Assembly (NCBI RefSeq): GCF_041886205.1
Contig: NZ_CP169029.1
From: Escherichia coli
GTDB taxonomy: Bacteria > Pseudomonadota > Gammaproteobacteria > Enterobacterales > Enterobacteriaceae
Reading direction: 5' to 3' (one strand)
DNA length: 64,000 nt
In this document: positions 1 to 64,000 of the stretch, one piece after another
How positions within the stretch are numbered: the stretch's first letter is position 1
Layout of the letters: every line of letters begins with the position of its first letter
The notes under the pieces: model-generated
What the model was told of the DNA's origin: nothing
What the model saw: only the letters and a program-made list of their open reading frames with translations
Databases searched by the model: none
Translations under genes and position numbers: made by a program

Positions 1-651
1 GCTCAAGATATCGGTAAACTGCATTCATCGAGGAAAGTCTCGCCAGATTGGTATTCCAAGTTACCAATCCCTTGGAACAAAACTGTTACTTGGATCGATA
101 GTTCGAGCCCTAATGAAGCAGGTGCAGAAGAACATAAGGGTAATGGTCGTTACTATAATCAACGAGAAGTCCGGCTACTGCTAGAGGCTTTGCAGTCATT
201 GTCGAGTGATGGCTGCATTGCACAGCTTGAGCAAACTATTACCACAGAACAGCCATATCCTATTGGTATAATCACAATGTATCGTCAGCAAAAAGAGGAA
301 ATTGACAATGCTATCAGTCGGGCTGAATGGGCTGCATCGTTACGTGGTTTGATCAAGATCGATACCGTTGATTCATATCAGGGCCATGAAAACAAGATAA
401 TTATCCTCAGTCTGGTTCGCGATAATCCCAACAAACTACAAGGTTTCCTGCGCGACGCGCCGCGAATAAACGTTGCTATTTCGCGAGCTCAAGAAAGGTT
501 ATTGATTCTGGGAGCAAGGCGTATGTGGTCAAAGACCAATAATGATTCAGCACTTGGAAACGTTCATGAATTTATTAGTAAACAGGTTGCAGTAGATGAA
601 CCCAACTACCAAATCCTGTGTGGTCAAAGTCTGCTTGGAGATAACAACTAA
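1..651 (+). CDS. SF1 (Upf1/DNA2-like) helicase, C-terminal part only; 5' end lies upstream of the window
   Basis: Frame 1 is open from position 1 to the stop at 649-651. Translation carries helicase C-terminal motifs (DTVDSYQGHE, INVAISRAQERLLILG) resembling the C-terminal helicase core. Confidence 0.6.
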   Translation, partial: AQDIGKLHSSRKVSPDWYSKLPIPWNKTVTWIDSSSPNEAGAEEHKGNGRYYNQREVRLLLEALQSLSSDGCIAQLEQTITTEQPYPIGIITMYRQQKEEIDNAISRAEWAASLRGLIKIDTVDSYQGHENKIIILSLVRDNPNKLQGFLRDAPRINVAISRAQERLLILGARRMWSKTNNDSALGNVHEFISKQVAVDEPNYQILCGQSLLGDNN

Positions 652-2198
652 TGTCAGAACCACGTCTGGGTAATCTGATTACCGTTTTACTACCTGCGCG
701 TAGTTACAAGATCAACTGCGCTTTGACCACTGAAAAACTGATGCCTGGAATTGAACAGTTTGCATGTCGCTTGCTGCTGATTTTTGATCAACTCTATCCC
801 AGCGAGTTACAGAATTACTTTGGTCTAACTGATCGTGAGCGAGAGGTATTGCTTGATGGGTTGCTGGCTAACAGACTGATCAACATTAATCCTGATGGGC
901 ATATTGAGGCTAGCTCATTCCTACGTAAGCATGCAGCTAATAATGGTGGGAAGCCAAGTTTAGTTAAATATCAAGAATGTACGGAGGAAGTTGCATTCGA
1001 TCTACTAACTCTTTCGATATGTAAACCGCAACCAAATCGTCGTTTTACTTCTGGACTGCCAGAGCTATTGCCGCGGCATCAGATCGGGGGAGATGCTGCT
1101 GCGGTAACAGAGGCTTTTAGTTCCCAGTTTAGGCACCATCTTTTGCTCAGCCGCAACAGCGAGTATGAGCGTCAACGGACTAAATTATATAAGATAATGG
1201 GCTGTAGTTCGCATGAGATGGTGCAGCTCCCAATAGAGATAGAGGTTAGCTACGGTGTTTCTGCTGGGAGCATTGAGCCGCAGAAATTTACTCGTTCCTA
1301 TGAATATTTAGGTAACACCCGGCTGCCGCTTTCAAACGAGCTGGAAGCTCATATCGCAGATTTTTTGGGAGAACATAAACTAGATGAATTCGGTATCGAC
1401 TGTGAAGATTTCTGTAAACTAGCAAATGATAAAGTGTTGTTACAATTTGCTAATGGTTATAAGTTCAACTATTCCGGCTGGATAGAGGCTCGTGAACAAC
1501 GTAAAACTGGCTACGGTACTTCATTGACTACCGGCATGTTAGGGGCTGTTTATTTGCCGCACAATTCTAAGCTGTTCATTAGTATGTTGCATAATGCATT
1601 ACGTGATTATATAGGTAAAACAGCTCCAAAAGCGCTGTGGTATAGCAGTAAAGTACCACTGTGGGGAGCTAATGGTAGTCAACTTTCGCGTTTTACTCGC
1701 GCTCTAGGCGATATACTTGGCAATTATGCCGATGATAAGATTGCTCGCATTTCGCTTTTACACTCAAGTGCAGATGAAGGTGAAAAACGTCAAGAGCGTA
1801 AGCGGCACTTAGGTCGTTTTCCTACCGGTATTGGCCTTACTTCAGAGGCTAAATTTGATCGTTTGGAGATCCTCTTAATTCCTGATGTGATTGCTTTGGT
1901 GCAATACCACGGTCAACCTAATTCTGATAGTGCATTAACCCTGCCGATTGGTTATATAACTGTTGAGCCAGAGCGTTTAGAATTACTTAAAAAACTAATG
2001 ATTAAGCGAACTGAAGGGGCTGTTGCAACCATTACTTGGTCTGAATCAAAATTTGAAAATTTAGCTTCGCTATTACCTGTTGAGTTTCTGATTAAACTGA
2101 ATAAGAAAAGCGGTGAAGATGTGGATGCTGCAATAAAAAAAATGCAGATCTATAACCGTGCTGAAACCGCACGGGCAATTTTATCGCTACGCAAGTAG
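651..2198 (+). CDS. Hypothetical 515-aa protein, translationally coupled to the upstream helicase
   Basis: ATG at 651 overlaps the helicase stop (TAATG); GGAG 13 nt upstream. Long uninterrupted ORF with no catalytic motif I can recognise. Confidence 0.6.
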   Translation: MSEPRLGNLITVLLPARSYKINCALTTEKLMPGIEQFACRLLLIFDQLYPSELQNYFGLTDREREVLLDGLLANRLININPDGHIEASSFLRKHAANNGGKPSLVKYQECTEEVAFDLLTLSICKPQPNRRFTSGLPELLPRHQIGGDAAAVTEAFSSQFRHHLLLSRNSEYERQRTKLYKIMGCSSHEMVQLPIEIEVSYGVSAGSIEPQKFTRSYEYLGNTRLPLSNELEAHIADFLGEHKLDEFGIDCEDFCKLANDKVLLQFANGYKFNYSGWIEAREQRKTGYGTSLTTGMLGAVYLPHNSKLFISMLHNALRDYIGKTAPKALWYSSKVPLWGANGSQLSRFTRALGDILGNYADDKIARISLLHSSADEGEKRQERKRHLGRFPTGIGLTSEAKFDRLEILLIPDVIALVQYHGQPNSDSALTLPIGYITVEPERLELLKKLMIKRTEGAVATITWSESKFENLASLLPVEFLIKLNKKSGEDVDAAIKKMQIYNRAETARAILSLRK

Positions 2199-2412
2199 CA
2201 TTTATATTGCAACGAATAAATTTTTCTAGGTTGCTATGAACTAGCTAAAGGGCAACAAATAGATAAACGGCGTTATTCATGTCAAATGAGATAATGTTAA
2301 ATTGATAGGGATTTATACCCCGCCGGCCATTTTGAATGGTCGGAGTTGTTATAAACGTTAAACCGCCCCGGAAATCCTGGAGACTAAACTCCCTGAGAAA
2401 GAGGTAAACAGG

Positions 2413-2739
2413 ATGACTAAAAATACACGTTTTTCCCCCGAAGTCCGTCAACGGGCAGTTCGTATGGTTCTGGAAAGTCAGGGCGAATATGACTCACAAT
2501 GGACAGCAATTTGTTCTATTGCCCCTAAGATTGGCTGTACACCGGAGACTCTGCACGTCTGGGTACTCCAGCATGAGCAGGATATTGGGGGCGGTGATGG
2601 TGGTTTCACCACCACTGAACGTCAGCGTCTGAAAGAGCTGGAACGTGAAAATCGTGAACTGAGCCGCAGTAACGATATCCTTCGCCAGGCTTCCACTTAT
2701 TTTGCGAAGGCGGAGTTCGACCGCCCCTGGAAAAAATAA
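2413..2739 (+). CDS. IS3-family transposase OrfA (IS629 OrfA-like, 108 aa)
   Basis: Translation MTKNTRFSPEVRQRAVRMVLESQGEYDSQW...LKELERENRELSRSNDILRQAS matches IS629/IS1203 OrfA as I recall it. Confidence 0.75.
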   Translation: MTKNTRFSPEVRQRAVRMVLESQGEYDSQWTAICSIAPKIGCTPETLHVWVLQHEQDIGGGDGGFTTTERQRLKELERENRELSRSNDILRQASTYFAKAEFDRPWKK

Positions 2740-3118
2740 TGCCACTGCTGGATAAGTCGCGTGAGCAGTACGGGATCGGACCGGTATGCAGTGAACTGCA
2801 TATTGCCCCGTCAACGTATTACCACTGTCAGCAACAGCGACATCATCCTGATAAACGCAATGCCCGTGCGCAGCGTGATGACTGGCTGAAGAAAAAGATA
2901 CCGTGCGTATACGATGTGCGTAAAGTCTGGCGTCAGTTGTTTCGGGAAGGTATCAGAGTGGCCAGATGCACTGTGGCACGTCTCATGGCGGTTATGGGGC
3001 TTGTCGGTGTTCTCTGGGGTAAAAGGTCCGCACTACCGTCAGCCGGAAAGCCGTTGCCGTAGACGACCGCGTAAACCGCCAGTTCGGGGCAAAGTCGTGG
3101 GTGGCTGATTTTACTTAC
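2739..3118 (+). pseudogene. IS3-family transposase OrfB, truncated and frameshifted
   Basis: Begins MPLLDKSREQYGIGPVCSELHIAPSTYYHCQQQRHHPDK like IS629 OrfB, but is short of a few residues versus the recalled sequence, stops after 107 aa, and continues in another frame (RQFGAKSWVADFTY) before homology ends. Confidence 0.6.
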
Positions 3119-3690
3119 GGTGTGCCCGGAGTTCAGGGTGAGCACGGATGCTGAAATGAACCATGAGTCTGTCTGGAATATGGAACAGATAACTCATGAC
3201 GAGAAGCCCAACAATCCCACCGGGTGTGACTGTGGTGAACCTGAGCGACTGTGACCTGCGGCATTCCCTAAGGATGATGTAACCCGCTGACAACGGGGAT
3301 TGAGGCGAGATCACTAAGCCGAGATGATCCTCAAGGTTGAGTGCTGAAAGGCTGAAGAACATGAACCCGTTAATCCGCCTCTGTGGGCTGAAAACGTCAC
3401 CACGGCCTACATGATCTGACAGGTCGTGCAGAAGTAACTGTCTGCGACACGTATGCGCGGGTCAGTCAAAGGTGTTCTGACATGTATGCAAAACACCGGG
3501 ACAGCAACGCCTATCACGCTCACGTTGCTGACTTCTGTCAACTTGCGGCAAGCAAGGACAAAGAGTGCGACGGGCAGCCTCCTCAGTATGTATGAGTTCA
3601 GACAGGTGAACTGGGGAAGGTCAGCGACGGATGTTAAGGAGGCAGTAAGCGTCAACGGAGCACCGTATTGACGCTTATTTATTGGTGAGA
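3119..3690 (+). mobile_element. Candidate group II intron 5' fragment (domain I-like structured RNA) inserted in the IS OrfB remnant; no intron-encoded protein ORF
   Basis: Starts GTGTGCCCGGAG...GGGTGAGCACGG immediately after the IS OrfB FTY codons, resembling the GUGYG...GGGUG start of bacterial group II introns. GC-rich, non-coding in all frames. Group II introns are known to target IS elements in E. coli. Confidence 0.25.
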
Positions 3691-3698
3691 ACTACGTT

Positions 3699-3900
3699 TC
3701 ATGGCAGGAGTTCGTCAACACGGTTGGATAGTAATGCACGGCTCAGTTCGACACCCTGTCGGGCAAAGATTTCACTCTGACGATACAGTGGCAGGTGTTC
3801 GCAGTATTTTCCCGTTAACACGCGGGCAAGTAATCCGGGGCCGCGATACCACGCTCTATCGGGCAGGACGGCGCCAATGATAGCATTTATACAAGCAATT
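3699..3900 (-). pseudogene. IS66-family transposase (TnpC) internal fragment
   Basis: Minus-strand translation ...GLLARVLTGKYCEHLPLYRQSEIFARQGVELSR... matches the conserved HLPLYRQSxIxARQGV block of IS66 TnpC, then hits a stop. Far too short for an intact gene. Confidence 0.45.
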
Positions 3901-4227
3901 CTGGGAGCTTATAGATTGTGTGCAAAACTTTTGATAGCAGGAGGTTACAACAGTATTGATGAAAAAGATCATTCAAATCGATTTATATATTTTGTTAATG
4001 TTATCTGTTTTCAATCTAATAACCACGAATATAGCTAATTATAGGATGATTACTAGTTTTGCTACCCTATCAACCAAACGTTCACCGGACATTAGAAAAC
4101 ATGGAAATTTCTTGTTTTTAAATGCTTTTTACACCAATAGAAAAATTTACATTCCAAAATCATTAGTCTTTGCGTAATCAAAAGATGTAATGGTTTTTTT
4201 CCTTACTACTTCTAGATAATCCGCCCA

Positions 4228-4345
4228 CTACAGCAACATCAACTTACGCTCATCTAAATGCTCCGCCTTATGGATATAAGCTACCCGCACTGAATTACAT
4301 TCCATGCGGCTCATCAGACGTCCAGTTGCTTTACTGTCTTCAGGG
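4228..4345 (-). pseudogene. P4-type integrase 3'-terminal fragment (remnant of an older island)
   Basis: Minus-strand translation ...ATGRLMSRMECNSVRVAYIHKAEHLDERKLMLL* aligns with the C-terminus of the intact integrase at 11064..12326 (...AVERQMSHQERNGVRAAYIHKAEHLEERRLMLQ...). No upstream catalytic region. Confidence 0.5.
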
Positions 4346-4584
4346 GGATGCTCTTGTAATCCCAACCTCTCGTGCTTTCTGAGCATAACACATCCATGTT
4401 GCTGCGATTATCTCTTAAACCCGTCCTTACCATTTTTATTGATACGATAAGGAACCTTCATCATACATGATCGATTTTGTCGATCGATTCGATCGAATTT
4501 TCTCTTTTTACCCTGTCTTTTACATGGTTTTAAAATAAGCACCCCATTTATTGTTCGGGGAAAGTGATAGCAGAGGTAACTGAA

Positions 4585-5313
4585 ATGAAAAAGATTATTG
4601 CGGTTTCAGCACTTGCTGTGGCAGGCATGTTTTCAGCCCAGACCCTGGCTGATGAGAGCAAAACAGGCTTTTATATGACCGGTAAGGCGGGAACTTCCGT
4701 TTTATCTCTTTCCAACCAGCGTTTTGTCGAAGGTGAAGGAGAGTGGGCGGACAGATACAAAGGTGACGATGACCATGATACGGTATTCAGTGGCGGTATT
4801 GCGGCCGGTTATGATTTTTATCCGCAGTTCAGTATTCCGGTTCGTACAGAACTGGAGTTTTACGCTCGTGGAAATGCTGACACGAAATATAATCTTTATA
4901 AAGACGACTGGTCGCGTGGTGACCTGAAGAACGAGGTGTCAGTCAACACTCTGATGCTGAATGCGTACTATGACTTCCGGAATGACAGCTCATTCACACC
5001 ATGGGTATCTGCAGGGATTGGCTACGCCAGAATTCACCAGAAAACAACCGGTATCAGTACCTGGGATTACGGGTATGGATACAGTGGTCGTGAATCGTTG
5101 TCACGTTCAGGCTCTGCTGACAACTTCGCATGGAGCCTTGGCGCGGGTGTCCGCTATGACGTCACCCCGGATATCGCTCTGGACCTCAGCTATCGCTATC
5201 TTGATGCGGGTGACAGCAGTGTGAGTTACAAGGGCGAGTGGGGCGATAAATATAAATCAGAGGTTGATGTTAAAAGTCATGACATCCTGCTTGGTGTGAC
5301 TTATAACTTCTGA
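4585..5313 (+). CDS. Outer-membrane beta-barrel protein (OmpA-like/opacity-type family), 242 aa
   Basis: Signal peptide MKKIIAVSALAVAGMFSAQTLA, alternating aromatic/hydrophilic beta-strand pattern, C-terminal ...LLGVTYNF ending in Phe. The ORF-track start at 4564 is probably an upstream extension. Confidence 0.7.
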   Translation: MKKIIAVSALAVAGMFSAQTLADESKTGFYMTGKAGTSVLSLSNQRFVEGEGEWADRYKGDDDHDTVFSGGIAAGYDFYPQFSIPVRTELEFYARGNADTKYNLYKDDWSRGDLKNEVSVNTLMLNAYYDFRNDSSFTPWVSAGIGYARIHQKTTGISTWDYGYGYSGRESLSRSGSADNFAWSLGAGVRYDVTPDIALDLSYRYLDAGDSSVSYKGEWGDKYKSEVDVKSHDILLGVTYNF

Positions 5314-5390
5314 CGACACTGCTTCTGAATGATAATTGCGCATATTTCTGCAATTAAGATAATTACGTATTTCTGTAATTAAAAAGGAAC

Positions 5391-5435
5391 ACCCTGCAGT
5401 AATATTATACTGCAGGGTTGTCTGTTATCTGCTTT
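5391..5435 (+). terminator. Putative rho-independent terminator after the outer-membrane protein gene
   Basis: Perfect 11-bp inverted repeat accctgcagta/tactgcagggt followed by a T-rich tract. Confidence 0.4.
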
Positions 5436-5488
5436 ACAGGATATTTCTGATTTTTATTATCTTATTCTCTTTATATTAAGATATTTCG

Positions 5489-6988
5489 ATGAGTATCATA
5501 AAACTATTTTTTCCGGACAATACATCCCGAATTTTATTGTTTTTATTCTTTTTTGTTGTTTCTGTCATAACCACAATTGCATGCGGATACACTGAGAAGA
5601 ATACCACCGGGAATGTGTTGCTGCTGTTCTTTCTTCTGCTTCTTGCACACAGAAATACCCTCACATCCATTACAGCGCTGTTATTTCTGTTCTGTTGTGC
5701 ACTGTATGCGCCTGCCGGTATGACGTACGGTAAAATCAACAACAGTTTTATTGTCGCGTTGTTGCAGACCACGGCTGATGAGGCAGCGGAGTTTACCGGG
5801 ATGATTCCTGTTTATCATTTTCTGGTCAGTGCCGCGATTCTGGTATTCATGGTGATTTTCTGGCGAACACACCACCGCGGTCACCGTAACTGGCTGGCAC
5901 TGCTGCTATTCGTATTATGCTCTGTAAACAGCTGGCCGTTGCGGATGGTTAAAGGAACCGTTGTGGGGACAACTGACACATTGCGTGAAATGCAGCGTTA
6001 TAAACAACTGAGTCAGCACGGGGCTGACAGCTGGAAAATCCTGCCGGGTGTACCGTTGTATGACACGATTGTTATTGTTACTGGTGAGAGTGTGCGCAGG
6101 GATTATATGTCGGTATATGGCTATCCCGTGCCAACCACACCGTGGCTGAATACTGCTCCCGGTTTATTTATTGACGGCTATACATCGGCAGCAGCCAGTA
6201 CCGTACCTTCCCTGAGCCGGACACTGATTTATGACTATGAGCAGAACCCTGATTCCGGCAACAACGTGGTGGCGCTGGCAGCAAAATCAGGATACAGCAC
6301 ATGGTGGATATCCAATCAGGGAAAACTGGGAGAGCATGACACACGCATCTCTGTTATTGCTTCTGATGCGGAGCATACCGTTTTCCTCAAGAAAGGCAGC
6401 TTCGCTTCCCGTAAAACGGATGATATGTTGTTGTTACAGGAAACAGAACGTGCGCTGGCGGATACATCCTCTCCGAAGGTGATTTTCCTGCACATGATTG
6501 GCTCTCATCCGAATCCGTGTGACCGACTTAACTCCTGGCCGAATCATTACCTGGAGCAGTATCCCCGAAAGATTGCCTGTTACCTCGCCAGCATCAGTAA
6601 ACTGGATAACTTTCTCGGTCAGCTTGATGGTATCCTTCGCCGGCATTCCCGTCATTTCGCCATGCTTTACTTTTCTGACCATGGACTGTCGGTCAGCGAC
6701 AGCGCTAATCCTGTTCATCATGATGGTCATGTGCAGGGAGGCTACAGCGTTCCCCTGATTATTACCGCCAGTGACATCACGTCTCATCAGTCCGTCAGCA
6801 GAAAAATCAGTGCCCGTCATTTCGCAGGTATTTTTCAGTGGCTGACCGGCATTCGTACTGAAAATATACCGCCATTCAATCCGCTGACAGACGAAGATAA
6901 TGAACCCGTTATGGTTTTTAACGGGGAGAGGAATGTACCGGCAGACAGTCTGAAACCGCAGCCTCTGATTCTTCCGGACAGAAGATAA
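5489..6988 (+). CDS. Sulfatase-family phosphoethanolamine transferase-like inner-membrane protein (EptA/YhbX-like), 499 aa
   Basis: N-terminal multi-span hydrophobic region followed by a soluble domain with sulfatase-like signatures (IVTGESVRRDY, HMIGSHPNPCDRL). Exact start codon uncertain. Confidence 0.65.
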   Translation: MSIIKLFFPDNTSRILLFLFFFVVSVITTIACGYTEKNTTGNVLLLFFLLLLAHRNTLTSITALLFLFCCALYAPAGMTYGKINNSFIVALLQTTADEAAEFTGMIPVYHFLVSAAILVFMVIFWRTHHRGHRNWLALLLFVLCSVNSWPLRMVKGTVVGTTDTLREMQRYKQLSQHGADSWKILPGVPLYDTIVIVTGESVRRDYMSVYGYPVPTTPWLNTAPGLFIDGYTSAAASTVPSLSRTLIYDYEQNPDSGNNVVALAAKSGYSTWWISNQGKLGEHDTRISVIASDAEHTVFLKKGSFASRKTDDMLLLQETERALADTSSPKVIFLHMIGSHPNPCDRLNSWPNHYLEQYPRKIACYLASISKLDNFLGQLDGILRRHSRHFAMLYFSDHGLSVSDSANPVHHDGHVQGGYSVPLIITASDITSHQSVSRKISARHFAGIFQWLTGIRTENIPPFNPLTDEDNEPVMVFNGERNVPADSLKPQPLILPDRR

Positions 6989-7096
6989 TCATGTCGGTAT
7001 GAATGTTATAATTAAGGACCGTGCAATAATAGCCATTCCATTCAGCCATCTTACGCTCGAAAACAATCGATAAGATGGCTACTCACCATTCCTGCT

Positions 7097-10000
7097 CTAA
7101 ACCTGACGCCTCTCAAGACTATTATAAATAGCCTCAATCTCACCCTTCAGGTTATCACCGCAATAAACCATTGAGGTATCGTATCGTTCATATCGCGCTT
7201 CCCGTGTCGCACTAAACCAGTTGAACGATCCCACGCACAGCAAACCATCATCACCAATAACAATTTTGCTATGAACACGGTTTACCAGCTTTGTAGCAAT
7301 ACCCAGCGCATTCAGTTTCTCCAGCGCCGCTTTAAAGTTTTGCTGCTTCTCTTTTCGCTTCTCAAAATCATTATGTTCAGTGTTGTAGCTTCTGTCAGTG
7401 ACTATCGTGACGTTAATTCCACGTGAACACGCCGCAATCATGGAATCAAGAAAACCTGTTTGCTCCAGCCTTTGCCAGGTCAGCCATGGAGAAACTATCG
7501 TGATGTGTTTACTGGTATTTTCAAATGTCTGATTCAGGAAATTATCATGTTGCTCCACACCATGAAGTGTGTAGATTTTGGTCCCGGAGGTTTTTAAATC
7601 CTTACGCTCTTTATAATCAAAAGAGAGCGCATTCTTCTCTGACTCAAAGAGGTATTTTGCCAGTAATCCCCGTGGAGATGAGGCTGGCTGGACCTCAAAC
7701 AGGTCCATATCGCCGAAGACCAGAAAACTGTCCTTCGCACGGGAGACTGCAACATTCAGCATGCTGTTATCGCTATCAATAAACCCGCCGTCTTCATGTT
7801 TTGAATAGACTGGCGAGAATATCACAATCGCTCTTTCCGCTCCCTGAAGAGAGTGCACGGTGCCCACTGTGAGCGACTTTTCATTCGAGCCTGTACTGAT
7901 ACCTTGTTTGCCCAGCGCCTGTTTGATAGTGGATACCTGAGCGCTAAAAGGCGTCACGATACCGACAACTTCATGAAGCGATTTACCGTAATGCGCTTCA
8001 ATATTTTGTTGGTTCTCTGCCAACCAGACCGCTATCGTTTCAGCCTCAAGCAAATTATATCGACTTCCACTACTTGCCAGCTCTCCTTTACCATCAATAT
8101 GGAGATACCCCATTGCGGGCATTAAATTGCTCTCTTCACGCCCTCTTTTAGGCAACAACTTACCGTGATAGCAGAGCGTATTACAGTATCCAATAATATT
8201 GTCGTAGCACCGGCGGTGTTCATATAGGGACATACCACGAGCCAGTTCGGGATCATATTGATAGCGCGAAGCAAACTGCGCTATTTTCATAACGCTGCCA
8301 GATGCGGCACTTTTACCAAGGTCTGCGATTGCCGTATATTTCTCGGTAATCTCTTCTTGCGTACTGCCAGACAGAATTTTTTCCGCCAGCATGTTACCGA
8401 CATCAATCGCAGGAGCAATACTCCATATTGGCGGGAGCTGCTCCGTATCGCCAATCACTAATGCCTTCTTAGCTAATGCAAACGAGGCAGCAGCCACTTC
8501 AGGAAGCACCTGCCCGGCTTCATCGACAATGAGTAAATCGGCAAAATCATACAAATAACTTTTCTCGAATTTACGCTGTCCTTTGTGCTCACTTATCTGC
8601 ATATTGCCGGGCAGCATATAGCATGTCATCACCACACATGGAGTGAGTTTCATTCGACGTTGCCAACGGGCAGTTACCCCTTTAGCGCCTTTTTTCTTCT
8701 TCTCTTCCTGCAGATCATCAATGCTGGCCATATCCATCAGCCAACGACCTTCCCAGTAGTGAGTCGTCAGTAAAAATGCAGGGAAGCGAATCTGCGTATC
8801 AGCCAGTTCATCGGCCTGTGAGAAGCTCAGTTCCTCGTCGCCCTCATACCCTAAATTAAGAGCCAGTCTCTGCCACTCCTGAACCGCCTGCTGTTCTTTA
8901 AGAATGATTTCATGGGCGGAATCAATCTGCTGCCGGTATGTTGTTTGCTCGCGCTCAGCGGAATTGAGCAGCCCATCAATATTACGTTCGATAGTTTCAG
9001 GATCAGACCACTGATTTCCTGCAATCAGCGCACCTAATTTATCTTCGAGAAACAGCTGTATTTGGTACTGTCGCTTACTGCGAACCACCGGGAGCCAGGA
9101 AAATAATGAATAGATCAGTGATTCACCGGCGCGATATTTTTTCCATTCCGTTTTAGCACTTTTCAGTAGAGTGATTTTTTGTTCTTGTCCGGAAAGTAAT
9201 TTATTTAAATTATCGAGATATTGCTCAATGTCGTTAGCAATAAGCTCACGCGCAGCCCGTACCTGGCTTAACGTTTGCCATGTTGCGTTCAGTCTTATCA
9301 GTTGCTCGGATTTTGCTGCCAACTGACCATGCAGGAGTTCAATGACCTTTTCAGGGGATGAACAATCTTTTTCAGGAAAGGCTGCCTTAGCCTTCTCCAG
9401 ATAAAACAGCAGTGCATCCTCTACATACTCTTTTGACTCAACCTGGTTGAAGAAATCTTCAGTTTGATATTTTTTGGCTGCCTCAGCTTTACGAGTGCTT
9501 GAGGGAAAATAAGCGCCGAAGCTTTTCAGCTCAGGTAACCATCGTCCGGCCATTGCACCAGTGCCCTGTGAAAAATCTTTCCCGAACGCTTCGATAATGT
9601 TCGTTACAGCCTGGTTGTTCGTTGAAGTCGCGATAATTACCGGAGGCTCAGATTTTTCGAGAGCCGCTCTGGCCCACTGCGTGGCGATGATAGAAAGCAC
9701 CAGCGTGGTTTTTCCGGTTCCCGGAGGTCCATTAACAGCAAGGATATCGCCATGTCTTGCATCCAGAAAATGGCTTAAGGCATCGCGCTGAGCCTTTGCC
9801 AGCGGAAACTTATCTCCGGAGTGTCCAAGCCTGTCGCTGAATTTTGCGCCTGGGGCCAGCAAAGACTCTGCAGCATGAACCTCTCGCGAGGCGAAGCGAT
9901 TGAAGAGCGGCACAACCTTCTTGCAAACAAGCAGGTGATCATAAAGAGAAAGGATATGGAAACAGGCACCGCCAGATTGCGCCGTTTTAACAATATAACC

Positions 10001-10612
10001 GTGCTCAGCGAGTTCATATTGCTCAGGATTTTTAATCCAGTCGCCGGCAACGTTCTTCAGCAGCCTCTCTGAATCATCCAGATATTGACGCCACTCCTGC
10101 TGCAAGGCTGCATATCGTGCTTCCCGTTCTTCATCCGTTTCGGCAGTCTTATCAATGCCGTCATCAAAGTTGATAGAGAACGAGGTATGGATTGTCTTGT
10201 ATTTGTCATACTGCCCAATCTCACCAATCGAAAATGCTCCTTTTGGCAAAGGTTCAAGCAGGTCTCTGGGAATGGAGGTCGCTGGCGTCGGATATAAAAA
10301 ACCCTCACGGCTTAGCAAGGCTGGCGTCACTATCGGGGTAACAATATCAGGCGCGCCTGCGGAACGGTCCTTACCATGCTGCAGTAACCGGAAATAAACT
10401 TTTGGGCGCAAGATGACATCGACCGTTTCGACATCGTCTTTTTCTCCCTTAAAAAATTTACTGACAATCGCTTCGTCAAGACGTCCCGCCGCTATCCCAT
10501 GCCAGTGAGTGAAATTTTTGGCGTCTTTCCGTTCAAAACTGCCCTTTCCTGACTCAGCATCCGCAAGCGAGTTGCGCCAGTATGAGGTAAACCCTAAAGC
10601 ATTTTCATCCAT
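7097..10612 (-). CDS. SF1 helicase (Upf1/DNA2-like) fused to a C-terminal PLD-family (HKD) nuclease domain, 1171 aa; candidate single-gene antiphage defense protein
   Basis: Walker [15 protein letters not shown]; Walker B/motif [11 protein letters not shown]; [11 protein letters not shown]; C-terminal helicase motifs [14 protein letters not shown] and [16 protein letters not shown]; C-terminal [19 protein letters not shown] is an exact HxK(x)4D(x)6GSxN phospholipase-D motif. ATG at 10612..10610 with AGGA upstream. Confidence 0.75.
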
Positions 10613-10665
10613 TACCAGTCCTGTGACTCAATGAAATCCATTGATTTATCGAATATAAAACCACC

Positions 10666-10688
10666 ATATGGACAACTATTGTCCATAT
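10666..10688. promoter_or_regulatory. Perfect 10-bp inverted repeat (atatggacaa-cta-ttgtccatat) 54-76 bp upstream of the helicase-PLD start; candidate operator
   Basis: Palindrome read directly from the sequence, located in the upstream region of the minus-strand gene starting at 10612. Confidence 0.3.
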
Positions 10689-11009
10689 TGAAAAAATTGG
10701 ATGCAATGTTTTGTTTATAATTCGATATCAAATGTACTGGTTGTACAAGGTTCAGAACACAAGCACATTCAACAGTACGTCAGGACTATTGATTTCATAA
10801 CAGTGAATACATTTTTTACCGTTTATAATGACTGCCTGTGTTGGACAAGGATACCAGAACAGCCGAAAACACCGGGGGTTATTACCTGCTCTCATGGAAA
10901 CCAGATATTCCTGGTGCTAATCACAGTCATAAATAGCCTGAAGAACATGACGAAGGGACTTTAATGGACGCCGGAGTAACTTGCCAGAACATCAATCTTC
11001 GTCATCATT

Positions 11010-11060
11010 TACAAAGAAAAATAATCAGTTAAAGCAGTCCGGGCTGATTGCCCGGACTGC
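11010..11060 (-). terminator. Putative rho-independent terminator downstream of the integrase
   Basis: Perfect inverted repeat gcagtccggg/cccggactgc immediately after the integrase stop, followed on the minus strand by a T-rich tract. Confidence 0.45.
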
Positions 11061-11063
11061 TTA

Positions 11064-12326
11064 CTATTTTAATGGATTGTTAATTTTTGCATATTCAAAC
11101 GGACTGATACCCTTCTCCCGGTTCGCATCCAGAAAATCGGCCCACCATTGCAACATCAGTCGCCGTTCTTCCAGATGTTCTGCTTTATGGATATACGCAG
11201 CACGTACACCATTACGCTCCTGATGGCTCATCTGACGTTCCACAGCATCGCGGGACCACAAACCTGATTCAATCAATGCACTGCACGCCATCGCCCGGAA
11301 TCCATGGCCACAGACATCCTGGGTTGTGTCATACCCCATCACCCTCAGGGCTTTATTTACAGTATTTTCACTGATTGGTTTACGCGGGTCATGTGCTCCC
11401 GTAAAGATCAGACCATTTTCACCAGCCCATGTCTGTAGTTCTGCCAGTATGGCTACAGCCTGTTTGCTGAGTGGCACAAGATGTGGTGTTCGCATCTTGG
11501 AGCCCCGGTGTGAGAATTTTACGCCAGGCAGAGGTTCGCGTTCGGCTGGAATAGTCCACATGGCATTGTCAATATCAATTTCAGACCAGCGGGCGTATCT
11601 GAGTTCACTGGAACGAATAAAAACCAGTAAATTCAGCATAACTGCCAGTCGGGTGACAGGCTGGCCTTTATAACCGTCAATACGCGACAGAAGTTCAGGC
11701 AGGCGTGAAAGATCCAGTGCAGGGCGATGCTGGCGTTTTACCGTGGTCAATGCACCAGCCATATCCAGAGCCGGGTTATATCTGATGATGCCAGACTGTA
11801 CGGCATAACGCATTACAGCAGATATTCTTTGCTGCAGACGACTGGCGATTTCATAAATTTGTTTAGCTTCTGCAGCACGAACAGGGATAAGCAGGTCCGG
11901 GGTACTGAGTGTTGTGATATCCCGGTTGCCGATAAAGGGGAAAACGTGTGTCTCGAGGCTTTTGAGTACTTTATCGCTGTGTGATTGTGCCCATTGTTTA
12001 TTACTGGCATGCCAGCGTCGTGCAATATGTTCAAAAGAGAGTTGTAAATCAGGGACTACTTTTTTAGCTCTTTTCAGTTCGCAAGGGTCAATCCCCTCCG
12101 AAATCAGTTTTCGGGCCTCATCCCGTTTTGTACGAGCTTCGGAGAGAGAAACTTCTGGATACACACCAAGTGCCAGAGTCTTCTCCTTACCCAGAATACG
12201 ATAACGGAGACGCCAGTAACGGGAACCATTAGGATGAACCAGTAGGAACATGCCAGCCCCGTCAGTGAGTTTATAAGCCTTGTCAGTGGGCTTTGCAGCC
12301 CGGATTTTTGCGTCAGTCAGTGCCAT
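11064..12326 (-). CDS. P4-type phage integrase (tyrosine recombinase), island integrase next to tRNA-Phe
   Basis: Translation from the internal Met: MALTDAKIRAAKPTDKAYKLTDGAGMFLLVHPNGSRYWRLRYR... (typical P4-family N-terminus); C-terminal catalytic region with HGFRAMA...YIHKAEHLEERR. The ORF-track start at 12389 is an upstream extension. Confidence 0.85.
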   Translation of the reverse strand: MALTDAKIRAAKPTDKAYKLTDGAGMFLLVHPNGSRYWRLRYRILGKEKTLALGVYPEVSLSEARTKRDEARKLISEGIDPCELKRAKKVVPDLQLSFEHIARRWHASNKQWAQSHSDKVLKSLETHVFPFIGNRDITTLSTPDLLIPVRAAEAKQIYEIASRLQQRISAVMRYAVQSGIIRYNPALDMAGALTTVKRQHRPALDLSRLPELLSRIDGYKGQPVTRLAVMLNLLVFIRSSELRYARWSEIDIDNAMWTIPAEREPLPGVKFSHRGSKMRTPHLVPLSKQAVAILAELQTWAGENGLIFTGAHDPRKPISENTVNKALRVMGYDTTQDVCGHGFRAMACSALIESGLWSRDAVERQMSHQERNGVRAAYIHKAEHLEERRLMLQWWADFLDANREKGISPFEYAKINNPLK

Positions 12327-12486
12327 AGTATAGCCTTCTGAATGCGTTAAAGAGGGTACAAATTCTGTCGAACTGGGGTATGCCCGCAATTATACCCACA
12401 CAATGGGGTTGATGTGGGGGGAATCTGGTTGAGTTCGGTAGAATTGATTTGTAGGTAGAACGCTTAAATTGTGGCGTTCTGAAACG

Positions 12487-12513
12487 AAAAACGGACCTCC
12501 GTGGAGGTCCGTT
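12487..12513 (-). terminator. Rho-independent terminator of tRNA-Phe
   Basis: Hairpin acggacctcc/ggaggtccgt directly 3' of the tRNA on the minus strand, followed by a TTTTTCGTTT run. Confidence 0.5.
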
Positions 12514-12523
12514 GATATGAATT

Positions 12524-12599
12524 TGGTGCCCGGACTCGGAATCGAACCAAGGACACGGGGATTTTCAATCCCCTGCTCTACCGACTGAGCTATCCGGGC
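12524..12599 (-). tRNA. pheV: tRNA-Phe (pheV locus by synteny with yqgA-speC)
   Basis: Reverse complement reads GCCCGGATAGCTCAGTCGGTAGAGCAGGGGATTGAAAATCCCCGTGTCCTTGGTTCGATTCCGAGTCCGGGCACCA, the E. coli tRNA-Phe sequence including CCA. Confidence 0.95.
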
Positions 12600-12704
12600 A
12601 ACGGGGCGCATTAAACCTGATTCGCCTCGTCTCGTCAATCAAATTTCTTCAATTTACTGCAGACTGCACAATCTATCATCACTTTGCCGCTATTGCACGC
12701 ATTG

Positions 12705-13412
12705 TCAGGCAAACCAGGCGGTCCAGGCGGCGGAAATCGGCATTGCCAGAAGGAGTGCTGGAAGCATGTTGACCACCGGGAACATTTTAATGCCACAGAT
12801 GCGTAATCCGGTTGCCAGCAGCAATAAACCGCCTACGGCGCTGAAGTCTGCCATCATCGACGGTGTGGTCAGCGGTAATATCAGCGCGGCAGCCCACGCC
12901 AGCGTTAACTGGATGATCAGTAATGGTATACTAATTACCGACACCGCGATGCCCAACGAGCAGGCGAAGATCATTGCCGTAAAGAAATCAAGAAATGACT
13001 TGGCGATTAAAATACTCGGATCGCCGGTCATCCCTTCGTTCATCGCCCCGAAGATCCCGGTGCCGCTGGCGCAAAACAGGACAATAATCGCGACATAATT
13101 CTGAATAAAAGATTCATGCGCTGGCTTCTTACGTGAGTGACGAAACAGATTTTGTGCTTTGGTGACCGCGGTATTGACGCCTTTTTCCAGCAGACAAAAT
13201 TCGCCGATTAATGCTCCAAGTAAGGTTGCTAAAACCATCGCCGGAAGGTTGGCGCATTTCACCACCAGTAAAATACCAATCCCCAGCGATGCCAGACCAA
13301 AAATTGATGTCATGGAGACGCGGATACGTTCCGGTAAGCGTTGGCTAAGTAGTGCACCGAGCACGCCACCCAGTAATACTGCACTTGCGTTGATAAAAGG
13401 ACCGATGACCAC
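12705..13412 (-). CDS. yqgA: Inner membrane protein YqgA (DUF554)
   Basis: Translation [30 protein letters not shown]... matches YqgA. GTG start chosen to give 235 aa; the ORF-track ATG at 13433 is an alternative. Confidence 0.8.
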
Positions 13413-13810
13413 AAAAGTTCCCGTTAGCTGCATTGTCTGATTTTCTTATTATGACCGTTTGGTGCCGTCGATGGCTTGTTTGTTCGCAAAGTCCTGGCTT
13501 GCACGCTCTGATGAAAGGTGCCATGATTGCGCGAATTTTCTCCTCTCTGTACGGAGTTTGCCCGATGCATGCCACCTCCTTACATTCTCTCGCTTATCGC
13601 CGTTTCGCGCGAAACTCTTCTCTTTTTATGCTACTGCTCATGCGGTGAAGTTAACGCACGCTCACTGCAGGACAACAGTAAAATCAGAGCGTTTCTGCTT
13701 TTACTGATGTCTGGCGGTCGGAGCTGGTGACCAGTTTGACCCATATCTCATGGGGCAGGGTTTTCCACCTTGTCCGGTATTCTTACTTCCCCGAAACGGG
13801 TTTTGCGCTT

Positions 13811-15946
13811 ATGAAATCAATGAATATTGCCGCCAGTAGTGAACTGGTATCCCGACTTTCTTCACATCGCCGCGTGGTGGCGTTGGGAGATACTGATTTT
13901 ACGGACGTCGCGGCAGTCGTCATTACCGCTGCGGATAGTCGCAGTGGCATTCTTACGTTGCTTAAGCGCACCGGTTTTCATCTACCGGTGTTTTTGTATT
14001 CCGAACATGCTGTTGAATTACCTGCGGGCGTTACGGCGGTAATCAATGGCAACGAGCAGCAGTGGCTGGAGCTGGAATCCGCAGCCTGTCAGTATGAAGA
14101 GAATTTACTGCCACCGTTTTATGACACGCTGACGCAGTACGTTGAGATGGGCAACAGCACCTTTGCTTGCCCTGGACATCAACATGGTGCGTTTTTTAAA
14201 AAGCATCCTGCCGGACGCCATTTTTACGATTTCTTTGGTGAGAACGTCTTTCGCGCCGATATGTGTAACGCTGACGTAAAATTGGGCGATCTGCTTATTC
14301 ATGAAGGATCGGCGAAAGATGCGCAGAAATTCGCAGCCAAAGTCTTTCATGCCGATAAAACCTATTTTGTGCTGAACGGCACATCGGCAGCGAATAAAGT
14401 GGTGACGAATGCGCTGTTAACGCGTGGCGATCTGGTGCTCTTCGACCGTAACAACCATAAGTCGAATCATCACGGCGCGCTGATTCAGGCGGGGGCGACG
14501 CCGGTCTATCTGGAAGCTTCACGCAACCCGTTTGGTTTCATTGGCGGTATTGATGCGCACTGTTTTAATGAAGAGTATCTGCGCCAGCAAATTCGCGACG
14601 TTGCGCCAGAAAAAGCTGAGTTGCCGCGCCCGTTTCGCCTGGCGATTATTCAGCTGGGAACCTATGACGGCACTGTCTATAACGCCCGTCAGGTGATCGA
14701 TACCGTTGGGCATCTGTGTGATTACATTCTGTTTGATTCCGCGTGGGTCGGTTATGAACAATTTATCCCGATGATGGCGGATAGCTCGCCGCTGCTGTTA
14801 GAACTTAACGAAAACGATCCGGGGATCTTTGTGACTCAGTCGGTGCACAAACAGCAGGCGGGATTCTCACAGACGTCGCAGATCCATAAAAAAGATAACC
14901 ATATCCGCGGACAGGCGCGTTTTTGCCCGCATAAGCGGTTGAATAACGCCTTTATGCTCCATGCTTCTACCAGCCCTTTCTATCCGCTGTTTGCTGCACT
15001 GGATGTTAACGCTAAAATTCATGAAGGAGAGAGTGGGCGTCGGCTGTGGGCTGAGTGCGTTGAGTTGGGTATTGAGTCGCGCAAGGCTATTCTTGCGCGC
15101 TGTAAGCTGTTCCGCCCGTTTATCCCGCCCGTTGTTGATGGCAAATTGTGGCAGGATTATCCGACATCTGTGTTAGCCAGCGACCGCCGTTTTTTCAGTT
15201 TTGAGCCGGGGGCGAAGTGGCACGGCTTTGAAGGATATGCCGCGGATCAGTATTTTGTTGATCCGTGCAAGCTGTTACTCACTACACCAGGTATCAATGC
15301 CGAAACTGGCGAATATAGCGACTTTGGCGTTCCGGCGACGATTCTGGCGCACTATCTGCGTGAGAACGGCATTGTGCCGGAGAAGTGCGATCTCAACTCC
15401 ATTCTGTTCTTATTAACTCCGGCGGAAAGCCACGAGAAGCTGGCACAACTGGTAGCGATGTTGGCGCAGTTTGAACAGCATATTGAGGATGACTCGCCGC
15501 TGGCTGAGGTGTTGCCGAGCGTTTATAACAAGTATCCGGTGCGCTATCGCGACTACACCCTGCGCCAGTTGTGTCAGGAGATGCACGATCTGTATGTCAG
15601 TTTCGACGTCAAAGACCTACAAAAAGCGATGTTCCGCCAGCAGAGTTTCCCGTCAGTGGTGATGAACCCCCAGGATGCGCATAGCGCTTATATTCGCGGT
15701 GACGTGGAGTTGGTGCGGATTCGTGATGCCGAAGGGCGAATTGCGGCAGAAGGGGCGTTGCCTTATCCACCTGGCGTGCTTTGCGTGGTACCCGGGGAAG
15801 TCTGGGGTGGGGCGGTTCAACGTTATTTCCTTGCACTGGAAGAAGGGGTGAATTTGTTGCCGGGATTTTCGCCGGAGCTGCAAGGTGTTTATAGCGAAAC
15901 CGATGCGGATGGCGTGAAGCGGTTGTACGGTTATGTGTTGAAGTAA
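13811..15946 (+). CDS. speC: Ornithine decarboxylase, constitutive
   Basis: MKSMNIAASSELVSRLSSHRRVVALGDTDF..., 711 aa, matches SpeC. Track ORF has an in-frame N-terminal extension. Confidence 0.93.
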   Translation: MKSMNIAASSELVSRLSSHRRVVALGDTDFTDVAAVVITAADSRSGILTLLKRTGFHLPVFLYSEHAVELPAGVTAVINGNEQQWLELESAACQYEENLLPPFYDTLTQYVEMGNSTFACPGHQHGAFFKKHPAGRHFYDFFGENVFRADMCNADVKLGDLLIHEGSAKDAQKFAAKVFHADKTYFVLNGTSAANKVVTNALLTRGDLVLFDRNNHKSNHHGALIQAGATPVYLEASRNPFGFIGGIDAHCFNEEYLRQQIRDVAPEKAELPRPFRLAIIQLGTYDGTVYNARQVIDTVGHLCDYILFDSAWVGYEQFIPMMADSSPLLLELNENDPGIFVTQSVHKQQAGFSQTSQIHKKDNHIRGQARFCPHKRLNNAFMLHASTSPFYPLFAALDVNAKIHEGESGRRLWAECVELGIESRKAILARCKLFRPFIPPVVDGKLWQDYPTSVLASDRRFFSFEPGAKWHGFEGYAADQYFVDPCKLLLTTPGINAETGEYSDFGVPATILAHYLRENGIVPEKCDLNSILFLLTPAESHEKLAQLVAMLAQFEQHIEDDSPLAEVLPSVYNKYPVRYRDYTLRQLCQEMHDLYVSFDVKDLQKAMFRQQSFPSVVMNPQDAHSAYIRGDVELVRIRDAEGRIAAEGALPYPPGVLCVVPGEVWGGAVQRYFLALEEGVNLLPGFSPELQGVYSETDADGVKRLYGYVLK

Positions 15947-15950
15947 GAAT

Positions 15951-15990
15951 AAAAAAAACGGGTCACCTTCTGGCGACCCGTTTTTCTTTG
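15951..15990. terminator. Bidirectional rho-independent terminator between convergent speC and nupG
   Basis: A-run, hairpin cgggtcacc/ggcgacccg, T-run. Confidence 0.6.
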
Positions 15991-15995
15991 CGTAA

Positions 15996-17252
15996 TTAGT
16001 GGCTAACCGTCTGTGTGCCTGTCGGGACACGAACGTGTTTATATTTGAACATCGCCATGAACGCGAAGGCCAGAACCACGGAGTAACCAGCGAAAATCAA
16101 CCATACGGTCTGCCAGTCGGTAATGCCGTTTTGGGTGTACATCTCAACAACTTTACCGCTCACGATGCCGCCGAGGATACAGCCGAAGCCGTTAGTCATC
16201 ATCAGGAACATCCCTTGTGCACTGGCGCGAATTGCCGGGCTAACTTCTTTTTCGACAAACACCGAACCAGAGATGTTGAAGAAGTCGAATGCGCAACCGT
16301 AAACGATCATCGACAGTACCAGCAGTACAGTACCGAACGGAGTCGGGTCGCCGTAAGCAAACAGCGCAAAACGCAGGATCCACGCCACAATACTGATCAT
16401 CATTACGTTCTTAATACCGTAGCGGCTTAAGAAGAACGGGATGGTCAGAATGAACAGGGTTTCAGAGATCTGCGAAATCGACATGATGATTGACGCATGC
16501 TGCACAATAAAGCTGCTGGCAAACATCGGATCTTTGTCGAAGCTGTGCAGGAAGGTATTACCGAACATGTTGGTAATCTGCAGTTCCGCGCCCAGCAGCA
16601 TTGAGAAGATAAAGAAGATTGCCATACGCTTGTTTTTAAACAGCGCGAATGCATCGAGGCCCAGCAGGGTTGTCCAGCTCTGATTCGCTTGCTGTTTAGC
16701 AACCGGAATATGCGGCAGAGTCAGGGTAAACAGAACCAGAATGGCGGAAAGTGCTGCGCCAATATACAGCTGCATGTGGCTTAATTCGAAGCCAGACAGG
16801 CTCACCACCCACATTGCCATGATAAAGCCGATGGTGCCCCAGATACGGATTGGCGGGAAGTCAGTAACGATATCCATCCCGGCATTTTGCAGGCGATAGT
16901 AAGAGATGGTGTTGATTAACCCAAGCGTTGGCATATAAGCAAACGAGTTAATCAATATCACAAGGAACATCGCCTCCGGTGTCGTGACCTGTGCCGCCAT
17001 GAACAGCGTGATAGCGCCAATGGTGTGGCAAATGGCATATACCCATTTCGCACTTAACCATTTGTCGGCCACAATCCCCAGCAGCGCAGGCATAAAGACC
17101 GCTGCGATACCCAGTGAGCTATAAACTGCGCCAATAGAAGCACCGTCAAACTTCAGGGTAACAAACATATAGGAGCCGAGGGTCGTCAGCCAACTTCCCC
17201 ACAGACAGAACTGCAGAAAAGAGAGGATTTTCAGCTGCAGCTTAAGATTCAT
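15996..17252 (-). CDS. nupG: Nucleoside:H+ symporter NupG
   Basis: MNLKLQLKILSFLQFCLWGSWLTTLG..., 418 aa, MFS transporter; RBS GAGGAA upstream. Confidence 0.93.
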   Translation of the reverse strand: MNLKLQLKILSFLQFCLWGSWLTTLGSYMFVTLKFDGASIGAVYSSLGIAAVFMPALLGIVADKWLSAKWVYAICHTIGAITLFMAAQVTTPEAMFLVILINSFAYMPTLGLINTISYYRLQNAGMDIVTDFPPIRIWGTIGFIMAMWVVSLSGFELSHMQLYIGAALSAILVLFTLTLPHIPVAKQQANQSWTTLLGLDAFALFKNKRMAIFFIFSMLLGAELQITNMFGNTFLHSFDKDPMFASSFIVQHASIIMSISQISETLFILTIPFFLSRYGIKNVMMISIVAWILRFALFAYGDPTPFGTVLLVLSMIVYGCAFDFFNISGSVFVEKEVSPAIRASAQGMFLMMTNGFGCILGGIVSGKVVEMYTQNGITDWQTVWLIFAGYSVVLAFAFMAMFKYKHVRVPTGTQTVSH

Positions 17253-17453
17253 GTTAATTTCCTCACATCGTGATGCGGATGAGTGTTTGAAAAAGCACAT
17301 TTGACCGTGCGAGATGATGGGATTCTATCAACTTCGCGGACTGGTTTTTTGTTACCTGTGGCAAATAATTGCAAACATTCCCAATTTGCAAAACGAAATT
17401 GTGATGTGGATAACATTTTTGCCCCTGAGCATCGTCAGGGGCGGTTAATGGAA

Positions 17454-18560
<1,107 letters not shown>

Positions 18561-18597
18561 TTATGCAAGTTGCCGGAGGCGTGCTCCGGCACTGTTT

Positions 18598-18876
<279 letters not shown>

Positions 18877-18900
18877 TCATCCTCTTTATCGACTCACGCG

Positions 18901-19953
18901 CTAAACCGGCGCGCCAGTGCGTAACTGCTGTAACAAACGCTCCACGGGAGCCGCCAGGCCAACTGACGGCGGTTGCGCTAAGTTATACCAGAGCGCATTG
19001 CCTTCATCCATGCAGCCGGTGAATGACGACACGGGAAGCCACATAGGCACAATATCTAAGTGGAAATGGCTGAAGGTATGCCGAAACGCGGTCAGTTGCG
19101 TCAGGTTATCGGCAGCAATCTGCCGTTGCGCCAGCCACTGCCGCAAACTTTCTTCGTCGGCAAACTGCGGGAAACAGTATAAACCGCCCCACAATCCGCT
19201 CGGCGGACGCTGCGCCAGCAATACTTCATCTTCGTGCTGTAATAGCAAAAAGTAGCCGGTGCGCTCCGGCAGCGTCTGTTTCGGTTTTTTGCCCGGATAA
19301 AGCGCCCAGCTATTGTTGGCGGCGGCAATACATCCGTTTTGTAGCGGACAGAGCGAACATTTCGGTTTCGAGCGCGTACAAATCATCGCACCCAAATCCA
19401 TCATCGCCTGATTAAACCGTTCCACGCCAACCGCGGGCGTCACCTGCTCGCTCAAACTCCATAATTTATTCTCGACCTCTTTTTTCCCTGGCCAGCCGCT
19501 TACAGCATAGCAGCGCGCCAGCACCCGTTTGACGTTACCGTCGAGAATCGGAAAGTGCTTACCCAGAGAAAGCGAGAGAATCGCGCCTGCGGTGGAACGC
19601 CCGACGCCCGGCAGTGCTGCAACTTCCTCAAAGGTTTCCGGGAATTTACCGCCGTGTAAGGTCGCCACTTGTTGTGCCGCTTTATGCAGATTGCGCGCGC
19701 GGGCGTAATAGCCAAGCCCGGTCCACAAGTGGAGAACTTCGTCGAGCGGCGCATTGGCGAGATCGGTCACCGTCGGGAAGCGCGCCATAAAGCGTTCAAA
19801 ATAGGGGATAACGGTCGCAACCTGAGTTTGTTGCAACATCACTTCTGAGAGCCATACTTTGTAGGGCGTCTTGTCAATTTGCCAGGGCAGAGTTTTTCGC
19901 CCGTATTTATCGTACCAGTCCAGAACCTGGGCTGAAAATTGCGACGCTTGCAT
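18901..19953 (-). CDS. mutY: Adenine DNA glycosylase MutY
   Basis: [25 protein letters not shown]..., 350 aa, with 4Fe-4S cysteines near the C-terminus of the catalytic domain. Confidence 0.93.
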
Positions 19954-20113
19954 GGTCACCGAATTCACTGTTGTTGGGGGCAAGATTGCAGCACAGCGAC
20001 GGCAGGGTGTAAACCGGAACTTTCCGCAGCCACGGCCTTATCATGCTTGCATCCGGCAACTAACTTTGGATAATGCCCGTTTTCAGAACACTTTCACAAG
20101 CGACTAAACCTTT

Positions 20114-20833
20114 ATGAAAAACGACGTCATTTCACCGGAATTTGATGAAAACGGCCGCCCACTGCGCCGTATCCGTAGTTTTGTGCGCCGCCAGGGGCGA
20201 CTGACCAAAGGCCAGGAACATGCGCTGGAAAACTACTGGCCGGTGATGGGCGTTGAGTTCAGCGAAGATATGCTGGATTTCCCCGCGCTTTTTGGCCGTG
20301 AAGCGCCGGTGACGCTTGAGATTGGTTTTGGCATGGGGGCGTCGCTGGTGGCAATGGCTAAAGATCGCCCTGAGCAGGACTTCCTCGGCATTGAAGTGCA
20401 TTCACCGGGCGTTGGTGCGTGCCTGGCTTCTGCGCATGAAGAAGGTTTAAGCAACCTGCGCGTGATGTGTCACGATGCGGTTGAAGTGCTGCATAAAATG
20501 ATTCCTGACAATTCATTGCGCATGGTGCAGCTCTTTTTCCCTGACCCGTGGCACAAAGCGCGCCATAATAAACGCCGTATCGTTCAGGTGCCGTTTGCCG
20601 AACTGGTAAAAAGCAAACTGCAGCTGGGGGGCGTATTCCATATGGCGACCGACTGGGAACCTTATGCGGAACATATGCTTGAAGTGATGTCTTCTATTGA
20701 CGGTTATAAAAACCTGTCAGAGAGCAATGATTACGTACCGCGTCCGGCATCACGTCCGGTGACGAAATTTGAACAACGTGGTCATCGTCTTGGTCACGGA
20801 GTATGGGACTTAATGTTCGAGAGGGTGAAATAA
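20114..20833 (+). CDS. trmB: tRNA (guanine-N7)-methyltransferase
   Basis: [34 protein letters not shown]..., 239 aa. Confidence 0.93.
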
Positions 20834-21159
20834 TGGCAAAGAACCGTAGCCGTCGTCTGCGTAAAAAAATGCACATCGACGAATTCCAGGAATTAGGATT
20901 TTCGGTGGCATGGCGATTCCCGGAAGGTACATCGGAAGAACAGATTGATAAAACCGTTGATGATTTTATTAACGAGGTTATCGAACCGAACAAACTGGCC
21001 TTTGACGGCAGCGGTTATCTGGCCTGGGAAGGTCTGATCTGCATGCAGGAAATCGGCAAATGCACCGAAGAACATCAGGCGATTGTGCGTAAGTGGCTGG
21101 AAGAGCGCAAACTGGATGAGGTACGCACCAGCGAACTTTTCGACGTTTGGTGGGACTAA
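20833..21159 (+). CDS. yggL: Ribosome-associated protein YggL (DUF469)
   Basis: [23 protein letters not shown]..., 108 aa; ATG overlaps the trmB stop (TAATG). Confidence 0.9.
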   Translation: MAKNRSRRLRKKMHIDEFQELGFSVAWRFPEGTSEEQIDKTVDDFINEVIEPNKLAFDGSGYLAWEGLICMQEIGKCTEEHQAIVRKWLEERKLDEVRTSELFDVWWD

Positions 21160-21190
21160 GAAAGCATACGGGCGATGACAAATGCAAAAC

Positions 21191-21272
21191 TGCCTGATGC
21201 GCTACGCTTATCAGGCCTGGAAAGATGCACGATCGAGTAGGCGGGATAAGGTGTTTACGCCGCATCCGGCAT
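21191..21272. repeat. REP (repetitive extragenic palindromic) elements
   Basis: gcctgatgcgctacgcttatcaggcc and gccgcatccggca motifs typical of E. coli REP/BIME. Confidence 0.7.
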
Positions 21273-21342
21273 GGAAAACGCGTACTTTGTTATCAATCTG
21301 GGGCCAGCAAATGCTGGCCTGATTTTTTCTTGAGGGAAGACT

Positions 21343-22062
21343 ATGATGCGCAAAATGCTGCTGGCGGCAGCACTTTCAGTGACGGCAATGACCGCTCACG
21401 CCGACTACCAGTGCAGCGTCACGCCGCGTGACGATGTGATTGTCAGCCCGCAAACCGTGCAGGTGAAGGGCGAAAACGGCAATCTGGTGATCACGCCAGA
21501 CGGCAACGTGATGTATAACGGTAAGCAATATTCCCTGAATGCCGCCCAGCGCGAGCAGGCGAAGGATTATCAGGCTGAACTACGCAGCACGCTGCCGTGG
21601 ATTGATGAAGGCGCGAAAAGCCGCGTCGAGAAAGCCCGTATTGCTCTGGATAAAATTATCGTTCAGGAGATGGGCGAAAGCAGCAAAATGCGCAGCCGTC
21701 TGACCAAACTTGATGCGCAGCTGAAAGAGCAGATGAACCGCATTATTGAAACGCGCAGCGATGGCCTGACGTTTCACTATAAAGCCATTGATCAGGTTCG
21801 CGCCGAAGGCCAGCAATTAGTGAATCAGGCAATGGGTGGAATTTTACAGGACAGCATTAATGAAATGGGCGCGAAAGCGGTGCTGAAAAGCGGCGGTAAC
21901 CCATTACAGAATGTGCTGGGAAGCCTGGGGGGGCTGCAATCCTCAATCCAAACCGAGTGGAAAAAGCAGGAAAAAGATTTCCAGCAGTTTGGCAAAGATG
22001 TTTGTAGCCGCGTTGTGACTCTGGAAGATAGCCGCAAAGCCCTGGTCGGGAATTTAAAATAA
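21343..22062 (+). CDS. yggN: Periplasmic protein YggN (DUF2884)
   Basis: MMRKMLLAAALSVTAMTAHADYQCSVTPRDD..., 239 aa, signal peptide. Confidence 0.9.
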   Translation: MMRKMLLAAALSVTAMTAHADYQCSVTPRDDVIVSPQTVQVKGENGNLVITPDGNVMYNGKQYSLNAAQREQAKDYQAELRSTLPWIDEGAKSRVEKARIALDKIIVQEMGESSKMRSRLTKLDAQLKEQMNRIIETRSDGLTFHYKAIDQVRAEGQQLVNQAMGGILQDSINEMGAKAVLKSGGNPLQNVLGSLGGLQSSIQTEWKKQEKDFQQFGKDVCSRVVTLEDSRKALVGNLK

Positions 22063-22237
22063 TCCTCTATTTTAAGACGGCATAATACTTTTTTATGCCG
22101 TTTAATTCTTCGTTTTGTTACCTGCCTCTAACTTTGTAGATCTCCAAAATATATTCATGTTGTAAATTGTTTAACGTCAATTTTCCCATACAAAGCTAAG
22201 GGATAATGCGTAGCGTTCACGTAACTGGAGGAATGAA

Positions 22238-23284
22238 ATGGAGTTTTTCAAAAAGACGGCACTTGCCGCACTGGTTATGGGTTTTAGTGGTGCAGCATTG
22301 GCATTACCCAATATCACCATTTTAGCAACCGGCGGGACCATTGCCGGTGGTGGTGACTCCGCAACCAAATCTAACTACACAGCGGGTAAAGTTGGCGTAG
22401 AAAATCTGGTTAATGCGGTGCCGCAACTGAAGGACATTGCGAACGTTAAAGGCGAGCAGGTAGTGAATATCGGCTCCCAGGACATGAACGATAATGTCTG
22501 GCTGACACTGGCGAAAAAAATTAACACCGACTGCGATAAAACCGACGGCTTCGTCATTACCCACGGTACCGACACGATGGAAGAAACCGCTTACTTCCTC
22601 GACCTGACGGTGAAATGCGACAAACCGGTGGTGATGGTCGGCGCAATGCGCCCGTCCACGTCCATGAGCGCAGACGGTCCATTCAACCTGTATAACGCGG
22701 TAGTGACCGCAGCTGATAAAGCCTCCGCCAACCGTGGCGTGCTGGTGGTGATGAACGACACCGTGCTGGATGGGCGTGACGTCACCAAAACCAACACCAC
22801 CGACGTTGCGACCTTCAAGTCTGTTAACTACGGCCCTCTGGGTTACATTCACAACGGTAAGATTGACTACCAACGTACCCCGGCACGTAAGCACACCAGC
22901 GACACGCCGTTCGATGTCTCTAAGCTGAATGAACTGCCGAAAGTCGGCATTGTTTATAACTACGCTAACGCATCCGATCTTCCGGCTAAAGCCCTGGTAG
23001 ATGCGGGCTATGATGGCATCGTGAGCGCTGGTGTGGGTAACGGCAACCTGTATAAATCCGTGTTTGACACTCTGGCGACCGCCGCGAAAAACGGCACTGC
23101 AGTCGTGCGTTCTTCCCGCGTACCGACGGGCGCTACCACTCAGGATGCCGAAGTGGATGATGCGAAATACGGCTTCGTCGCCTCTGGCACGCTGAACCCG
23201 CAAAAAGCGCGCGTTCTGCTGCAACTGGCTCTGACGCAAACCAAAGATCCGCAGCAGATCCAGCAGATCTTCAATCAGTACTAA
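22238..23284 (+). CDS. ansB: L-asparaginase 2 (periplasmic)
   Basis: Signal peptide then LPNITILATGGTIAG...HGTDTMEETAYFL..., 348 aa. Confidence 0.95.
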   Translation: MEFFKKTALAALVMGFSGAALALPNITILATGGTIAGGGDSATKSNYTAGKVGVENLVNAVPQLKDIANVKGEQVVNIGSQDMNDNVWLTLAKKINTDCDKTDGFVITHGTDTMEETAYFLDLTVKCDKPVVMVGAMRPSTSMSADGPFNLYNAVVTAADKASANRGVLVVMNDTVLDGRDVTKTNTTDVATFKSVNYGPLGYIHNGKIDYQRTPARKHTSDTPFDVSKLNELPKVGIVYNYANASDLPAKALVDAGYDGIVSAGVGNGNLYKSVFDTLATAAKNGTAVVRSSRVPTGATTQDAEVDDAKYGFVASGTLNPQKARVLLQLALTQTKDPQQIQQIFNQY

Positions 23285-23291
23285 TCACCTC

Positions 23292-23318
23292 GCCCCGGTA
23301 ACGTGCCGGGGCTTTTTC
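23292..23318 (+). terminator. Rho-independent terminator of ansB
   Basis: Hairpin gccccgg/ccggggc followed by TTTTT. Confidence 0.65.
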
Positions 23319-23400
23319 ACTTCAGACTCACGTCCATTGCCAATTTTCATTACCCTAATGATAATCACCGGAATAAATTATTCCGCGTGAGGTTTTTCGG

Positions 23401-24408
23401 GTGAAAAAGCAATGGATTGTTGGCACGGCACTGCTTATGTTGATGACTGGTAATGCCTGGGCAGATGGCGAACCGCCAACTGAAAATATCTTAAAAGATC
23501 AATTCAAAAAGCAGTATCACGGCATTCTCAAGCTTGATGCTATCACCTTAAAAAATCTTGATGCTAAGGGTAATCAGGCCACCTGGTCAGCGGAAGGCGA
23601 TGTCTCTTCCAGTGACGATCTCTATACCTGGGTCGGTCAGTTGGCAGATTACGAACTGCTCGAACAGACCTGGACGAAAGATAAACCGGTAAAATTCTCG
23701 GCGATGTTAACCAGTAAAGGAACGCCCGCGTCTGGCTGGTCGGTGAACTTTTACTCTTTTCAGGCGGCAGCCAGCGATCGTGGGCGGGTGGTCGACGATA
23801 TCAAAACGAATAATAAATATCTGATCGTGAATAGCGAAGATTTCAATTATCGCTTTAGTCAGCTTGAATCTGCGTTGAATACCCAGAAGAACTCGATTCC
23901 TGCGCTGGAAAAGGAAGTGAAAGCGCTTGATAAGCAAATGGTGGCGGCGCAGAAAGCAGCGGATACATATTGGGGAAAAGATGCAAACGGTAAGCAAATG
24001 ACCCGCGAAGAAGCCTTTAAAAAAATTCACCAACAGCGTGATGAGTTTAATAAACAGAACGATAGCGAGGCGTTCGCGGTTAAATATGACAAAGAGGTTT
24101 ATCAACCGGCGATTGCGGCATGTCATAAACAGAGTGAAGAGTGTTATGAAGTGCCGATTCAGCAGAAACGAGATTTCGATATCAACGAACAACGGCGACA
24201 GACTTTTCTGCAATCACAAAAACTTAGCCGTAAATTGCAGGATGACTGGGTAACGCTCGAAAAAGGGCAATATCCCTTAACGATGAAAGTTTCAGAAATA
24301 AACAGTAAAAAAGTCGCGATTTTGATGAAGATTGACGATATCAATAAGACCTGCGATCGCTGGAAAAAAGATACCGAAGCATTACGGCGCAATGGGGTGA
24401 TTAAGTAA
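23401..24408 (+). CDS. yggM: Periplasmic protein YggM (DUF1202)
   Basis: MKKQWIVGTALLMLMTGNAWADGEPPTEN..., 335 aa. Confidence 0.88.
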   Translation: MKKQWIVGTALLMLMTGNAWADGEPPTENILKDQFKKQYHGILKLDAITLKNLDAKGNQATWSAEGDVSSSDDLYTWVGQLADYELLEQTWTKDKPVKFSAMLTSKGTPASGWSVNFYSFQAAASDRGRVVDDIKTNNKYLIVNSEDFNYRFSQLESALNTQKNSIPALEKEVKALDKQMVAAQKAADTYWGKDANGKQMTREEAFKKIHQQRDEFNKQNDSEAFAVKYDKEVYQPAIAACHKQSEECYEVPIQQKRDFDINEQRRQTFLQSQKLSRKLQDDWVTLEKGQYPLTMKVSEINSKKVAILMKIDDINKTCDRWKKDTEALRRNGVIK

Positions 24409-24424
24409 GTTTGATATAGCGCAC

Positions 24425-24648
24425 GATTTGTAGCAGGATGCGGCGTTGACCCCGCATCCGGCAATCAACGTCTGATGCGACGCTTGCGCGTCTTATCAGA
24501 CCTACAACCGCTGCCACATGTCGGCTGAGGCGCTCACGCCGCATCCGACAATCAACGTCTGATGCGATGCTTGCGCGTCTTATCAGACCTACAAACGTTG
24601 CCACATGTAGGCTGGATAAGGCGTTCACGCCGCATCCGGCAATACAAG
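24425..24648. repeat. BIME cluster: tandem REP elements between yggM and hemW
   Basis: Three copies of gccgcatccggcaa / gtctgatgcga(c/t)gcttgcgcgtcttatcagacctacaa palindromic units. Confidence 0.75.
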
Positions 24649-24649
24649 T

Positions 24650-25786
24650 TTACTCCGCCAGAAAAAGCTCCAGCAGCGAATTTAAAAACAACTTCCCATG
24701 TTCCGTTATCTGCCAGTAATCCGCACATTCGGTGAGATAACCCTGGGCAATCGCCTCGTCTAACTGTGGGCGAATCACATCTTCGCAAAGCCCGGTATAC
24801 GCAATAAACTCCACGCGCGGCGCGGCCTCCAGCAGACGGAAGCGATTCATAAAGAACTCAAACGGCTTATCTGCGGCTTCGACATCACGCTGGCTTTCCA
24901 GATACCTTCCTTGCATAAAACCACGAGGATGACGCGTTTTAGTGGTACGCAGGATGCGCCCATCCGGGAAGGTGACTTTGCCGTGTGCGCCGCAGCCGAT
25001 GCCGATGTAGTCGCCAAATCGCCAGTAGTTGAGATTGTGCTGGCATTGATAACCTGGTTTGGCGTAAGCGGAAGTTTCATATTGCTGATAACCCGCTGCG
25101 GTTAACAACTGATGCCCCTGTTCGAATATATCCCACAGCGCGTCATCGTCCGGCAGTACAGGAGGGCGCGAGCCAAACAGCGTATTGGGTTCGATGGTCA
25201 GTTGATACCAAGAAAGATGCGGAGGATTCAGTTCAATAGCCTGGCGTAGATCGCCAAGCGCCTCTTCCAGTGATTGATCCGGCAGCCCATGCATCAAATC
25301 AAGGTTAAAGCTACGTAACCCTAAACCGCTCGCCAGCTTTGCCGCTCGTTTCGCTTCTTGCGGGCCATGAATGCGCCCAAGTCGTTTCAGCTTTTCTTCG
25401 CTAAAACTCTGCACACCAATAGAGATGCGGTTCACACCAGCACGCTGATAATCGACAAAGCGATCGGCTTCTACTGTTCCAGGGTTCGCTTCCATAGTAA
25501 TTTCTGCATCCGCTGCCAGCGGCAAACGCGCACGCACGCCGTCCAGCAGCGTTTGCATCGCCGGGCCGGAAAGCAGGCTCGGCGTACCACCGCCAATAAA
25601 GATTGTCTTTACTTCACGGCCCTGAGCGTAAGCCACATCGTTGTCCAGATCGTTAAGCAGATGCTGAACATAATCGTCGTGCGGCACTTCTCCTTTCAAC
25701 GCGTGAGAGTTGAAATCGCAGTACGGGCATTTCTGCACGCACCACGGGATGTGAATGTAGAGACTCAGCGGCGGTAATTTAACCAT
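24650..25786 (-). CDS. hemW: Radical-SAM heme chaperone HemW (YggW)
   Basis: [27 protein letters not shown]... (CxxxCxxC radical-SAM motif), 378 aa. Confidence 0.92.
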
Positions 25787-26372
25787 TACGTAAAGCGTCC
25801 AGCAGCAGTTTCAATGCCTGACCACGGTGGGAAATGGCGCTCTTTTCTTCGCGGGTCAGTTCGGCAGCGGTTTTTCCTTCGGAAGGTACGAAGAAGATTG
25901 GATCATAACCAAAGCCACCAGTGCCCGCCGGTTCGCGAGTAATCACGCCCGGCCAGCTGCCGTGGCACACCAGCGGAGTGGGATCTTCCGCGTGACGCAG
26001 ATATACCAGTACGCAGTGGAAACGCGCCTGACGTTGGTTGTCCGGTACGTCTTTTAGTGTTTCCAGCAGTTTTTGCAGATTCTTTTGATCGGTCGCGTCT
26101 TCACCGGAATAACGCGCGGAGTAAATGCCCGGCGCGCCGCCAAGTACATCTACCGCCAGACCAGAGTCGTCGGCAATTGCCGGTAAACCGGTCACTTTTG
26201 CCGCATGGCGCGCTTTCAGAATCGCGTTTTCGATAAAGGTCAGGCCGGTTTCTTCAGCGGAATCAACGCCGAGGTCTGTTTGGGCCACGATATCAAGACC
26301 GAAGTCGCTAAGCAGCGACGCCAGCTCACGCACTTTACCGGCATTGCCGGTTGCGAGGACAACTTTTTGCAT
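25779..26372 (-). CDS. rdgB: dITP/XTP pyrophosphatase
   Basis: [25 protein letters not shown]..., 197 aa; stop overlaps the hemW start by 8 nt. Confidence 0.93.
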
Positions 26373-26379
26373 AGGATAC

Positions 26380-26670
26380 CTAATTAATTAACGCCGCGAT
26401 TTCTGGCGGGATTTGTTGCGGATTAATGATTTTAATTTGTTTGTGGCGGCCAAGTTCGCCTTTTTCAATCACCACCTGGCTTTTGGCAACCCGGAATTGC
26501 TTACCGAGAAACTTCACCAGATGGCTGTTGGCCTGGCCGTCAACCGGCGGCGCGGTAATGGCGACTTTAACTTCGTCGCCATGTAAACCGACAATAGAAT
26601 CACGGCTGGCTTTCGGCTGAATATAGAGCCGTAAAACCAGACCGTCATCATTAACTGTTACGGCACTCAT
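26380..26670 (-). CDS. yggU: UPF0235 protein YggU
   Basis: [24 protein letters not shown]..., 96 aa; ATGA overlap with the yggT stop. Confidence 0.88.
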
Positions 26671-27233
26671 AACGCCATCCACAGCCCCGGCAACAGCATG
26701 TTTCCGGTTGCCTGTAATACTTCTGCGACACCCATATTGATGACATACAGCAGCAGAACGAGGATCATCGGCGAGAAATCAATCCCACCCATTGCCGGTA
26801 GCAGGCGGCGAATCGGGCGCAACAGCGGATCGGCCAGCTGAATCAGCACGTATTCAATCGGACTACGACCCTGGCTTACCCAGCTCATAATCGCCATCAC
26901 CAGCAGGACCCAGAAAATCAGCAGGCCGATGGTTTTCAGCAGAATCAGTAAACCGGCAATCCAGATGATTGGCAGGAAGGTCACCACTTTAAACAGCACG
27001 ATGGCTTTGATGAAACTGAGAATGTACGCAACCAGCAGCGAGGCGCTATCAATGGGACCCATTGCCGGAATAACGCGGCGCAGTGGCCCGATAATTGGCT
27101 GCGTTACCTTCACTACAAACTGTGAGAAGGGGTTGTAAAAATCACAATGAGCCCACTGCATCCAGATGCGTAATAACAGCACCATGGTATACAGCTCAAT
27201 GACCGTTGAAAGCAGGAAAGTCAACGTATTCAT
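26667..27233 (-). CDS. yggT: Inner membrane protein YggT (YGGT family)
   Basis: [27 protein letters not shown]..., 188 aa. Confidence 0.9.
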
Positions 27234-27250
27234 GGCGTTCCTTTAATTCC

Positions 27251-27955
27251 TTATTTTTTAGAGTAATCACGCGCACCAAAAATTGCAGTGCCGATACGAA
27301 CCATCGTGCTACCTGCCGCAATGGCGGCTTCCATATCGTCCGACATTCCCAGAGAGAGCGTGTCGATATGCGGGTAGCGCGTTTTCAGTCCGGCAAATGC
27401 TACAGCCATTTGGCGTGCAACTTCAAACTGCCTTACATATTCTGACTCAGGTGCAGGGATTGCCATCAGCCCGCGCAGACGTAAACGCGGTAGTTCAGCG
27501 ACCGCAGCTGCCAGCTCGTCCAGTTCTGCCAGTTGAATCCCGGACTTACTGTTTTCATCACTAATATTAATTTGAATCAGTACGTTAAGAGGGGGAAGTT
27601 CTGCCGGGCGCTGATCGTTGAGGCGGGTAGCAATGCGCAAACGGTCGATGGTATGACACCAGTCGAAATGCTCTGCCACCAGGCGGCTTTTATTAGACTG
27701 CAACGGGCCAATAAAATGCCATTCTAATCCTGTTACGCCCAGTTCCTGAAAGTGGCGAATTTTATCTACCCCTTCCTGAACGTAGTTTTCACCAAATTGA
27801 CGCTGCCCGGCATCAATGGCTTCTGCGATGGCGCTCGCAGGTTTTGTTTTACTGACTGCAAGCAGCGTAATTTCTTCTGGAGAACGGCCGCAACGCGTTG
27901 CAGCAGCTGAGATTTTGTCCCGGACCTGTGCCAGGTTATGCGCAATATCGTTCAT
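27251..27955 (-). CDS. yggS: PLP homeostasis protein YggS
   Basis: MNDIAHNLAQVRDKISAAATRCGRSPEEITLLAVSKTK..., 234 aa. Confidence 0.93.
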   Translation of the reverse strand: MNDIAHNLAQVRDKISAAATRCGRSPEEITLLAVSKTKPASAIAEAIDAGQRQFGENYVQEGVDKIRHFQELGVTGLEWHFIGPLQSNKSRLVAEHFDWCHTIDRLRIATRLNDQRPAELPPLNVLIQINISDENSKSGIQLAELDELAAAVAELPRLRLRGLMAIPAPESEYVRQFEVARQMAVAFAGLKTRYPHIDTLSLGMSDDMEAAIAAGSTMVRIGTAIFGARDYSKK

Positions 27956-27972
27956 TTTCCGAGGATCTTAGT

Positions 27973-28953
27973 ATGAATATGGAAGAAATTGTGGCCCTTA
28001 GTGTAAAGCATAACGTCTCGGATCTACACCTGTGCAGCGCCTGGCCCGCACGATGGCGCATTCGCGGCAGAATGGAAGCTGCGCCGTTTGATGCGCCGGA
28101 CGTCGAAGAGCTACTGCGGGAGTGGCTGGATGACGATCAGCGGGCAATATTGTTGGAGAATGGTCAGCTGGATTTTGCCGTGTCGCTGGCGGAAAACCAG
28201 CGGTTGCGTGGCAGTGCGTTCGCGCAACGGCAAGGTATTTCTCTGGCATTACGGTTGTTACCTTCGCACTGTCCACAGCTCGAACAGCTTGGTGCGCCAC
28301 CGGTATTGCCGGAATTACTCAAGAGCGAGAATGGCCTGATTCTGGTGACGGGGGCGACGGGGAGTGGCAAATCTACCACGCTGGCGGCGATGGTTGGCTA
28401 TCTTAATCAACATGCCGATGCGCATATTCTGACGCTGGAAGATCCTGTGGAATATCTCTATGCCAGCCAGCGATGTTTGATCCAGCAGCGGGAAATTGGT
28501 TTGCACTGTATGACGTTCGCATCGGGGTTGCGGGCTGCATTGCGGGAAGATCCTGATGTGATTTTGCTCGGAGAGCTACGTGACAGTGAGACAATCCGTC
28601 TGGCGCTGACGGCGGCAGAAACCGGGCATCTGGTGCTGGCAACCTTACATACACGTGGTGCCGCGCAGGCAGTTGAGCGACTGGTGGATTCATTTCCGGC
28701 GCAGGAAAAAGATCCCGTACGTAATCAACTGGCGGGTAGTTTACGGGCAGTGCTGTCACAAAAGCTGGAAGTGGATAAACAGGAAGGACGCGTGGCGCTG
28801 TTTGAATTACTGATTAACACTCCCGCGGTGGGGAATTTGATTCGTGAAGGGAAAACCCACCAGTTACCGCATGTTATTCAAACCGGGCAGCAGGTGGGGA
28901 TGTTAACGTTTCAGCAGAGTTATCAGCAGCGGGTGGGGGAAGGGCGTTTGTGA
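27973..28953 (+). CDS. yggR: PilT-family type IV pilus retraction ATPase homologue YggR
   Basis: MNMEEIVALSVKHNVSDLHL...; Walker A GATGSGKSTT; 326 aa. Track ORF starts at an upstream TTG. Confidence 0.9.
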   Translation: MNMEEIVALSVKHNVSDLHLCSAWPARWRIRGRMEAAPFDAPDVEELLREWLDDDQRAILLENGQLDFAVSLAENQRLRGSAFAQRQGISLALRLLPSHCPQLEQLGAPPVLPELLKSENGLILVTGATGSGKSTTLAAMVGYLNQHADAHILTLEDPVEYLYASQRCLIQQREIGLHCMTFASGLRAALREDPDVILLGELRDSETIRLALTAAETGHLVLATLHTRGAAQAVERLVDSFPAQEKDPVRNQLAGSLRAVLSQKLEVDKQEGRVALFELLINTPAVGNLIREGKTHQLPHVIQTGQQVGMLTFQQSYQQRVGEGRL

Positions 28954-28964
28954 CGTTGCCATGC

Positions 28965-29095
28965 CCGATGCGCAAGTTTATAGGGCCTATAAAGGCAATA
29001 AATGTCTGATGCGACGCTAACGCGTCTTATCAGACCTACAGCCGCTGCCAGATGTGTGCTGGATAAGGCGTTCACGCAGCATCCGGCAAAATGGC
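28965..29095. repeat. REP elements
   Basis: gtctgatgcgacgctaacgcgtcttatcagacctac and gccggatgctgcgtgaacgcc motifs. Confidence 0.7.
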
Positions 29096-29128
29096 GGTAA
29101 CGACTATCCAGCAGACTTTTAAATCGCC

Positions 29129-29545
29129 TTAATACCCCTGCTCGAAATAACTTTCGAGAATGATAACCGCAGAGGCAGAGTCAACTTTGCCTTTGTTGAG
29201 CGCCCGATAGCCGCCCTGTTCAAACAGACCGGAACGGGCTTCCACAGTGCTAAGACGCTCGTCATGGAGCTTTACTTCAACACCGAAACGACCATGAATA
29301 CGGTTGGCAAATTTACGCGCTCTGGCGGTTAACGGCTGTTCGGTGCCGTCCATATTCAGCGGCAAACCGACGATGATTTCGTCCGGCTGCCACTCTTTCA
29401 GTAAACGCTCGATGAGGTTCCAGTCCGGCGTACCGTCCTGTGCTTTAATTGCAGGCAAAGGGCGAGCGGTGCCGGTAATGCGTTGGCCGACCGCTACGCC
29501 AATGCTTTTGGTGCCGAAGTCGAAGGCGAGTAAGGTTCCACTCAT
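29129..29545 (-). CDS. ruvX: Putative pre-16S rRNA nuclease / Holliday-junction resolvase-like protein RuvX (YqgF)
   Basis: [30 protein letters not shown]..., 138 aa; ATGA overlap with the yqgE stop. Confidence 0.92.
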
Positions 29546-30108
29546 CAGGCGTGTCCTGCCACACCAGGCATGGTGAGAATATCCACACCAATCAGTTTTG
29601 CCGCCTCGCGCCAGCGGTCGGCAATCGGCGTTTTGAACAGAATATTCAGATCTGCCGGGGCCGTTAGCCACGCGTTATCGAGAATTTCTTGTTCCAGTTG
29701 ACCTTTCTCCCAGGAGGCATAGCCCAGAGCCACCAATACGTCAGACGGTTGTTTATCGGTGCCGAGCGTTTCCAGCACATCGCGGGAAGTGGTCATCACC
29801 GTGTTGTCTGAAATGCGAATGCTGGAAGCAAAATTGGAGGGCGGAGTATGCAAAATAAACCCGCGATCTTCAGCCAGTGGGCCGCCGAGCATAACCGGTT
29901 TATCCAGACGGATTGATTCATCACGCGGCTCCGGCGTGATCTTCAGCTTTTCCAGAATCCCTTCAATTTTGAGATTTTCCAGCGGCTTGTTGACGATGAT
30001 CCCCATTGCACCATTGGTATTATGTTCGCAAATGTAGACCACGGAACGACGGAAAATCGGATCCTGGAGAGCAGGCATGGCAATAAGAAAGTGATGCTGT
30101 AAATTCAT
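29545..30108 (-). CDS. yqgE: UPF0301 protein YqgE
   Basis: [30 protein letters not shown]..., 187 aa. Confidence 0.9.
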
Positions 30109-30216
30109 TGTCAGAGGTTCTGTTTCCTGGTTCAAAAAAGCAACAGCGCCCAGTATGCGTGGAAAGAAGGGCGCTGTCACTCAGAGTCTCAACGAGATCC
30201 TTCTCGCTAAGGTGGG

Positions 30217-31167
30217 TTACTGCTGCTGTAAACGTGCTTCGATGGCATCCATTAACATTCCGGTGATCGACACCGGAAACTCTGCTTCAATCTCACGAAT
30301 ACAGGTTGGGCTGGTGACGTTAATTTCAGTCAGACGGTCGCCGATGATATCCAGACCAACAAAAATCAGCCCTTTTTCTTTCAGCGTCGGCCCGACCTGA
30401 CGGGCGATTTTCCAGTCACTTTCCGTCAGCGGACGAGGTTCACCGCGACCACCGGCAGCCAGATTGCCACGGGTTTCGCCCCCCTGCGGAATACGCGCCA
30501 GGCAGTACGGTACCGGCTCGCCATCCACCACCAGCACGCGTTTGTCGCCATCTTTAATGGCTGGCAGGTAATTTTGCGCCATGCAGTAGCGAGTGCCATG
30601 CTCAGTCAGGGTTTCGGCAATCACGCCGAGGTTTGGATCGCCTTCTTTCACGCGGAAAATCGACGCGCCGCCCATACCGTCCAGCGGCTTAAGAATGATG
30701 TCGCTGTGTTTCTCCCAGAACGCTTTTAGCTGCGCTTTATTGCGCGTAACCAGCGTTTCTGGCGTTAAGTCAGAGAACCAGGCGGTAAACAGTTTCTCGT
30801 TACAGTCGCGCAGGCTCTGCGGCTTGTTAACGATCAGCGTCCCTTTCTCTTCGGCACGTTCCAGAATATAGGTCGCGTAGATAAACTCGGTATCAAACGG
30901 CGGGTCTTTACGCATCAGGATCACATCGAGATCGGCCAGCGGCAGATCCTGTTCACCGACGAATGAAAACCACTCTTCGTAGTTCTGCTTCACGTTCAGC
31001 GTGCGGGTATGGGCGCGGGCTTCGCCATTGATCAGATACAGATCGCCCATCTCCATATAGTGAAGTTCGTAACCACGACGCTGTGCTTCCAGCAACATAG
31101 CGAAACTGGAATCTTTCTTGATGTTGATGTTTGCGATGGGGTCCATCACGATGCCGAGCTTGATCAT
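30217..31167 (-). CDS. gshB: Glutathione synthetase
   Basis: MIKLGIVMDPIANINIKKDSSFAMLLEAQRRGYELHYMEM..., 316 aa. Confidence 0.95.
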   Translation of the reverse strand: MIKLGIVMDPIANINIKKDSSFAMLLEAQRRGYELHYMEMGDLYLINGEARAHTRTLNVKQNYEEWFSFVGEQDLPLADLDVILMRKDPPFDTEFIYATYILERAEEKGTLIVNKPQSLRDCNEKLFTAWFSDLTPETLVTRNKAQLKAFWEKHSDIILKPLDGMGGASIFRVKEGDPNLGVIAETLTEHGTRYCMAQNYLPAIKDGDKRVLVVDGEPVPYCLARIPQGGETRGNLAAGGRGEPRPLTESDWKIARQVGPTLKEKGLIFVGLDIIGDRLTEINVTSPTCIREIEAEFPVSITGMLMDAIEARLQQQ

Positions 31168-31179
31168 TATTCTTCTCCG

Positions 31180-31911
31180 TTAGCCCAAATCGCCAAATCG
31201 TACTTGTAGCGCGGTAATGGCGGTGAGCGCAGTTGTCTCTGTACGCAAAACGCGAGGTCCCAACAGGATATCAGTAAATTGATAGCGGGCAGTCATGGCA
31301 ATTTCATCTGCCGATAAACCGCCTTCCGGGCCAATCAGCAGGCGGACGCGTTCAACCGGTAACGGCAACGTATTGATGCTGTTACTGGCGCGCGGGTGAA
31401 GATTCAGTTTCAGTCCTTCATCCTGCTCTGCACACCAGGCTTCCAGATCCATCGCTGGGCGGATTTCCGGCACCCGGTTACGACCACACTGCTCACAGGC
31501 AGCAATTGCAATCTTCTGCCACTGCTGGAGCTTCTTGTTCAGACGTTCACTATCCAGTTTAACGCCGCAGCGCTCAGAAAAAAGTGGCGTAATGAGGCTT
31601 ACACCGAGTTCGATCGATTTCTGGATCGTAAATTCCATTTTTTCACCACGCGACATCACCTGACCGAGGTGAATATGCAGCGGAGATTCGCGATCGTCGA
31701 TCTTGCCTTCCAGCACCTTCACTTCCACGCTTTTTTTGCTGGCGCTGGTAATTTCGGCGTCAAAGACCTGGTTGCTACCGTCAAACAATTGCAACGCCTG
31801 CCCCGGCCCCATGCGCAGTACGCGCCCGATATGGTTGGCGGCATCTTCGCAAAGCGCGATGTGAGAATGGCTGGTCAGTGGTTCAGGATGATAAATGCGG
31901 GGGATACGCAT
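31180..31911 (-). CDS. rsmE: 16S rRNA m3U1498 methyltransferase
   Basis: [34 protein letters not shown]..., 243 aa. Confidence 0.92.
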
Positions 31912-31990
31912 AGTTAAAAATCCGCGTCGTCTCCCCACGCGGTTGTACGCGTGGGGTAGGGGTTAACAAAAAGAATCCCGCTAGTGTAGG

Positions 31991-32698
31991 TTAGCTCTTT
32001 CGCGCCTGGCAAGCGCGTTGCACATACGGGTTATGATTGCCCTGCACCTTCGCGATGCGTTCATCGCGCTCGCACTCCCAGTCGGTAACCGGATACATCT
32101 TGTTCCATGCGTTGAACAGCTGCGTTTGCTGGCGAGAGAGTGTCAGGTTGTATTGGTCGCGCATATAGAAGTAGGTGCGCGCAATGGCACCGCGTGCACG
32201 CGCTGGTGGTTCGGCAGCTTTTTCTTTGAAATCGACCTTCATGGCGCATTGACCGTACTGGCCTTCACCGCCATTCCACTGGCTGTACATAAAGTTGCCG
32301 CGATCGCCATTCACCTCACCGACTGACGGCTGCAGGTTATGCATATCGCTTTCCATCTTGCGATAGACCGGATCTTTAGCGCAGTTTTTACGTCCACCGT
32401 CCTGCCAGCACTGGCGCTGGTGACCGAACTGCCAGGCGGGAACGACATGTTCCCACTCTACGCGGCTGGCGCGGTTTTCATTTTTGCGCACCTGATAGCC
32501 GCACGATTGCAGATCAACAACGCCTTTTTTGCCCTGCCAGTTAATTTTACATCCGCAATAAAACGTACCGGGCGCGTCAGCGTGGACTTTTACCGCCGCG
32601 GCTTTCGCCTGAGAAAAACTATTGATACCTTCGGCCAACGCCGGGCCGGAAAATGCTGCGCTCAGTACCACCGCAGCAATAGACAAATAACGGTACAT
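31991..32698 (-). CDS. endA: Periplasmic endonuclease I
   Basis: [32 protein letters not shown]..., 235 aa. Confidence 0.93.
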
Positions 32699-32792
32699 CA
32701 CTTACTCCGTGTTAAAACGAGCCAGCAACGTAGCGAAAGTTGTTTTGGTATGCAATCAGCCAGATCAGGAAAGTTCCTGATAGTTCAGATGG

Positions 32793-33290
32793 TTATTTCG
32801 CAACCAGCTGTTCACCGCAGTGAACACAGCGATAGACGGCCTCGCCACGAACTACGCGATTATGGCGGCGTACGGTAAGCTGATGCTCCTGGCACTTGCA
32901 GCGGTAGGGGAAGGTGTTGCGACGCACGGATTGCAGTTCGAACTGATGCGTACGACGGGCGGGAACACCCAGCACGTTTTCCATCATCCACTTCCACTCT
33001 TTGCCATGTGGCGCTACGCGGCCGAAATGTTTCCATACCAGCAAATGTGCCAGTTCGTGCGGCACCACTTCTTCAATAAAGGCTTCACTGTTTTCCAACA
33101 GCAAAACGGGATTGAGGCGAATTTCATAGCTTTCCAGCCAGGCTGTTCCGGCGGAGGTTCCGCGCTGGGTGTAAGAGAGTTTTGGCTCCGGGTAGTTACG
33201 CCCTAGCTTCAGGTTGGCCTGGGCGAGTTTTTCCCGCAGGCGACGCATAACGGCCTGTTGGATGGCGATAGGGAGACGGGATGTTTTCAT
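32793..33290 (-). CDS. sprT: SprT-like zinc metalloprotein
   Basis: [27 protein letters not shown]..., HELAH zinc motif, 165 aa. Confidence 0.92.
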
Positions 33291-33366
33291 AGCGGCAGAG
33301 GATAGAGCGAAGAAAAGATGACTGCAAGAGGTGGCTTCCTCCGCGATGGGAGGAAGCTTGGGGAGA

Positions 33367-34761
33367 TTAATCGTGAGCGCCTATTTCGCGCAGTTTACGA
33401 CCTTTCATCAGATTACGTTCAATATGTTCCAGCGAAACGTGTTTGGTTTCCGGTACCAGCCACAATGTCAGCAGGATAAACAGTACGTTCAGAGCCGCAT
33501 ACACCCAGAAGGTGTTGGCGTTACCCAGCGTGTTGAGCATGGTCAGGAACGTTGCGCCAACGATCATGTTGGCAATCCAGTTGGTGGCAGTGGAGCAGGT
33601 GATGCCAAAATCGCGGCCTTTCAGCGGCTGAATTTCGGAGCACAGTACCCAAATCAGCGGACCGGCACTCATGGCAAAACCGACAATAAACATCAGCAGC
33701 ATGGCGATGGCGAAATACTGCGCCGACGGAGAGTGAATACCGATATGCATCATTGTACCGAGTACGCCCATGCCAGCAGCCATCACCAGGAAGCCCAGCG
33801 TTAGCGTTGGTTTACGTCCCCAGCGGTCAACAAGGCCGATTGCGATAAAGGTGGCAAGTACGTTGGTCAGGCCGACAATCACGGTCCCCCACATTTGCTC
33901 GGTAGTGTTGGTATAACCCGCCAGTTCGAAGATTTTCGGCGCGTAATACATGATGACGTTCATCCCGGTGAATTGCTGCATTACCTGCAACAGTACGCCA
34001 AGGAACACCGCGCGGCGGAAGTTGCTGTTCTCTTTAAACAGCGCCCAGCCACTCTGTTTAACCTGCAAACTTTCACGGATTTCATCCAGTTCGCGTTTCG
34101 CTTCCGCGCTGGTGTCACGCAGGCGTAGCAGCACGCGTTCGGCATCAACAAAACGGCGTTTGGCGGCAAACCAACGTGGGCTGTCTGGCAGGAAGAAGAC
34201 ACCAATCAGCAGCAAAATTGCCGGGATGATAATCACACCCAGCATCCAGCGCCATGCACCGGTGTAGCTGAAGGCTGTATCAGAAAGATAAGCACCGAGG
34301 ATCCCGATAGTGATCATCAACTGATACATCGAGATCATACTGCCACGAATTTTTTCCGGCGCAATTTCAGAGAGGTACAGCGGTGCGGTATAAGAGGCCA
34401 CACCCACCGCCAGCCCCAGTAGAACGCGGGAAAGAATCAGTACTTCAACGTTTGGCGCAGCCGCAGAGAACAGCGAACCGGCAACAAACAAAATTGCGCC
34501 GATCATCAGGCTCTTTTTGCGCCCGAGTTTAAAGGAGAGCCAGCCGCTGCCCACCGCACCGACTGCCGCACCGAACATCATGGAGCTTACGACCCATTCT
34601 TGCGTGTGCGAAGTAATCTGGAATTCATCTGCAATAAACGGCAGTGCGCCAGCAATTACACCGATATCCAGGCCAAAGAGTAATCCCGCCAGAGCGGCAA
34701 GGAAGCAGACGAAAAACGTCATTGCCTTGTTTGACCGCCCCTGTTTTTTAGCGTCAGGCAT
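33367..34761 (-). CDS. galP: Galactose:H+ symporter GalP
   Basis: [42 protein letters not shown]..., 464 aa, MFS sugar porter. Confidence 0.95.
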
Positions 34762-35142
34762 GATGCCCTCCAATATGGTTATTTTTTATTGTGAATTAAG
34801 ATAGGTGAGTACGACGTAAAAAGATGTGAAGCAAATCACATCAGTGTAATCGCTTACACTAACATTTATCTTAGTTATGGTTTAAGTGCATGAAAATAAT
34901 TGAGTTATATCATCATAGATTAAACGCTGTTATCTGCAATTAAGACTTTACTGAAAAGAAATGTAACAACTGTGAAAACTGAATAATAATATGAAAATAT
35001 TACAAATATTTGGCTGGTGTTATTGGTGTAATCGGTTTCAGTAGTGATGATAATTTGCGATAAAACGTGTTGAGGAAGAATGATGTTATTGTGCGGGCAG
35101 CTTTTTGCCGGATGCGGCGTGAATGCCTATCCACCGCGGTGA

Positions 35143-35176
35143 GGTAAAAGAAAAAGGCCAGCGCGAGGCTGGCCTT
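35143..35176 (-). terminator. Rho-independent terminator of metK
   Basis: Hairpin aggccagc/gctggcct followed on the minus strand by TTTTTCTTTT. Confidence 0.6.
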
Positions 35177-35196
35177 TGAAAGCAGGTGAAGAAAGA

Positions 35197-36351
35197 TTAC
35201 TTCAGACCGGCAGCATCGCGCAGCAGCTGCGCTTTGTCGGTTTTTTCCCACGGGAAATGTTCACGACCAAAGTGACCGTATGCTGCGGTTTCTTTGTAGA
35301 TCGGGTGCAGCAGATCCAGCATCTGAATCAGACCGTATGGGCGCAGGTCGAAGAACTCACGTACCAGCAGAGTCAGTTGTTCAGAAGGCACTTTCTCAGT
35401 ACCGAAAGTTTCTACCATGATGGAGGTCGGTTCAGCCACGCCGATTGCGTAGGAAACCTGAATTTCACAACGATCGGCCAGGCCAGCAGCAACGATGTTT
35501 TTCGCGACATAACGTGCTGCGTAGGCTGCGGAACGGTCCACTTTTGATGGATCTTTACCAGAGAATGCTCCGCCACCGTGACGTGCCATGCCGCCGTAGG
35601 TATCAACGATAATTTTACGACCAGTCAGACCGCAGTCACCCATCGGGCCACCGATAACAAAACGACCGGTCGGGTTGATGAAGAATTTGGTGGCAGAAGT
35701 CAGCCATTCAGCGGGCAGAATCGGCTTGATGATCTCTTCCATTACCGCTTCTTGCAACGATTTCTGGTCGATCTCTTCAGAGTGCTGAGTGGAAAGCACG
35801 ACAGCATCGATACCAACGATTTTGCCGTCGTCATACTGAAAAGTCACCTGGCTTTTCGCGTCCGGGCGCAGCCACGGCAGAGTGCCGTTTTTACGCACTT
35901 CAGCCTGACGCTGTACCAGACGGTGTGCATAGGTGATAGGTGCTGGCATCAGCACGTCGGTTTCATTAGTTGCGTAGCCAAACATCAGACCCTGGTCACC
36001 CGCGCCCTGTTCCAGCGGATCGGCACGGTCAACGCCCTGGTTGATGTCAGGAGACTGTTTGCCGATAGCGCTCAGAACCGCACAGGAGTTAGCGTCAAAG
36101 CCCATGTCGGAATGCACATAGCCAATTTCGCGAACGGTGTTACGGGTGATCTCTTCGATGTCTACCCAGGCGCTGGTGGTGATTTCGCCGCCAACTAAAA
36201 CCATGCCGGTTTTTACGTAGGTTTCGCAAGCAACGCGTGCTTTCGGATCCTGTTCGAGGATCGCGTCTAAAACGGCATCAGAAATTTGGTCAGCAATTTT
36301 GTCAGGATGCCCTTCAGAGACGGACTCGGACGTAAAAAGGTGTTTTGCCAT
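35197..36351 (-). CDS. metK: S-adenosylmethionine synthetase
   Basis: [43 protein letters not shown]..., 384 aa. Confidence 0.96.
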
Positions 36352-36654
36352 ATTTAATATCACCTAAAGAGAATTTGGTTAGCTCAAACTGTTGTGTGGA
36401 TTTTCTGTGGTAGCGGATCCTACCACGACTCTGCAGGTTAAAAACACTGGCAGTCTGAGTGTTAATCGGTATGGATGGATTAACATCTGGATGGCTATTT
36501 TAGGTCAATTCTTCACCCTATTTCCACTTTTTTTTGAATCGTGTCTCATTCTGTTAAAAACGTGGCTGGAAATTTTTCCTGACAATGCCGGCATTCTGCG
36601 TATTTATCTTTTGCAATTTTCTGCCATTGTGGGGTATAAAACGCGGCGCGCGGC

Positions 36655-36870
36655 TTAAATAAAAAGCACACGACGTTTCTTTCGTGTTGCCACTTCCAGC
36701 CGGGTTGAAATCAGAGTTTTGGCTTGTGGGTTCGTCTTAACAGGCGGCCGTGGAGGTGATACGAAATAATGAACCGTTGTCTGCTGCTTAACCTGTCTCA
36801 CCGTTCTGGTGAAGATTCGTTCCCCGCACTCTGCATCTCTGCTTTGCATACCTGCCGATGTTATACCCAT
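36655..36870 (-). CDS. yqgC: Small protein YqgC (71 aa), annotated in K-12 between metK and speA
   Basis: 71-aa ORF at the position and orientation expected for yqgC by synteny; sequence identity recalled only weakly. Confidence 0.4.
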
Positions 36871-37005
36871 CTCGGCGCTTCTCAGGATTCAAGAGCTGGT
36901 TACAGTTACTGAGGACTGAACAAGGGCGCTCTTGTAAAAACAAGAGTTTTCTCGTGGTTTCGCCGAACTGTCACACTTACGTTCGGTTATGTGCTTAATA
37001 ATGTT

Positions 37006-37137
37006 ATGAAAAAGAAACCGGTTGCGCAGTTGGAGCGTCAGCATTCACTGCTGGAAAATCCATGTGCTTATGGGTTGTTATCGCAGTTCCAGGCTGCGAT
37101 AGTCGTTAACTGTTTTACACTTAATAAAATAATTTGA
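37006..37137 (+). CDS. yqgB: Small protein YqgB (43 aa), immediately upstream of speA
   Basis: Hand-translated [43 protein letters not shown], matching K-12 YqgB. Below the ORF-track size cutoff. Confidence 0.6.
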
Positions 37138-37145
37138 GGTTCGCT

Positions 37146-39122
37146 ATGTCTGACGACATGTCTATGGGTTTGCCTTCGTCAGCGGGCGAACACGGTGTAC
37201 TACGCTCCATGCAGGAGGTTGCAATGAGCTCCCAGGAAGCCAGCAAGATGCTGCGTACTTACAATATTGCCTGGTGGGGCAATAACTACTATGACGTTAA
37301 CGAGCTGGGCCACATCAGCGTGTGCCCGGACCCGGACGTCCCGGAAGCTCGCGTCGATCTCGCGCAGTTAGTGAAAACTCGTGAAGCACAGGGTCAGCGT
37401 CTGCCTGCACTGTTCTGTTTCCCACAGATCCTGCAGCACCGTTTGCGTTCCATTAACGCCGCGTTCAAACGTGCGAGGGAATCCTACGGCTATAACGGCG
37501 ATTACTTCCTTGTTTATCCGATCAAAGTTAACCAGCACCGCCGCGTGATTGAGTCCCTGATTCATTCGGGCGAACCGCTGGGTCTGGAAGCCGGTTCCAA
37601 AGCCGAGTTGATGGCAGTACTGGCACATGCTGGCATGACCCGTAGCGTCATCGTCTGCAACGGTTATAAAGACCGCGAATATATCCGCCTGGCATTAATT
37701 GGCGAGAAGATGGGGCACAAGGTCTATCTGGTCATTGAGAAGATGTCAGAAATCGCCATTGTGCTGGATGAAGCAGAACGTCTGAATGTCGTTCCTCGTC
37801 TGGGCGTGCGTGCACGTCTGGCTTCGCAGGGCTCGGGTAAATGGCAGTCCTCCGGCGGGGAAAAATCGAAGTTCGGCCTGGCTGCGACTCAGGTACTGCA
37901 ACTGGTTGAAACCCTGCGTGAAGCCGGGCGTCTCGACAGCCTGCAACTACTGCACTTCCACCTCGGTTCGCAGATGGCGAATATTCGCGATATCGCCACG
38001 GGCGTTCGTGAATCTGCGCGTTTCTATGTGGAACTGCACAAGCTGGGCGTCAATATTCAGTGCTTCGACGTCGGCGGCGGTCTGGGCGTGGACTATGAAG
38101 GCACCCGTTCGCAGTCCGACTGCTCCGTAAACTATGGCCTCAATGAATACGCCAACAACATCATCTGGGCGATTGGCGATGCGTGTGAAGAAAATGGTCT
38201 GCCGCATCCGACGGTAATCACCGAATCGGGCCGTGCGGTGACTGCGCACCATACCGTGCTGGTGTCGAATATCATCGGCGTGGAACGTAACGAATATACG
38301 GTGCCGACCGCGCCCGCAGAAGATGCGCCGCGCGCGCTGCAAAGCATGTGGGAAACCTGGCAGGAAATGCACGAACCGGGAACTCGCCGTTCTCTGCGTG
38401 AATGGTTACACGACAGCCAGATGGATCTGCACGACATTCATATCGGCTACTCTTCCGGCACCTTTAGCCTGCAAGAACGTGCATGGGCAGAACAACTCTA
38501 TCTGAGCATGTGCCATGAAGTGCAAAAGCAGCTGGATCCGCAAAACCGTGCGCATCGTCCGATAATCGACGAACTGCAGGAACGTATGGCGGACAAAATG
38601 TACGTCAATTTCTCGCTGTTCCAGTCAATGCCGGATGCATGGGGGATCGACCAGTTGTTCCCGGTTCTGCCGCTGGAAGGGCTGGATCAAGTGCCGGAAC
38701 GTCGCGCAGTGCTGCTGGATATTACCTGTGACTCTGACGGTGCTATCGACCACTATATTGATGGTGATGGTATTGCCACGACAATGCCAATGCCGGAGTA
38801 CGATCCAGAGAATCCGCCGATGCTCGGTTTCTTTATGGTCGGCGCATATCAGGAGATCCTTGGCAATATGCACAACCTGTTCGGTGATACCGAAGCGGTT
38901 GACGTGTTCGTGTTCCCTGACGGTAGCGTAGAAGTAGAACTGTCTGACGAAGGCGATACCGTGGCGGACATGCTGCAATATGTACAGCTCGATCCGAAAA
39001 CGCTGTTAACCCAGTTCCGCGATCAAGTGAAGAAAACCGATCTTGATGCTGAACTGCAACAACAGTTCCTTGAAGAGTTCGAGGCAGGTTTGTACGGTTA
39101 TACCTATCTTGAAGATGAATAA
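37146..39122 (+). CDS. speA: Biosynthetic arginine decarboxylase
   Basis: [56 protein letters not shown]..., 658 aa. Confidence 0.96.
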
Positions 39123-39139
39123 TTAAGATTATTCCGCTG

Positions 39140-39180
39140 GCGGGTCGATTTATTTACGTAAATCGGCCCGCTTTCTTTTT
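39140..39180 (+). terminator. Rho-independent terminator after speA
   Basis: Hairpin gcgggtcgattta/taaatcggcccgc followed by TTTCTTTTT. Confidence 0.55.
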
Positions 39181-39267
39181 ATATATTCTTAAAAATAATC
39201 TCGCTGCTTTTCTTATTAAATAATCTCCCTACAATCGCTGCATTAATTAAATGCAGAGGGAACGGTT

Positions 39268-39999
39268 ATGAAAAAATGGAAAGTACGTAGCGCGTTGGTG
39301 GCATTAATCGTGCTGCTGGCCGGTTGTTCCAGTAATGCGCAGTATAATAGCAGTGCATCGGGCAATGTCGGCACTGCCTGGGGTGGGGATGTGCACTCAA
39401 CGGTTCAGGGCGTATCTGCTGAGCGAGCCTGGCGCGATCCGGCAGAGATGATCGTTATTAGTTATTCGACTAATGTTCCTTCCGGCTACGACCGCGTTTA
39501 TAGCATTCGTATTAACGAACTGGAATATGCTATTCGCGATGGTAATTTTAATTCTCTACCTATTACGCGGATTTATGATTCATCCAATAATGAACCACGC
39601 TATATTGTCCATGCCAGAGTCGGAATGAATTATCAATTATATGTCCGTAATTACAGTCGTAACACCAACTACGAGATCGTTGCTACGGTTGATGGCATGG
39701 ATGTGCTGAACGGCAAGCAAGGTTCGCTGAATAACAACGGCTATATTGTGAATGCCGGAGATTCGTTAGCGATTAAAGGATTCCGCAAAGATAAACATAC
39801 CGAAGCGGCTTTTCAGTTCGCCAACGTTGCTGATTCCTACGCAGCCAATTCGGCGCAAGGCGATGTGCGTAATACCGGTGTAATCGGCTTTGCCGCCTTT
39901 GAATTACAAGGCCCGGCGCAAAACGCGCTGCCGCCGTGCTCTGGACAAGCCTTTCCGGCAGATAACAATGGCTATGCGCCGCCACCGTGTCGGAAATAG
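39268..39999 (+). CDS. Hypothetical lipoprotein (243 aa), accessory gene inserted between speA and speB
   Basis: Signal peptide with lipobox MKKWKVRSALVALIVLLAGC|SS; RBS GAGGGAACGGTTATG. As I recall, K-12 has no gene between speA and speB. Confidence 0.65.
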   Translation: MKKWKVRSALVALIVLLAGCSSNAQYNSSASGNVGTAWGGDVHSTVQGVSAERAWRDPAEMIVISYSTNVPSGYDRVYSIRINELEYAIRDGNFNSLPITRIYDSSNNEPRYIVHARVGMNYQLYVRNYSRNTNYEIVATVDGMDVLNGKQGSLNNNGYIVNAGDSLAIKGFRKDKHTEAAFQFANVADSYAANSAQGDVRNTGVIGFAAFELQGPAQNALPPCSGQAFPADNNGYAPPPCRK

Positions 40000-40134
40000 C
40001 AACCTCGCTTGATGCCTCGCCCATTTAAGGCGATAATTAGCACAAACTTGTGTTTCGCAAATCCAACCCTTCCTCGTCGGGCCTAACGACGCGGAAGGGT
40101 TTTTTTATATCGACTTTGTAATAGGAGTCCATCC

Positions 40135-41055
40135 ATGAGCACCTTAGGTCATCAATACGATAACTCACTGGTTTCCAATGCCTTTGGTTTTTTACGCCTG
40201 CCGATGAACTTCCAGCCGTATGACAGCGATGCCGACTGGGTGATCACCGGCGTGCCGTTCGACATGGCCACCTCTGGCCGTGCCGGTGGTCGTCACGGTC
40301 CGGCAGCGATCCGTCAGGTTTCGACGAATCTGGCCTGGGAACACAACCGCTTCCCGTGGAATTTCGACATGCGTGAGCGCCTGAACGTCGTGGACTGCGG
40401 TGATCTGGTATATGCCTTCGGCGATGCCCGTGAGATGAGCGAAAAACTGCAGGCACACGCCGAGAAGTTGCTGGCTGCCGGTAAGCGTATGCTCTCTTTC
40501 GGTGGTGACCACTTTGTTACGCTGCCGCTGCTGCGTGCTCATGCTAAGCATTTCGGCAAAATGGCGCTGGTACACTTCGACGCCCACACCGATACCTACG
40601 CGAACGGTTGTGAATTTGACCACGGCACCATGTTCTATACCGCGCCGAAAGAAGGTCTGATCGACCCGAATCATTCCGTGCAGATTGGTATTCGTACCGA
40701 GTTTGATAAAGACAACGGCTTTACCGTGCTGGACGCCTGTCAGGTGAACGATCGCAGCGTGGATGACGTTATCGCCCAGGTGAAACAGATTGTGGGTGAT
40801 ATGCCGGTTTACCTGACTTTTGATATCGACTGCCTGGATCCTGCTTTTGCACCAGGCACCGGTACGCCAGTGATTGGCGGCCTGACCTCCGATCGCGCTA
40901 TTAAACTGGTACGCGGCCTGAAAGATCTCAACATCGTTGGGATGGACGTAGTGGAAGTGGCTCCGGCATACGATCAGTCGGAAATCACCGCTCTGGCAGC
41001 AGCGACGCTGGCGCTGGAGATGCTGTATATTCAGGCGGCGAAAAAGGGCGAGTAA
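40135..41055 (+). CDS. speB: Agmatinase
   Basis: [51 protein letters not shown]..., 306 aa. Confidence 0.96.
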
Positions 41056-41062
41056 GCACCAG

Positions 41063-41185
41063 ATGCGATGCCACCCGTAGGCCGGATAAGATGCAGTCAG
41101 CATCGCATCCGGCAATGCGCACAGGGTAACAAATGTGCCATTGATGTCAGATGCGGCGTGAACGCCTTATCTGACCTACGTTCGA
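41063..41185. repeat. REP elements
   Basis: gccggataagatgcag...gcatccggcaatg and gatgcggcgtgaacgccttatctgacctac palindromic units. Confidence 0.7.
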
Positions 41186-41197
41186 CACCACCAGGCT

Positions 41198-41956
41198 TTA
41201 CTTAATCCCATCCGCGCTCATGCGATCGCGAATATGCTGGGCGCGTTCGGCGGATGCCGGATGGTCGTCAAACATTGAGCTTTGACGGCCTTCTTCCAGC
41301 TTCGCCAGTTTTTCAAAGCTGGTGGCAAGACCTGCCGGGCTGATGCCGCGTTGGCGCAGAAGATCGTAAGAATAATCATCGGCTTCTGCTTCCTGGCGCT
41401 GGGAGAATTGCGAATTGACTAATTTCTCGCCCAGATCACCAAGTTGTGATTGAGATAAACTGCCGACAATCCCGCCCGCAGAGGCCGCAGCTACTCGCAC
41501 GGCATTTGTACCAAGTGCCACCTGCATCCCTTTCTTCACATGACCTAACGCCACATGGCCCATTTCATGGCCGATTACCGCTTCAACTTCGTTGTCGGTC
41601 ATCATATCCATCAGGCCGCTATAGACGCGGATGCAGCCGTTCGCCATCGCAAAGGCGTTCACATCTTTCGCTATATACACTTTGTAATTTACCGGCTGAC
41701 CGTTGATATTGTTGCCTAGCGCATTGGCAATAGTTGTCAGACGTTTAGCGTATTCGCTATTGGCTGGCGCAATCGTCGCCTTGCTGTCCATCTCCTGACA
41801 TGCCTGATCGCTCAGGGTTTTCACCTGCGCATCACTCAAACTGTAAGCCTGAAAAGCTTCCGCTCCTGATGAGAGCAGTCCGTTGGAGTCCATATTCTGG
41901 CAACCAGTCAGTACCGTTGCCACGCTCATTGCTACCAATAAGGCGCGAATTTTCAT
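41198..41956 (-). CDS. loiP: Outer-membrane metalloprotease LoiP (YggG), M48 family
   Basis: MKIRALLVAMSVATVLTGCQNMDSNGLLSS..., HEMGH zinc motif, 252 aa. Track ORF is extended upstream. Confidence 0.92.
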   Translation of the reverse strand: MKIRALLVAMSVATVLTGCQNMDSNGLLSSGAEAFQAYSLSDAQVKTLSDQACQEMDSKATIAPANSEYAKRLTTIANALGNNINGQPVNYKVYIAKDVNAFAMANGCIRVYSGLMDMMTDNEVEAVIGHEMGHVALGHVKKGMQVALGTNAVRVAAASAGGIVGSLSQSQLGDLGEKLVNSQFSQRQEAEADDYSYDLLRQRGISPAGLATSFEKLAKLEEGRQSSMFDDHPASAERAQHIRDRMSADGIK

Positions 41957-42233
41957 GTTTTCTCTTCCGCACAAGGTCAGGATTATTCTAAAAATGCGCC
42001 GTTTGCAGGTGAATCGACGCTCAGTCTCAGTATAAGGAAAAGCGCAGCGGACGGGCGAGTAGATTGCGCAACATGCGAGCATGATCCAGAGATTTCTGAA
42101 GCGGCAAAAGGATGTTCCATGTACATGACGCGCGGCTTGCGGTAAATTGTTGGCAAATTTTCCGGCGTAGCCCAAAACGCGCTGTCGTCAAGTCGTTAAG
42201 GGTGTGCCCTTCATCATCCGATCTGGAGTCAAA

Positions 42234-44225
42234 ATGTCCTCACGTAAAGAGCTTGCCAATGCTATTCGTGCGCTGAGCATGGACGCAGTACAGAAAGCCA
42301 AATCCGGTCACCCGGGTGCCCCTATGGGTATGGCTGACATTGCCGAAGTCCTGTGGCGTGATTTCCTGAAACACAACCCGCAGAATCCGTCCTGGGCTGA
42401 CCGTGACCGCTTCGTGCTGTCCAACGGCCACGGCTCCATGCTGATCTACAGCCTGCTGCACCTCACCGGTTATGATCTGCCGATGGAAGAACTGAAAAAC
42501 TTCCGTCAGCTGCACTCTAAAACTCCGGGCCACCCGGAAGTGGGTTACACCGCTGGTGTGGAAACCACCACCGGTCCGCTGGGTCAGGGTATTGCCAACG
42601 CAGTCGGTATGGCGATTGCAGAAAAAACGCTGGCGGCGCAGTTTAACCGTCCGGGCCACGACATTGTCGACCACTACACCTACGCCTTCATGGGCGACGG
42701 CTGCATGATGGAAGGCATCTCCCACGAAGTTTGCTCTCTGGCGGGTACGCTGAAGCTGGGTAAACTGATTGCATTCTACGATGACAACGGTATTTCTATC
42801 GATGGTCACGTTGAAGGCTGGTTCACCGACGACACCGCAATGCGTTTCGAAGCTTACGGCTGGCACGTTATTCGCGACATCGACGGTCATGACGCGGCAT
42901 CCATCAAACGCGCAGTTGAAGAAGCGCGCGCAGTGACTGACAAACCGTCCCTGCTGATGTGCAAAACCATCATCGGTTTCGGTTCCCCGAACAAAGCCGG
43001 TACCCACGACTCCCACGGTGCGCCGCTGGGCGACGCTGAAATTGCCCTGACCCGCGAACAGCTGGGCTGGAAATACGCGCCGTTCGAAATCCCGTCTGAA
43101 ATCTATGCTCAGTGGGATGCGAAAGAAGTAGGCCAGGCGAAAGAATCTGCATGGAATGAGAAGTTTGCGGCTTACGCGAAAGCTTATCCGCAGGAAGCGG
43201 CTGAATTTACCCGCCGTATGAAAGGCGAAATGCCGTCTGACTTCGACGCCAAAGCGAAAGAGTTTATCGCTAAACTGCAGGCTAATCCGGCGAAAATCGC
43301 CAGCCGTAAAGCGTCTCAGAATGCTATCGAAGCTTTCGGTCCGCTGTTGCCGGAATTCCTCGGCGGTTCTGCTGACCTGGCACCATCTAACCTGACCCTG
43401 TGGTCTGGTTCTAAAGCAATCAACGAAGATGCTGCGGGTAACTACATCCACTACGGTGTTCGCGAGTTCGGTATGACCGCGATTGCTAACGGTATCTCCC
43501 TGCACGGTGGTTTCCTGCCGTACACCTCCACCTTCCTGATGTTCGTGGAATACGCACGTAACGCCGTACGTATGGCTGCGCTGATGAAACAGCGTCAGGT
43601 GATGGTTTACACCCACGACTCCATCGGTCTGGGCGAAGATGGCCCGACTCACCAGCCGGTAGAGCAGGTCGCTTCTCTGCGCGTAACCCCGAACATGTCT
43701 ACATGGCGTCCGTGTGACCAGGTTGAATCCGCGGTCGCGTGGAAATACGGTGTTGAGCGTCAGGACGGCCCGACTGCGCTGATCCTCTCCCGTCAGAACC
43801 TGGCGCAGCAGGAACGAACTGAAGAGCAACTGGCAAACATCGCGCGCGGTGGTTATGTGCTGAAAGACTGCGCCGGTCAGCCGGAACTGATTTTCATCGC
43901 TACCGGTTCAGAAGTTGAATTGGCGGTTGCTGCCTACGAAAAACTGACTGCTGAAGGCGTGAAAGCGCGCGTGGTGTCCATGCCGTCTACCGACGCATTT
44001 GACAAGCAGGATGCTGCTTACCGTGAATCCGTACTGCCGAAAGCGGTTACTGCACGCGTTGCTGTAGAAGCGGGTATTGCTGACTACTGGTACAAGTATG
44101 TTGGCCTGAACGGTGCTATCGTCGGTATGACCACCTTCGGTGAATCTGCTCCGGCAGAGCTGCTGTTTGAAGAGTTCGGCTTCACTGTTGATAACGTTGT
44201 TGCGAAAGCAAAAGCGCTGCTGTAA
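42234..44225 (+). CDS. tktA: Transketolase 1
   Basis: [41 protein letters not shown]..., 663 aa. Confidence 0.96.
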
Positions 44226-44235
44226 TTAGCATTTC

Positions 44236-44266
44236 GGGTAAAAAGGTCGCTTCGGCGACCTTTTTT
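44236..44266 (+). terminator. Rho-independent terminator of tktA
   Basis: Hairpin aaaggtcgc/gcgaccttt followed by TTTTTT. Confidence 0.65.
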
Positions 44267-44533
44267 ATTGCCTTGATATGTCCGTTTGCGGACAGGCAAT
44301 AGGTAAATAGTGATGTGTATCGCAAATATTTATATGAAATAAATATTAACTATGTAATGCGTATCACAATATGCATATTGACATTTATTTTTATATCCAT
44401 AAATAACTGTTATTTATGGAATTAATAATTCATTGTTTTTAAAGCATCGATTTCCTCGCTGGATTGCTTTCATTAAACCGCACGAGTATTTTATTTTTAC
44501 CGCCGGACAGTACCCTAAAAATAAGGATAATTT

Positions 44534-44977
44534 ATGCGGCTTAGTGATTATTTTCCAGAATCATCAATCTCAGTTATATATTCAGCAAAAGATTGGCAGG
44601 AAGCTATCGATTTCTCGATGGTATCATTGCTGGATAAAAACTATATCAGCGAGAATTACATTCAGGCAATTAAAGATTCCACCATTAACAATGGCCCTTA
44701 TTATATTCTCGCACCAGGCGTGGCAATGCCTCATGCGCGACCGGAATGTGGGGCGCTTAAAACCGGGATGTCTTTGACATTACTTGAACAAGGTGTTTAT
44801 TTTCCGGGGAATGACGAACCAATTAAATTACTCATCGGACTCTCTGCTGCCGATGCCGATTCGCACATTGGCGCTATTCAGGCGTTAAGTGAATTACTGT
44901 GCGAAGAAGAAATACTCGAACAACTCTTAACAGCATCATCAGAAAAACAATTAGCGGACATTATCAGCCGCGGATAA
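44534..44977 (+). CDS. cmtB: Cryptic mannitol-type PTS enzyme IIA
   Basis: MRLSDYFPESSISVIYSAKDWQEAIDFSMVSLLDKNYISENY..., 147 aa. Confidence 0.92.
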   Translation: MRLSDYFPESSISVIYSAKDWQEAIDFSMVSLLDKNYISENYIQAIKDSTINNGPYYILAPGVAMPHARPECGALKTGMSLTLLEQGVYFPGNDEPIKLLIGLSAADADSHIGAIQALSELLCEEEILEQLLTASSEKQLADIISRG

Positions 44978-45004
44978 TTACTCTCTCCTCTACAGGATAA
45001 TATT

Positions 45005-46393
45005 ATGGAAAACAAGTCTGCTCGTGCAAAGGTCCAGGCTTTTGGGGGCTTTTTGACTGCAATGGTCATCCCCAATATTGGTGCTTTTATTGCCTGGGGT
45101 TTTATTACTGCGTTATTTATTCCCACCGGTTGGCTGCCTAACGAACATTTCGCCAAAATTGTCGGCCCGATGATTACCTATTTATTGCCCGTGATGATTG
45201 GTTCTACCGGTGGTCATCTGGTCGGCGGTAAACGCGGCGCGGTCATGGGCGGAATAGGTACTATTGGTGTGATCGTCGGCGCAGAGATCCCGATGTTCCT
45301 TGGCTCAATGATTATGGGGCCGCTCGGTGGGCTGGTCATAAAATATGTTGATAAGGCACTGGAAAAACGCATACCTGCCGGTTTTGAGATGGTTATCAAT
45401 AACTTCTCATTAGGTATCGCGGGGATGCTCCTTTGTCTGCTGGGTTTTGAAGTGATCGGCCCGGCGGTGTTAATTGCCAATACTTTCGTCAAAGAGTGTA
45501 TTGAGGCGCTGGTACATGCGGGTTATCTGCCTCTGCTGTCAGTCATCAATGAACCGGCGAAAGTGCTTTTCCTTAATAATGCGATCGATCAGGGCGTCTA
45601 TTATCCGCTGGGAATGCAACAGGCTTCGGTTAACGGCAAATCCATCTTCTTTATGGTGGCCTCTAACCCAGGTCCGGGCCTGGGGCTGCTGCTGGCGTTT
45701 ACCTTGTTTGGTAAAGGGATGAGTAAACGTTCTGCGCCAGGGGCGATGATTATTCACTTCCTCGGTAGGATCCACGAACTGTATTTCCCGTATGTGCTGA
45801 TGAAGCCGCTGACCATTATTGCCATGATTGCGGGCGGTATGTCTGGCACCTGGATGTTTAACTTACTGGACGGTGGTCTGGTGGCTGGCCCAAGTCCGGG
45901 GTCTATCTTTGCTTACCTGGCACTGACGCCGAAAGGTTCGTTCCTGGCGACAATTGCCGGTGTTACGGTAGGTACCCTGGTGTCCTTTGCTATCACTTCG
46001 CTGATACTGAAGATGGAAAAAACGGTGGAAACGGAGAGCGAAGATGAGTTTGCTCAGTCAGCCAATGCGGTTAAGGCGATGAAACAAGAGGGTGCATTCT
46101 CGTTAAGTCGGGTTAAGCGTATCGCCTTTGTTTGCGATGCGGGGATGGGCTCCAGTGCGATGGGCGCGACCACCTTCCGTAAACGCCTGGAAAAAGCGGG
46201 GCTGGCAATTGAAGTAAAACATTACGCCATAGAAAACGTGCCTGCGGATGCGGATATCGTCGTTACTCATGCCAGTCTGGAAGGGCGCGTGAAACGTGTG
46301 ACGGATAAACCACTGATATTGATTAGTAACTATATTGGCGATCCAAAACTCGACACTTTATTTAATCAATTAACCGCCGAACATAAACACTGA
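45005..46393 (+). CDS. cmtA: Cryptic mannitol-type PTS enzyme IICB
   Basis: MENKSARAKVQAFGGFLTAMVIPNIGAFIAWGFITALFIPTGW..., 462 aa, EIIC membrane domain plus C-terminal EIIB. Confidence 0.92.
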   Translation: MENKSARAKVQAFGGFLTAMVIPNIGAFIAWGFITALFIPTGWLPNEHFAKIVGPMITYLLPVMIGSTGGHLVGGKRGAVMGGIGTIGVIVGAEIPMFLGSMIMGPLGGLVIKYVDKALEKRIPAGFEMVINNFSLGIAGMLLCLLGFEVIGPAVLIANTFVKECIEALVHAGYLPLLSVINEPAKVLFLNNAIDQGVYYPLGMQQASVNGKSIFFMVASNPGPGLGLLLAFTLFGKGMSKRSAPGAMIIHFLGRIHELYFPYVLMKPLTIIAMIAGGMSGTWMFNLLDGGLVAGPSPGSIFAYLALTPKGSFLATIAGVTVGTLVSFAITSLILKMEKTVETESEDEFAQSANAVKAMKQEGAFSLSRVKRIAFVCDAGMGSSAMGATTFRKRLEKAGLAIEVKHYAIENVPADADIVVTHASLEGRVKRVTDKPLILISNYIGDPKLDTLFNQLTAEHKH

Positions 46394-46407
46394 TTACAGA
46401 GGTAAAA

Positions 46408-47685
46408 ATGAAAACCAAAGTTGCTGCTATTTATGGCAAGCGGGATGTCCGTCTGCGCGAATTTGAACTGCCAGAAATTACCGATAATGAACTTTTGGTG
46501 AGTGTAATTTCTGACAGTGTCTGTTTATCCACCTGGAAAGCGGCGTTACTCGGTAGTGAACATAAACGCGTACCCGACGATTTAGAAAATCATCCGGTCA
46601 TTACCGGGCATGAATGTGCCGGGGTTATTGTCGAAGTGGGTAAAAATCTCACTGGCAAATATAAAAAAGGCCAGCGTTTTGTATTGCAACCGGCGATGGG
46701 GTTACCAAGCGGATATTCAGCGGGCTACAGCTACGAATATTTTGGCGGTAACGCCACCTATATGATTATTCCCGAGATCGCCATTAATTTGGGCTGCGTA
46801 TTACCGTATCACGGCTCTTATTTTGCTGCGGCGTCGCTGGCAGAGCCTATGTGCTGCATTATTGGCGCTTATCATGCCAATTATCACACCACGCAATATG
46901 TTTATGAGCATCACATGGGCGTCAAACCTGGCGGCAATATTGCACTGCTGGCGTGTGCAGGTCCGATGGGCATTGGCGCTATCGATTACGCCATTAACGG
47001 CGGCATACAACCGTCGCGGGTGGTGGTGGTCGATATCGACGACAAACGTCTGGCGCAGGTACAGAAGCTGCTGCCGGTGGAACTGGCGGCCAGTAAAGGC
47101 ATTGAGCTGGTGTATGTGAATACCAAAGGGATGAGTGATCCTGTCCAGATGCTGCGGGCGCTGACAGGAGATGCCGGGTTCGATGACATTTTTGTTTATG
47201 CGGCGGTGCCTGCTGTCGTTGAGATGGCTGATGAATTACTGGCGGAAGATGGCTGTCTGAACTTCTTTGCCGGGCCGACGGATAAAAACTTCAAAGTGCC
47301 GTTTAATTTCTACAACGTCCATTACAACAGCACGCACGTAGTCGGTACATCCGGCGGTTCAACGGACGACATGAAAGAGGCGATTGCCCTTAGCGCCACA
47401 GGACAGTTACAGCCGTCGTTTATGGTGACCCATATTGGTGGCCTGGATGCGGTGCCAGAAACCGTGCTCAATCTGCCGGATATCCCTGGCGGTAAAAAAC
47501 TCATTTATAACGGCGTGACCATGCCGCTCACTGCCATTGCCGATTTTGCCGAAAAAGGCAAAACCGATCCGCTGTTTAAAGAGCTGGCGCGGCTGGTTGA
47601 GGAAACGCACGGCATCTGGAATGAACAGGCCGAGAAATATCTGCTGGCACAATTTGGCGTTGATATTGGGGAGGCCGCGCAATGA
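46408..47685 (+). CDS. yggP: Zinc-type alcohol dehydrogenase-like protein YggP
   Basis: MKTKVAAIYGKRDVRLREFELPEITDNELLV..., 425 aa. Confidence 0.88.
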   Translation: MKTKVAAIYGKRDVRLREFELPEITDNELLVSVISDSVCLSTWKAALLGSEHKRVPDDLENHPVITGHECAGVIVEVGKNLTGKYKKGQRFVLQPAMGLPSGYSAGYSYEYFGGNATYMIIPEIAINLGCVLPYHGSYFAAASLAEPMCCIIGAYHANYHTTQYVYEHHMGVKPGGNIALLACAGPMGIGAIDYAINGGIQPSRVVVVDIDDKRLAQVQKLLPVELAASKGIELVYVNTKGMSDPVQMLRALTGDAGFDDIFVYAAVPAVVEMADELLAEDGCLNFFAGPTDKNFKVPFNFYNVHYNSTHVVGTSGGSTDDMKEAIALSATGQLQPSFMVTHIGGLDAVPETVLNLPDIPGGKKLIYNGVTMPLTAIADFAEKGKTDPLFKELARLVEETHGIWNEQAEKYLLAQFGVDIGEAAQ

Positions 47686-48647
47686 TGTCCCTGGCGTGGC
47701 CATTATTTCGCGTTACGGAACAGGCAGCGTTGGCTGCCTGGCCGCAAACCGGATGTGGCGACAAAAATAAAATTGATGGCCTGGCGGTCACCGCGATGCG
47801 ACAGGCATTAAACGACGTCGCTTTTCGTGGACGAGTGGTTATCGGCGAAGGAGAAATTGACCATGCGCCGATGCTGTGGATTGGCGAAGAGGTGGGCAAA
47901 GGCGATGGGCCAGAAGTCGATATCGCGGTTGACCCGATTGAAGGCACGCGGATGGTAGCGATGGGGCAGAGCAATGCGCTGGCGGTCATGGCTTTCGCCC
48001 CTCGAGATAGCCTGTTACATGCGCCCGATATGTATATGAAAAAGCTGGTTGTTAATCGACTGGCGGCGGGCGCGATTGATCTGTCTTTGCCTCTGGCGGA
48101 CAACTTGCGCAACGTGGCGCGGGCGTTAGGCAAACCGCTGGACAAGCTGCGCATGGTTACGCTGGATAAACCGCGCCTGAGTGCCGCGATTGAAGAAGCA
48201 ACACAGCTGGGCGTGAAGGTTTTCGCTCTGCCGGATGGCGATGTCGCCGCCAGCGTGCTGACCTGCTGGCAGGATAATCCTTACGATGTGATGTACACCA
48301 TCGGCGGTGCGCCAGAAGGCGTGATTTCTGCCTGTGCCGTTAAAGCATTAGGCGGGGATATGCAGGCCGAGCTGATTGACTTTTGCCAGGCTAAAGGGGA
48401 TTACACGGAAAATCGGCAGATTGCAGAGCAGGAGCGCAAGCGTTGCAAGGCAATGGGCGTTGACGTTAACCGTGTGTACTCGCTCGATGAACTGGTGAGG
48501 GGGAACGATATCCTCTTTAGCGCTACGGGCGTGACGGGCGGTGAGCTGGTGAACGGTATCCAACAGACGGCGAATGGGGTGCGGACGCAGACATTACTGA
48601 TCGGCGGCGCGGACCAAACGTGTAATATAATAGACTCCCTGCATTGA
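47682..48647 (+). CDS. yggF: Fructose-1,6-bisphosphatase class II (GlpX-like) YggF
   Basis: MMSLAWPLFRVTEQAALAAWPQTGCGDKNKIDGLAVTAMRQALN..., 321 aa; 4-nt overlap with yggP. Confidence 0.9.
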   Translation: MMSLAWPLFRVTEQAALAAWPQTGCGDKNKIDGLAVTAMRQALNDVAFRGRVVIGEGEIDHAPMLWIGEEVGKGDGPEVDIAVDPIEGTRMVAMGQSNALAVMAFAPRDSLLHAPDMYMKKLVVNRLAAGAIDLSLPLADNLRNVARALGKPLDKLRMVTLDKPRLSAAIEEATQLGVKVFALPDGDVAASVLTCWQDNPYDVMYTIGGAPEGVISACAVKALGGDMQAELIDFCQAKGDYTENRQIAEQERKRCKAMGVDVNRVYSLDELVRGNDILFSATGVTGGELVNGIQQTANGVRTQTLLIGGADQTCNIIDSLH

Positions 48648-48668
48648 TGGTGATCTATCGGAAGACCA

Positions 48669-49178
48669 ATGGCGACGCTGACAGAAGATGATGTGCTTGA
48701 GCAACTGGATGCACAGGACAATTTATTTTCATTTATGAAAACTGCGCATTCTATTTTGCTCCAGGGGATACGCCAGTTTCTGCCGTCGCTGTTTGTCGAT
48801 AACGATGAAGAGATCGTCGAATATGCAGTGAAGCCGTTACTCGCCCAAAGCGGCCCGCTTGACGATATTGATGTTGCACTGCGTTTGATTTATGCGCTGG
48901 GGAAAATGGATAAATGGCTGTACGCCGATATCACGCATTTTTCCCAGTTCTGGCATTACCTGAACGAACAGGATGAAGCGCCCGGATTTGCCGATGACAT
49001 GACCTGGGATTTTATCAGCAACGTCAATAGCATAACCTGCAATGCGACGCTCTATGACGCGTTGAAAGCGATGAAATTCGCCGATTTCGCCGTCTGGTCA
49101 GAGGCGCGTTTTAGCGGGATGGTCAAAACGGCGCTGACGCTGGCAGTAACGACCACCTTAAAGGAATTAACGCCGTGA
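48669..49178 (+). CDS. yggD: MtlR-like protein YggD (reported as fumarase E)
   Basis: MATLTEDDVLEQLDAQDNLFSFMKTAHSILLQGIRQ..., 169 aa. Confidence 0.85.
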   Translation: MATLTEDDVLEQLDAQDNLFSFMKTAHSILLQGIRQFLPSLFVDNDEEIVEYAVKPLLAQSGPLDDIDVALRLIYALGKMDKWLYADITHFSQFWHYLNEQDEAPGFADDMTWDFISNVNSITCNATLYDALKAMKFADFAVWSEARFSGMVKTALTLAVTTTLKELTP

Positions 49179-49888
49179 AAATTGAATTAACGGTGAATGG
49201 GCTGAAGATACAGGCACAGTACCAGAACGAAGAGATAGAAAATGTACATAAACCGTTGCTGCGCATGTTGGCGGCCTTACAGACGGTAAATCCGCAGCGG
49301 CGTACGGTGGTTTTTCTTTGCGCTCCGCCGGGGACGGGTAAATCAACCCTAACCACCTTCTGGGAATATCTCGCGCAACAAGACCCGGAGCTGCCCGCTA
49401 TACAGACGCTGCCGATGGATGGTTTTCACCATTACAATAGCTGGCTGGATGCGCATCAATTGCGCCCCTTCAAAGGCGCTCCAGAGACATTTGACGTTGC
49501 GAAACTGGCGGAAAATCTGCGCCAGGTCGTGGAAGGGGATTGTACGTGGCCGCAGTACGATCGACAAAAGCATGATCCTGTTGAAGATGCGTTGCACGTT
49601 ACCGCACCACTCGTCATCGTCGAAGGAAACTGGCTATTACTGGATGATGAAAAGTGGCAGGAGTTGGCATCTTTCTGCGATTTTTCTATTTTTATTCATG
49701 CACCTGCTCAAATTCTGCGGGAGCGCTTGATTAGTCGTAAAATTGCGGGAGGATTATCGCGGCAAGCAGCCGAAGCATTTTATGCCCGAACCGATGGCCC
49801 CAATGTCGAGCGTGTGCTGATGAATAGCCGTCAGGCCAATCTGATAGTAGAGATGACTGAAGAAGGCCGGTATCACTTCACAAGCTGA
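49175..49888 (+). CDS. yggC: P-loop nucleoside kinase-like protein YggC
   Basis: Walker A CAPPGTGKST; 237 aa; 4-nt overlap with yggD. Confidence 0.88.
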   Translation: MKIELTVNGLKIQAQYQNEEIENVHKPLLRMLAALQTVNPQRRTVVFLCAPPGTGKSTLTTFWEYLAQQDPELPAIQTLPMDGFHHYNSWLDAHQLRPFKGAPETFDVAKLAENLRQVVEGDCTWPQYDRQKHDPVEDALHVTAPLVIVEGNWLLLDDEKWQELASFCDFSIFIHAPAQILRERLISRKIAGGLSRQAAEAFYARTDGPNVERVLMNSRQANLIVEMTEEGRYHFTS

Positions 49889-50172
49889 CAATTTATTCCA
49901 GTTATTGCAGGGTTATTATTACGCCAGCCTGGAATAAAGCTTCCCACAAAAGGGGATAAAAGTGTGATGTGAGTCAGATAAATGTCTTCTTCGGCTGGAC
50001 AAACATTCCTTTTATTCCACGTTTCGCTTATCCTAGCTGAAGCGTTTCAGTCGATTAAATGTTCGACAATTAACCAATCAGTCGCAGTTTGCGACAGGTA
50101 AGGTTTCCCCGGACGATTTGCTGGATTACTCTGTCTGGCAAATTTGCTCAGGGAAAACCTTGCAGGAGATCT

Positions 50173-51192
50173 ATGACCGTACGCGTAGCGATAAATGGCT
50201 TCGGTCGCATCGGGCGTAATGTGGTTCGTGCTTTGTATGAATCCGGACGCCGGGCGGAAATTACCGTGGTGGCAATCAACGAACTGGCGGATGCTGCGGG
50301 CATGGCGCATTTGTTGAAATATGACACCAGCCATGGCCGTTTTGCATGGGAAGTACGACAGGAACGCGATCAACTTTTTGTTGGTGATGACGCCATCCGC
50401 GTATTGCATGAACGTTCACTGCAATCGCTCCCCTGGCGTGAACTTGGCGTTGATGTAGTCCTCGACTGCACCGGCGTATATGGCTCCCGCGAGCATGGCG
50501 AAGCGCATATTGCCGCCGGGGCCAAAAAAGTGCTCTTTTCACATCCTGGCAGTAACGATCTCGACGCGACCGTTGTTTACGGCGTCAATCAGGATCAACT
50601 TCGTGCGGAACACCGCATCGTTTCTAACGCTTCCTGTACCACGAATTGCATAATTCCCGTCATCAAATTGTTAGATGATGCGTACGGTATTGAGTCCGGC
50701 ACTGTGACCACAATTCACTCCGCCATGCACGATCAACAGGTTATTGATGCATACCATCCTGACCTGCGTCGCACCCGGGCAGCCAGCCAGTCGATCATTC
50801 CGGTCGATACTAAACTGGCCGCCGGTATCACACGATTTTTTCCGCAATTTAACGATCGCTTTGAAGCGATTGCGGTACGTGTGCCAACCATAAATGTGAC
50901 GGCAATCGATTTAAGCGTGACGGTGAAGAAACCTGTAAAAGCCAATGAAGTCAACCTGTTGCTGCAAAAAGCAGCACAAGGTGCATTTCATGGTATAGTT
51001 GACTATACGGAATTGCCGTTGGTCTCTGTAGATTTTAACCACGATCCGCACAGTGCCATTGTCGATGGCACCCAAACCCGGGTCAGTGGCGCACACCTGA
51101 TCAAAACGTTGGTCTGGTGCGATAACGAATGGGGCTTTGCTAACCGAATGCTCGACACGACGTTAGCTATGGCTACTGTTGCTTTCAGGTAA
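50173..51192 (+). CDS. epd: D-erythrose-4-phosphate dehydrogenase
   Basis: [37 protein letters not shown]..., 339 aa. Confidence 0.95.
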
Positions 51193-51241
51193 GACGCAAG
51201 CAGCGTCTGCAAAACTTTTAGAATCAACGAGAGGATTCACC

Positions 51242-52405
51242 ATGTCTGTAATTAAGATGACCGATCTGGATCTTGCTGGGAAACGTGTATTTATCCGTGC
51301 GGATCTGAACGTACCAGTAAAAGACGGGAAAGTAACCAGCGACGCGCGTATCCGTGCTTCTCTGCCGACCATCGAACTGGCCCTGAAACAAGGCGCAAAA
51401 GTGATGGTAACTTCCCACCTGGGTCGTCCTACCGAAGGCGAGTACAACGAAGAATTCTCTCTGCTGCCGGTTGTTAACTACCTGAAAGACAAACTGTCTA
51501 ACCCGGTTCGTCTGGTTAAAGATTACCTCGACGGCGTTGACGTTGCTGAAGGTGAACTGGTTGTTCTGGAAAACGTTCGCTTCAACAAAGGCGAGAAGAA
51601 AGACGACGAAACCCTGTCCAAAAAATACGCTGCACTGTGTGACGTGTTCGTAATGGACGCATTCGGTACTGCTCACCGCGCGCAGGCTTCTACTCACGGT
51701 ATCGGTAAATTCGCTGACGTTGCGTGCGCAGGCCCGCTGCTGGCAGCTGAACTGGACGCGCTGGGTAAAGCACTGAAAGAACCTGCTCGCCCGATGGTGG
51801 CTATCGTTGGTGGTTCTAAAGTATCTACCAAACTGACCGTTCTGGACTCCCTGTCTAAAATCGCTGACCAGCTGATTGTTGGTGGTGGTATCGCTAACAC
51901 CTTTATCGCGGCACAAGGCCACGATGTGGGTAAATCCCTGTACGAAGCTGACCTGGTTGACGAAGCTAAACGTCTGCTGACCACCTGCAACATCCCGGTT
52001 CCGTCTGATGTTCGCGTAGCAACCGAGTTCTCTGAAACTGCACCGGCTACCCTGAAATCTGTTAACGATGTGAAAGCTGACGAGCAGATCCTGGATATCG
52101 GTGATGCTTCCGCTCAGGAACTGGCTGAAATCCTGAAGAATGCGAAAACCATTCTGTGGAACGGTCCGGTTGGCGTGTTCGAATTCCCGAACTTCCGCAA
52201 AGGTACTGAAATCGTGGCTAACGCTATCGCAGACAGCGAAGCGTTCTCCATCGCTGGCGGCGGCGACACTCTGGCAGCAATCGACCTGTTCGGCATTGCT
52301 GACAAAATCTCCTACATCTCCACTGGCGGCGGCGCATTCCTCGAATTCGTGGAAGGTAAAGTACTGCCTGCAGTAGCGATGCTCGAAGAGCGCGCTAAGA
52401 AGTAA
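51242..52405 (+). CDS. pgk: Phosphoglycerate kinase
   Basis: [43 protein letters not shown]..., 387 aa. Confidence 0.97.
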
Positions 52406-52619
52406 AAAATCACAGGGCAGGGAAACCTGCCCTTGTTTCAGCGCGCTTTTAGAGCACGCATTTTTTCATACTCTAAATAATTCGAGTTGCAGGAAGGCGA
52501 CAAGAGAGTGAATCCCCAGGAGCTTACATAAGTAAGTGACTGGGGTGAGCGAACGCAGACGCAGCACATGCAACTTGAAGTATGATGAGTATAAGGCCCG
52601 ACGATACAGGACAAGAGAC

Positions 52620-53699
52620 ATGTCTAAGATTTTTGATTTCGTAAAACCTGGCGTAATCACTGGTGATGACGTACAGAAAGTTTTCCAGGTAGCAAAAGAA
52701 AACAACTTCGCACTGCCAGCAGTAAACTGCGTCGGTACTGACTCCATCAACGCCGTACTGGAAACTGCTGCTAAAGTTAAAGCGCCGGTTATCGTTCAGT
52801 TCTCCAACGGTGGTGCTTCCTTTATCGCTGGTAAAGGCGTGAAATCTGACGTTCCGCAGGGTGCTGCTATCCTGGGCGCGATCTCTGGTGCGCATCACGT
52901 TCACCAGATGGCTGAACATTATGGTGTTCCGGTTATCCTGCACACTGACCACTGCGCGAAGAAACTGCTGCCGTGGATCGACGGTCTGTTGGACGCGGGT
53001 GAAAAACACTTCGCAGCTACCGGTAAGCCGCTGTTCTCTTCTCACATGATCGACCTGTCTGAAGAATCTCTGCAAGAGAACATCGAAATCTGCTCTAAAT
53101 ACCTGGAGCGTATGTCCAAAATCGGCATGACTCTGGAAATCGAACTGGGTTGCACCGGTGGTGAAGAAGACGGCGTGGACAACAGCCACATGGACGCTTC
53201 TGCACTGTACACCCAGCCGGAAGACGTTGATTACGCATACACCGAGCTGAGCAAAATCAGCCCGCGTTTCACCATCGCTGCGTCCTTCGGTAACGTACAC
53301 GGTGTTTACAAGCCGGGTAACGTGGTTCTGACTCCGACCATCCTGCGTGATTCTCAGGAATATGTTTCTAAGAAACACAACCTGCCGCACAACAGCCTGA
53401 ACTTCGTATTCCACGGTGGTTCCGGTTCTACTGCTCAGGAAATCAAAGACTCCGTAAGCTACGGCGTAGTAAAAATGAACATCGATACCGATACCCAATG
53501 GGCAACCTGGGAAGGCGTTCTGAACTACTACAAAGCGAACGAAGCTTATCTGCAGGGGCAGTTGGGTAACCCGAAAGGCGAAGATCAGCCGAACAAGAAA
53601 TACTACGATCCGCGCGTATGGCTGCGTGCCGGTCAGACTTCGATGATCGCTCGTCTGGAAAAAGCATTCCAGGAACTGAACGCGATCGACGTTCTGTAA
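52620..53699 (+). CDS. fbaA: Fructose-bisphosphate aldolase class II
   Basis: MSKIFDFVKPGVITGDDVQKVFQVAKENNFALPAVNCVG..., 359 aa. Confidence 0.97.
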   Translation: MSKIFDFVKPGVITGDDVQKVFQVAKENNFALPAVNCVGTDSINAVLETAAKVKAPVIVQFSNGGASFIAGKGVKSDVPQGAAILGAISGAHHVHQMAEHYGVPVILHTDHCAKKLLPWIDGLLDAGEKHFAATGKPLFSSHMIDLSEESLQENIEICSKYLERMSKIGMTLEIELGCTGGEEDGVDNSHMDASALYTQPEDVDYAYTELSKISPRFTIAASFGNVHGVYKPGNVVLTPTILRDSQEYVSKKHNLPHNSLNFVFHGGSGSTAQEIKDSVSYGVVKMNIDTDTQWATWEGVLNYYKANEAYLQGQLGNPKGEDQPNKKYYDPRVWLRAGQTSMIARLEKAFQELNAIDVL

Positions 53700-53723
53700 G
53701 ATATTCCTTTCTGCTTATCTCAA

Positions 53724-53748
53724 GGCCCGCTCTGCGGGTCTTTTTTTC
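53724..53748 (+). terminator. Rho-independent terminator of fbaA
   Basis: Hairpin cccgc-tct-gcggg followed by TTTTTTT. Confidence 0.65.
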
Positions 53749-53756
53749 GCCAAAAG

Positions 53757-53870
53757 CAAAATTGCCTGATGCGCTACGCTTATCAGGCCTACACGTATCC
53801 TGCAATATATTGAATTTGCAGGTTTTTGTAGGCCGGATAAGGCGTTCACGCCGCATCCGGCATGACAAAG
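53757..53870. repeat. REP elements
   Basis: gcctgatgcgctacgcttatcaggcctac and ggccggataaggcgttcacgccgcatccggca palindromic units. Confidence 0.7.
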
Positions 53871-54056
53871 CGCACATTGATATCTGTCTGAGCCCCGCTC
53901 TGCGGGGATTTTTTCGCTAAAAGCAAGGTGATTCAGATGAGAAATCTGTGATCTATTTGGCAAAATTATGCTTTATTGTTTACCCTTGTCAGACTGCCCG
54001 TCATAAGGCGGCGGAGTGTATTTCTCCATTTTGAGTCAGTTGAAAAGGAATATTGA

Positions 54057-54917
<861 letters not shown>

Positions 54918-55055
54918 TCAACGCTGAGGCCAGATAATACTCTCTGGCCTCTCTCTTATTAGTTATTCTGATTGCCAATTAATATTATCAATTTCCGCTA
55001 ATAACAATCCCGCGATATAGTCTCTGCATCAGATACTTAATTCGGAATATCCAAC

Positions 55056-55691
55056 GTGTTTTCTTATTACTTTCAAGGTCTTGCTCTTGGGGCAGCTATG
55101 ATTCTGCCGCTCGGCCCACAAAATGCTTTTGTGATGAATCAGGGCATTCGTCGTCAGTACCACATTATGATTGCCTTACTTTGCGCTATCAGCGATTTGG
55201 TCCTGATTTGCGCGGGGATTTTTGGTGGTAGCGCGTTATTGATGCAGTCGCCGTGGTTGCTGGCGCTGGTCACCTGGGGCGGCGTAGTCTTCTTGCTGTG
55301 GTATGGTTTTGGCGCTTTTAAAACAGCGATGAGTAGTAATATTGAGTTAGCTAGTGCCGAAGTCCTGAAGCAAGGCAGATGGAAAATTATCGCCACCATG
55401 TTGGCAGTGACCTGGCTGAATCCGCATGTTTACCTGGATACTTTTGTTGTACTGGGCAGCCTTGGCGGGCAGCTTGACGTCGAACCAAAACGTTGGTTTG
55501 CGCTCGGGACAATTAGCGCTTCTTTCCTGTGGTTCTTTGGTCTGGCTATTCTCGCAGCCTGGCTGGCACCGCGCCTGCGCACGGCAAAATCACAGCGCAT
55601 TATCAATCTGGTAGTGGGATGTGTCATGTGGTTTATAGCCTTGCAGCTGGCGAGAGACGGTATTGCTCATGCACAAGCCTTGTTCAGTTAG
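55056..55691 (+). CDS. argO: Arginine exporter ArgO (LysE family)
   Basis: GTG start; [35 protein letters not shown]..., 211 aa. Confidence 0.93.
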
Positions 55692-55783
55692 GCGCTATCT
55701 GATGGAAAAATAAAACAGAGGCGCTAAGCTTGCCTCCAGAGGTCCTGAATTTTGGGCAAGTCAATTAACACGGAGAGACTAAC

Positions 55784-56524
55784 GTGAAGTTCAAAGTTAT
55801 CGCCCTGGCGGCATTAATGGGTATTAGCGGGATGGCAGCGCAGGCTAACGAATTGCCGGATGGACCGCATATTGTCACCTCCGGTACGGCAAGTGTGGAT
55901 GCGGTGCCAGACATTGCCACTCTTGCGATTGAAGTTAACGTGGCCGCGAAGGATGCCGCTACAGCCAAGAAACAGGCAGATGAGCGCGTCGCACAATACA
56001 TTTCCTTCCTTGAACTCAATCAGATCGCGAAAAAAGATATCAGCTCAGCGAATTTACGCACCCAGCCAGATTATGATTATCAGGATGGTAAAAGTATCCT
56101 GAAAGGCTACCGCGCTGTGAGAACGGTGGAAGTCACGCTCCGTCAGTTAGACAAACTGAATTCCTTGCTGGATGGCGCGCTGAAGGCGGGTCTTAACGAA
56201 ATTCGTTCAGTGTCGCTGGGCGTGGCGCAGCCGGATGCCTATAAAGACAAAGCGCGTAAGGCAGCGATTGATAACGCGATTCATCAGGCGCAGGAACTGG
56301 CGAACGGCTTTCATCGTAAACTGGGGCCGGTATATAGCGTGCGCTACCATGTTTCCAACTATCAGCCCAGCCCAATGGTGCGGATGATGAAAGCCGATGC
56401 CGCGCCGGTGTCTGCCCAGGAAACTTACGAGCAGGCCGCTATTCAGTTTGATGATCAGGTCGATGTGGTCTTCCAGTTAGAACCTGTGGATCAACAACCC
56501 GCTAAAACACCTGCAGCACAATAA
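55784..56524 (+). CDS. yggE: Periplasmic oxidative-stress defense protein YggE (DUF541)
   Basis: GTG start; MKFKVIALAALMGISGMAAQANELPDGPHIVTSGTAS..., 246 aa. Confidence 0.92.
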   Translation: MKFKVIALAALMGISGMAAQANELPDGPHIVTSGTASVDAVPDIATLAIEVNVAAKDAATAKKQADERVAQYISFLELNQIAKKDISSANLRTQPDYDYQDGKSILKGYRAVRTVEVTLRQLDKLNSLLDGALKAGLNEIRSVSLGVAQPDAYKDKARKAAIDNAIHQAQELANGFHRKLGPVYSVRYHVSNYQPSPMVRMMKADAAPVSAQETYEQAAIQFDDQVDVVFQLEPVDQQPAKTPAAQ

Positions 56525-56690
56525 TACTTGTAGCCCGACGTATTCGTCGGGCTAATGCCTTTACCCGATATTGCCTCCTTTTTCTGTAATTTTCTGTAAA
56601 ACCATGACGTAATCACCTATCTTTGCTCGCGGTTTCATCAAGGATAGGCTGACTGAAACGGTTAAGCGGACAAGGATGCGGGGAGGGGGG

Positions 56691-57587
56691 ATGGACATTT
56701 TTATTTCGAAAAAGATGCGCAATTTCATTTTATTAGCGCAAACCAATAATATTGCCCGGGCGGCAGAAAAAATCCATATGACGGCTTCGCCATTTGGTAA
56801 AAGCATTGCCGCGCTGGAAGAACAAATTGGCTATACGCTATTTACCCGCAAAGATAATAATATCAGCCTCAATAAAGCCGGTCAGGAACTGTATCAAAAA
56901 CTGTTCCCGGTTTATCAACGACTTTCTGCGATTGATAATGAAATCCATAACTCAGGGCGTCGTTCACGAGAAATTGTGATTGGCATAGATAATACTTATC
57001 CGACAATTATTTTCGATCAGTTGATTAGTCTCGGAGATAAGTATGAAGGCGTGACCGCCCAGCCAGTTGAGTTCAGCGAAAACGGCGTTATCGATAATCT
57101 TTTTGACCGTCAGTTAGATTTTATTATCTCCCCACAGCATGTATCTGCACGAGTTCAGGAACTGGAAAACCTGACTATCAGTGAATTACCACCGCTGCGA
57201 TTGGGCTTTCTCGTTTCTCGCCGTTATGAAGAGCGTCAAGAGCAAGAGCTGCTTCAGGAGCTGCCCTGGCTACAAATGCGCTTTCAAAACCGGGCTAACT
57301 TCGAAGCAATGATTGATGCGAATATGCGACCTTGTGGGATCAATCCAACCATTATTTATCGTCCCTACAGTTTTATGGCCAAAATCAGCGCCGTGGAGCG
57401 CGGACATTTTCTGACGGTGATCCCGCATTTTGCCTGGCGACTGGTGAATCCGGCAACGCTGAAATATTTTGATGCACCGCACAGGCCGATGTATATGCAG
57501 GAATATCTTTATTCAATCAGAAATCATCGTTATACCGCCACGATGCTTCAGCATATTGCTGAAGATCGTGACGGGACAAACCATTAA
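56691..57587 (+). CDS. ygfI: LysR-family transcriptional regulator YgfI
   Basis: MDIFISKKMRNFILLAQTNNIARAAEKIHMTASPFGKSIAALEEQIGYTLFTR (HTH), 298 aa; G-rich RBS upstream. Confidence 0.88.
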   Translation: MDIFISKKMRNFILLAQTNNIARAAEKIHMTASPFGKSIAALEEQIGYTLFTRKDNNISLNKAGQELYQKLFPVYQRLSAIDNEIHNSGRRSREIVIGIDNTYPTIIFDQLISLGDKYEGVTAQPVEFSENGVIDNLFDRQLDFIISPQHVSARVQELENLTISELPPLRLGFLVSRRYEERQEQELLQELPWLQMRFQNRANFEAMIDANMRPCGINPTIIYRPYSFMAKISAVERGHFLTVIPHFAWRLVNPATLKYFDAPHRPMYMQEYLYSIRNHRYTATMLQHIAEDRDGTNH

Positions 57588-59062
57588 CCCAGCATCGAGC
57601 CGGTTGCAATTAAATTACGGTGTAAGTCGAAGACGTGGCTAAGATCGTGGTGAATATGTCCGCCGGGCGCATTTTCCAGATAGCGATGCAGATAATCCCG
57701 ATACATAGGATGTGCACAATTATCAATGATAGTGCGGGCGCGTTGAAGCGGGGAAAGACCGCGCAGATCGGCGATCCCTTGTTCGGTGATGATCACTTTG
57801 ACGCTGTGTTCGCTGTGATCAACATGGCTGCACATTGGCACGACGGTTGAGATCTTGCCTTCTTTAGCAATCGACGGAGCCATAAAGATCGACAGATACG
57901 CGTTGCGTTCAAAATCACCGCTGCCGCCGATGCCGTTCATCAGATCGACCCCGGCTACGTGCGTTGAGTTGGCATGCCCGTAAATATCAAACTCCAGGCC
58001 GACGTTCAGAGCGATGACGCCCAGACGACGGATGATTTCCGGGTTATTGGAAATCTCCTGCGGACGCAACACAATGCGGCTGGCAAAGTAATCCATATTG
58101 TCGTAAATCTTGCGCAGGGAATCGGCCGAGATTGTCAGGCTGGAGGCGCTGGCCCCGCTGATTTTGCCGGTTTCCAGTAAATGCACCACCGATTCCTGTA
58201 GCACTTCCGAATACATCATAAAAGGAGGAATTTCCGGATTTTCCCCCAGACGCGCCATTACCGCATTATTGATGTTGCCCACGCCACTTTGCAGCGGCAG
58301 AAATTCCGGCGGAATACGCCCATGCGCCATTTCCTGCAACAAGAACGTGACCACGTTATCGGCAATCTGCTGGCACATGGGATTTTGCTTATCCAGCGTA
58401 TTACCGGCATCGGGCAAGTTGGTTTCCACGACGGCGACAATCTTTTTCGGATCGATTTGCACATAGCGGGTACCGACGCGATCCATTGCATGGAAGATCG
58501 ACACGCTATTGCGCCGCGGTGGCGCGCCAGGAATCACAATATCCGCCAGTTCTGCAACGCGCGGATCGTGATAGTGATTGAGTTCAATGATCACTTTCTT
58601 CGCTCGCAGCAGCCAGGTCGGCGCATTACCGATCCCGCTGGTTAACCAGACTCGACCATCCGGTGCCAGTGCCGATGCTTCAATGACGGCAACATCAATG
58701 TCGCCGAAGAAACCGTAATTGACCATTTGCGCCACTTCGCTCAAATGCAGGTCAACGAAACTCACCGCGCCCTGATTGATCTTTTTACGTAAACCGGACG
58801 ATGTTTGATATGGTGCACGCCAGGAAACAGCATCGGCGTCAGAAAGTACATCGTCAGCGGCGGCGCTGATTGACGCACCCGTCAGCAGGCGAATTTGATA
58901 CGGCTTTTTGGCCTCATGCTGTTCGTTAGCTCTGCGGGCAATCGCGGTGGGTAGGGCTTTCGGCGAACCCGCCGGGGTAAAGCCGCTAAATGCCACCATG
59001 TCGTTATGCTGGATAATTTCTGCCGCTTCATCGGCGGTCATCCTTGTCCACTGAGTTTCCAT
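57584..59062 (-). CDS. scpC: Propionyl-CoA:succinate CoA transferase
   Basis: METQWTRMTADEAAEIIQHNDMVAFSGFTPAGSPKALPTAIA..., 492 aa. Confidence 0.93.
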   Translation of the reverse strand: METQWTRMTADEAAEIIQHNDMVAFSGFTPAGSPKALPTAIARRANEQHEAKKPYQIRLLTGASISAAADDVLSDADAVSWRAPYQTSSGLRKKINQGAVSFVDLHLSEVAQMVNYGFFGDIDVAVIEASALAPDGRVWLTSGIGNAPTWLLRAKKVIIELNHYHDPRVAELADIVIPGAPPRRNSVSIFHAMDRVGTRYVQIDPKKIVAVVETNLPDAGNTLDKQNPMCQQIADNVVTFLLQEMAHGRIPPEFLPLQSGVGNINNAVMARLGENPEIPPFMMYSEVLQESVVHLLETGKISGASASSLTISADSLRKIYDNMDYFASRIVLRPQEISNNPEIIRRLGVIALNVGLEFDIYGHANSTHVAGVDLMNGIGGSGDFERNAYLSIFMAPSIAKEGKISTVVPMCSHVDHSEHSVKVIITEQGIADLRGLSPLQRARTIIDNCAHPMYRDYLHRYLENAPGGHIHHDLSHVFDLHRNLIATGSMLG

Positions 59063-59085
59063 TTTTACTCCTTCGTTCGCAGGGA

Positions 59086-59871
59086 TTAATGACCAACGAA
59101 ATTAGGTTTACGTTTTTCGAGGAAAGCGTTCATTCCTTCCTGGTAATCTTCGCTGTCATAAACCGCGCGGCGCATCCCCTGAATACGTTCAAATTCATCG
59201 GAGTTCATGGTGTGCGCTTCGCCCAGTACACGCAGCTCTTCTTTGATAACAGCAATGGCTAACGGCGCTTTCTCAGAGATGTGGTGCGCCATTTGTAAGG
59301 TGAAATCTTCCAGTTCCTCCACTTCCACAACATGGTTGAGGATGCCGACAGCCAACGCGCGCTGGGCGGTGATTGGCGAAGCGGTAAAAATCAGTTCTTT
59401 AACAATGTGGAAGCCCGCGTCGCGGGTCAGGTTGTGAATACCGACCAGGTTATACGGGACGCCGAGGTTTACAGGCGTCATTGAGAAGGTTGAGGTATTG
59501 GCGGCGATGATCAGATCGGAACTCATGATCATTTCAAATGCGCCACCCCAAACACTACCTTCCACCATCGAAATGATCGGTTTCGGGAATTTTTGGATCA
59601 TGCGGGTGATTTGACGCAACGGATCATCATAGGAGAGCGGATCGCGACCGCCAGACGGCAGTTCGTGAATATCGTGGCCTGCGGAGAAGACTTTGGATCC
59701 ACTCGGCGCGCGCAAAATGATACAGCGAATTTCGGGCCGGTTGAGATCGCTTAATGCCTGCATAAGATCATCAATAAAGACTTTACTTAAGGCATTAAGT
59801 TTGCGGCCATAGTTAAACTCAATGACCGCCACTTTGTTGATAGTGACAACGTTAACATACTGATAAGACAT
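59086..59871 (-). CDS. scpB: Methylmalonyl-CoA decarboxylase (crotonase fold)
   Basis: MSYQYVNVVTINKVAVIEFNYGRKLNALSKVFIDDLMQAL..., 261 aa. Confidence 0.93.
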   Translation of the reverse strand: MSYQYVNVVTINKVAVIEFNYGRKLNALSKVFIDDLMQALSDLNRPEIRCIILRAPSGSKVFSAGHDIHELPSGGRDPLSYDDPLRQITRMIQKFPKPIISMVEGSVWGGAFEMIMSSDLIIAANTSTFSMTPVNLGVPYNLVGIHNLTRDAGFHIVKELIFTASPITAQRALAVGILNHVVEVEELEDFTLQMAHHISEKAPLAIAVIKEELRVLGEAHTMNSDEFERIQGMRRAVYDSEDYQEGMNAFLEKRKPNFVGH

Positions 59872-59881
59872 AAAAATTCCT

Positions 59882-60877
59882 TTAATCAAAATATTGCGTC
59901 TGGATAAATTCACTGAGCTGCCGCAGGCCGGTGCGCGGTGAGAGCGTATTGTTTTTGACCGCTAAAAGCGTCTGGCGGTAATAGCGATCGAAATCTTCAT
60001 TCGCGAACAGGTGATTCAGTACTTCTTCTTCGGTCTGCTTACGCAGCCATTCCACCGATTGTTGTTGCCGCACTTGTTGTAAACGACCACTGGCAGTTAG
60101 CGCGGTTTTGAAGTCGATGATGGCGTGCCAGATCTCATCGATTCCACGTTTTTCCAGTGCGCTACAAGTCAGAACCCGTGGCTGCCATTCGTCGTATTTA
60201 CGTCGCAGAATATGCAGGGCACTCTCGTACATATGCCGGGCAATGGCGACATTGGTATGGTTATCGCCATCGTCTTTGTTGATAACGAGCAGATCAGCCA
60301 CTTCCATCAGCCCTTTTTTAATGCCCTGCAGATCATCGCCGCCACCGGCAATTTGCAACGAGATAAAACAGTCCACCATGCGGGCGACTTCCGTTTCCGA
60401 CTGCCCGACGCCAACCGTTTCGACAATCACTACGTCATAACCCGCCGCTTCGCATAACAGCATTAATTCCCGCGCTCGCTGACTGGCACCGCCCAGATGA
60501 CCGGAGGATGGTACCGGGCGAATAAACGCCGCTTCGGCACGCGCCAGGTCATTCATGCGGGTTTTATCCCCGAGAATGCTACCGCCAGTGACCGGGCTGC
60601 TGGGATCGACCGCAATAACCGCGACCTTTAATCCCTCACGAATCAACAACATGCCAAAGGCTTCAAGAAAGGTACTTTTCCCCGCGCCGGGTGTGCCGGT
60701 AACGCCCAGTCGCAGGGCGTTACCGCAGTACGGCATAATGGCATCAAGCAGTTGCGTACTTAGCGCCTGATGACGCGGGTGACGGCTTTCCACCAGCGTC
60801 ATGGCCTGGGCGAGTGTGGCACGCTCACCCTGACGTAAGCGGCGAATACTTTCTGCCAGCGTGGCTTCATTAATCAT
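59882..60877 (-). CDS. argK: Methylmalonyl-CoA mutase-associated GTPase (MeaB/ArgK)
   Basis: P-loop [13 protein letters not shown]; [31 protein letters not shown]..., 331 aa. Confidence 0.93.
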
Positions 60878-63014
60878 GATGCTGGCTTATCAGATTCAGT
60901 ACGTCGCGCACACTGTCGAGCATAGGTGTACCTGGACCATAAATCGCCGCCACGCCGCGCTCTTGCAGGAAGGCGTAATCCTGCGGTGGAATGACGCCAC
61001 CGGCGACTACGCAGATATCTTCGCGTCCCCATTTTTTCAGCGCTTCGACCAGTTCCGGGATCAGCGTTTTATGACCGGCAGCCAGTGAGGATGCGCCCAC
61101 TACGTGAACGTCGTTTTCTACGGCCAGGCGGGCGATCTCTTCAGGTGTAGAGAACATCGGGCTTAAATCTACGTCGAAACCGAGATCGGAATAGGCGCTG
61201 GCGATCACTTTTGCGCCGCGATCGTGCCCATCCTGGCCCATTTTAGCGATCAGAATGCGCGGGCGACGACCATTGTCGGCAAGGAACTGCTCCGTTTGCG
61301 CAACAATGGCATCGAACTCGGAGGCCGATTTCTCAGATTGATGATAGCTTTGCGCAATCACGCCGGTAACACACTGGCTTGGCACCAGATAACGGTCGAA
61401 AGCGGCTTCCAGCGCATCGGAAATTTCACCCAGGGTGGCGCGAACGCGAGCGGCATTAACAGCGGCAGCCAGCAGGTTTTCGTTATGCTGTGCGGCGTGA
61501 GTCAGGGCGTTCAACGCGGCGGTTACGGCGGCATCATCACGGGTGGCGCGAATGCGTTCCAGCGAAGCAATTTGCTCGTTACGCACCATCACGTTGTCGA
61601 TCTCAAGTACATCGGTTTCGTCTTCGTGATCCAGTTTGTACTTGTTGACACCAACGATGACACGTTTGCCCTGGTCGATAAGCGACTGTTCGCGCGCTGA
61701 GGCCTCTTCGATCATTCGTTTTGGCAGACCTGCTTCGATCGCTTTCGCCATGCCACCGGCTTCGTCGATCTGTTGGATAATGGCTCTGGCTTGTTTGACG
61801 ATTTGATCGGTCAGCGACTCAACGTAATAGGATCCGGCCAGCGGATCGACGGTGCGGCAGAGTTCTGATTCTTCCTGGATGATGATCTGGGTGTTGCGGG
61901 CAATGCGTGCGGAGAAATCGGTAGGCAAACCAAGCGCTTCGTCAAAGGCGTTGGTATGCAGTGACTGAGTACCGCCCAGCGTCGCAGCCAGTGCTTCAAT
62001 GGTGGTGCGGATAACGTTGTTATACGGATCCTGTTCAGTCAGGCTCCAGCCTGAGGTCTGGCAGTGGGTACGCAGCGCCAGTGATTTCGGGTCCTGTGCG
62101 CCAAATCCACTGACCGCTTCGCTCCATAAATAACGTGCCGCACGCAACATGGCGACGTTCATAAACAGATCCATGCCGATGCCGAAGAAGAACGACAGGC
62201 GAGGAGCGAAGTCATCAATTTTCAGCCCGGCGGAGATTGCTGCTTTGATGTACTCAATCCCATCGGCGAGCGTAAATGCTACCTGCTGCACGCAGTTGGC
62301 ACCCGCTTCACCCATGTGGTAACCGCTGATACTGATGGTATTAAATCGCGGCATGTTGCCAGAACACCAGGCGATGATGTCGGCGATAATGCGCATTGAC
62401 GGTTTTGGCGGGTAAATATAGGTGTTGCGGCAAAGATACTCTTTGAGGATATCGTTTTGAATGGTGCCGGTCAGTTTATCAGGTGTAACACCTTGCTCTT
62501 CTGCGGCGACGATATAAAACGCCAGTACTGGTAGCACTGCGCCATTCATGGTCATCGAAACCGACATTTTTTCCAGCGGGATCTGGTCGAACAGGACTTT
62601 CATATCTTCCACGGTGTCGATAGCGACGCCCGCTTTGCCGACGTCGCCCGCCACGCGCGGGTTATCGGAGTCGTAGCCTCGGTGGGTGGCAAGGTCAAAC
62701 GCAACGGAAAGACCTTTTTGCCCGGCGGCCAGGTTACGGCGATAAAAAGCGTTGGACTCTTTTGCTGTTGAAAAACCAGCATACTGACGGATGGTCCACG
62801 GTTGGGCGGTATACATAGTGGCACGCGGGCCACGAACGTAGGGCGGCAAACCAGGAAGGGTACCTGTCACCTCCAGATTATCGAGATCGGCTTCGGTATA
62901 CAGCGGCTTGATGGCGATCCCTTCCGCGGTTTGCTGAACCAGCGAGTCGACAGTTTTCTCCCGACGGCTCAATTCCTTGTTGGCAAGCTGTTGCCACTCC
63001 TGCACGTTAGACAT
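60870..63014 (-). CDS. scpA: Methylmalonyl-CoA mutase (Sbm/ScpA)
   Basis: [48 protein letters not shown]..., 714 aa; C-terminal B12-binding region. Confidence 0.95.
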
Positions 63015-63217
63015 TATTTGCTCCGTAAAACGCAATCAAAATGAGGGTATTTGCGCCTACGGTGAGCTTTTTACGTGGGTTTGTCGCCAGCAAAAAAAAT
63101 GCATTCAGACGTCGTTTTTTGCCGCCTGAGATTTGTCTATTTTGTGATGTGATTCAAGGAATACAAAAAGAAGTGAGGGAAATGCCTGATATGTGCTATC
63201 AGGCATTATTTGATGGA

Positions 63218-64000
63218 TTAATCCTGACGAAGGACTTTGTGACCATAATCGAGTAACGCATCAGTGACTTTACGCATCATGCGGCTTTCAGGAGCAAAGC
63301 GGTGCCAGTAGAGCATCCGTCGTTGAAATAGCCCAGGCGTTAAGTCAATCAGTTCACCGCTGGCCAGCTCTTTCTCGATTTGCAGGTGCGGGATCATACA
63401 GCAGGTGGTGCCCTGGCGAGCAAGTTGTACGAACGCTTCTGAAGAATTAACGATATGGCAGGGTACGCTGCCTGGAGGCAGATCGAAGTTTTGCTGCAAA
63501 AAGGCCTGGTGCATATCGTCAAGATGGTCAAACGCGACCACTGGCGCTTTCAGTAATGCCGAACGCGTTACGCCGTTAGGGAAATATTTTTCGGCAAAGG
63601 GTTTTGAGCTGACGAACAGATAGTCGAGCGCACCGAGCTTATCGACAAGACAACTCGGCAGCGCCTGATGTTGAATACTCACCGCGCCGACCACTTCGCC
63701 GCGGCGCAGACGTTCCTGAGTGCGGGTTTCATCTTCTACCTGCAAGTTGAGGCGGATAGGCGAATCAGCCAACACAGGAGCCAGTGCCGGAAGCAACCAC
63801 GTCGCCAGACTGTCGGCGTTGACCGCCAGTGAAAGCAGCAGCGGAGTCGAACCGGTTTGTTCATCGCCCAGCCACTCTTCTTCCAGCAACTCCACCTGGC
63901 GCAGCAGTGCCAGCAGTTTTTGCCCTTGTTCCGTCGGGCGCGGCGGTACGGTACGCACCAACAGCGGCTGCCCGAACATATTTTCCAGTTGCTTAATGCG
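63218..64000 (-). CDS. argP: LysR-family regulator ArgP (IciA), C-terminal part; 5' end lies beyond the window
   Basis: ...[70 protein letters not shown]...KVLRQD* matches the ArgP C-terminus; reading frame stays open to the window edge. Confidence 0.9.

Follow-up and report, generated by a model that had tools for sequence, protein, structure and literature searches.

We have found that the first 2198 nucleotides of the window (the whole 64,000-nucleotide stretch of Escherichia coli DNA analysed here) very probably (about 0.85) contain the 3' portion of mkoA-mkoB, an antiphage operon of Mokosh type I (SEC470-like subtype), placed on a horizontally acquired tRNA-Phe island. The identity of the locus as Mokosh type I is the firmest part of this reading. 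This kind of operon is already known, being named by a standard tool (PADLOC), and a homologue of the same subtype was shown to be protective against phages in E. coli in 2022. The finding is sound but unremarkable, except for the unusual domain losses in this variant. The locus contains the following features, all on the plus strand:

1-651, plus strand: mkoA 3' end, with the last 216 codons and the stop, encoding the RecA2 portion at the C-terminus (AAA_12 region); the rest of the gene lies beyond the window edge
634-653, plus strand: mkoA-mkoB junction as read from the sequence, with GGAG at 634-637, a 10-nt spacer and TAATG (TAA at 649-651, ATG at 651-653)
651-2198, plus strand: mkoB, 515 aa (WP_001294844.1), HTH-type, HKD-less Mokosh type I partner
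738-950, plus strand: predicted winged helix-turn-helix of MkoB (about residues 30-100), with a long beta-hairpin before it (residues 5-29)
1518-2045, plus strand: predicted PLD-fold domain of MkoB without HKD (about residues 290-465)
2156-2199, plus strand: two weak terminator-like hairpins at the mkoB end, of low weight, coming from a consensus scan alone

From base 1, frame 1 runs without a stop as far as the TAA and includes the motifs KIDTVDSYQGHENKII and RINVAISRAQERLLILG, already quoted in the earlier note. The junction with the second ORF reads ...AACTAATGTCA..., the ATG and the stop having one base in common, which suggests translational coupling of mkoA to mkoB. Junctions are comparably tight in the homologues: the genes overlap by 1 nt in Photobacterium and by 8 nt in P. 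putida, and are 11 nt apart in Acinetobacter. The two genes are syntenic across gamma-proteobacteria. Since the tight linkage recurs in distant homologues, the pairing is not a chance arrangement of ORFs, and such a juxtaposition is ruled out by the synteny across genera. What the earlier note had stated of the two genes holds: an upstream ORF open from base 1, a stop/start overlap, a single operon, and a 515-aa product with neither HKD nor P-loop, regular expressions for HxK(x)4D and Walker A having found neither in MkoB. In a promoter and terminator scan of the operon end, the counts were not above those of shuffled sequence.

The full helicase gene, whose recovery had been proposed as a check, was obtained from an identical locus in E. 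coli ZYB39 (L001, 15693-20651; WP_000877065.1, 1652 aa), where positions 20001-20651 are 100% identical to 1-651 of the window. PADLOC assigns the complete protein to MkoA (PDLC03921, 1303.6 bits, residues 2-1642, full length) and its partner to MkoB (PDLC03923, E 1.1e-61, residues 8-456 against 454 model positions). The upstream fragment is thus the C-terminus of an Upf1-like SF1 helicase, as had been supposed. The first interpretation, an unnamed two-gene defence operon, stood in its second half but not in its first, since PADLOC names both proteins Mokosh type I once the full upstream gene is recovered.

SEC470 is listed as a verified Mokosh type I system, with an MkoA of 1652 aa labelled 'Kinase-Helicase' and an MkoB of 478 aa labelled 'HTH' (Millman et al., bioRxiv 10.1101/2022.05.11.491447, Tables S2, S8), and its proteins match the same pair of models (530 and 415 bits, for the first 399 aa of each). 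Phage resistance was tested for the homologues SEC470, H10407 and CFE331, and by homology to these systems the allele in the window is presumably antiphage-active, as the earlier note had suspected of the pair. Our locus shares with SEC470 (system SG199, Millman et al. 2022) the PADLOC model pair, the gene order, the MkoA length, the N-terminal NERD/kinase-like/helicase layout and an HTH-type MkoB without the PLD motif, but the MkoB proteins are only 23% identical (E 5e-15) and the MkoA N-termini 28%. In ETEC H10407 (system SG202) there is also a two-gene operon with an Upf1-like helicase after a kinase-like region, and the N-terminal beta-hairpin and winged helix of its MkoB are homologous to ours (hhalign E 4e-5). 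However, its MkoA has 1215 aa, with no NERD detected in the first 399 aa, and its 602-aa 'HTH-PLD' MkoB carries two canonical HKD motifs and Pfam PLDc_2, whereas the MkoB in the window has one predicted PLD-fold domain, lacks HKD and shows no PLD homology by sequence.

In the text definition of Millman et al., MkoB is an HxK(x)4D PLD nuclease, and this motif is absent from our MkoB. Since the verified SEC470 MkoB is also devoid of a PLD and is labelled 'HTH' by its authors, the HKD PLD defines the H10407 subtype and not the catalogued family, and the locus is therefore still filed under Mokosh type I. The other attributes of the family are present: an MkoA with an Upf1-like (COG1112) SF1 helicase and an intact ATP site, mutation of which abolishes defence in verified Mokosh type I systems; a serine/threonine-kinase domain on MkoA, although of doubtful activity; an MkoB model match adjacent to and co-oriented with MkoA, an adjacency repeated in three other genera; and a location in a defence/mobile island.

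The layout of MkoA comprises a predicted NERD PD-(D/E)xK nuclease, two kinase-like domains, a middle region and an Upf1-like SF1 helicase. Pfam recovers NERD at residues 14-122, Pkinase at 317-418 (E 1.5e-4) and more weakly at 595-657, and AAA_11 from residue 1062, with AAA_12 matched in orthologues; TIGR00376 (IGHMBP2 family) matches with E 1.2e-43, and the kinase matches by PADLOC are PD-T4-6, Stk2 and PglW. Conservation was evaluated in 75 MkoA homologues with identity down to 30%. The NERD residues D48, D55, E61 and K63 are found in 75/75 sequences, and the same is true for K1090 of Walker A (GPPGTGKT) and D1348/E1349 of the DEAG motif. At the 'DFG' position of kinase 1, on the other hand, Asp is found in 0/75 and G in 67/75. 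Kinase 2 keeps N650/D665/D668 in 66 of the 75 homologues, with K/G/E in the 9 sequences of the window's clade; these metal-binding replacements (N650K, D665G, D668E) set the clade apart, SEC470 being compared over its first 399 aa alone. Because of the missing DFG Asp in kinase 1 and of K650/G665/E668 in kinase 2, kinase activity of MkoA is doubtful: kinase 1 resembles a pseudokinase across the whole family, and kinase 2 has probably lost activity in the E. coli/Vibrionaceae clade. An N-terminal module of three parts (NERD REase, pseudokinase and kinase) is shared with PglW (BREX type 2), MAD6 (MADS) and DndF (PMC12839542). These proteins have other C-terminal domains and work with PglZ/PglX or methylation machinery, whereas in our MkoA the NERD-kinase module is followed by an Upf1-like helicase in the same protein and has MkoB as its partner.

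In the predicted structure, MkoB looks like a beta-hairpin and a winged helix followed by a middle domain and a PLD-fold domain without HKD. The profile and structure searches that had been recommended for the 515-aa protein gave the PADLOC match and this PLD-like fold. No Pfam domain was found in the window's MkoB even at E<=10, NCBIfam had no match, and a PDB sequence-profile search with the MkoB alignment retrieved nothing at E<=1. The catalytic PLD superfamily motif, HxK(x)4D(x)nGSxN, is absent from MkoB. Over 123 family members Pfam PLD was missing from 123/123, the only matches being sporadic winged-helix-like ones such as HemN_C and AlkZ-like, and a 651-aa relative with a C-terminal extension (P0074) had no Pfam match. 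Foldseek against AFDB50 retrieved uncharacterised family members alone. With hhalign, the MkoB family found nothing in the single H10407 MkoB sequence and aligned with the HTH-PLD MkoB family over the N-terminal 122 residues and no further; local alignments of the isolated C-terminal domain with each of the two HTH-PLD MkoB PLD domains had probabilities of at most 3%.

The nearest structural matches of the MkoB PLD fold include non-catalytic ones (TrmB sugar domain, FAM83, MITD1). TrmB, an archaeal sugar-responsive regulator (PDB 3qph, 2f5t), has no detectable sequence homology to MkoB, which has in addition the N-terminal beta-hairpin and the middle domain, and whose genomic partner is a helicase and not sugar-metabolism genes. 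The residues of the PLD fold kept across the MkoB family are G298, N305, W330, W338, E406, H420, P432, G434 and T/S437. In 123 members with a mean identity of 19%, E406 is found in 122, H420 in 101, N305 in 113, G434 in all 123 and T/S437 in 120. One member carries two dsRNA-binding domains and another, in AFDB, is fused to a helicase C-terminus.

We suggest that MkoA and MkoB would assemble as a complex, with the helicase loading on phage-specific nucleic acid (RNA, RNA:DNA or ssDNA intermediates) and translocating with ATP. In the SEC470-like subtype the invariant NERD site of MkoA would be responsible for cutting, and in the H10407 subtype the two HKD sites of MkoB would take this role. MkoB may act as a nucleic-acid-binding adaptor or sensor gating MkoA, in a TrmB-like architecture of winged helix plus non-catalytic PLD-fold ligand domain. 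Kinase 1 would be a pseudokinase family-wide and kinase 2 probably inactive in the E. coli/Vibrionaceae clade. The new detail on domains (MkoB fold, NERD, kinases) is a matter of prediction, and this division of labour, in which NERD cuts, MkoB is an adaptor or sensor and neither kinase works, is put forward tentatively, at somewhat less than even odds. Similarly tentative is the broader idea that the SEC470-like branch, especially the E. coli/Vibrionaceae clade, is mechanistically distinct from 'helicase plus PLD nuclease', the MkoB PLD domain being a non-catalytic TrmB-like sensor/adaptor or possibly a new E/H-based enzyme, with cleavage moved to NERD and both kinases turned into pseudokinase scaffolds. 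The pair of dsRNA-binding domains in a distant MkoB relative also hints that RNA structure is what the MkoB module reads.

The system could still be Mokosh type I with MkoB as the true effector, a non-canonical nuclease or phosphodiesterase using E406/H420/N305/T437, and with NERD as sensor or backup. The conservation of E406, H420, N305, G434 and T/S437 at so low a mean identity exceeds what a pure scaffold needs, and in the H10407 subtype the PLD active site of MkoB is required for defence. However, MkoB has no HKD, the 123 members have no Pfam PLD, PLD homology is not seen at profile level, non-catalytic folds are among the nearest structural matches, and the NERD catalytic tetrad of MkoA is 100% conserved, so we consider this unlikely. 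The description of the second product as an effector-sized partner is doubtful in the same way, MkoB being without a catalytic motif and the conserved nuclease site being on the NERD of MkoA.

It is less probable still that MkoB is a MarR/TrmB-type transcriptional regulator of the operon and that defence resides wholly in MkoA. The overlapping or near-abutting genes suggest that the two products are made in stoichiometric amounts, an uncommon arrangement for a repressor, and the related HTH-PLD MkoB acts as an enzyme, defence depending on its active site. In the same family, the two dsRNA-binding domains are not features of a regulator, and the fusion to a helicase C-terminus also argues against this role.

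The literature describes Mokosh type I as 'helicase plus PLD nuclease', and the analogy with the animal piRNA pair MOV10L1 (helicase) and Zucchini/PLD6 (nuclease) was built on that. Zucchini has an active HKD, whereas the MkoB of the window has none, and compared with MOV10L1 the bacterial helicase additionally has NERD and kinase-like domains. We note that a large and widespread branch (386 MkoB clusters at 50% identity) is without any PLD active site, its helicase protein retaining a NERD nuclease site that is invariant, and that the window's clade has additionally lost the kinase metal-binding residues. The 'PLD nuclease' annotation should not be transferred to SEC470-like MkoB genes, and these domain losses make the question of the killing module open to concrete mutational tests. 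Our literature searches found no dedicated study of the mechanism of Mokosh type I; one report states that the system could not be purified, and one anti-defence screen includes it.

Both genes are present together in 69 of 5426 complete E. coli genomes (1.3%) and are syntenic in three other genera. mkoA itself was found in 71 complete E. coli genomes, with coverage of at least 80% in 69 of them, and is always chromosomal and located in islands. It is not a housekeeping gene, since it is accessory and restricted to islands, and there are no relaxase or transfer genes near it. A stray part of another NERD-kinase system (BREX type 2 PglW, MADS MAD6, DndF), or a housekeeping or conjugative helicase, is extremely improbable: the N-terminal ~480 residues of MkoA do match PglW (77-78 bits; NF033442, 78 bits) and MAD6 (NF047741, 131 bits), but these scores are far under the curated cut-offs of 990 and 460 bits and concern the N-terminus alone, and in the four loci looked at the pair has no PglZ, PglX, BrxC or MADS genes next to it, so that BREX type 2 and MADS were both rejected.

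The tRNA island setting was also confirmed, with a tRNA-Phe on the minus strand (12524-12599), an adjoining P4-type integrase (11064-12389) and a GC content of 43% across mkoA-mkoB, compared with about 50% for the core flank. At 7097-10612, 5 kb downstream of the pair, is a gene for Mokosh type II (MkoC). It shares with mkoA the Upf1-like SF1 helicase and the defence-island site, and MkoA matches the MkoC model across the helicase C-terminus (E 3.8e-30), but Mokosh type II consists of one protein of 1171 aa, with its HKD PLD at the C-terminus, and lacks NERD, kinase and a wHTH partner. RefSeq labels the pair 'AAA domain-containing protein' and 'hypothetical protein'. In P. putida, Acinetobacter and Photobacterium, a NERD-kinase-helicase gene of 1615-1653 aa lies directly upstream of the MkoB homologue. 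Other genes near these loci are a CBASS operon upstream in the identical ZYB39 island, a TIR protein in strain 222, an MmeI-type RM system in Acinetobacter and a TerB/BrxC-like/helicase cluster in Photobacterium.

At the left edge of the window we found the two genes of a candidate Mokosh type I antiphage operon, mkoA-mkoB:

1-651, + strand: 3' end of mkoA, open in frame 1 from base 1, 216 codons, TAA at 649-651
651-2198, + strand: mkoB, ORF of 515 aa

The earlier note had described a helicase ORF open from base 1, whose stop overlaps the ATG of a 515-aa ORF, and this observation is confirmed as written. Frame 1 contains the quoted helicase motifs KIDTVDSYQGHENKII and RINVAISRAQERLLILG, and the junction reads AACTAATGTCA, so that one base is common to the mkoA stop and the mkoB ATG (651-653). 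A GGAG lies 10 nt 5' of this ATG. As had also been claimed, neither an HKD motif of the form HxK(x)4D nor a P-loop (Walker A) is present in the 515-aa protein, which has zero matches in Pfam (threshold E<=10) and in NCBIfam.

Window 1-2250 was used as megablast query against 5426 complete E. coli genomes. Matches were found in 69 of them, all chromosomal and with full query coverage, 67 being at least 99% identical. The two genes co-occur, as the earlier note had proposed to check, with mkoA in 71 genomes (coverage of at least 80% in 69) against 69 for the query containing mkoB, one of these copies being split by IS1. The upstream sequence could also be recovered, since strain ZYB39 is 100% identical to window 1-4140. 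Its mkoA is a 4959-bp CDS (ZYB39 locus L001, 15693-20651; WP_000877065.1, annotated as "AAA domain-containing protein") encoding 1652 aa, followed by mkoB (WP_001294844.1, "hypothetical protein").

The suggestion that the pair matches no named system did not hold, as both proteins match PADLOC-DB models of Mokosh type I. MkoA matches PDLC03921 with 1303.6 bits (residues 2-1642, 1607 model positions) and MkoB matches PDLC03923 with E 1.1e-61 (residues 8-456, 454 model positions), while the match to the other MkoB model, PDLC03922, is weak and N-terminal only. Mokosh combines a Upf1-like COG1112 helicase with a PLD nuclease, split in type I between MkoA (helicase and STK domain) and MkoB, and defence is abolished by mutations in the ATP and PLD sites (Millman et al., bioRxiv 10.1101/2022.05.11.491447). 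Two type I systems have been verified in E. coli: ETEC H10407, with MkoA of 1215 aa (helicase at residues 460-1215) and an "HTH-PLD" MkoB of 602 aa, and SEC470, with MkoA of 1652 aa and MkoB of 478 aa labelled only "HTH" (Tables S2 and S8 of bioRxiv 10.1101/2022.05.11.491447). PDLC03921 and PDLC03923 are also the two models hit by the published SEC470 fragments, and H10407 MkoB hits PDLC03922. Identity to SEC470 is collinear, reaching 23% in MkoB (E 5e-15) and 28% in the MkoA N-terminus (E 1e-41), and the window pair was accordingly assigned to Mokosh type I as a divergent SEC470-like system, with a probability of about 0.9 for this identity.

Both HMM matches, gene adjacency, an intact helicase ATP site, a kinase domain and a defence island, which operationally define Mokosh type I, were all found here. 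The PLD nuclease of the textual description is lacking, as it is in the verified SEC470, whose MkoB likewise has no PLD active site; the locus was therefore filed as Mokosh type I, SEC470-like. Of the two verified systems, the one whose MkoB has no HKD carries NERD, and the one with HKD gave no NERD match (first 399 aa of H10407 MkoA, the portion searched).

Pfam domains of the full-length MkoA were as follows; the fragment inside the window is the helicase C-terminal domain:

MkoA 14-122: NERD nuclease domain
MkoA 317-418: protein-kinase domain
MkoA 595-657: second, weaker kinase-like region
MkoA from 1062: AAA_11 (SF1 helicase N-terminal domain)

In an alignment of 75 MkoA homologues, with identity down to 30%, the NERD PD-(D/E)xK residues D48, D55, E61 and K63 are invariant, as are the helicase residues K1090 (Walker A Lys), D1348/E1349, Q1420 and R1598. 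The first kinase-like domain keeps the H-R-D...N catalytic loop but looks like a pseudokinase family-wide, since the DFG position is never Asp (G in 67/75). It thereby resembles the inactive kinase of the "NERD-REase, inactive kinase, active kinase" module carried by PglW and DndF (PMC12839542). The second domain has HGD-x4-N and LID-x-LD in 66 of the 75, while K650, G665 and E668 replace the usual residues in the window's clade, a group of nine sequences that share at least 67% identity with the query and include E. coli, Shewanella, Pantoea, Vibrio and Photobacterium. Its activity was probably lost in this clade, because both metal-binding positions are gone.

The AlphaFold2 model of MkoB, built on 41 homologues, is confident (mean pLDDT 86.3, pTM 0.77). 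Structural matches to F13, the TrmB sugar-binding domain, NucT, bacterial PLDs, FAM83A/B, Zucchini/PLD6, Nuc, BfiI, PPK, SauUSI, NgoAVII, PLD4, Tdp1 and MITD1 suggest that residues ~290-465 adopt a PLD fold. No link of this domain to PLD was found at the sequence level: none of 123 diverse family members has a Pfam PLD match, domain-level hhalign against PLD failed to align, and hhalign with the H10407-type HTH-PLD family covers only residues 4-126 (E 4e-5, probability 69%), a beta-hairpin and winged helix. Whereas two HKD motifs occur in 42/43 HTH-PLD MkoB proteins, the HxK(x)4D string is found in a single member of the window-type family, at a position that is not family-conserved. On the other hand, G298, N305, W330, W338, P432 and T/S437 are conserved among the 123 members, along with E406 (122), H420 (101) and G434 (all), and the domain is under constraint, whether as a binding pocket or as another kind of active site. 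The latter would make MkoB a non-canonical enzyme, which we consider unlikely. In its overall layout, with the winged helix ahead of a PLD-fold domain that is non-catalytic, MkoB corresponds to TrmB; that MkoB is a mere operon regulator is less probable still.

In a distant family member (P0088, 997 aa; compare AFDB A0A7C9G4N5), two dsRNA-binding motifs (Pfam dsrm 668-731 and 930-994) follow the MkoB core (residues 8-491), which hints that the module can be linked to the recognition of dsRNA. Another MkoB-like protein, from Rhodanobacter (AFDB A0A2W5JZK8, 817 aa), is annotated with a DNA2/NAM7 helicase C-terminal domain, and is either a natural fusion of the MkoA C-terminus with MkoB or a gene-model artefact across an overlapping stop/start.

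From the observed domain content, conservation and synteny we infer the remainder of the mechanism. MkoA and MkoB would act as a complex, in which the Upf1-like motor of MkoA engages nucleic acid of phage origin and uses ATP to translocate. In the SEC470-like subtype the invariant NERD site of MkoA would do the cutting, the winged helix of MkoB may bind nucleic acid, and its HKD-less PLD-fold domain could be a sensor or adaptor gating MkoA. This division of labour is put forward tentatively, at somewhat below even odds. RNA or RNA:DNA intermediates were proposed as the trigger (Millman et al., bioRxiv 10.1101/2022.05.11.491447), which the distant protein with dsRNA-binding domains fits. However, phages escape the Mokosh type I of E. 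coli CFE331 through DNA glucosylation and the Alt ADP-ribosyltransferase. Mokosh type I resisted purification in a recent survey. An identity as PglW, MAD6 or a housekeeping helicase was rejected as highly improbable, with model scores, gene neighbours and genome distribution all against it.

Beyond the catalogue, by prediction, are the fold-level PLD remnant of MkoB, the invariant NERD site and the clade-specific residue loss in kinase 2; these do not make a new kind of system.

MkoB homologues sharing 36-96% identity fall into 41 clusters of the 90%-identity database, none of them named, and 386 clusters at 50% identity were obtained when 1.84 billion representatives were searched with a profile. 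Three divergent homologues have a NERD/kinase/AAA_11/AAA_12 gene of 1615-1653 aa directly upstream on the same strand, with these mkoA-mkoB junctions:

P. putida: 8-nt overlap
Acinetobacter: 11-nt gap
Photobacterium: 1-nt overlap

These loci adjoin integrases, an MmeI-type restriction-modification gene or a TerB/BrxC-like/DEAD-helicase cluster. The latter, directly 3' of mkoAB in Photobacterium (L005/L006, 11059-16885), encodes a TerB_N/TerB/TerB_C protein, a BrxC/BrxD-like ATPase and a ResIII/DEAD helicase, and is probably another defence system. In E. coli strain 222 another island carries the cassette, with a TIR protein and remnants of a T6SS nearby; the same integrase fragment is retained upstream and the same IS3 remnant downstream. 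The cassette is thus mobile, and moves as one unit. Rare decayed copies were seen in KMi025 (NZ_CP091652) and strain 2779 (NZ_CP103521), one with IS1A inserted inside the mkoA-mkoB region, the other with mkoA truncated to 64% and annotated as "NERD domain-containing protein kinase family protein".

The tRNA island setting was borne out by a tRNA-Phe, a P4-type integrase and the lower GC of the pair (43%, vs ~50% in the core flank):

2413-4400: degraded IS3-family element (IS629/IS1203-like), then IS66 and integrase fragments
4564-5313, + strand: Adr/OmpX-like beta-barrel outer-membrane protein gene, inside the defence island
5489-6988, + strand: CptA/EptA-like phosphoethanolamine transferase gene, 499 aa, inside the defence island
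7097-10612, - strand: mkoC (Mokosh type II), 1171 aa, PADLOC 1681.9 bits
11064-12389: P4-type integrase
12524-12599, - strand: tRNA-Phe

MkoC is a single-gene Mokosh type II protein (helicase and C-terminal HKD PLD), and the first 73 nt of mkoC differ by one base from the verified system of E. coli 5-366-08_S1_C1. One island therefore holds both a type I and a type II Mokosh system, separated by 5 kb. The intervening DNA carries the IS3-family element (OrfA, frameshifted OrfB and an AL1L pseudoknot annotated in RefSeq), the Adr-like gene and the transferase, which resembles MCR-type colistin-resistance enzymes only weakly, below threshold. With yqgA/speC/nupG beside the tRNA-Phe (11064-17300), and speC and nupG beyond the integrase, the island is placed at pheV; the identical segment of ZYB39 is at pheU, beside dicD/dsbD/cutA (L001 33023-42250). 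The two sequences diverge at window 4141, and IS100 interrupts in ZYB39 the adjacent outer-membrane gene that is intact in the window.

The ZYB39 island is dense in defence genes. Outside the window, 5' of mkoA (L001 7850-13994), lies a CBASS operon (oligonucleotide cyclase, hypothetical protein, ATP-binding protein and 3'-5' exonuclease), beside a divergent pair encoding a WYL-domain protein and a 505-aa MTA/SAH-nucleosidase-like protein, with a reverse-transcriptase-domain gene farther upstream.

Follow-up and report, generated by a model that had tools for sequence, protein, structure and literature searches.

Of the island hotspots in Escherichia coli, the tRNA gene pheV is the best known. 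Islands at this site have already been described as the GI-pheV family, with a P4-type integrase (intP4), a modular make-up, and a 23-bp attR (Nhu et al. 2024, PMC11537424). They lie directly 3′ of pheV, carry the integrase as their first and only conserved gene, use a 23-bp att core derived from the end of the tRNA, consist of modules separated by insertion sequences (ISs), and also occur at pheU; their reported cargo includes a tia-like gene and a "putative DNA helicase". A second closely related class is formed by the "integrase-only" defence islands at E. coli tRNA hotspots, in which a single phage-type integrase lies by a tRNA gene with defence systems directly behind it, other mobility genes are absent, and only some strains carry the island (Hochhauser et al. 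2023, PMC10121019). Among the defence systems relevant here, Mokosh homologues have been shown to defend against phage (Millman et al. 2022, bioRxiv 10.1101/2022.05.11.491447). The locus analysed here, contained in a 64,000-nt stretch of E. coli DNA (NZ_CP169029.1; hereafter, the window), shares the location, integrase, att core, modularity, types of cargo, and pheU occurrence of the first class and the features named for the second. It is an island of a well-documented, ordinary kind, a GI-pheV member with known cargo systems, and we are confident that positions 1–12523 make up the head, on the tRNA side, of a large mosaic GI-pheV/GI-pheU island.

ARAGORN identified a single tRNA gene in the window, a tRNA-Phe(GAA) at 12524–12599 on the minus strand, which is intact, matches K-12 pheV at 76 of 76 nt, and has the same sequence as pheU of strain ZYB39. 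Because its right flank is yqgA–speC–nupG–mltC–mutY, an arrangement found in 5401 of 5426 complete E. coli genomes, the gene is pheV. K-12 aligned to the window from 12524 rightwards, with homology ending exactly at the 3′ end of the tRNA; on the other side of its pheV, K-12 carries yghD–yghE, without an integrase. The initial annotation had placed an island at the 3′ end of pheV, beside yqgA–speC, and had regarded the DNA to its left as absent from K-12; both claims were borne out by the alignments with K-12 and the 5,426 genomes, in which the region proved to be accessory and its junction coincided precisely with the 3′ end of the tRNA. The att core at attL consists of the final 23 nt of the tRNA gene (12524–12546; TTCGATTCCGAGTCCGGGCACCA in the tRNA sense), and the sequence agrees with that in Table 1 of PMC11537424. 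The bounds of the core are set by two comparisons: homology with K-12 stops at 12524, and homology with a contig carrying tandem islands (L019) stops at 12546. In this contig, the same integrase head abuts the end of a different island, the two being linked by a 23-bp repeat of the tRNA end. Directly 3′ of the tRNA, a terminator-like hairpin followed by a T-run (12490–12513, minus strand) consists of island DNA and stands in place of a different hairpin downstream of K-12 pheV. Islands of this family are expected to be flanked by direct repeats, with attL in the tRNA and, at the far end, attR as a 19–23-bp copy of the tRNA end. A search of the window for a repeat of the tRNA 3′ end that could represent attR, in the 23-bp or a 1-nt-deleted form, found none; the distal core flank is also absent from the window, and its left edge is still within the island, in agreement with the earlier expectation that the far boundary and att repeat lie outside.

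The first gene after the tRNA is intP4 (11064–12326, minus strand), which encodes a P4-type tyrosine integrase of 420 amino acids from its ATG. Its description in the initial annotation as an intact integrase beside the tRNA 3′ end holds: the ORF is full length, and the protein shares 55% identity with phage P4 Int across 97% of its length. The protein also covers the PRK09692 integrase model (E = 9e-74), contains the Arm-DNA-bind_3, Phage_int_M, and Phage_integrase domains, and has both the HxxR motif and the AYIHKAEH motif with the catalytic Tyr, suggesting that it is probably active. At the nucleotide level, the gene is 95–99% identical to the integrases at pheV in 2940 genomes. At its left end (11011–11063), the conserved integrase head includes a palindromic hairpin with a 13-bp stem just past the int stop codon (11032–11062). 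Similarity to islands with other cargo begins at 11011; for example, strain wlxctx60 has a 100% identical core flank and the same type of integrase, but different cargo. The spacer between mkoC and the integrase head (10613–11010) contains an 87-amino-acid ORF on the plus strand (10701–10964), which is unannotated here and which some public contigs list as a gene.

Adjoining the integrase is an 8.2-kb module that is common to hundreds of strains and comprises mkoC, a transferase gene, and a gene for a Tia/Hek-like protein. [quoted passage not shown] MkoC scored 1684 bits against the PADLOC model PDLC03924, its residues 1–1169 aligning to model positions 1–1135 of 1136, and its Walker ATP-binding and HSKIVIGD (HxKxxxxD) active-site motifs are intact, so that it resembles the Mokosh proteins of Millman et al. 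(2022) in both architecture and motifs. The transferase gene (5489–6988, plus strand) encodes a 499-amino-acid phosphoethanolamine transferase of the sulfatase family that is distantly EptC/CptA-like. It fell under every NCBIfam equivalog cut-off, including those of all MCR models, and its best match overall was the CptA subfamily (105 bits vs a cut-off of 404). An MCR-type colistin-resistance transferase was considered and rejected, since no MCR or EptA cut-off was reached and the best MCR score was 35 bits vs cut-offs of ~1250. The third gene (4585–5313, plus strand) encodes a 242-amino-acid outer-membrane β-barrel protein of the eight-stranded type, belonging to the Tia/Hek (Hra) group; it is intact here, and the ZYB39 copy is split by IS100, with a target duplication at 5059–5064.

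To the left of these genes, the last ~60 codons of a second P4-type integrase, with an internal stop, remain at 4147–4329 (minus strand; 70% nucleotide identity to 11128–11238). This remnant marks the point at which the conserved 8.2-kb head gives way to distal cargo that varies: in other strains, the DNA to the left of the remnant or of the outer-membrane protein gene carries Dnd/Dpt, a type I restriction–modification system and CdiA, or omptin/YadA/DUF262. In the window, the remnant and IS debris (2413–3874 as a whole) lie between two modules. The debris consists of a truncated and frameshifted IS3-family transposase (2413–3062, plus strand) with an ALIL frameshift pseudoknot (2694–2810), further non-coding debris common to strain 222 (3063–3644), and an IS66-family transposase fragment (3714–3874, minus strand). 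Two extra ORFs of at least 100 amino acids on the minus strand, at 2494–2814 and 6434–6820, overlap annotated genes on the opposite strand.

Beyond the debris lies Mokosh type I. The window edge cuts mkoA, of which the 3′ end (216 codons) occupies 1–651 (plus strand), directly upstream of an mkoB-type partner gene (651–2198, plus strand; 515 amino acids) whose start overlaps the mkoA stop codon at 651. In the near-identical ZYB39 copy, full-length MkoA has 1652 amino acids with kinase-like and Upf1-like helicase regions, scores 1304 bits against PDLC03921, and also matches the kinase models PglW and MAD6. When MkoA is read from this copy, the gene order is that of Mokosh type I, with the kinase-like and helicase protein followed by MkoB, and the PADLOC models are matched over their full length (MkoB vs PDLC03923: 1e-61). 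The partner differs from the described system in lacking a recognisable PLD sequence motif: MkoB had no match in Pfam (PLD families included) or NCBIfam, and the canonical HxK motif is absent. Its membership of the PLD superfamily is apparent at the structural level only. AlphaFold (pLDDT 84.7) predicts a winged helix combined with a PLD-superfamily domain, and the model matches the PLD-superfamily structures NucT, Nuc, F13, TrmBL2, and FAM83. The conserved motif QYHGQPNxDS contains an invariant His420 with no Lys at +2, suggesting that the partner may be a non-canonical PLD-fold effector in which the active-site Lys has been replaced.

Island copies located at pheU, or at pheV in other lineages, differed from the present one by only 0–3 nt in 11.5 kb, whereas the pheV flank differed by 82–117 nt in 9.7 kb (~1%). 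Because the island is nearly identical between copies while the neighbouring core differs by ~1%, the island has spread recently. The sequences of pheV and pheU are the same, and therefore one island is found at pheV in some strains and at pheU in others; the mkoC–int head is commoner at pheU, which it adjoins in 365 genomes vs 210 for pheV. In ZYB39, the island head corresponds to the whole of the stretch in the window, except for three substitutions and the IS100 insertion. This island is 92 kb long, has cargo that includes F17 fimbriae, Ag43, CDI, and a yee module, and extends to a near-perfect 22-bp attR (TTCGATTCCGAGTCCGG-CACCA) beside cadC.

The most probable origin of the arrangement in the window is site-specific integration. 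The P4-type tyrosine integrase would have recombined the attP of the element with the 23-bp core in which the tRNA-Phe gene ends, restoring an intact tRNA and bringing in a new terminator. The modular cargo follows the integrase in the order seen here, with the 8.2-kb head module first, the integrase remnant and IS debris next, and the rarer mkoA–mkoB module last, and the remaining island and attR would lie beyond the left edge of the window. It is conceivable, and we suggest it only tentatively, that the island or its head is still an active "integrase-only" element, hopping between strains and both Phe-tRNA genes.

Much less likely is an arrival at pheV without the island's own integrase, through homologous recombination, which would have left a now fixed, non-excisable remnant. 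Resident islands at pheU and pheV could exchange through the shared tRNA and int head together with distal modules (ISs and yee genes), or replacement could follow the transfer of a large chromosomal fragment. Heads with intP4 are frequent at both loci (2940 and 1302 genomes) and at least 95% alike, and thus offer long homology, and the island is rich in ISs and integrase remnants. However, the position at which near-identity gives way to ~1% divergence argues against this route: in three independent pheV backgrounds, it lies within ~100–150 nt of the tRNA, with the first flank mismatch 90–140 nt beyond the tRNA, and in the pheU copies it lies 19 nt upstream of the tRNA. Furthermore, in the tandem-island contig, the switch from the same head to unrelated DNA coincides exactly with the 23-bp core. 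As for fixation, attR was not found in the window, and 34% of the published GI-pheV islands lack attR and are regarded as stabilised (PMC11537424), but the integrase is intact here with its catalytic motifs retained, and ZYB39 keeps a near-perfect attR.

The distribution and composition of the region are those of accessory DNA. This integrase is present at pheV in 2940 of the 5426 complete E. coli genomes (54%) and at pheU in 1302; mkoC was found in 839–888 of these genomes (~16%) and mkoA–mkoB in 69–71 (1.3%), and at least 80% of 1–12600 occurred in one place in only one of the 5426. The GC content is 46.0% to the left of the tRNA vs 51.4% in the rest of the window, where the lowest 12.5-kb core window has 49.8%. 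The codon adaptation of five genes (int, mkoA, mkoB, mkoC, and the transferase gene) is 2–3 sd under that of core genes, and that of the outer-membrane protein gene is 1 sd under it. These values support the accessory status claimed in the initial annotation, whose gene list (helicase–PLD, transferase, outer-membrane protein, IS debris, and helicase plus partner) also proved correct, each gene having been found. They are difficult to reconcile with a scenario in which the region is ancestral to E. coli and was deleted from K-12 and strains like it. Although the integrase lies at pheV in over half of the complete genomes, as such an origin would lead one to expect, the cargo behind it varies among strains even where the core flanks are identical, the same sequence also occupies a second locus, pheU, the flank divergence is at least 30 times that of the island, and the boundary is the att core of a site-specific integrase. 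Ancestral origin is therefore highly improbable.

All ORFs of at least 100 amino acids in 1–12523 are explained by Mokosh, the transferase, the outer-membrane protein, IS fragments, the integrase, and the two minus-strand ORFs that overlap annotated genes, and the 12.5 kb contains no excisionase, conjugation, replication, or packaging genes. The island resembles satellite phage P4 in its integrase, which is of the same family (55% identity), and in the principle of integrating at a tRNA 3′ end, but lacks the P4 genes for replication, capsid size, and transactivation. The integration site of P4 is leuX. A P4-like satellite, another prophage, or an integrative conjugative element (ICE) instead of an "integrase-only" mosaic island is very unlikely, despite the similarity to P4 Int, the occurrence of P4-like satellites with defence genes at E. 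coli tRNA hotspots (PMC10121019), and the use of pheV and pheU as ICE sites (PMC11537424), because the ORFs are all assigned to non-satellite genes and neither 1–12523 nor the annotation of the 92-kb ZYB39 island includes an alpha primase/helicase, psu/sid/delta or capsid genes, a relaxase, or type IV secretion genes.

The locus thus conforms to the GI-pheV family but differs in what has been emphasised. Its head, of which the first 12.5 kb is seen here, carries Mokosh types II and I and envelope genes, whereas PMC11537424 stresses pap/sat/iha/aerobactin, LEE, and efa1 and does not apply the name Mokosh to its helicase; our literature search found no paper naming Mokosh and GI-pheV together. 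Unlike the compact islets of the "integrase-only" type, the defence genes here head a far larger virulence-type mosaic (92 kb in ZYB39). All proteins of the island are already in public databases, letter for letter, and the value for annotation is that two genes listed in RefSeq as "AAA domain-containing protein", together with the neighbouring "hypothetical protein" gene, encode Mokosh types II and I. The two helicase/PLD systems would provide the host with anti-phage defence, and the transferase and the adhesin-like protein may alter its cell surface; in many pheV and pheU islands, the first 8 kb is a defence and envelope module, not a virulence module. The occurrence of near-identical copies in several backgrounds and at both loci is a clean natural case of recent island spread, and it could serve in studies of the movement of integrase-only islands. 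If the island is still active, an outside helper, either a conjugative element or a transducing phage, would be transferring an island that is rich in defence genes and as large as 92 kb.

The tRNA gene at the right edge of the island is tRNA-Phe(GAA) on the minus strand (12524..12599), the sole tRNA identified by ARAGORN in the 64-kb window, in agreement with Rfam, and all 76 nt are identical to K-12 pheV. Its right flank (12400-20000), consisting of yqgA-speC-nupG-mltC-yggX-mutY, was present at ≥80% coverage in 5401 of 5426 complete E. coli genomes, which identifies the gene as pheV, as the initial annotation had proposed. In the K-12 alignment suggested there as a check of the yqgA-pheV junction, homology ended exactly at 12524, the 3' end of the tRNA; in K-12, the other side of pheV carries yghD-yghE and no integrase. 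The island begins with a terminator-like, GC-rich hairpin followed by a T-run directly 3' of the tRNA (12490..12513), which stands in place of the unrelated terminator hairpin found after pheV in K-12 (locus L003, 10443..10490). Next to it, intP4 (11064..12326, minus strand) encodes an intact tyrosine recombinase of 420 aa (PRK09692 at 9e-74) with Arm-DNA-bind_3, Phage_int_M, and Phage_integrase domains; 97% of its length aligns with phage P4 Int at 55% identity, in line with the earlier description of an intact P4-type integrase beside the tRNA 3' end. Another hairpin lies to the left of intP4 (11032..11062). At gathering thresholds, the Rfam search of 1..13500 returned only the tRNA and an IS3 ALIL pseudoknot.

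The remainder of the window (12524..64000) is collinear with K-12 apart from one sizeable difference, an extra 0.9 kb inserted between speA and speB (39123..40057), where K-12 has approximately 60 bp. The GC content dips to 46% in this segment, which contains a plus-strand ORF (39268..39999) encoding 243 aa with a lipoprotein-type signal (…LLAGCSS…). K-12 is longer at 24529..24555 and 41072..41074 (by approximately 118 and 60 bases, respectively), and these extra bases may be REP-type intergenic elements.

Three independent lines, namely distribution, composition, and variable content, show that the island is accessory. At least 80% of 1..12600 occurred together in one place in only 1 of the 5426 complete genomes, that of the bovine strain ZYB39, as expected from the initial claim of accessory DNA to the left of tRNA-Phe. 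The parts were far more common: the int-pheV-yqgA junction occurred in 2940 genomes (54%), the int-pheU-dicD junction at the second tRNA-Phe gene in 1302 (24%), mkoC in 839-888, chromosomal in every case, and mkoA-mkoB in 69-71. The comparison of GC content and codon usage with the rest of the window, also proposed earlier, gave 46.0% GC for 1..12523 versus 51.4% for the remainder (lowest 12.5-kb core window, 49.8%), and the codon adaptation of int, mkoC, the transferase gene, mkoA, and mkoB was 2.1-3.2 sd below the mean of the window's core genes. In strain wlxctx60, the core flank matches that of the window with 100% identity, and the same integrase type is present at pheV with different cargo (IS1, decarboxylase, and antiporters); similarity to the window begins at 11011, which is 53 nt beyond the end of int. 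A phosphoethanolamine transferase remnant shared by the two, which would have defined an "mkoC cassette", was considered and rejected, as there was no nucleotide similarity to the left of 11011. The initial observation is real and its interpretation correct.

The cargo is modular. The segment from approximately 4387 to 12600 (int, mkoC, transferase, and outer-membrane protein) was found as a single piece with 95-98% identity in many genomes, whereas the content to its left varied: strain SCU-102 carries CdiA, AAA-ATPase genes, and a type I RM system; strain MB31 carries IS, omptin, YadA-like, and DUF262 genes; and the window carries IS debris and Mokosh I. In several compared strains, an integrase remnant is kept at the junction between this head and the variable content. 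In the window, it consists of the 3'-terminal ~60 codons of a second integrase gene of the P4 type, with an internal stop (4147..4329), to the left of which are an IS66 fragment and then a truncated IS3-family transposase with the ALIL pseudoknot. This agrees with the published picture of GI-pheV, the intP4-type islands at pheV, in which intP4 is the sole conserved gene, ISs separate the modules, and one integrase group includes a tia gene and another a "putative DNA helicase" (PMC11537424). Within the head, the outer-membrane beta-barrel protein (4585..5313; 242 aa; OMP_b-brl) has close relatives named Hek or Tia by some sources. The gene is uninterrupted in the window; in ZYB39, it contains IS100 (IS21 family; L001 22064..24018) with a 6-bp target duplication corresponding to 5059..5064. 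The phosphoethanolamine transferase (5489..6988; 499 aa) is distantly CptA-like and fell far under every cut-off of the EptA and MCR models. Between mkoC and the integrase is a spacer of approximately 400 nt (10613..11010) holding an unannotated 87-aa ORF on the plus strand (10701..10964), which is included in the gene calls of some public contigs (L011 and L018); the SCU-102 spacer differs in length by approximately 49 nt.

The predicted defence cargo belongs to described systems. The mkoC gene (7097..10612) matched the PADLOC MkoC model over its full length with 1684 bits and contains Pfam AAA_11/AAA_12 and PLDc_2 domains; its translation shows a 12-residue motif and an HSKIVIGD motif. At the left edge, the 3' end of mkoA (1..651), the rest of which lies beyond the window, precedes an MkoB-type gene (651..2198; 515 aa; PADLOC MkoB PDLC03923, 1e-61). 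The complete mkoA in ZYB39 encodes 1652 aa, with 1304 bits against MkoA and kinase-like N-terminal regions. On these model matches, the genes described initially as "helicase-PLD" and "helicase plus partner" correspond to Mokosh types II and I, respectively, as defined by Millman et al. 2022 (bioRxiv 10.1101/2022.05.11.491447). The MkoB-type protein had no match in Pfam, NCBIfam, or PDB sequences, and hhalign of its family profile with the MkoC PLD domain was not significant; only fold comparison was informative. The predicted structure combines a MarR-like winged helix with a PLD-superfamily fold. In the family motif QYHGQPNxDS, His420 is invariant, and position +2 is occupied by Gln, Arg, His, or Pro and in no case by Lys. 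Together with the predicted fold, this means that the "PLD nuclease" label of this MkoB subtype holds at the fold level, with the catalytic chemistry not assured, and that the partner protein of Mokosh I may be PLD-like but non-canonical or non-catalytic.

In ZYB39, three substitutions and the IS100 insertion distinguish the island from window 1..12617. This copy is located at pheU, adjoining dicD-dsbD-cutA, and its match to the window is lost from 12618 onwards, a point 19 nt upstream of the tRNA. The exact integrase protein was found in public contigs in three contexts: at pheU (L011, L013, L015, L016, L020, and ZYB39), at pheV (L012, L017, and L018), and in tandem (L019 9537..10001; GCA_012358895.1, contig AASDVN010000051.1). 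In the tandem case, a yee-module island ending in ParDE is joined to a window-type integrase head via an imperfect 23-bp repeat, TTTCATTCCGAGTCCGGGCACCA, and homology with the window ends where the 23-bp core does, at 12546. Over stretches of up to 11.5 kb, 0-3 nt separated the island part from all of the listed copies, whereas the pheV core flank differed by 82-117 nt in 9.7 kb, its first mismatch coming 90-140 nt past the tRNA. Divergence is therefore at least 30-fold lower in the island than in its flank, and the switch occurs at the tRNA. The mkoC-int head was beside pheV in 210 complete genomes and beside pheU in 365; a first pheU count of 560 was discarded, as pheV copies reached 80.7% coverage of that query, and the lower figure comes from a rebalanced query. 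The simplest reading is recent horizontal spread of the island, which would proceed by integrase-mediated recombination at the 23-bp core common to the two identical tRNA genes. For individual strains, another possible route is homologous exchange between islands resident at pheU and at pheV.

The far boundary was expected to lie outside the window, and indeed no copy of the tRNA end was detected within it: four patterns with up to 3 mismatches, including a 17-mer tolerating a known 1-nt deletion, matched only the tRNA itself, and a general search for repeats yielded nothing beyond the integrase remnant and short repeats at chance level. In ZYB39, the attR, TTCGATTCCGAGTCCGG-CACCA, lies approximately 92 kb from the tRNA, followed by a decayed second integrase head and then cadC; with its 1-nt deletion, it was missed by an ungapped search and found by reading beside cadC. 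It is of the 23-bp type listed for many GI-pheV (PMC11537424). The decayed head suggests an older, eroded island at pheU. It comprises the same hairpin as that at 12490..12513 and a frameshifted integrase remnant (L021 12288..12665), the hairpin trailing the attR at approximately 12320..12345. In ZYB39, the distal content, which corresponds to positions past the left edge of the window, includes additional loci for defence or competition (L001 4850..10994; L007 3625..4916 and 5363..7098): a CBASS-type locus, in which an oligonucleotide cyclase is accompanied by WYL, nucleosidase, and exonuclease genes; a gene with a reverse-transcriptase domain, paired with a small partner; and orphan CdiA-CT/CdiI. 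F17 fimbriae, Ag43, and a CP4-44-like yee module are also present. Draft contigs that share the pheV arrangement end shortly past mkoA, and L012 stops approximately 6.8 kb past the examined locus.

The island shows every GI-pheV/intP4 feature assessable inside the window, and the attR is present in the near-identical ZYB39 copy; as far as is visible, it is neither a P4 satellite nor an ICE. The placement of defence genes directly after a single integrase at a tRNA hotspot has been described before (PMC10121019), and each of the five complete island proteins has an identical entry in public databases. Our literature search found no paper linking pheV with Mokosh, and this missing link represents an annotation gap rather than a discovery. 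The finding is real and ordinary.

Follow-up and report, generated by a model that had tools for sequence, protein, structure and literature searches.

Probable remains of three nested mobile elements, an IS629-like element, a group II intron and an IS66-family element, downstream of mkoB in Escherichia coli

The window analyzed here is a stretch of 64,000 nucleotides of E. coli chromosomal DNA. It carries a tRNA-Phe gene which, from the E. coli map, we take to be pheU, and all the DNA to the left of about 12.5 kb is taken to be an island integrated at this gene. A second copy of the 3' end of the tRNA-Phe gene, that is, an internal attachment site, was looked for and is absent from positions 1-12400. 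In this part of the window MkoA and MkoB make up a Mokosh type I system according to PADLOC, and debris of mobile elements sits directly 3' of mkoB, between the Mokosh I genes and MkoC. The features referred to below are the following.

190-651: MkoA, C-terminus (PADLOC model, E=2e-53)
651-2198: MkoB (PADLOC model, E=1e-61)
2359-3119, plus strand: IS629-like element of the IS3 family, left ~60% only, with the left inverted repeat at about 2359-2383
2413-2739, plus strand: orfA, intact, 327 bp, 108 aa, helix-turn-helix transposase accessory protein
2694-2810, plus strand: ALIL pseudoknot (Rfam RF01497), stimulator of the programmed -1 frameshift of IS3-family elements
2739-3119, plus strand: orfB', the 5' third of the transposase gene (Pfam HTH_21, E=9e-11)
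3120-3644, plus strand: class A group II intron of the E.c.I4 type, of which the 5' 525 nt (23%) are present
3645-3728, minus strand: right end of an ISEc23/ISEc43-like IS66 element, with the terminal repeat GTAAGCGTCAACGG... and the last tnpC codons
3713-3875, minus strand: piece from inside tnpC that holds HLPLYRQSEIFARQGV and the start of the DDE domain
3866-3876: putative deletion junction, at the microhomology GGAC[G/A]GCGCC, where tnpC meets the island module that follows (four-way alignment)
7097-10612, minus strand: MkoC, Mokosh type II protein (PADLOC model, E=0)
12524-12599: tRNA-Phe gene

We read the segment 2359-3875, about 1.5 kb in length, as the inert remains of three nested mobile elements, an IS66-family element inside a group II intron inside an IS629-like element, and we put the probability of this reading at roughly 0.93. 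Its composition, its boundaries and the comparison of empty and filled sites given below are direct observations. A first-pass annotation made from the sequence alone had placed insertion-sequence debris at 2356-3900; the debris is real but its limits are narrower, the IS starting at 2359 and not at 2356. The IS matches are far above chance (BLAST E=0). None of the remaining parts of the IS629-like element, the intron or the IS66 element is present anywhere in the 64-kb window and therefore none of the three can move. The debris is incapable of transposition, splicing or retrohoming, and orfA is its sole intact coding unit. Four independent complete genomes share the arrangement up to 3875, strain ZYB39 has the full arrangement as well, and this recurrence rules out an assembly artefact. 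Positions 2200-4400 are 99.95% identical to the ZYB39 chromosome, in which the tRNA-Phe gene is followed by dicD, dsbD and cutA and then by the groES/groEL region. The outer-membrane-protein gene of ZYB39 is split by IS100 whereas the copy in the window is intact.

The outermost layer, 2359-3119, aligns with positions 3-795 of a 1310-bp copy of IS1203 at 88.1% identity, and its identity to copies of the IS1203/IS629 family lies between 88.1 and 89.5%. By the ISfinder convention, copies that bear the same IS name share roughly >90-95% nucleotide identity. On these figures the element falls below the naming level with respect to IS629 and IS1203, and IS629-like appears to be the right term for it. 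With gaps counted as differences, its identity to the orthologues in strains 222 and SC516 is 97.4%, and positions 2361-2383 match, in inverted orientation, the right repeat that the strain 222 copy carries. This stretch was found by megablast in 3789 of the 5426 complete E. coli genomes. As in IS629 and IS1203, there is a left inverted repeat, an orfA of equal length, an A-rich slippery site with the ALIL element, and an HTH_21 region. The first-pass annotation had recognized an IS3-family, IS629-like element with an intact OrfA, and this was borne out because OrfA matches Pfam HTH_Tnp_1 (E=1e-9) and is identical to OrfA of IS1203 at 96 of 108 residues (89%). The gene is preceded by a plausible ribosome-binding site. 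The start of orfB at 2739 overlaps the stop codon of orfA and the ALIL pseudoknot, which scores 107.3 bits (cut-off 50, E=3e-28) over its full length of 1-117, spans this overlap; thus both the orfA/orfB overlap and the frameshift signal are in place.

Unlike orfA, orfB is damaged. An alignment with SC516, 222 and IS1203 shows three lesions relative to IS1203: 21 bp are deleted in frame at 2914/2915, the loss of 1 bp near 3020 causes a frameshift, and 12 bp are missing at 3092/3093. The 21-bp and the 1-bp deletions are common to the orthologues in SC516 and 222 while the 12-bp deletion is specific to the lineage of the window, and all of them fall within the first ~127 codons. The gene then ends at WVADFTY (TTTACTTACG), roughly at codon 139 of about 295, which is the first Asp motif of the transposase. 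Pfam finds HTH_21 in orfB and no rve (DDE) domain. Unlike IS629 and IS1203, the element has no DDE region beyond this motif and no right inverted repeat, neither the sequence of orfB downstream of 3119 nor the right repeat being found in the whole 64-kb window. The earlier conclusion that the element cannot transpose is therefore correct. Its diagnosis of OrfB was correct in part, because the small deletions and the frameshift are there, but a large internal deletion is not the main lesion: the intron interrupts the gene at 3119 and everything downstream is lost.

The homology to orfB ends abruptly at 3119 (...GGCTGATTTTACTTACG) and the bases that follow are GTGTGCCCGG, so that the next segment opens with GTGTG. 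In the intron-less orthologue in strain SC516, TTTACTTACG is followed directly by TCAGCACATGGCAGGG (beginning TCAGCAC), whereas in strain 222 and in the window it is followed at the same site by GTGTGCC. In strain 222 orfB is broken at this same base by a 2271-nt intron encoding ltrA, and domains V-VI at the end of this intron are recognized by the Rfam model Intron_gpII with 64.9 bits. At the 3' splice junction of that intron, ...CTCTAC is followed by TCAGCACATGG, and the exon resumes with TCAGCACATGGCAGGG, exactly where SC516 continues past TTTACTTACG. The comparison of the empty site in SC516 with the filled site in 222 fixes the insertion site of the intron to the base, and the GUGYG 5' boundary is located exactly at the known homing site. 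It has been reported that E.c.I4 targets specific positions in the transposase genes of IS629, IS911, ISEc16 and ISEc31 (PMC3522654). The fragment in the window, which occupies the same IS629-type homing site and has the same GTGTG start, is collinear with nt 1-524 of the 2271 nt of E.c.I4-7 of E. coli 55989 with 89.7% identity; E.c.I4-7 (NC_011748, 4789689-4791959), to which the intron in strain 222 is equal, is one of the copies that Leclercq and Cordaux 2012 list in their Table S3 (PMC3522654). E.c.I4 is the Zimmerly database name of a bacterial class A intron, which that paper catalogues in Enterobacteriales. The naming rule allows up to 10% nucleotide divergence (<=10%) from the reference intron (PMC3522654), and E.c.I4-7 itself is 99% identical to the E.c.I4 reference. 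At 89.7% identity, just below the 90% naming line, the fragment is a borderline case and would be better described as an E.c.I4-like variant than as canonical E.c.I4. Four truncated copies, E.c.I4-tr1 to E.c.I4-tr4, have been catalogued in mobile elements, including islands and plasmids (PMC3522654).

Unlike E.c.I4, the divergent fragment in the window retains 23% of the intron and has neither domains V/VI nor the reverse transcriptase ORF. Intron sequence beyond nt 524 was not found within the window. In strain 222 the start of ltrA is at about intron nt 672 and the fragment in the window stops 147 nt before it; therefore the catalytic domains, the reverse transcriptase/maturase and the region that this protein binds are all missing from it. 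A permissive Rfam scan of 2000-4600 gave no group II (Intron_gpII) match and no sign of domains V/VI, which is expected because even in a full-length copy only the domain V/VI model is recognized and those domains are absent here. The ORFs in the fragment, 3111-3362 on the minus strand and 3453-3671 on the plus strand, have no Pfam match. By eye, UGUAA at 3282-3286 was spotted as a candidate EBS. Judged by the usual sizes of intron domains, the fragment would be essentially domain I.

The innermost layer is what remains of the IS66 element. Positions 3645-3728 correspond to the terminal 84 bp of the element and are 95.2% identical to the ends of ISEc23 (ATCC 43896) and ISEc43 (55989). The terminal inverted repeat, opening with GTAAGCG, is present at one end only, at 3645. 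The junction at 3644/3645, which was read from the alignment with an uninterrupted intron, is one where intron sequence ...GTTAAGGAGGCA, ending in GGAGGCA, is directly joined to GTAAGCGTCAACGGAGCACCG. So clean a transposon end suggests that the element was inserted here and that the junction did not arise by random breakage. Its other end is deleted and so only one flank of the insertion remains. The second piece, 3713-3875, is 94.5% identical to positions 4918-5081 of L002. In the ISEc23 copy the two pieces map 849 bp apart, which amounts to an 849-bp deletion, and in the window they overlap by 16 bp at 3713-3728. At this overlap the donor sites share an imperfect direct repeat of about 17 bp (ATCAACTCGGTTGGAAGG and GTCAACCCAGTTGGAGAG). 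The ORF at 3699-3821 on the minus strand, which reads MLTGKYCEHLPLYRQSEIFARQGVELSR..., matches positions 13-48 of the 284 positions of the DDE_Tnp_IS66 profile (E=3.2e-9); since it spans the deletion junction, its C-terminal residues come from another part of TnpC. This ORF is the short minus-strand IS66 TnpC fragment that had been noted at the outset, and as stated then it cannot transpose. In ZYB39 PGAP labels the internal tnpC piece as an IS66 family transposase that is frameshifted and is missing the N- and C-terminus. The resemblance to ISEc23/ISEc43 lies in the GTAAGCG terminal repeat, the 94-95% identity and the conserved HLPLYRQSEIF block in the tnpC frame. The difference is that the remnant in the window is only 231 bp in two pieces of tnpC with the 849-bp deletion between them; it has lost one terminal repeat, the genes tnpA and tnpB, and tnpC sequence for the N-terminal part of the protein.

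At the right junction, homology to genomes of the E62 type begins at 3866 and homology to IS66 stops at 3875. Strain FDAARGOS_1262 matches through 3875 and then runs on in tnpC. To the right of 3875 the window has the sequence that lies just upstream of druA (Druantia) in E62 and PSUO2, and in E62, PSUO2 and the window this sequence precedes an integrase remnant, the outer-membrane-protein gene and a phosphoethanolamine-transferase gene. From the alignment we infer that the GGAC(G/A)GCGCC shared at the crossover is the signature of a microhomology-mediated deletion. The 3875/3876 junction is present in 1 of the 5426 complete genomes (ZYB39) while the arrangement up to 3875 is present in four strains. 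The same left side, with Mokosh I and the IS, adjoins different DNA in 222, SC516, FDAARGOS_1262 and the window, and the right-hand module, from 3866 onward, adjoins the Druantia operon in E62 and PSUO2. Thus the proposal that the debris marks a junction between two island modules is supported, because the DNA on the right side varies among strains and the module is found elsewhere next to Druantia.

Based on these findings we infer the following order of events. An IS629-like element would first have entered the pheU island just downstream of mkoB, and its orfB would then have gained inactivating lesions. An intron of the E.c.I4 type may next have entered orfB by retrohoming at its customary target, behind ...GATTTTACTTACG and at the codon that comes next after the first catalytic Asp motif WVADFTY. 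An ISEc23/ISEc43-like element would then have inserted itself at nt 525 of the intron by transposition, and either before or after this insertion 849 bp of tnpC was probably lost by recombination between short direct repeats. Subsequently, the remainder of the IS66 element would have been lost in a deletion at the ~10-bp microhomology, together with the 3' 77% of the intron and, from the IS629-like element, the 3' two-thirds of orfB and the right inverted repeat, and the same deletion would have joined the debris to the adjacent island module. Further point mutations would have built up thereafter.

The orthologous IS is found in three states, empty in SC516, with the common intron in 222, and with the divergent intron in the window, ZYB39 and FDAARGOS_1262. 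The mkoA-mkoB flank is 100% identical between the window and 222, and positions 2359-3049 of the IS differ from 222 and SC516 by one 1-bp indel only. The introns of the window and 222 differ at 54 of 525 positions, and by its sequence the intron in the window belongs to a different sub-lineage of E.c.I4. A tentative explanation, which we consider somewhat less probable than its negation, is that a single dead IS629-like copy at the orthologous position was invaded on separate occasions by two lineages of E.c.I4, ~10% divergent from each other; the intron in the window would then not simply be a decayed copy of the one in strain 222. That SC516 carries the same IS without an intron is in keeping with this. 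The intron in the window is most closely related to the orthologous fragments of FDAARGOS_1262, EcPF14 and SCU-101 (97%). The next relative, at 95.1%, resides in a different IS3-family host on plasmids of chicken-associated E. coli, which also argues for separate invasion, and its reverse transcriptase is frameshifted. All of these nearest relatives (95-97%) are inactive. When six intron copies were folded together with RNAalifold, the differences between the lineages were predicted mostly to preserve pairs, with two compensatory pairs among them, as separate invasion by another lineage would have it, and several pairs were broken in one sequence. By our reading of the alignment, and not by a tool count, the row broken at 70:88, 129:165, 131:159, 139:151 and 140:150 appears to be the window copy. 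This predicted pattern fits a divergent lineage that was once functional and decayed later.

Against separate colonization stands the finding that the divergence begins about 70 bp upstream of the intron. These 70 bp, 3050-3119, are unusually divergent from the orthologues, with 9 substitutions and a 12-bp gap relative to 222 and SC516, and import of exon plus intron by homologous recombination fits such a tract at least as well. The intron and the adjacent exon may therefore have come by recombination with another IS::intron copy and not by retrohoming, although no donor IS::intron copy with the exon changes of 3050-3119 was found among the 5426 E. coli genomes. The divergence of this tract makes it uncertain whether the IS decayed first and the intron came later. 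Should separate colonization be correct, it would mean that IS copies go on serving as targets of group II retrohoming long after their inactivation and that an older sub-lineage of E.c.I4 survives only as fossils.

Returning to the reading of the segment as inert remains, a second alternative is that the remnant still has a function, either through orfA and its frameshift signal, which would regulate transposition of the IS629 family in trans, or through the 5' fragment of the intron, which would act as an RNA. The full-length orfA with its plausible ribosome-binding site and the perfectly scored ALIL element could be taken in favor of this. However, survival of a 327-bp orfA in a young remnant requires no selection, and constraint on it is undetectable because the orthologous copies are about 99-100% identical. 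The intron fragment, for its part, has neither the catalytic domain V nor the protein-ORF region and, as read from the alignment, seems to carry pair-breaking changes specific to the window. We consider retained function very improbable. Three other matches in the segment were dismissed as due to chance, and for the sequence around all of them homology already provides an explanation. They are CRISPR-DR8 at 3273-3306, with E=0.36 and 20.6 bits where the cut-off is 39, snoZ185 with E=0.63, and, in an ORF of the minus strand, Pfam DUF5420, which with E=0.021 does not reach the cut-off.

The least probable alternative, and one that we give hardly any credence, is the two-element model in which OrfB is internally deleted and is followed by an anonymous spacer and, ~600 bp further on, by an unrelated IS66 TnpC fragment: the small deletions and the frameshift in the retained orfB and the genuine IS66 fragment agree with it, but the absence of any orfB after 3119 in the window makes this a truncation and not an internal deletion, the spacer is a 525-nt E.c.I4-type intron plus the IS66 terminal repeat, and the comparison of empty and filled sites refutes it as regards both the spacer and the nature of the OrfB lesion. 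Thus the gap of ~600 bp that had been described is real, but it is made up of the 525-nt intron and the terminal ~54 nt of the IS66 element, which had both been overlooked. The view that several elements hit this spot in succession is supported, while the third layer and the composite nature of the IS66 piece had been missed.

The value of reading the segment as three nested layers is mainly for annotation. In the RefSeq genomes that carry the intron fragment PGAP has no annotated feature across it, and because the fragment is unannotated the IS remnant is easily misread as one with an internal deletion. The three layers also give exact breakpoints for a variable junction of the pheU defence island, and the debris illustrates how the remains of IS elements mark points where island cargo has been exchanged. 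The debris itself is ordinary, since all three families and nesting of this kind have already been documented, and it reveals no new type of element and no new mechanism. E. coli ATCC 43896 and 55989 have the same three families nested in one another but in a different order: there, IS629 with its E.c.I4 intron is inside the IS66 element (ISEc23), whereas in the window the IS66 element is inside the intron, which is inside the IS629-like element.

The island to the left of the tRNA-Phe gene, which we take to be pheU of the E. coli map, carries two Mokosh anti-phage systems, one of type I and one of type II and within 10 kb of each other, that were recognized with PADLOC models and whose proteins are labeled in RefSeq only as 'AAA domain-containing protein' or 'hypothetical protein'. 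These systems, the integrase remnant that lies between them, and the tRNA gene are as follows.

190-2198, plus strand: Mokosh type I, consisting of the C-terminus of MkoA (E=2e-53) and MkoB (E=1e-61), from PADLOC models
4147-4329, possibly to 4386, minus strand: integrase C-terminal remnant, mid-island, from the PGAP annotation in ZYB39
7097-10612, minus strand: Mokosh type II, MkoC (1684 bits), from PADLOC models
12524-12599, minus strand: tRNA-Phe

To the right of tRNA-Phe, ZYB39, the closest genome, has the core E. coli chromosome, namely, dsbD, cutA, dcuA, aspA, groES/EL, efp, frdABCD, and ampC. If the gene order of ZYB39 is extrapolated beyond 12.6 kb, then 12524-64000 of the window would likewise be core chromosome and island sequence would be confined to the leftmost ~12.5 kb. 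Within the island, the integrase remnant, labeled by PGAP in ZYB39 as 'integrase; internal stop; missing N-terminus', appears from our own reading of the translated ORF to be of the tyrosine-recombinase (P4-like) type, and its presence suggests an older island boundary. A search of positions 1-12400 for a repeat of the tRNA-Phe 3' end near this remnant gave no match.

The integrase remnant, an outer-membrane protein, and a phosphoethanolamine transferase make up a module (3866-7000) that was compared with its counterparts in strains E62 and PSUO2. Because this module is adjoined in E62 and PSUO2 by the Druantia druA-D operon, in place of the Mokosh type I system and the IS debris of the window, the cargo to its left is exchangeable. 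The outer-membrane-protein gene (4564-5313) is whole in the window and is split by IS100 (istA/istB) in ZYB39 (locus L001, 8386-11073). The window must therefore derive from a strain that is related to ZYB39 but distinct from it and that is absent from the 5426 complete RefSeq genomes.

The junction of the 849-bp tnpC deletion in the IS66-family remnant (3645-3875) is also found in two comparison loci, L003 (6446-6674) and L012 (5602-5833), and the IS66-family copies that carry it are 5-10% divergent from that of the window. Both tnpA and tnpB are retained in the strain 222 copy with this deletion. The 231-bp form is present in a single place in a total of 63 genomes, counting matches to at least 80% of the query. 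This distribution would reflect either repeated deletion between the direct repeats or the spread of a non-autonomous derivative.

Next to the intron, the terminal 70 bp of the 5' exon (3050-3119) differ from the orthologous IS copies by 9 substitutions and a 12-bp gap, and the 691 bp before 3050 differ from them by one indel only. The divergence of this tract runs on into the intron, and it is possible that it arose by recombinational import or by co-conversion with the intron. The E. coli genome collection showed no intact copy of this intron sub-lineage. Among near-full-length copies, the one closest to the window's variant, at 95.1% identity, is on the plasmid NZ_LR882059.1 (locus L013, 3613-6306); its reverse transcriptase is frameshifted, and its host is a different IS3-family transposase gene with the exon end ...GATATTACGTATA.

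Follow-up and report, generated by a model that had tools for sequence, protein, structure and literature searches.

A truncated group II intron of the E.c.I4 family in an IS3-family transposase gene beside Mokosh defense genes of Escherichia coli

The stretch of DNA considered here (the window) comprises 64,000 nucleotides of an Escherichia coli genome (contig NZ_CP169029.1 of RefSeq assembly GCF_041886205.1). It opens with two genes on the + strand that together make up a type I Mokosh anti-phage defense system and lie directly upstream of the insertion sequence (IS) and intron remnants described below. The first of these (1-648) codes for the C-terminal part of MkoA (PADLOC E = 1.6e-67; Pfam AAA_12) and is labeled an 'AAA domain-containing protein' in RefSeq, while the second (651-2198) codes for MkoB (PADLOC E = 1.1e-61), a RefSeq 'hypothetical protein' with no Pfam match. 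Just downstream of the remnants is an intact gene for an outer-membrane beta-barrel protein (4585-5313, + strand; Pfam OMP_b-brl), followed by a phosphoethanolamine-transferase-like gene (5489-6988, + strand) whose product displays a Sulfatase domain and a sub-threshold match to EptA_B_N (22.0 bits versus a cut-off of 22.3). The orthologous locus of ZYB39 is 99.95% identical to the window over positions 2300-4300, and its outer-membrane protein gene is interrupted by IS100, which shows that the window derives from another strain. A tRNA-Phe (GAA) gene is found at 12524-12599 (- strand), and an integrase pseudogene is annotated in the ZYB39 locus at about window positions 4147-4329 (- strand). 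Taken together, these two features suggest that a genomic island associated with tRNA-Phe ends in the window and accounts for its first ~12.5 kb. Farther along, Rfam detects at the gathering level two tandem copies of the naRNA4 (CssrE) RNA at 24432-24589 (+ strand) and a single ES036 (CssrF) sRNA at 53785-53827 (- strand).

The region downstream of MkoB contains the 5' portion of an IS3-family insertion sequence (2361-3119, + strand), which shows ~90% identity to annotated IS3-like elements of the IS629/IS1203 family. Its first base is also where the alignment of the window to L001, an intron-bearing locus of strain AR_0013 discussed below, begins. The remnant retains orfA (2413-2739, + strand) and the ALIL frameshift pseudoknot (2694-2810, + strand; Rfam, 107 bits). 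The downstream orfB is frameshifted and is described in the annotation of the orthologous locus as a 'transposase, frameshifted, missing C-terminus'. Its homology to IS3-family orfB genes breaks off exactly at 3119/3120, where the translated product ends in ...WVADFTY plus one base (G3119). The first-pass annotation of this DNA, made from the sequence alone, had the homology stop right after the FTY codons, which is correct but for this one further base. IS911 was considered as the host element and rejected, as the ~90% identity and the protein sequences identify an IS629/IS1203-like element.

The transposase gene gives way to a 525-nt block (3120-3644, + strand) that represents the 5' end of a group II intron. 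The intron is of bacterial class A and belongs to the E.c.I4 family, and the block takes in its domain I together with the 5' part of domain II. The sequence across the junction reads ...TGG GTG GCT GAT TTT ACT TAC G/GTGTGCCCGGAGTTCAGGGTGAGCACGG, where the slash denotes 3119/3120, and places the fragment in the sense orientation within orfB, one base past the W-V-A-D-F-T-Y codons. Related copies have dissimilar 5' exons right up to the base preceding GTGTG and become alignable at GTGTG itself, which puts the first base of the intron at 3120 and leaves G3119 as the final base of the exon. The intron-like start proposed in the first-pass annotation thus corresponds to a 5' splice-site consensus GUGUG (GUGYG) at 3120-3124 (+ strand), which occupies the same position in copies with differing 5' exons. 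Homology to all intron copies ends at 3644. Hence, the block originally delimited as 3119-3690 is real but has to be redrawn: it starts one base later and ends at 3644, with the final 46 nt (3645-3690) being the terminus of an IS66-family element.

The longest open reading frames in the block are only 83, 82 and 72 amino acids long, in agreement with the earlier remark that it has no sustained reading frame, and none of its small open reading frames recovers a significant Pfam match. A hit to DUF5420 in one of these searches (E = 0.021) lies under the cut-off of that family and was taken as chance. The description of the block as GC-rich holds relative to its AT-rich flanks, namely the upstream genes (42%) and the region 3881-4560 (36%); it does not hold more generally, since the GC content of the fragment (53.1%) is close to that of the IS remnant (52.6%) and of the window as a whole (50.3%). 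These 525 nt carry no RefSeq/PGAP annotation in any of the genomes inspected.

The 3' boundary of the fragment is set by an IS66-family element. The sequence that starts at 3645 (GTAAGCGTCAACGGAGCACCGTATTGACGCTTA...) matches the ends of such elements at 98.8% identity, and the homology begins at the very same base beside unrelated flanks at two other loci, one next to the CP4-44 region (L004) and one next to an arginine repressor gene (L005). The terminal repeats of IS66-family elements begin with GTAAGCG. The terminal end seen here (3645-3728, - strand; GTAAGCGTCAACGG...) includes a hairpin formed by 3646-3655 and 3668-3677 and marks the point of intron truncation. It is accompanied by an internal fragment of tnpC (3702-3884, - strand; Pfam DDE_Tnp_IS66, E = 1.8e-12), which is 94-97% identical to the tnpC genes of ISEc23/ISEc47 and appears in the ZYB39 annotation as an IS66 pseudogene. 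As only positions 5-47 of the 284 in the Pfam profile remain, the IS66 element has itself been internally deleted. The orthologous locus of EcPF14 retains more of the IS66 element and no additional intron sequence. The intron/IS66 junction is common to at least 63 complete E. coli genomes (our count is about 63), which indicates an inherited scar in a genomic island rather than a recent event.

A megablast search with 3119-3690 as the query against 5,426 complete E. coli genomes yielded matches in 4,657 of them. The typical match is unannotated, shows ~90% identity and extends from query position 1 or 2 to 526. At the above-mentioned locus L001 of strain AR_0013, a truncated 'IS3 family transposase' is followed by the intron start, then by ltrA (annotated as 'group II intron reverse transcriptase/maturase') and finally by the rest of the IS3 transposase. 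In this full-length relative, ltrA encodes RVT_1 and GIIM domains without an accompanying endonuclease domain, and Rfam RF00029 (domain V/VI) matches positions 6185-6271 of the locus with 64.9 bits against a cut-off of 40. The full-length relatives measure 2270-2271 nt and have the same GUGUG start at the same site. Excision of positions 4002-6271 (2270 nt) from L001 restores the orfB frame of the IS without a stop (...LWVADFTYVSTWRGFVYVAF...), and the joined exons then form an open frame reading ...LWVADFTYVSTWRGFVYVAFIID....

E. coli and Shigella harbor E.c.I4, a group II intron of bacterial class A that is nearly identical to S.f.I1. Its class A assignment is listed along with the occurrence of its fragments in large mobile elements by Leclercq and Cordaux 2012 (PMC3522654), and it is likewise placed in class A, a class without the En domain, in PMC3552965. 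The length of the relatives found here agrees with that of the E.c.I4 copies tabulated in PMC3522654. As a reference, we used E.c.I4-2b of E24377A (2271 nt; NC_009801 4848623-4850893, coordinates from Table S3 of PMC3522654), which is 99.7% identical to L001. The window fragment is homologous to it over the whole of its 525 nt, being collinear with nt 1-524 at 89.5% identity. It further shares with E.c.I4 the 5' end GUGUGCCCGGAG, the homing position after the D-x-T-Y codons of an IS3-family orfB and the same predicted domain I helices. However, it comprises nt 1-525 only, is ~10.5% divergent in nucleotide sequence, and has CGUAUG as its candidate exon-binding site EBS1 where E.c.I4 has CGUAAG. 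As copies bearing the same intron name are required to share >90% nucleotide identity (PMC3522654), the 89.5% observed here falls just short, making the copy a borderline case that is not E.c.I4 proper. It resembles the catalogued copies E.c.I4-tr1 to tr4 in being a truncated member of the family within a large mobile element or island, a type of copy held to be inactive (PMC3522654). Nevertheless, those are other pieces at other loci, such as the 1764-bp E.c.I4-tr1 in the K-12 prophage CP4-6 (PMC3522654), and the 525-nt piece next to the Mokosh genes is not among the four.

The closest relatives of the window copy are three further copies in IS3-family orfB genes (L002, L012 and L013), with identities of 93.6-95.1%. 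L002, which occurs on ~80-kb E. coli plasmids, is 94-95% identical to the window fragment (94.4% in a pairwise alignment), and L012, from an E. coli chromosome, is 93.6% identical. Copies of this group are 86-89% identical to E.c.I4 and share with the window copy the variant UAUG in the EBS1 loop. Judged by these identities, the window copy belongs to a sister sub-lineage that is ~10% diverged from E.c.I4, rather than to E.c.I4 itself. The three relatives retain most of the intron and have suffered either a broken reverse transcriptase (RT) gene or a 40-nt 5' truncation, whereas the window copy is reduced to domain I and a stub of domain II. Specifically, L002 has a ~150-nt deletion and a frameshift, L012 is missing its initial 40 nt and is interrupted by a stop codon, and L013 combines a frameshift with an internal stop. 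No intact member of the sub-lineage was found among the copies inspected (L002, L012 and L013), and the sub-lineage is seemingly extinct.

The position of the fragment within orfB recurs across the family. In six copies with different exons, the insertion lies one base past the D-x-T-Y codons of an IS3-family orfB, and all of these begin with GTGYG, except for the degenerate L008, which begins with GTATA. E.c.I4 is known to target specific positions of IS3-like transposases, namely those of IS629, IS911, ISEc16 and ISEc31 (PMC3522654), and the host of one of the copies recovered here (L006) is indeed an IS911 (WCGDVTY). Family relatives sitting one base after these codons in different IS3-family transposase genes include L002, L006, L008, L009 and L015. 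The last of these is on a plasmid of the alpha-proteobacterium Bradyrhizobium (NZ_CP049702.1, reverse strand position 987), where the junction reads …QVWAMDITY/GTGCG. In hosts as distant as these, the intron lineage thus seems to follow the codons that specify a conserved transposase motif.

We next consider the RNA structure, for which a consensus was predicted with RNAalifold from an alignment of seven sequences: the window fragment, L002, E.c.I4, and copies from Klebsiella and Salmonella (90.7% and 84.6% identical to E.c.I4, respectively), a Bradyrhizobium plasmid and a Mycetohabitans plasmid. The latter two are the distant relatives in the set (~67% and ~70% identity, respectively), and the alignment as a whole spans gamma-, beta- and alpha-proteobacterial representatives. 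The consensus contains 134 pairs in 23 helices. Changes on both sides are seen in 47 of the 134 pairs, as against 16.8 +/- 2.9 in shuffled alignments (none of 500 reaching 47) and 6-11 in slid controls, and 93.6% of the cells are paired, versus 85.5% in the shuffles and ~40% in the slid controls; as the structure was predicted from the same alignment that was used for counting, these numbers are somewhat inflated, though the margin is still large. Of the 117 pairs for which both partners are present in the window copy, 112 are formed. The minimum free energy of the fragment folded as a single sequence is not distinctive (z = -1.15). The short complementary stretches mentioned in the first-pass annotation are present and belong to this covariation-supported fold.

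The RNA folding check proposed there for a domain I architecture yields a consensus in which domain I is complete and domain II is represented by its 5' strand. Domain I (3125-3615, + strand) is closed by helix 1, in which 3125-3129 (CCCGG) pairs with 3611-3615 (CUGGG) and two of the five pairs are compensatory. This helix encloses a large multi-branched domain and is separated by a three-base linker from the domain II portion (3619-3644, + strand), which consists of the 5' strand and part of the apex. The corresponding helix 21 (alignment columns 507-517 with 562-571) has compensatory changes at four of its nine pairs in the full-length relatives. Its 5' strand in the window is 3619-3629, and its 3' strand, which in full-length copies lies beyond the truncation point, is absent. 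On the 3' side of domain II, the full-length copies have another hairpin region, followed by the open reading frame at nt 672. An earlier fold based on five close sequences had domain I closed by nt 3-8 with 520-525 and also had CGCUGAC paired with GUCAGCG. It was displaced once the Bradyrhizobium and Mycetohabitans sequences were added, which favored the closing helix 3125-3129/3611-3615 and assigned GGUCAGCG to domain II as its 5' strand.

Within domain I, helix 17 forms a hairpin (3438-3465, + strand; three of six stem pairs compensatory) whose terminal loop carries the candidate EBS1. Read by eye, this CGUAUG (3450-3455) can pair at five of six positions with the exon end CUUACG (3114-3119). 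The E.c.I4 loop CGUAAG, likewise read by eye, is a perfect 6-nt complement of CUUACG, and the loops of the distant relatives pair at 3-5 of six positions. We accordingly regard the loop at 3450-3455 as a candidate EBS1. Two candidates for EBS2, AAAA in a loop at ~3390 and AAUAUK at ~3177, were set aside, as neither covaried convincingly with the exons.

These observations bear on the possibility, also raised in the first-pass annotation, that the segment simply belongs to another insertion sequence or is a protein-coding gene in decay. Such an origin would be in keeping with the IS graveyard in which the segment lies, and the final 46 nt of the originally delimited block (3645-3690) do belong to an IS66-family end. 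For 3120-3644, however, it is refuted by an alignment running end to end with the non-coding 5' part of elements endowed with a group II RT/maturase and domains V/VI, and by substitutions in the relatives that are compensatory in RNA helices. With the lack of any reading frame above 83 amino acids or significant Pfam match pointing the same way, we consider its probability negligible.

A search with Rfam covariance models had likewise been suggested as a check. At E <= 10, it returns no group II intron match in positions 2000-5000 of the window, where it finds only the IS3 ALIL pseudoknot and chance matches. The same search on the intact E.c.I4-type intron of L001 detects domain V/VI and nothing over domains I-IV, implying that the Rfam models for domains D1-D4 do not cover class A. 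As Rfam is blind to these domains even in an intact intron, the missing match in the fragment is not a valid refutation of its being an intron.

The remainder of the intron was sought throughout the 64-kb window. A tblastn search with the E.c.I4 RT gives nothing below E = 9, bearing out the earlier statement that no intron-encoded RT is present, and blastn searches with two full introns recover no other intron pieces. Domains III-VI and a 3' exon are absent from the window, and the rest of the intron was not found in the orthologous loci L003 and L014 either. In group II introns, catalysis requires domain V and mobility requires the RT/maturase. Having neither the RT nor domains V and VI, the fragment is predicted to be unable to splice or retrohome.

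Alternatively, the fragment might be part of a split intron that splices in trans with a second half encoded elsewhere in the genome. Nothing specific speaks for this, other than the presence of further E.c.I4-family sequences in most E. coli genomes. Against it, neither a 3' half nor a 3' exon is found in the window, the host gene is a pseudogene, and the break falls inside domain II at the terminus of an IS66 element, whereas natural splits of group II introns are usually in domain IV (PMC4424553, a review). We hold this to be extremely improbable.

Another scenario is that the domain I fragment has been kept as a functional stand-alone RNA, serving either as a scaffold complemented in trans by domains V/VI of a resident E.c.I4 or as a decoy for the RT or the target. 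The nearly intact domain I, with its 112 of 117 pairs, and the presence of the same truncated locus in the at least 63 complete E. coli genomes noted above could be read in its favor, as could the ability of split group II introns to function in trans (PMC4424553). However, the truncation point was set by the IS66 insertion, there is no 3' exon, the orfB of the host IS is frameshifted, and no promoter-like site is found near the fragment on the + strand. Moreover, relative to the orthologous EcPF14 locus, the fragment has diverged by 3.0%, faster than the neighboring genes for MkoA (0.2%) and MkoB (0.8%); the corresponding values for the IS remnant and the intergenic DNA are 1.8% and 3.7%. This divergence fits a fragment that is decaying neutrally. 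Retention as a functional RNA is hence very unlikely, and we infer that the fragment is non-functional. We would give similarly small odds to a more speculative proposal, in which the stub is not inert and acts in trans as an EBS-bearing scaffold or decoy for E.c.I4 ribonucleoproteins or IS3-family transcripts, or to its broader version, in which class A introns are specialist parasites of the codons for the D-x-T-Y catalytic motif of IS3 elements from alpha- to gamma-proteobacteria.

Thus, the segment 3120-3644 very probably represents a dead E.c.I4-family intron, a once mobile group II element of class A of which only the 5' end remains. The first-pass annotation suggested a group II intron that had homed into an IS and survives as a 5' fragment, and this is borne out by the homology of the segment to full-length introns and by its fold. 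The events leading to the present arrangement may be reconstructed as follows. An intron ribonucleoprotein would first have reverse-spliced into the sense strand of the orfB of an IS629-like element, one base after the D-F-T-Y codons, with the candidate EBS1 loop (3450-3455) base-pairing with the exon end CUUACG, and the inserted RNA would then have been copied into DNA (retrohoming). An IS66-family element would later have inserted at intron nt 525/526, within domain II. Finally, most of the IS66 element was probably lost through deletions, which would also have taken away what was left of the intron beyond the insertion point (its RT gene, domains III-VI and the 3' half of domain II) as well as the 3' part of the IS629-like element.

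In kind, this object is already known: the intron family, of which it is a truncated copy, and the homing site that it occupies have both been described. Its biological weight is accordingly small, as the preference of these introns for IS3-family transposases and their decay into fragments in islands and plasmids have already been documented. What is mildly new is its membership in the sister sub-lineage and the fact that domain I stubs of this kind go unflagged by both annotation pipelines and Rfam. In the latter case, the reason is that Rfam is without a domain I-IV model that detects class A, so that a screen with covariance models misses these introns. As for the intron family itself, all four examined members of the sub-lineage are defective, which fits the published picture of the 'extinction' of these introns.

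Follow-up and report, generated by a model that had tools for sequence, protein, structure and literature searches.

In Escherichia coli, the genomic island GI-pheV is known as a modular mosaic that evolves by insertion, deletion and recombination and has the integrase gene intP4 next to the tRNA gene (PMC11537424), and additional integrases as well as integrase remnants are documented inside pheV islands (PMC3408504). Another relevant group is constituted by the integrase-only defence islands, which are known occupants of E. coli integration hotspots (Hochhauser et al. 2023, PMC10121019). A further point of reference is provided by arrays of islands arranged in tandem at one tRNA gene. In addition, P4-like satellites reportedly possess defence hotspots of their own, a description attributed to Rousset et al. 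in 2022.

The locus described here is part of a genomic island in a stretch of 64,000 nucleotides of E. coli DNA, hereafter referred to as the window. The one tRNA gene of the window is a tRNA-Phe gene, which is recognized as pheV because yqgA, speC and chromosomal backbone lie to its right, and the island extends from 12.4 kb leftwards past the left edge of the window. Its features, from the tRNA gene leftwards, are as follows:

12524-12599, minus strand: tRNA-Phe (pheV), the attachment site, called by ARAGORN, with yqgA and chromosomal backbone beyond
11064-12326, minus strand: intact P4-type integrase (Pfam Arm-DNA-bind_3, Phage_int_M and Phage_integrase; PGAP 'tyrosine-type recombinase/integrase')
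7097-10612, minus strand: MkoC, a putative single-gene Mokosh type II system (helicase plus PLD nuclease; PADLOC, Pfam)
5489-6988, plus strand: phosphoethanolamine transferase (ept), part of the conserved island head (Pfam Sulfatase and EptA_B_N; PGAP)
4585-5313, plus strand: Tia/Hek-like beta-barrel outer-membrane protein (OMP), part of the conserved island head (Pfam OMP_b-brl, E 1e-24)
4334-4584, no strand: conserved spacer, i.e. the OMP upstream region, to which every relic allele is fused in allele alignments
4147-4333, minus strand: relic of a P4-type tyrosine integrase gene, consisting of its last 61 codons and the natural stop
3866-4146, minus strand: integrase-druA intergenic remnant of a lost Druantia type I operon, 281 bp, 32% GC
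3714-3874, minus strand: IS66-family transposase fragment, which cuts the Druantia-side relic (PGAP annotation of strain ZYB39 mapped on)
2413-3118, plus strand: IS3-family transposase pseudogene with a frameshift pseudoknot (ZYB39 PGAP annotation mapped on; IS629-type matches)
1-2198, plus strand: putative Mokosh type I system, MkoA (ends at 651, cut by the window edge) and MkoB (651-2198, 515 aa)

The OMP gene is labelled 'tia' in related islands, and IS66 matches cover window positions 3400-3875. An island that is 99.9% identical to window 1-12647 resides in strain ZYB39, but at pheU rather than pheV; the composite has therefore moved as a single block, by transfer or re-integration, at least once. 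In ZYB39, IS100 lies inside the OMP gene and homology to the window stops 48 bp past the tRNA.

Compared with GI-pheV and the pheU/pheV pathogenicity islands, as portrayed in the portions of the literature considered here, the locus shares the pheV site, an intP4-type integrase beside the tRNA and modules separated by IS debris. Those same portions of the GI-pheV descriptions, however, present intP4 as the only conserved gene and mention neither a conserved integrase relic on the tia upstream region nor anti-phage cargo behind such a relic. Like tandem arrays, the window carries two integrase genes of the same orientation, the intact one by the tRNA; in other genomes the head occurs without the relic, with other cargo behind it, and units of integrase and cargo occur alone, next to tRNA-Leu. 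Unlike such arrays, it is devoid of an internal attachment repeat, about 85% of its second integrase is deleted, and the arrangement is a scaffold inherited from long ago and not a recent stacking of two mobile units. With regard to integrase-only defence islands, the resemblance concerns the intact counterparts of the relic unit, which consist of an integrase and a defence system without other mobility genes, the cargo beginning right after the integrase stop. In the window, by contrast, the integrase of this unit is a relic of 187 nt, situated behind another integrase-headed module at tRNA-Phe. Finally, a P4-family integrase and variable anti-phage cargo at a fixed position are features shared with the hotspots of P4-like satellites; psu, delta, sid and alpha, however, are not among the annotated features of the islands inspected, as judged from annotations only, and the conserved frame is formed here by integrase, ept, tia-like OMP and relic.

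The sequence-only reading of this DNA had proposed a decayed integrase 3' fragment at 4228-4345, homologous to the C-terminus of the intact integrase and in the same orientation. Both the homology and the shared minus-strand orientation are borne out, and the position of the relic coincides exactly with a module border. Translated on the minus strand, 4228-4345 reads ...VRVAYIHKAEHLDERKLMLL* as stated there. The fragment is identical to the intact integrase at 35 of 57 residues (61%; BLASTP, E 7e-23) and aligns to approximately residues 362-418 of this roughly 420-residue protein, while 4211-4321 matches 11128-11238 with 70% nucleotide identity over 111 nt (E 1e-10). A tblastn search of window 4000-4700 with the intact integrase returned a single match, 4329 to 4159 (E 4e-19). 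The proposed range turned out to be too short: the TAG at 4228-4230 is an internal stop at the position of a Trp codon and is followed by 26 further in-frame codons of homology down to the natural stop at 4147-4149. Since homology starts at 4333, where the truncation junction reads 'TAAAGC' (4333-4328), and continues in frame to 4147-4149, the true span of the relic is 4147-4333.

By C-terminal homology the fragment belongs to the P4/CP4-57-type tyrosine integrases, and the same stretch of ZYB39 is labelled by PGAP as an 'integrase; internal stop; missing N-terminus' pseudogene. The N-terminal arm-DNA-binding and central domains (PF13356, PF22022) are absent from the fragment, in agreement with the tblastn match in 4000-4700 being confined to about residues 362-418, and Pfam detects no family in the 60-aa fragment, compared with all three domains in the intact gene. 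In the intact protein the HGFR motif precedes the truncation point, so that the relic retains only the ...MS(H>R)...AYIH segment; the complete catalytic set (Arg, Lys, His-x-x-Arg, His, Tyr) is not present in an open frame of the relic. Its catalytic residues, including the presumed nucleophile Tyr, are assigned here on the assumption that lambda Int is a suitable analogue, and judging by the general catalytic layout of tyrosine recombinases an active enzyme would not be expected to arise from it. The stretch 4147-4333 is thus a non-functional relic of a second P4-type integrase gene.

With 61% protein and 70% nucleotide identity to the resident gene, the relic derives from a different integrase and is not a copy of that gene. 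At the protein level it is 70-72% identical to integrases of Lelliottia and Shimwellia, and an intact, nearly identical parent was not encountered in E. coli, where the best intact genes reach about 82% over 105 nt. A word-indexed protein search with the relic yielded five short fragments only. In an exhaustive search of the 60-aa relic against 1.84 billion representative proteins, the best matches were overwhelmingly ORFs of 45-160 aa, mostly C-terminal, and the best full-length match was 57% identical; hence, C-terminal scraps of P4-type integrases appear to be common in public genomes. An exact degenerate DNA pattern for the distinctive WADYLEVVRKKT peptide of the relic had no match among species-representative genomes, and intact integrase-Druantia islands were located via a DruA search instead, namely in Lelliottia and Shimwellia.

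The truncation is by no means confined to the window. When a probe of 426 nt comprising relic and spacer was searched against 5426 complete E. coli genomes, at least 444 of them matched it collinearly along 80% or more of its length; about a dozen of these loci were inspected by eye, and the junction was seen at pheV, pheU and leuX. The allele of the window itself occurs in 13 genomes only, and diverged relic alleles in other genomes are 67-82% identical and located at the same position. In an alignment of the junctions of the window (whose allele was represented a second time by E62), Z1324PEC0010, SCU-102, EC_J_9 and EC17CM12, all five relic loci start at 'TAAAGC', where intact genes read GGATGC or CGATGC, and strain 165 displays the same junction. 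The cargo differs between strains immediately 3' of the relic stop codon: dptFGH is found in Z1324PEC0010, a type I restriction-modification system together with an AAA ATPase in SCU-102 and EC_J_9, a phosphorothioate-dependent nuclease in EC17CM12 (leuX) and a truncated second ept in strain 165. Because the same junction recurs in at least 444 genomes at three tRNA loci, the truncation is single and ancient, and its presence at pheV, pheU and leuX implies that the segment from integrase through relic travels as one scaffold. The relic is therefore an old feature common to hundreds of strains and not a sign of recent island stacking in this one.

Every aligned relic is fused to the same sequence of roughly 220 bp upstream of the OMP gene, with the exception that relic alleles of types B and C lack 34 nt corresponding to window 4334-4367, which the window shares in part with strain MB31. 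An ATCGAT-rich palindromic motif at 4469-4497 (GATCGATTTTGTCGATCGATTCGATCGAA, containing TCGATCGA twice as an octamer) is conserved nearly without change in every spacer allele, its flanks diverging to about 72%, and may represent a regulator-binding site; a promoter-like site at 4507-4536 on the plus strand, recognized by consensus match only, lies between this motif and the OMP start at 4585. A terminator scan marks 4480-4496 as a hairpin. Strain MB31 has no relic, and an hns-like pseudogene lies behind its spacer; this pseudogene of the H-NS family (5617-5988 of the extracted locus) is joined at the equivalent of window 4347, its start codon abutting the spacer, and many strains combine the same head and spacer with an H-NS-family pseudogene. 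The spacer may formerly have functioned as a divergent promoter region, with the OMP gene on one side and an hns-like gene on the other. Likewise, PU-1 and CFIAFB20190167 feature the same head without relic, with the pap operon or subAB behind it. Since head and spacer recur with other sequences behind them, the head is a conserved unit that stops at a defined point near 4334-4347. An interpretation of the spacer as decayed integrase body was rejected, as tblastn reveals no other integrase segment and the spacer accompanies the OMP gene in islands devoid of the relic.

Intact-integrase counterparts of the relic unit, i.e. stand-alone units of integrase and cargo, all adjoin tRNA-Leu (leuX in the E. 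coli strains) and not tRNA-Phe. In Ecol_244 the integrase is followed by the phosphorothioate nuclease, with 93% identity over 1058 bp to relic and cargo of EC17CM12; in SW071610 the intact integrase precedes dptFGH, and in Lelliottia and Shimwellia it precedes druA onward. Conversely, the head without relic occurs at pheV, always with other cargo behind it (MB31, PU-1, CFIAFB20190167).

For the window, these comparisons point to Druantia as the former cargo. Positions 3866-4600 are 98.8% identical in twelve other complete genomes (e.g. E62 and OW848980), where the order, as derived from two genomes, is pheV, integrase, ept, OMP, relic and druA-druE, the 1171-aa gene being absent. DruA with exactly this sequence abounds in public assemblies, and 10 of the 10 matches listed show the same order at pheV or pheU. 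Homology of the window to E62-type islands ends at 3866, where IS66 debris starts, and the druA-druE operon is not present behind the relic in the window, which contains the 281-bp druA-upstream region and then IS66 debris. As E62-type islands match up to 3866 and continue there with druA, 3866-4146 is the leftover integrase-druA intergenic region; the relic tail and the 281 bp below it also resemble the intact-integrase Druantia islands of Lelliottia and Shimwellia. The lineage of the window thus once possessed Druantia type I and lost it at the IS66-associated breakpoint at 3866.

The relics themselves are mosaic. Their first 30-50 nt group with other relics and share derived bases (TAAAGC, CTG, TCAGTGC) that are absent from every intact integrase examined, while the remaining tail groups with intact integrases having the same downstream cargo, and this split grouping indicates recombination inside the relic. 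For instance, the B-type relic agrees with the intact integrase of Ecol_244 at 37 of 51 positions in the first segment and at 126 of 130 in the tail (Fisher p 5.6e-6); the homology extends about 870 bp into the common nuclease cargo, and its end coincides exactly with the truncation point. The relic of strain 165 matches the B type at 40 of 40 spacer positions and 27 of the first 28 nt of the relic but only at 67% of the rest, which is 89% identical to the head-type intact integrase instead (p 0.001) and leads into a truncated ept arranged as in the head. In the allele of the window, the first 52 nt resemble other relics most (82%, as against 60% to the Lelliottia integrase), and the last 135 nt the Druantia-linked integrases of Lelliottia and Shimwellia (78-79%, as against 68% to B relics); the signal is weak here (p 0.009 and 0.067 on the 52- and 135-nt segments), the closest intact relative of this allele being only 79% identical. 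The simplest reading of these identity patterns would be that the relic has recombined with the 3' ends of other integrase genes, the cargo moving with the tail, although such an exchange could also have produced the intact integrase of Ecol_244.

The explanation that accounts best for the locus as a whole, and which is probably correct in its outline, combines an ancestral fusion, an inherited scaffold, cargo exchange at the relic arm, loss of Druantia and insertion of Mokosh modules. A single founding event would have fused an island of the type 'integrase then cargo', cut at about codon 360, to the end of the conserved head, whose order is tRNA, intact integrase, optional cargo, ept, tia-like OMP and OMP upstream spacer. 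The simplest route would be tandem stacking, followed by deletion of the internal attachment repeat together with about 1.08 kb of integrase. Since no intermediate was found in which the head is followed by an internal tRNA repeat and a second integrase of full length, tandem insertion by an integrase is inferred as the founding event, and illegitimate recombination could have produced the same junction. The scaffold would then have been inherited and spread among pheV, pheU and leuX islands, the relic serving since then as the passive tRNA-side homology arm of a cargo slot. Crossovers with other integrase 3' ends within the conserved RQMSH...AYIHKAEH stretch would swap the tail along with the adjacent downstream cargo, in this presumed direction; the cargoes seen comprise Druantia, DptFGH, the type I restriction-modification system with AAA ATPase, the phosphorothioate-dependent nuclease and a second ept copy. 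A far-side homology arm anchoring the cargo slot, which double-crossover replacement requires, was not identified. In the lineage of the window, the tail and 281 bp would have been obtained from an integrase-Druantia island before an IS66-associated deletion at 3866 removed the Druantia operon, while Mokosh II, 3' of the intact integrase, and the IS-flanked Mokosh I at the left edge would be independent insertions.

An alternative origin of the common junction would be recurrent site-directed events, in which the head, or the OMP upstream spacer, repeatedly inserts into or recombines with P4-type integrase genes near codon 360, each cargo type thus having its own, independently truncated integrase. 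It draws on two observations: the tails of the relics agree with various intact integrases as far as the junction or close to it, and the cargo differs directly after the relic stop codon. On the contrary, independent truncations do not account for the derived bases that unite the first 30-50 nt of the relics and set them apart from every intact integrase examined, nor for the relic of strain 165, which is of B type for 27 of 28 nt before its switch, and neither a recombinase nor a site motif for such targeting was seen. Recurrent targeting is hence considered improbable.

Equally improbable is the model initially derived from the letters alone, according to which a newer island spanning 4.4-12.4 kb was inserted at pheV and displaced an older one, whose integrase was truncated and to which the helicase gene and its 515-aa partner would belong. 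The common orientation of intact gene and relic, the position of the relic on the module border and the existence of islands with the head but without the relic accord with this model. It is nevertheless largely refuted by the shared junction: a recent, strain-specific event is at odds with an identical junction and spacer that at least 444 complete genomes possess, that were seen at three tRNA loci and whose alleles are 67-82% identical, and the whole 12.6 kb recur with 99.9% identity at pheU in ZYB39. Moreover, the degenerate copy of the tRNA-Phe 3' end that had been expected at 4340-4580 does not exist. With up to three mismatches, the 23-nt 3' end of tRNA-Phe was found only at the tRNA itself; Smith-Waterman alignment of the tRNA end and flank gave a best score of 13 in 4300-4600 (shuffle mean 14.2) and of 20, over about 10 nt, in 1-12400, and neither this nor blastn-short with the tRNA and its flanks against the island exceeded chance. 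Thus, an internal attachment direct repeat between the two integrase units was not found in window 1-12400, where both integrase genes or relics lie on the minus strand and the intact one adjoins tRNA-Phe. Tandem stacking accordingly captures the likely origin of the relic, while the date, the cargo and the repeat that had been assigned to it are wrong.

The displacement model also fails with respect to the modules it invokes. The DNA directly below the relic corresponds to the upstream region of Druantia and not to Mokosh I, so that Druantia was the cargo of the truncated integrase, and the helicase gene with its 515-aa partner is an IS-flanked Mokosh I module that occurs elsewhere with its own integrase scrap. 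MkoB is recognized by PADLOC (E 1e-61), and its full-length partner of 1652 aa in ZYB39, of which the window retains the last 650 nt, is MkoA (PADLOC, 1304 bits). Among the genomes, 69 contain the MkoA/MkoB pair. IS fragments and a separate mid-gene integrase scrap flank the pair in ZYB39 as well as in strain 165, and in the latter it is far from the relic. This third integrase scrap, which lacks both ends, is located just upstream of mkoA (1330-1485 in ZYB39 and 9330-9485 in strain 165, in extracted-locus numbering), about 4.5 kb left of the window start. MkoC, on the other hand, is a protein of 1171 aa (PADLOC 1684 bits over residues 1-1169; Pfam AAA_11, AAA_12 and PLDc_2), whose cassette occupies approximately 6981-11038 (roughly 4.06 kb). 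The insertion borders of this cassette were mapped; it begins some 25 nt beyond the stop codon of the intact integrase, and E62-type islands lack it. By these matches, both Mokosh I and Mokosh II qualify as putative defence systems. The region from 4.4 to 12.4 kb is consequently a composite with the MkoC cassette inserted into it rather than one newer island, and as its modules are separable in other genomes, the 12 kb do not always move as one unit. The assignment of the helicase-PLD gene and of the helicase with its 515-aa partner to different acquisitions, in contrast, has proven correct: Mokosh I and Mokosh II were acquired separately, and neither is cargo of the truncated integrase. Because MkoC lies directly behind the intact integrase, variable defence cargo occurs 3' of the intact integrase as well as of the relic, and with MkoA/MkoB and MkoC one island houses both Mokosh types in different slots.

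A retention of the fragment for its function, either as a 52-aa ORF (4228-4386, minus strand) or as a promoter or regulatory element of the downstream defence cargo, is even less likely. This ORF is a chimera of spacer and relic that gene callers predict in several assemblies, and the relic persists across alleles of 67-82% identity, both of which would suit a functional role. The lesions, however, vary from allele to allele: the window has a stop, E62 additionally a frameshift, SCU-102 and EC_J_9 have lost 1 nt, and Z1324PEC0010 combines a frameshift with a 12-nt deletion; such different disabling lesions imply that coding is not under selection, and as the frame is not conserved in other relic alleles the ORF is probably not a gene. 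Moreover, the N-terminus of the ORF is encoded by a part of the spacer that B and C alleles lack. With regard to a regulatory role, Rfam returned nothing in 3700-4700, promoter and terminator scans of the same interval gave nothing meaningful, with promoter-like sites no commoner than chance, and ISEc18-bearing derivatives that have lost the OMP gene and the relic still keep Druantia. Lastly, a chance or low-complexity resemblance to integrases, for which the shortness of the segment and the missing Pfam domain might speak, can be dismissed in view of the BLASTP, tblastn and blastn E values given above, an alignment that is collinear up to the natural stop and the PGAP call as integrase pseudogene.

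Taken on its own, the relic is an ordinary pseudogene that is already contained in the RefSeq annotation, and its value is that of a marker. It delineates the border between the conserved head, consisting of integrase, ept and tia-like OMP, and a strain-variable slot, whereas relic-less islands carry virulence modules such as pap or subAB behind the head instead. A description of the junction between relic and tia spacer, or of cargo exchange by crossovers inside the relic, was not found in the literature considered here; together they represent a modest, testable addition and not a new kind of system. The mosaicism of the relic offers a testable route by which defence systems could pass between integrase-only islands and large pathogenicity islands, namely homologous recombination in integrase 3' ends. 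How integrase-only defence islands mobilise was left open by the survey of E. coli hotspots (PMC10121019). It is conceivable, though for the time being a tentative proposal that falls somewhat short of being probable, that relic and tia spacer form a conserved 'landing pad' in composite tRNA-Phe and leuX islands, in which the 187 nt act as a homology arm capturing anti-phage systems from integrase-only islands through crossovers in the conserved stretch encoding the catalytic tyrosine. If true, this would explain the spread of 'integrase-only' defence islands without mobility functions of their own, and it would couple the gene pools of virulence and defence islands in roughly a tenth of E. 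coli strains.
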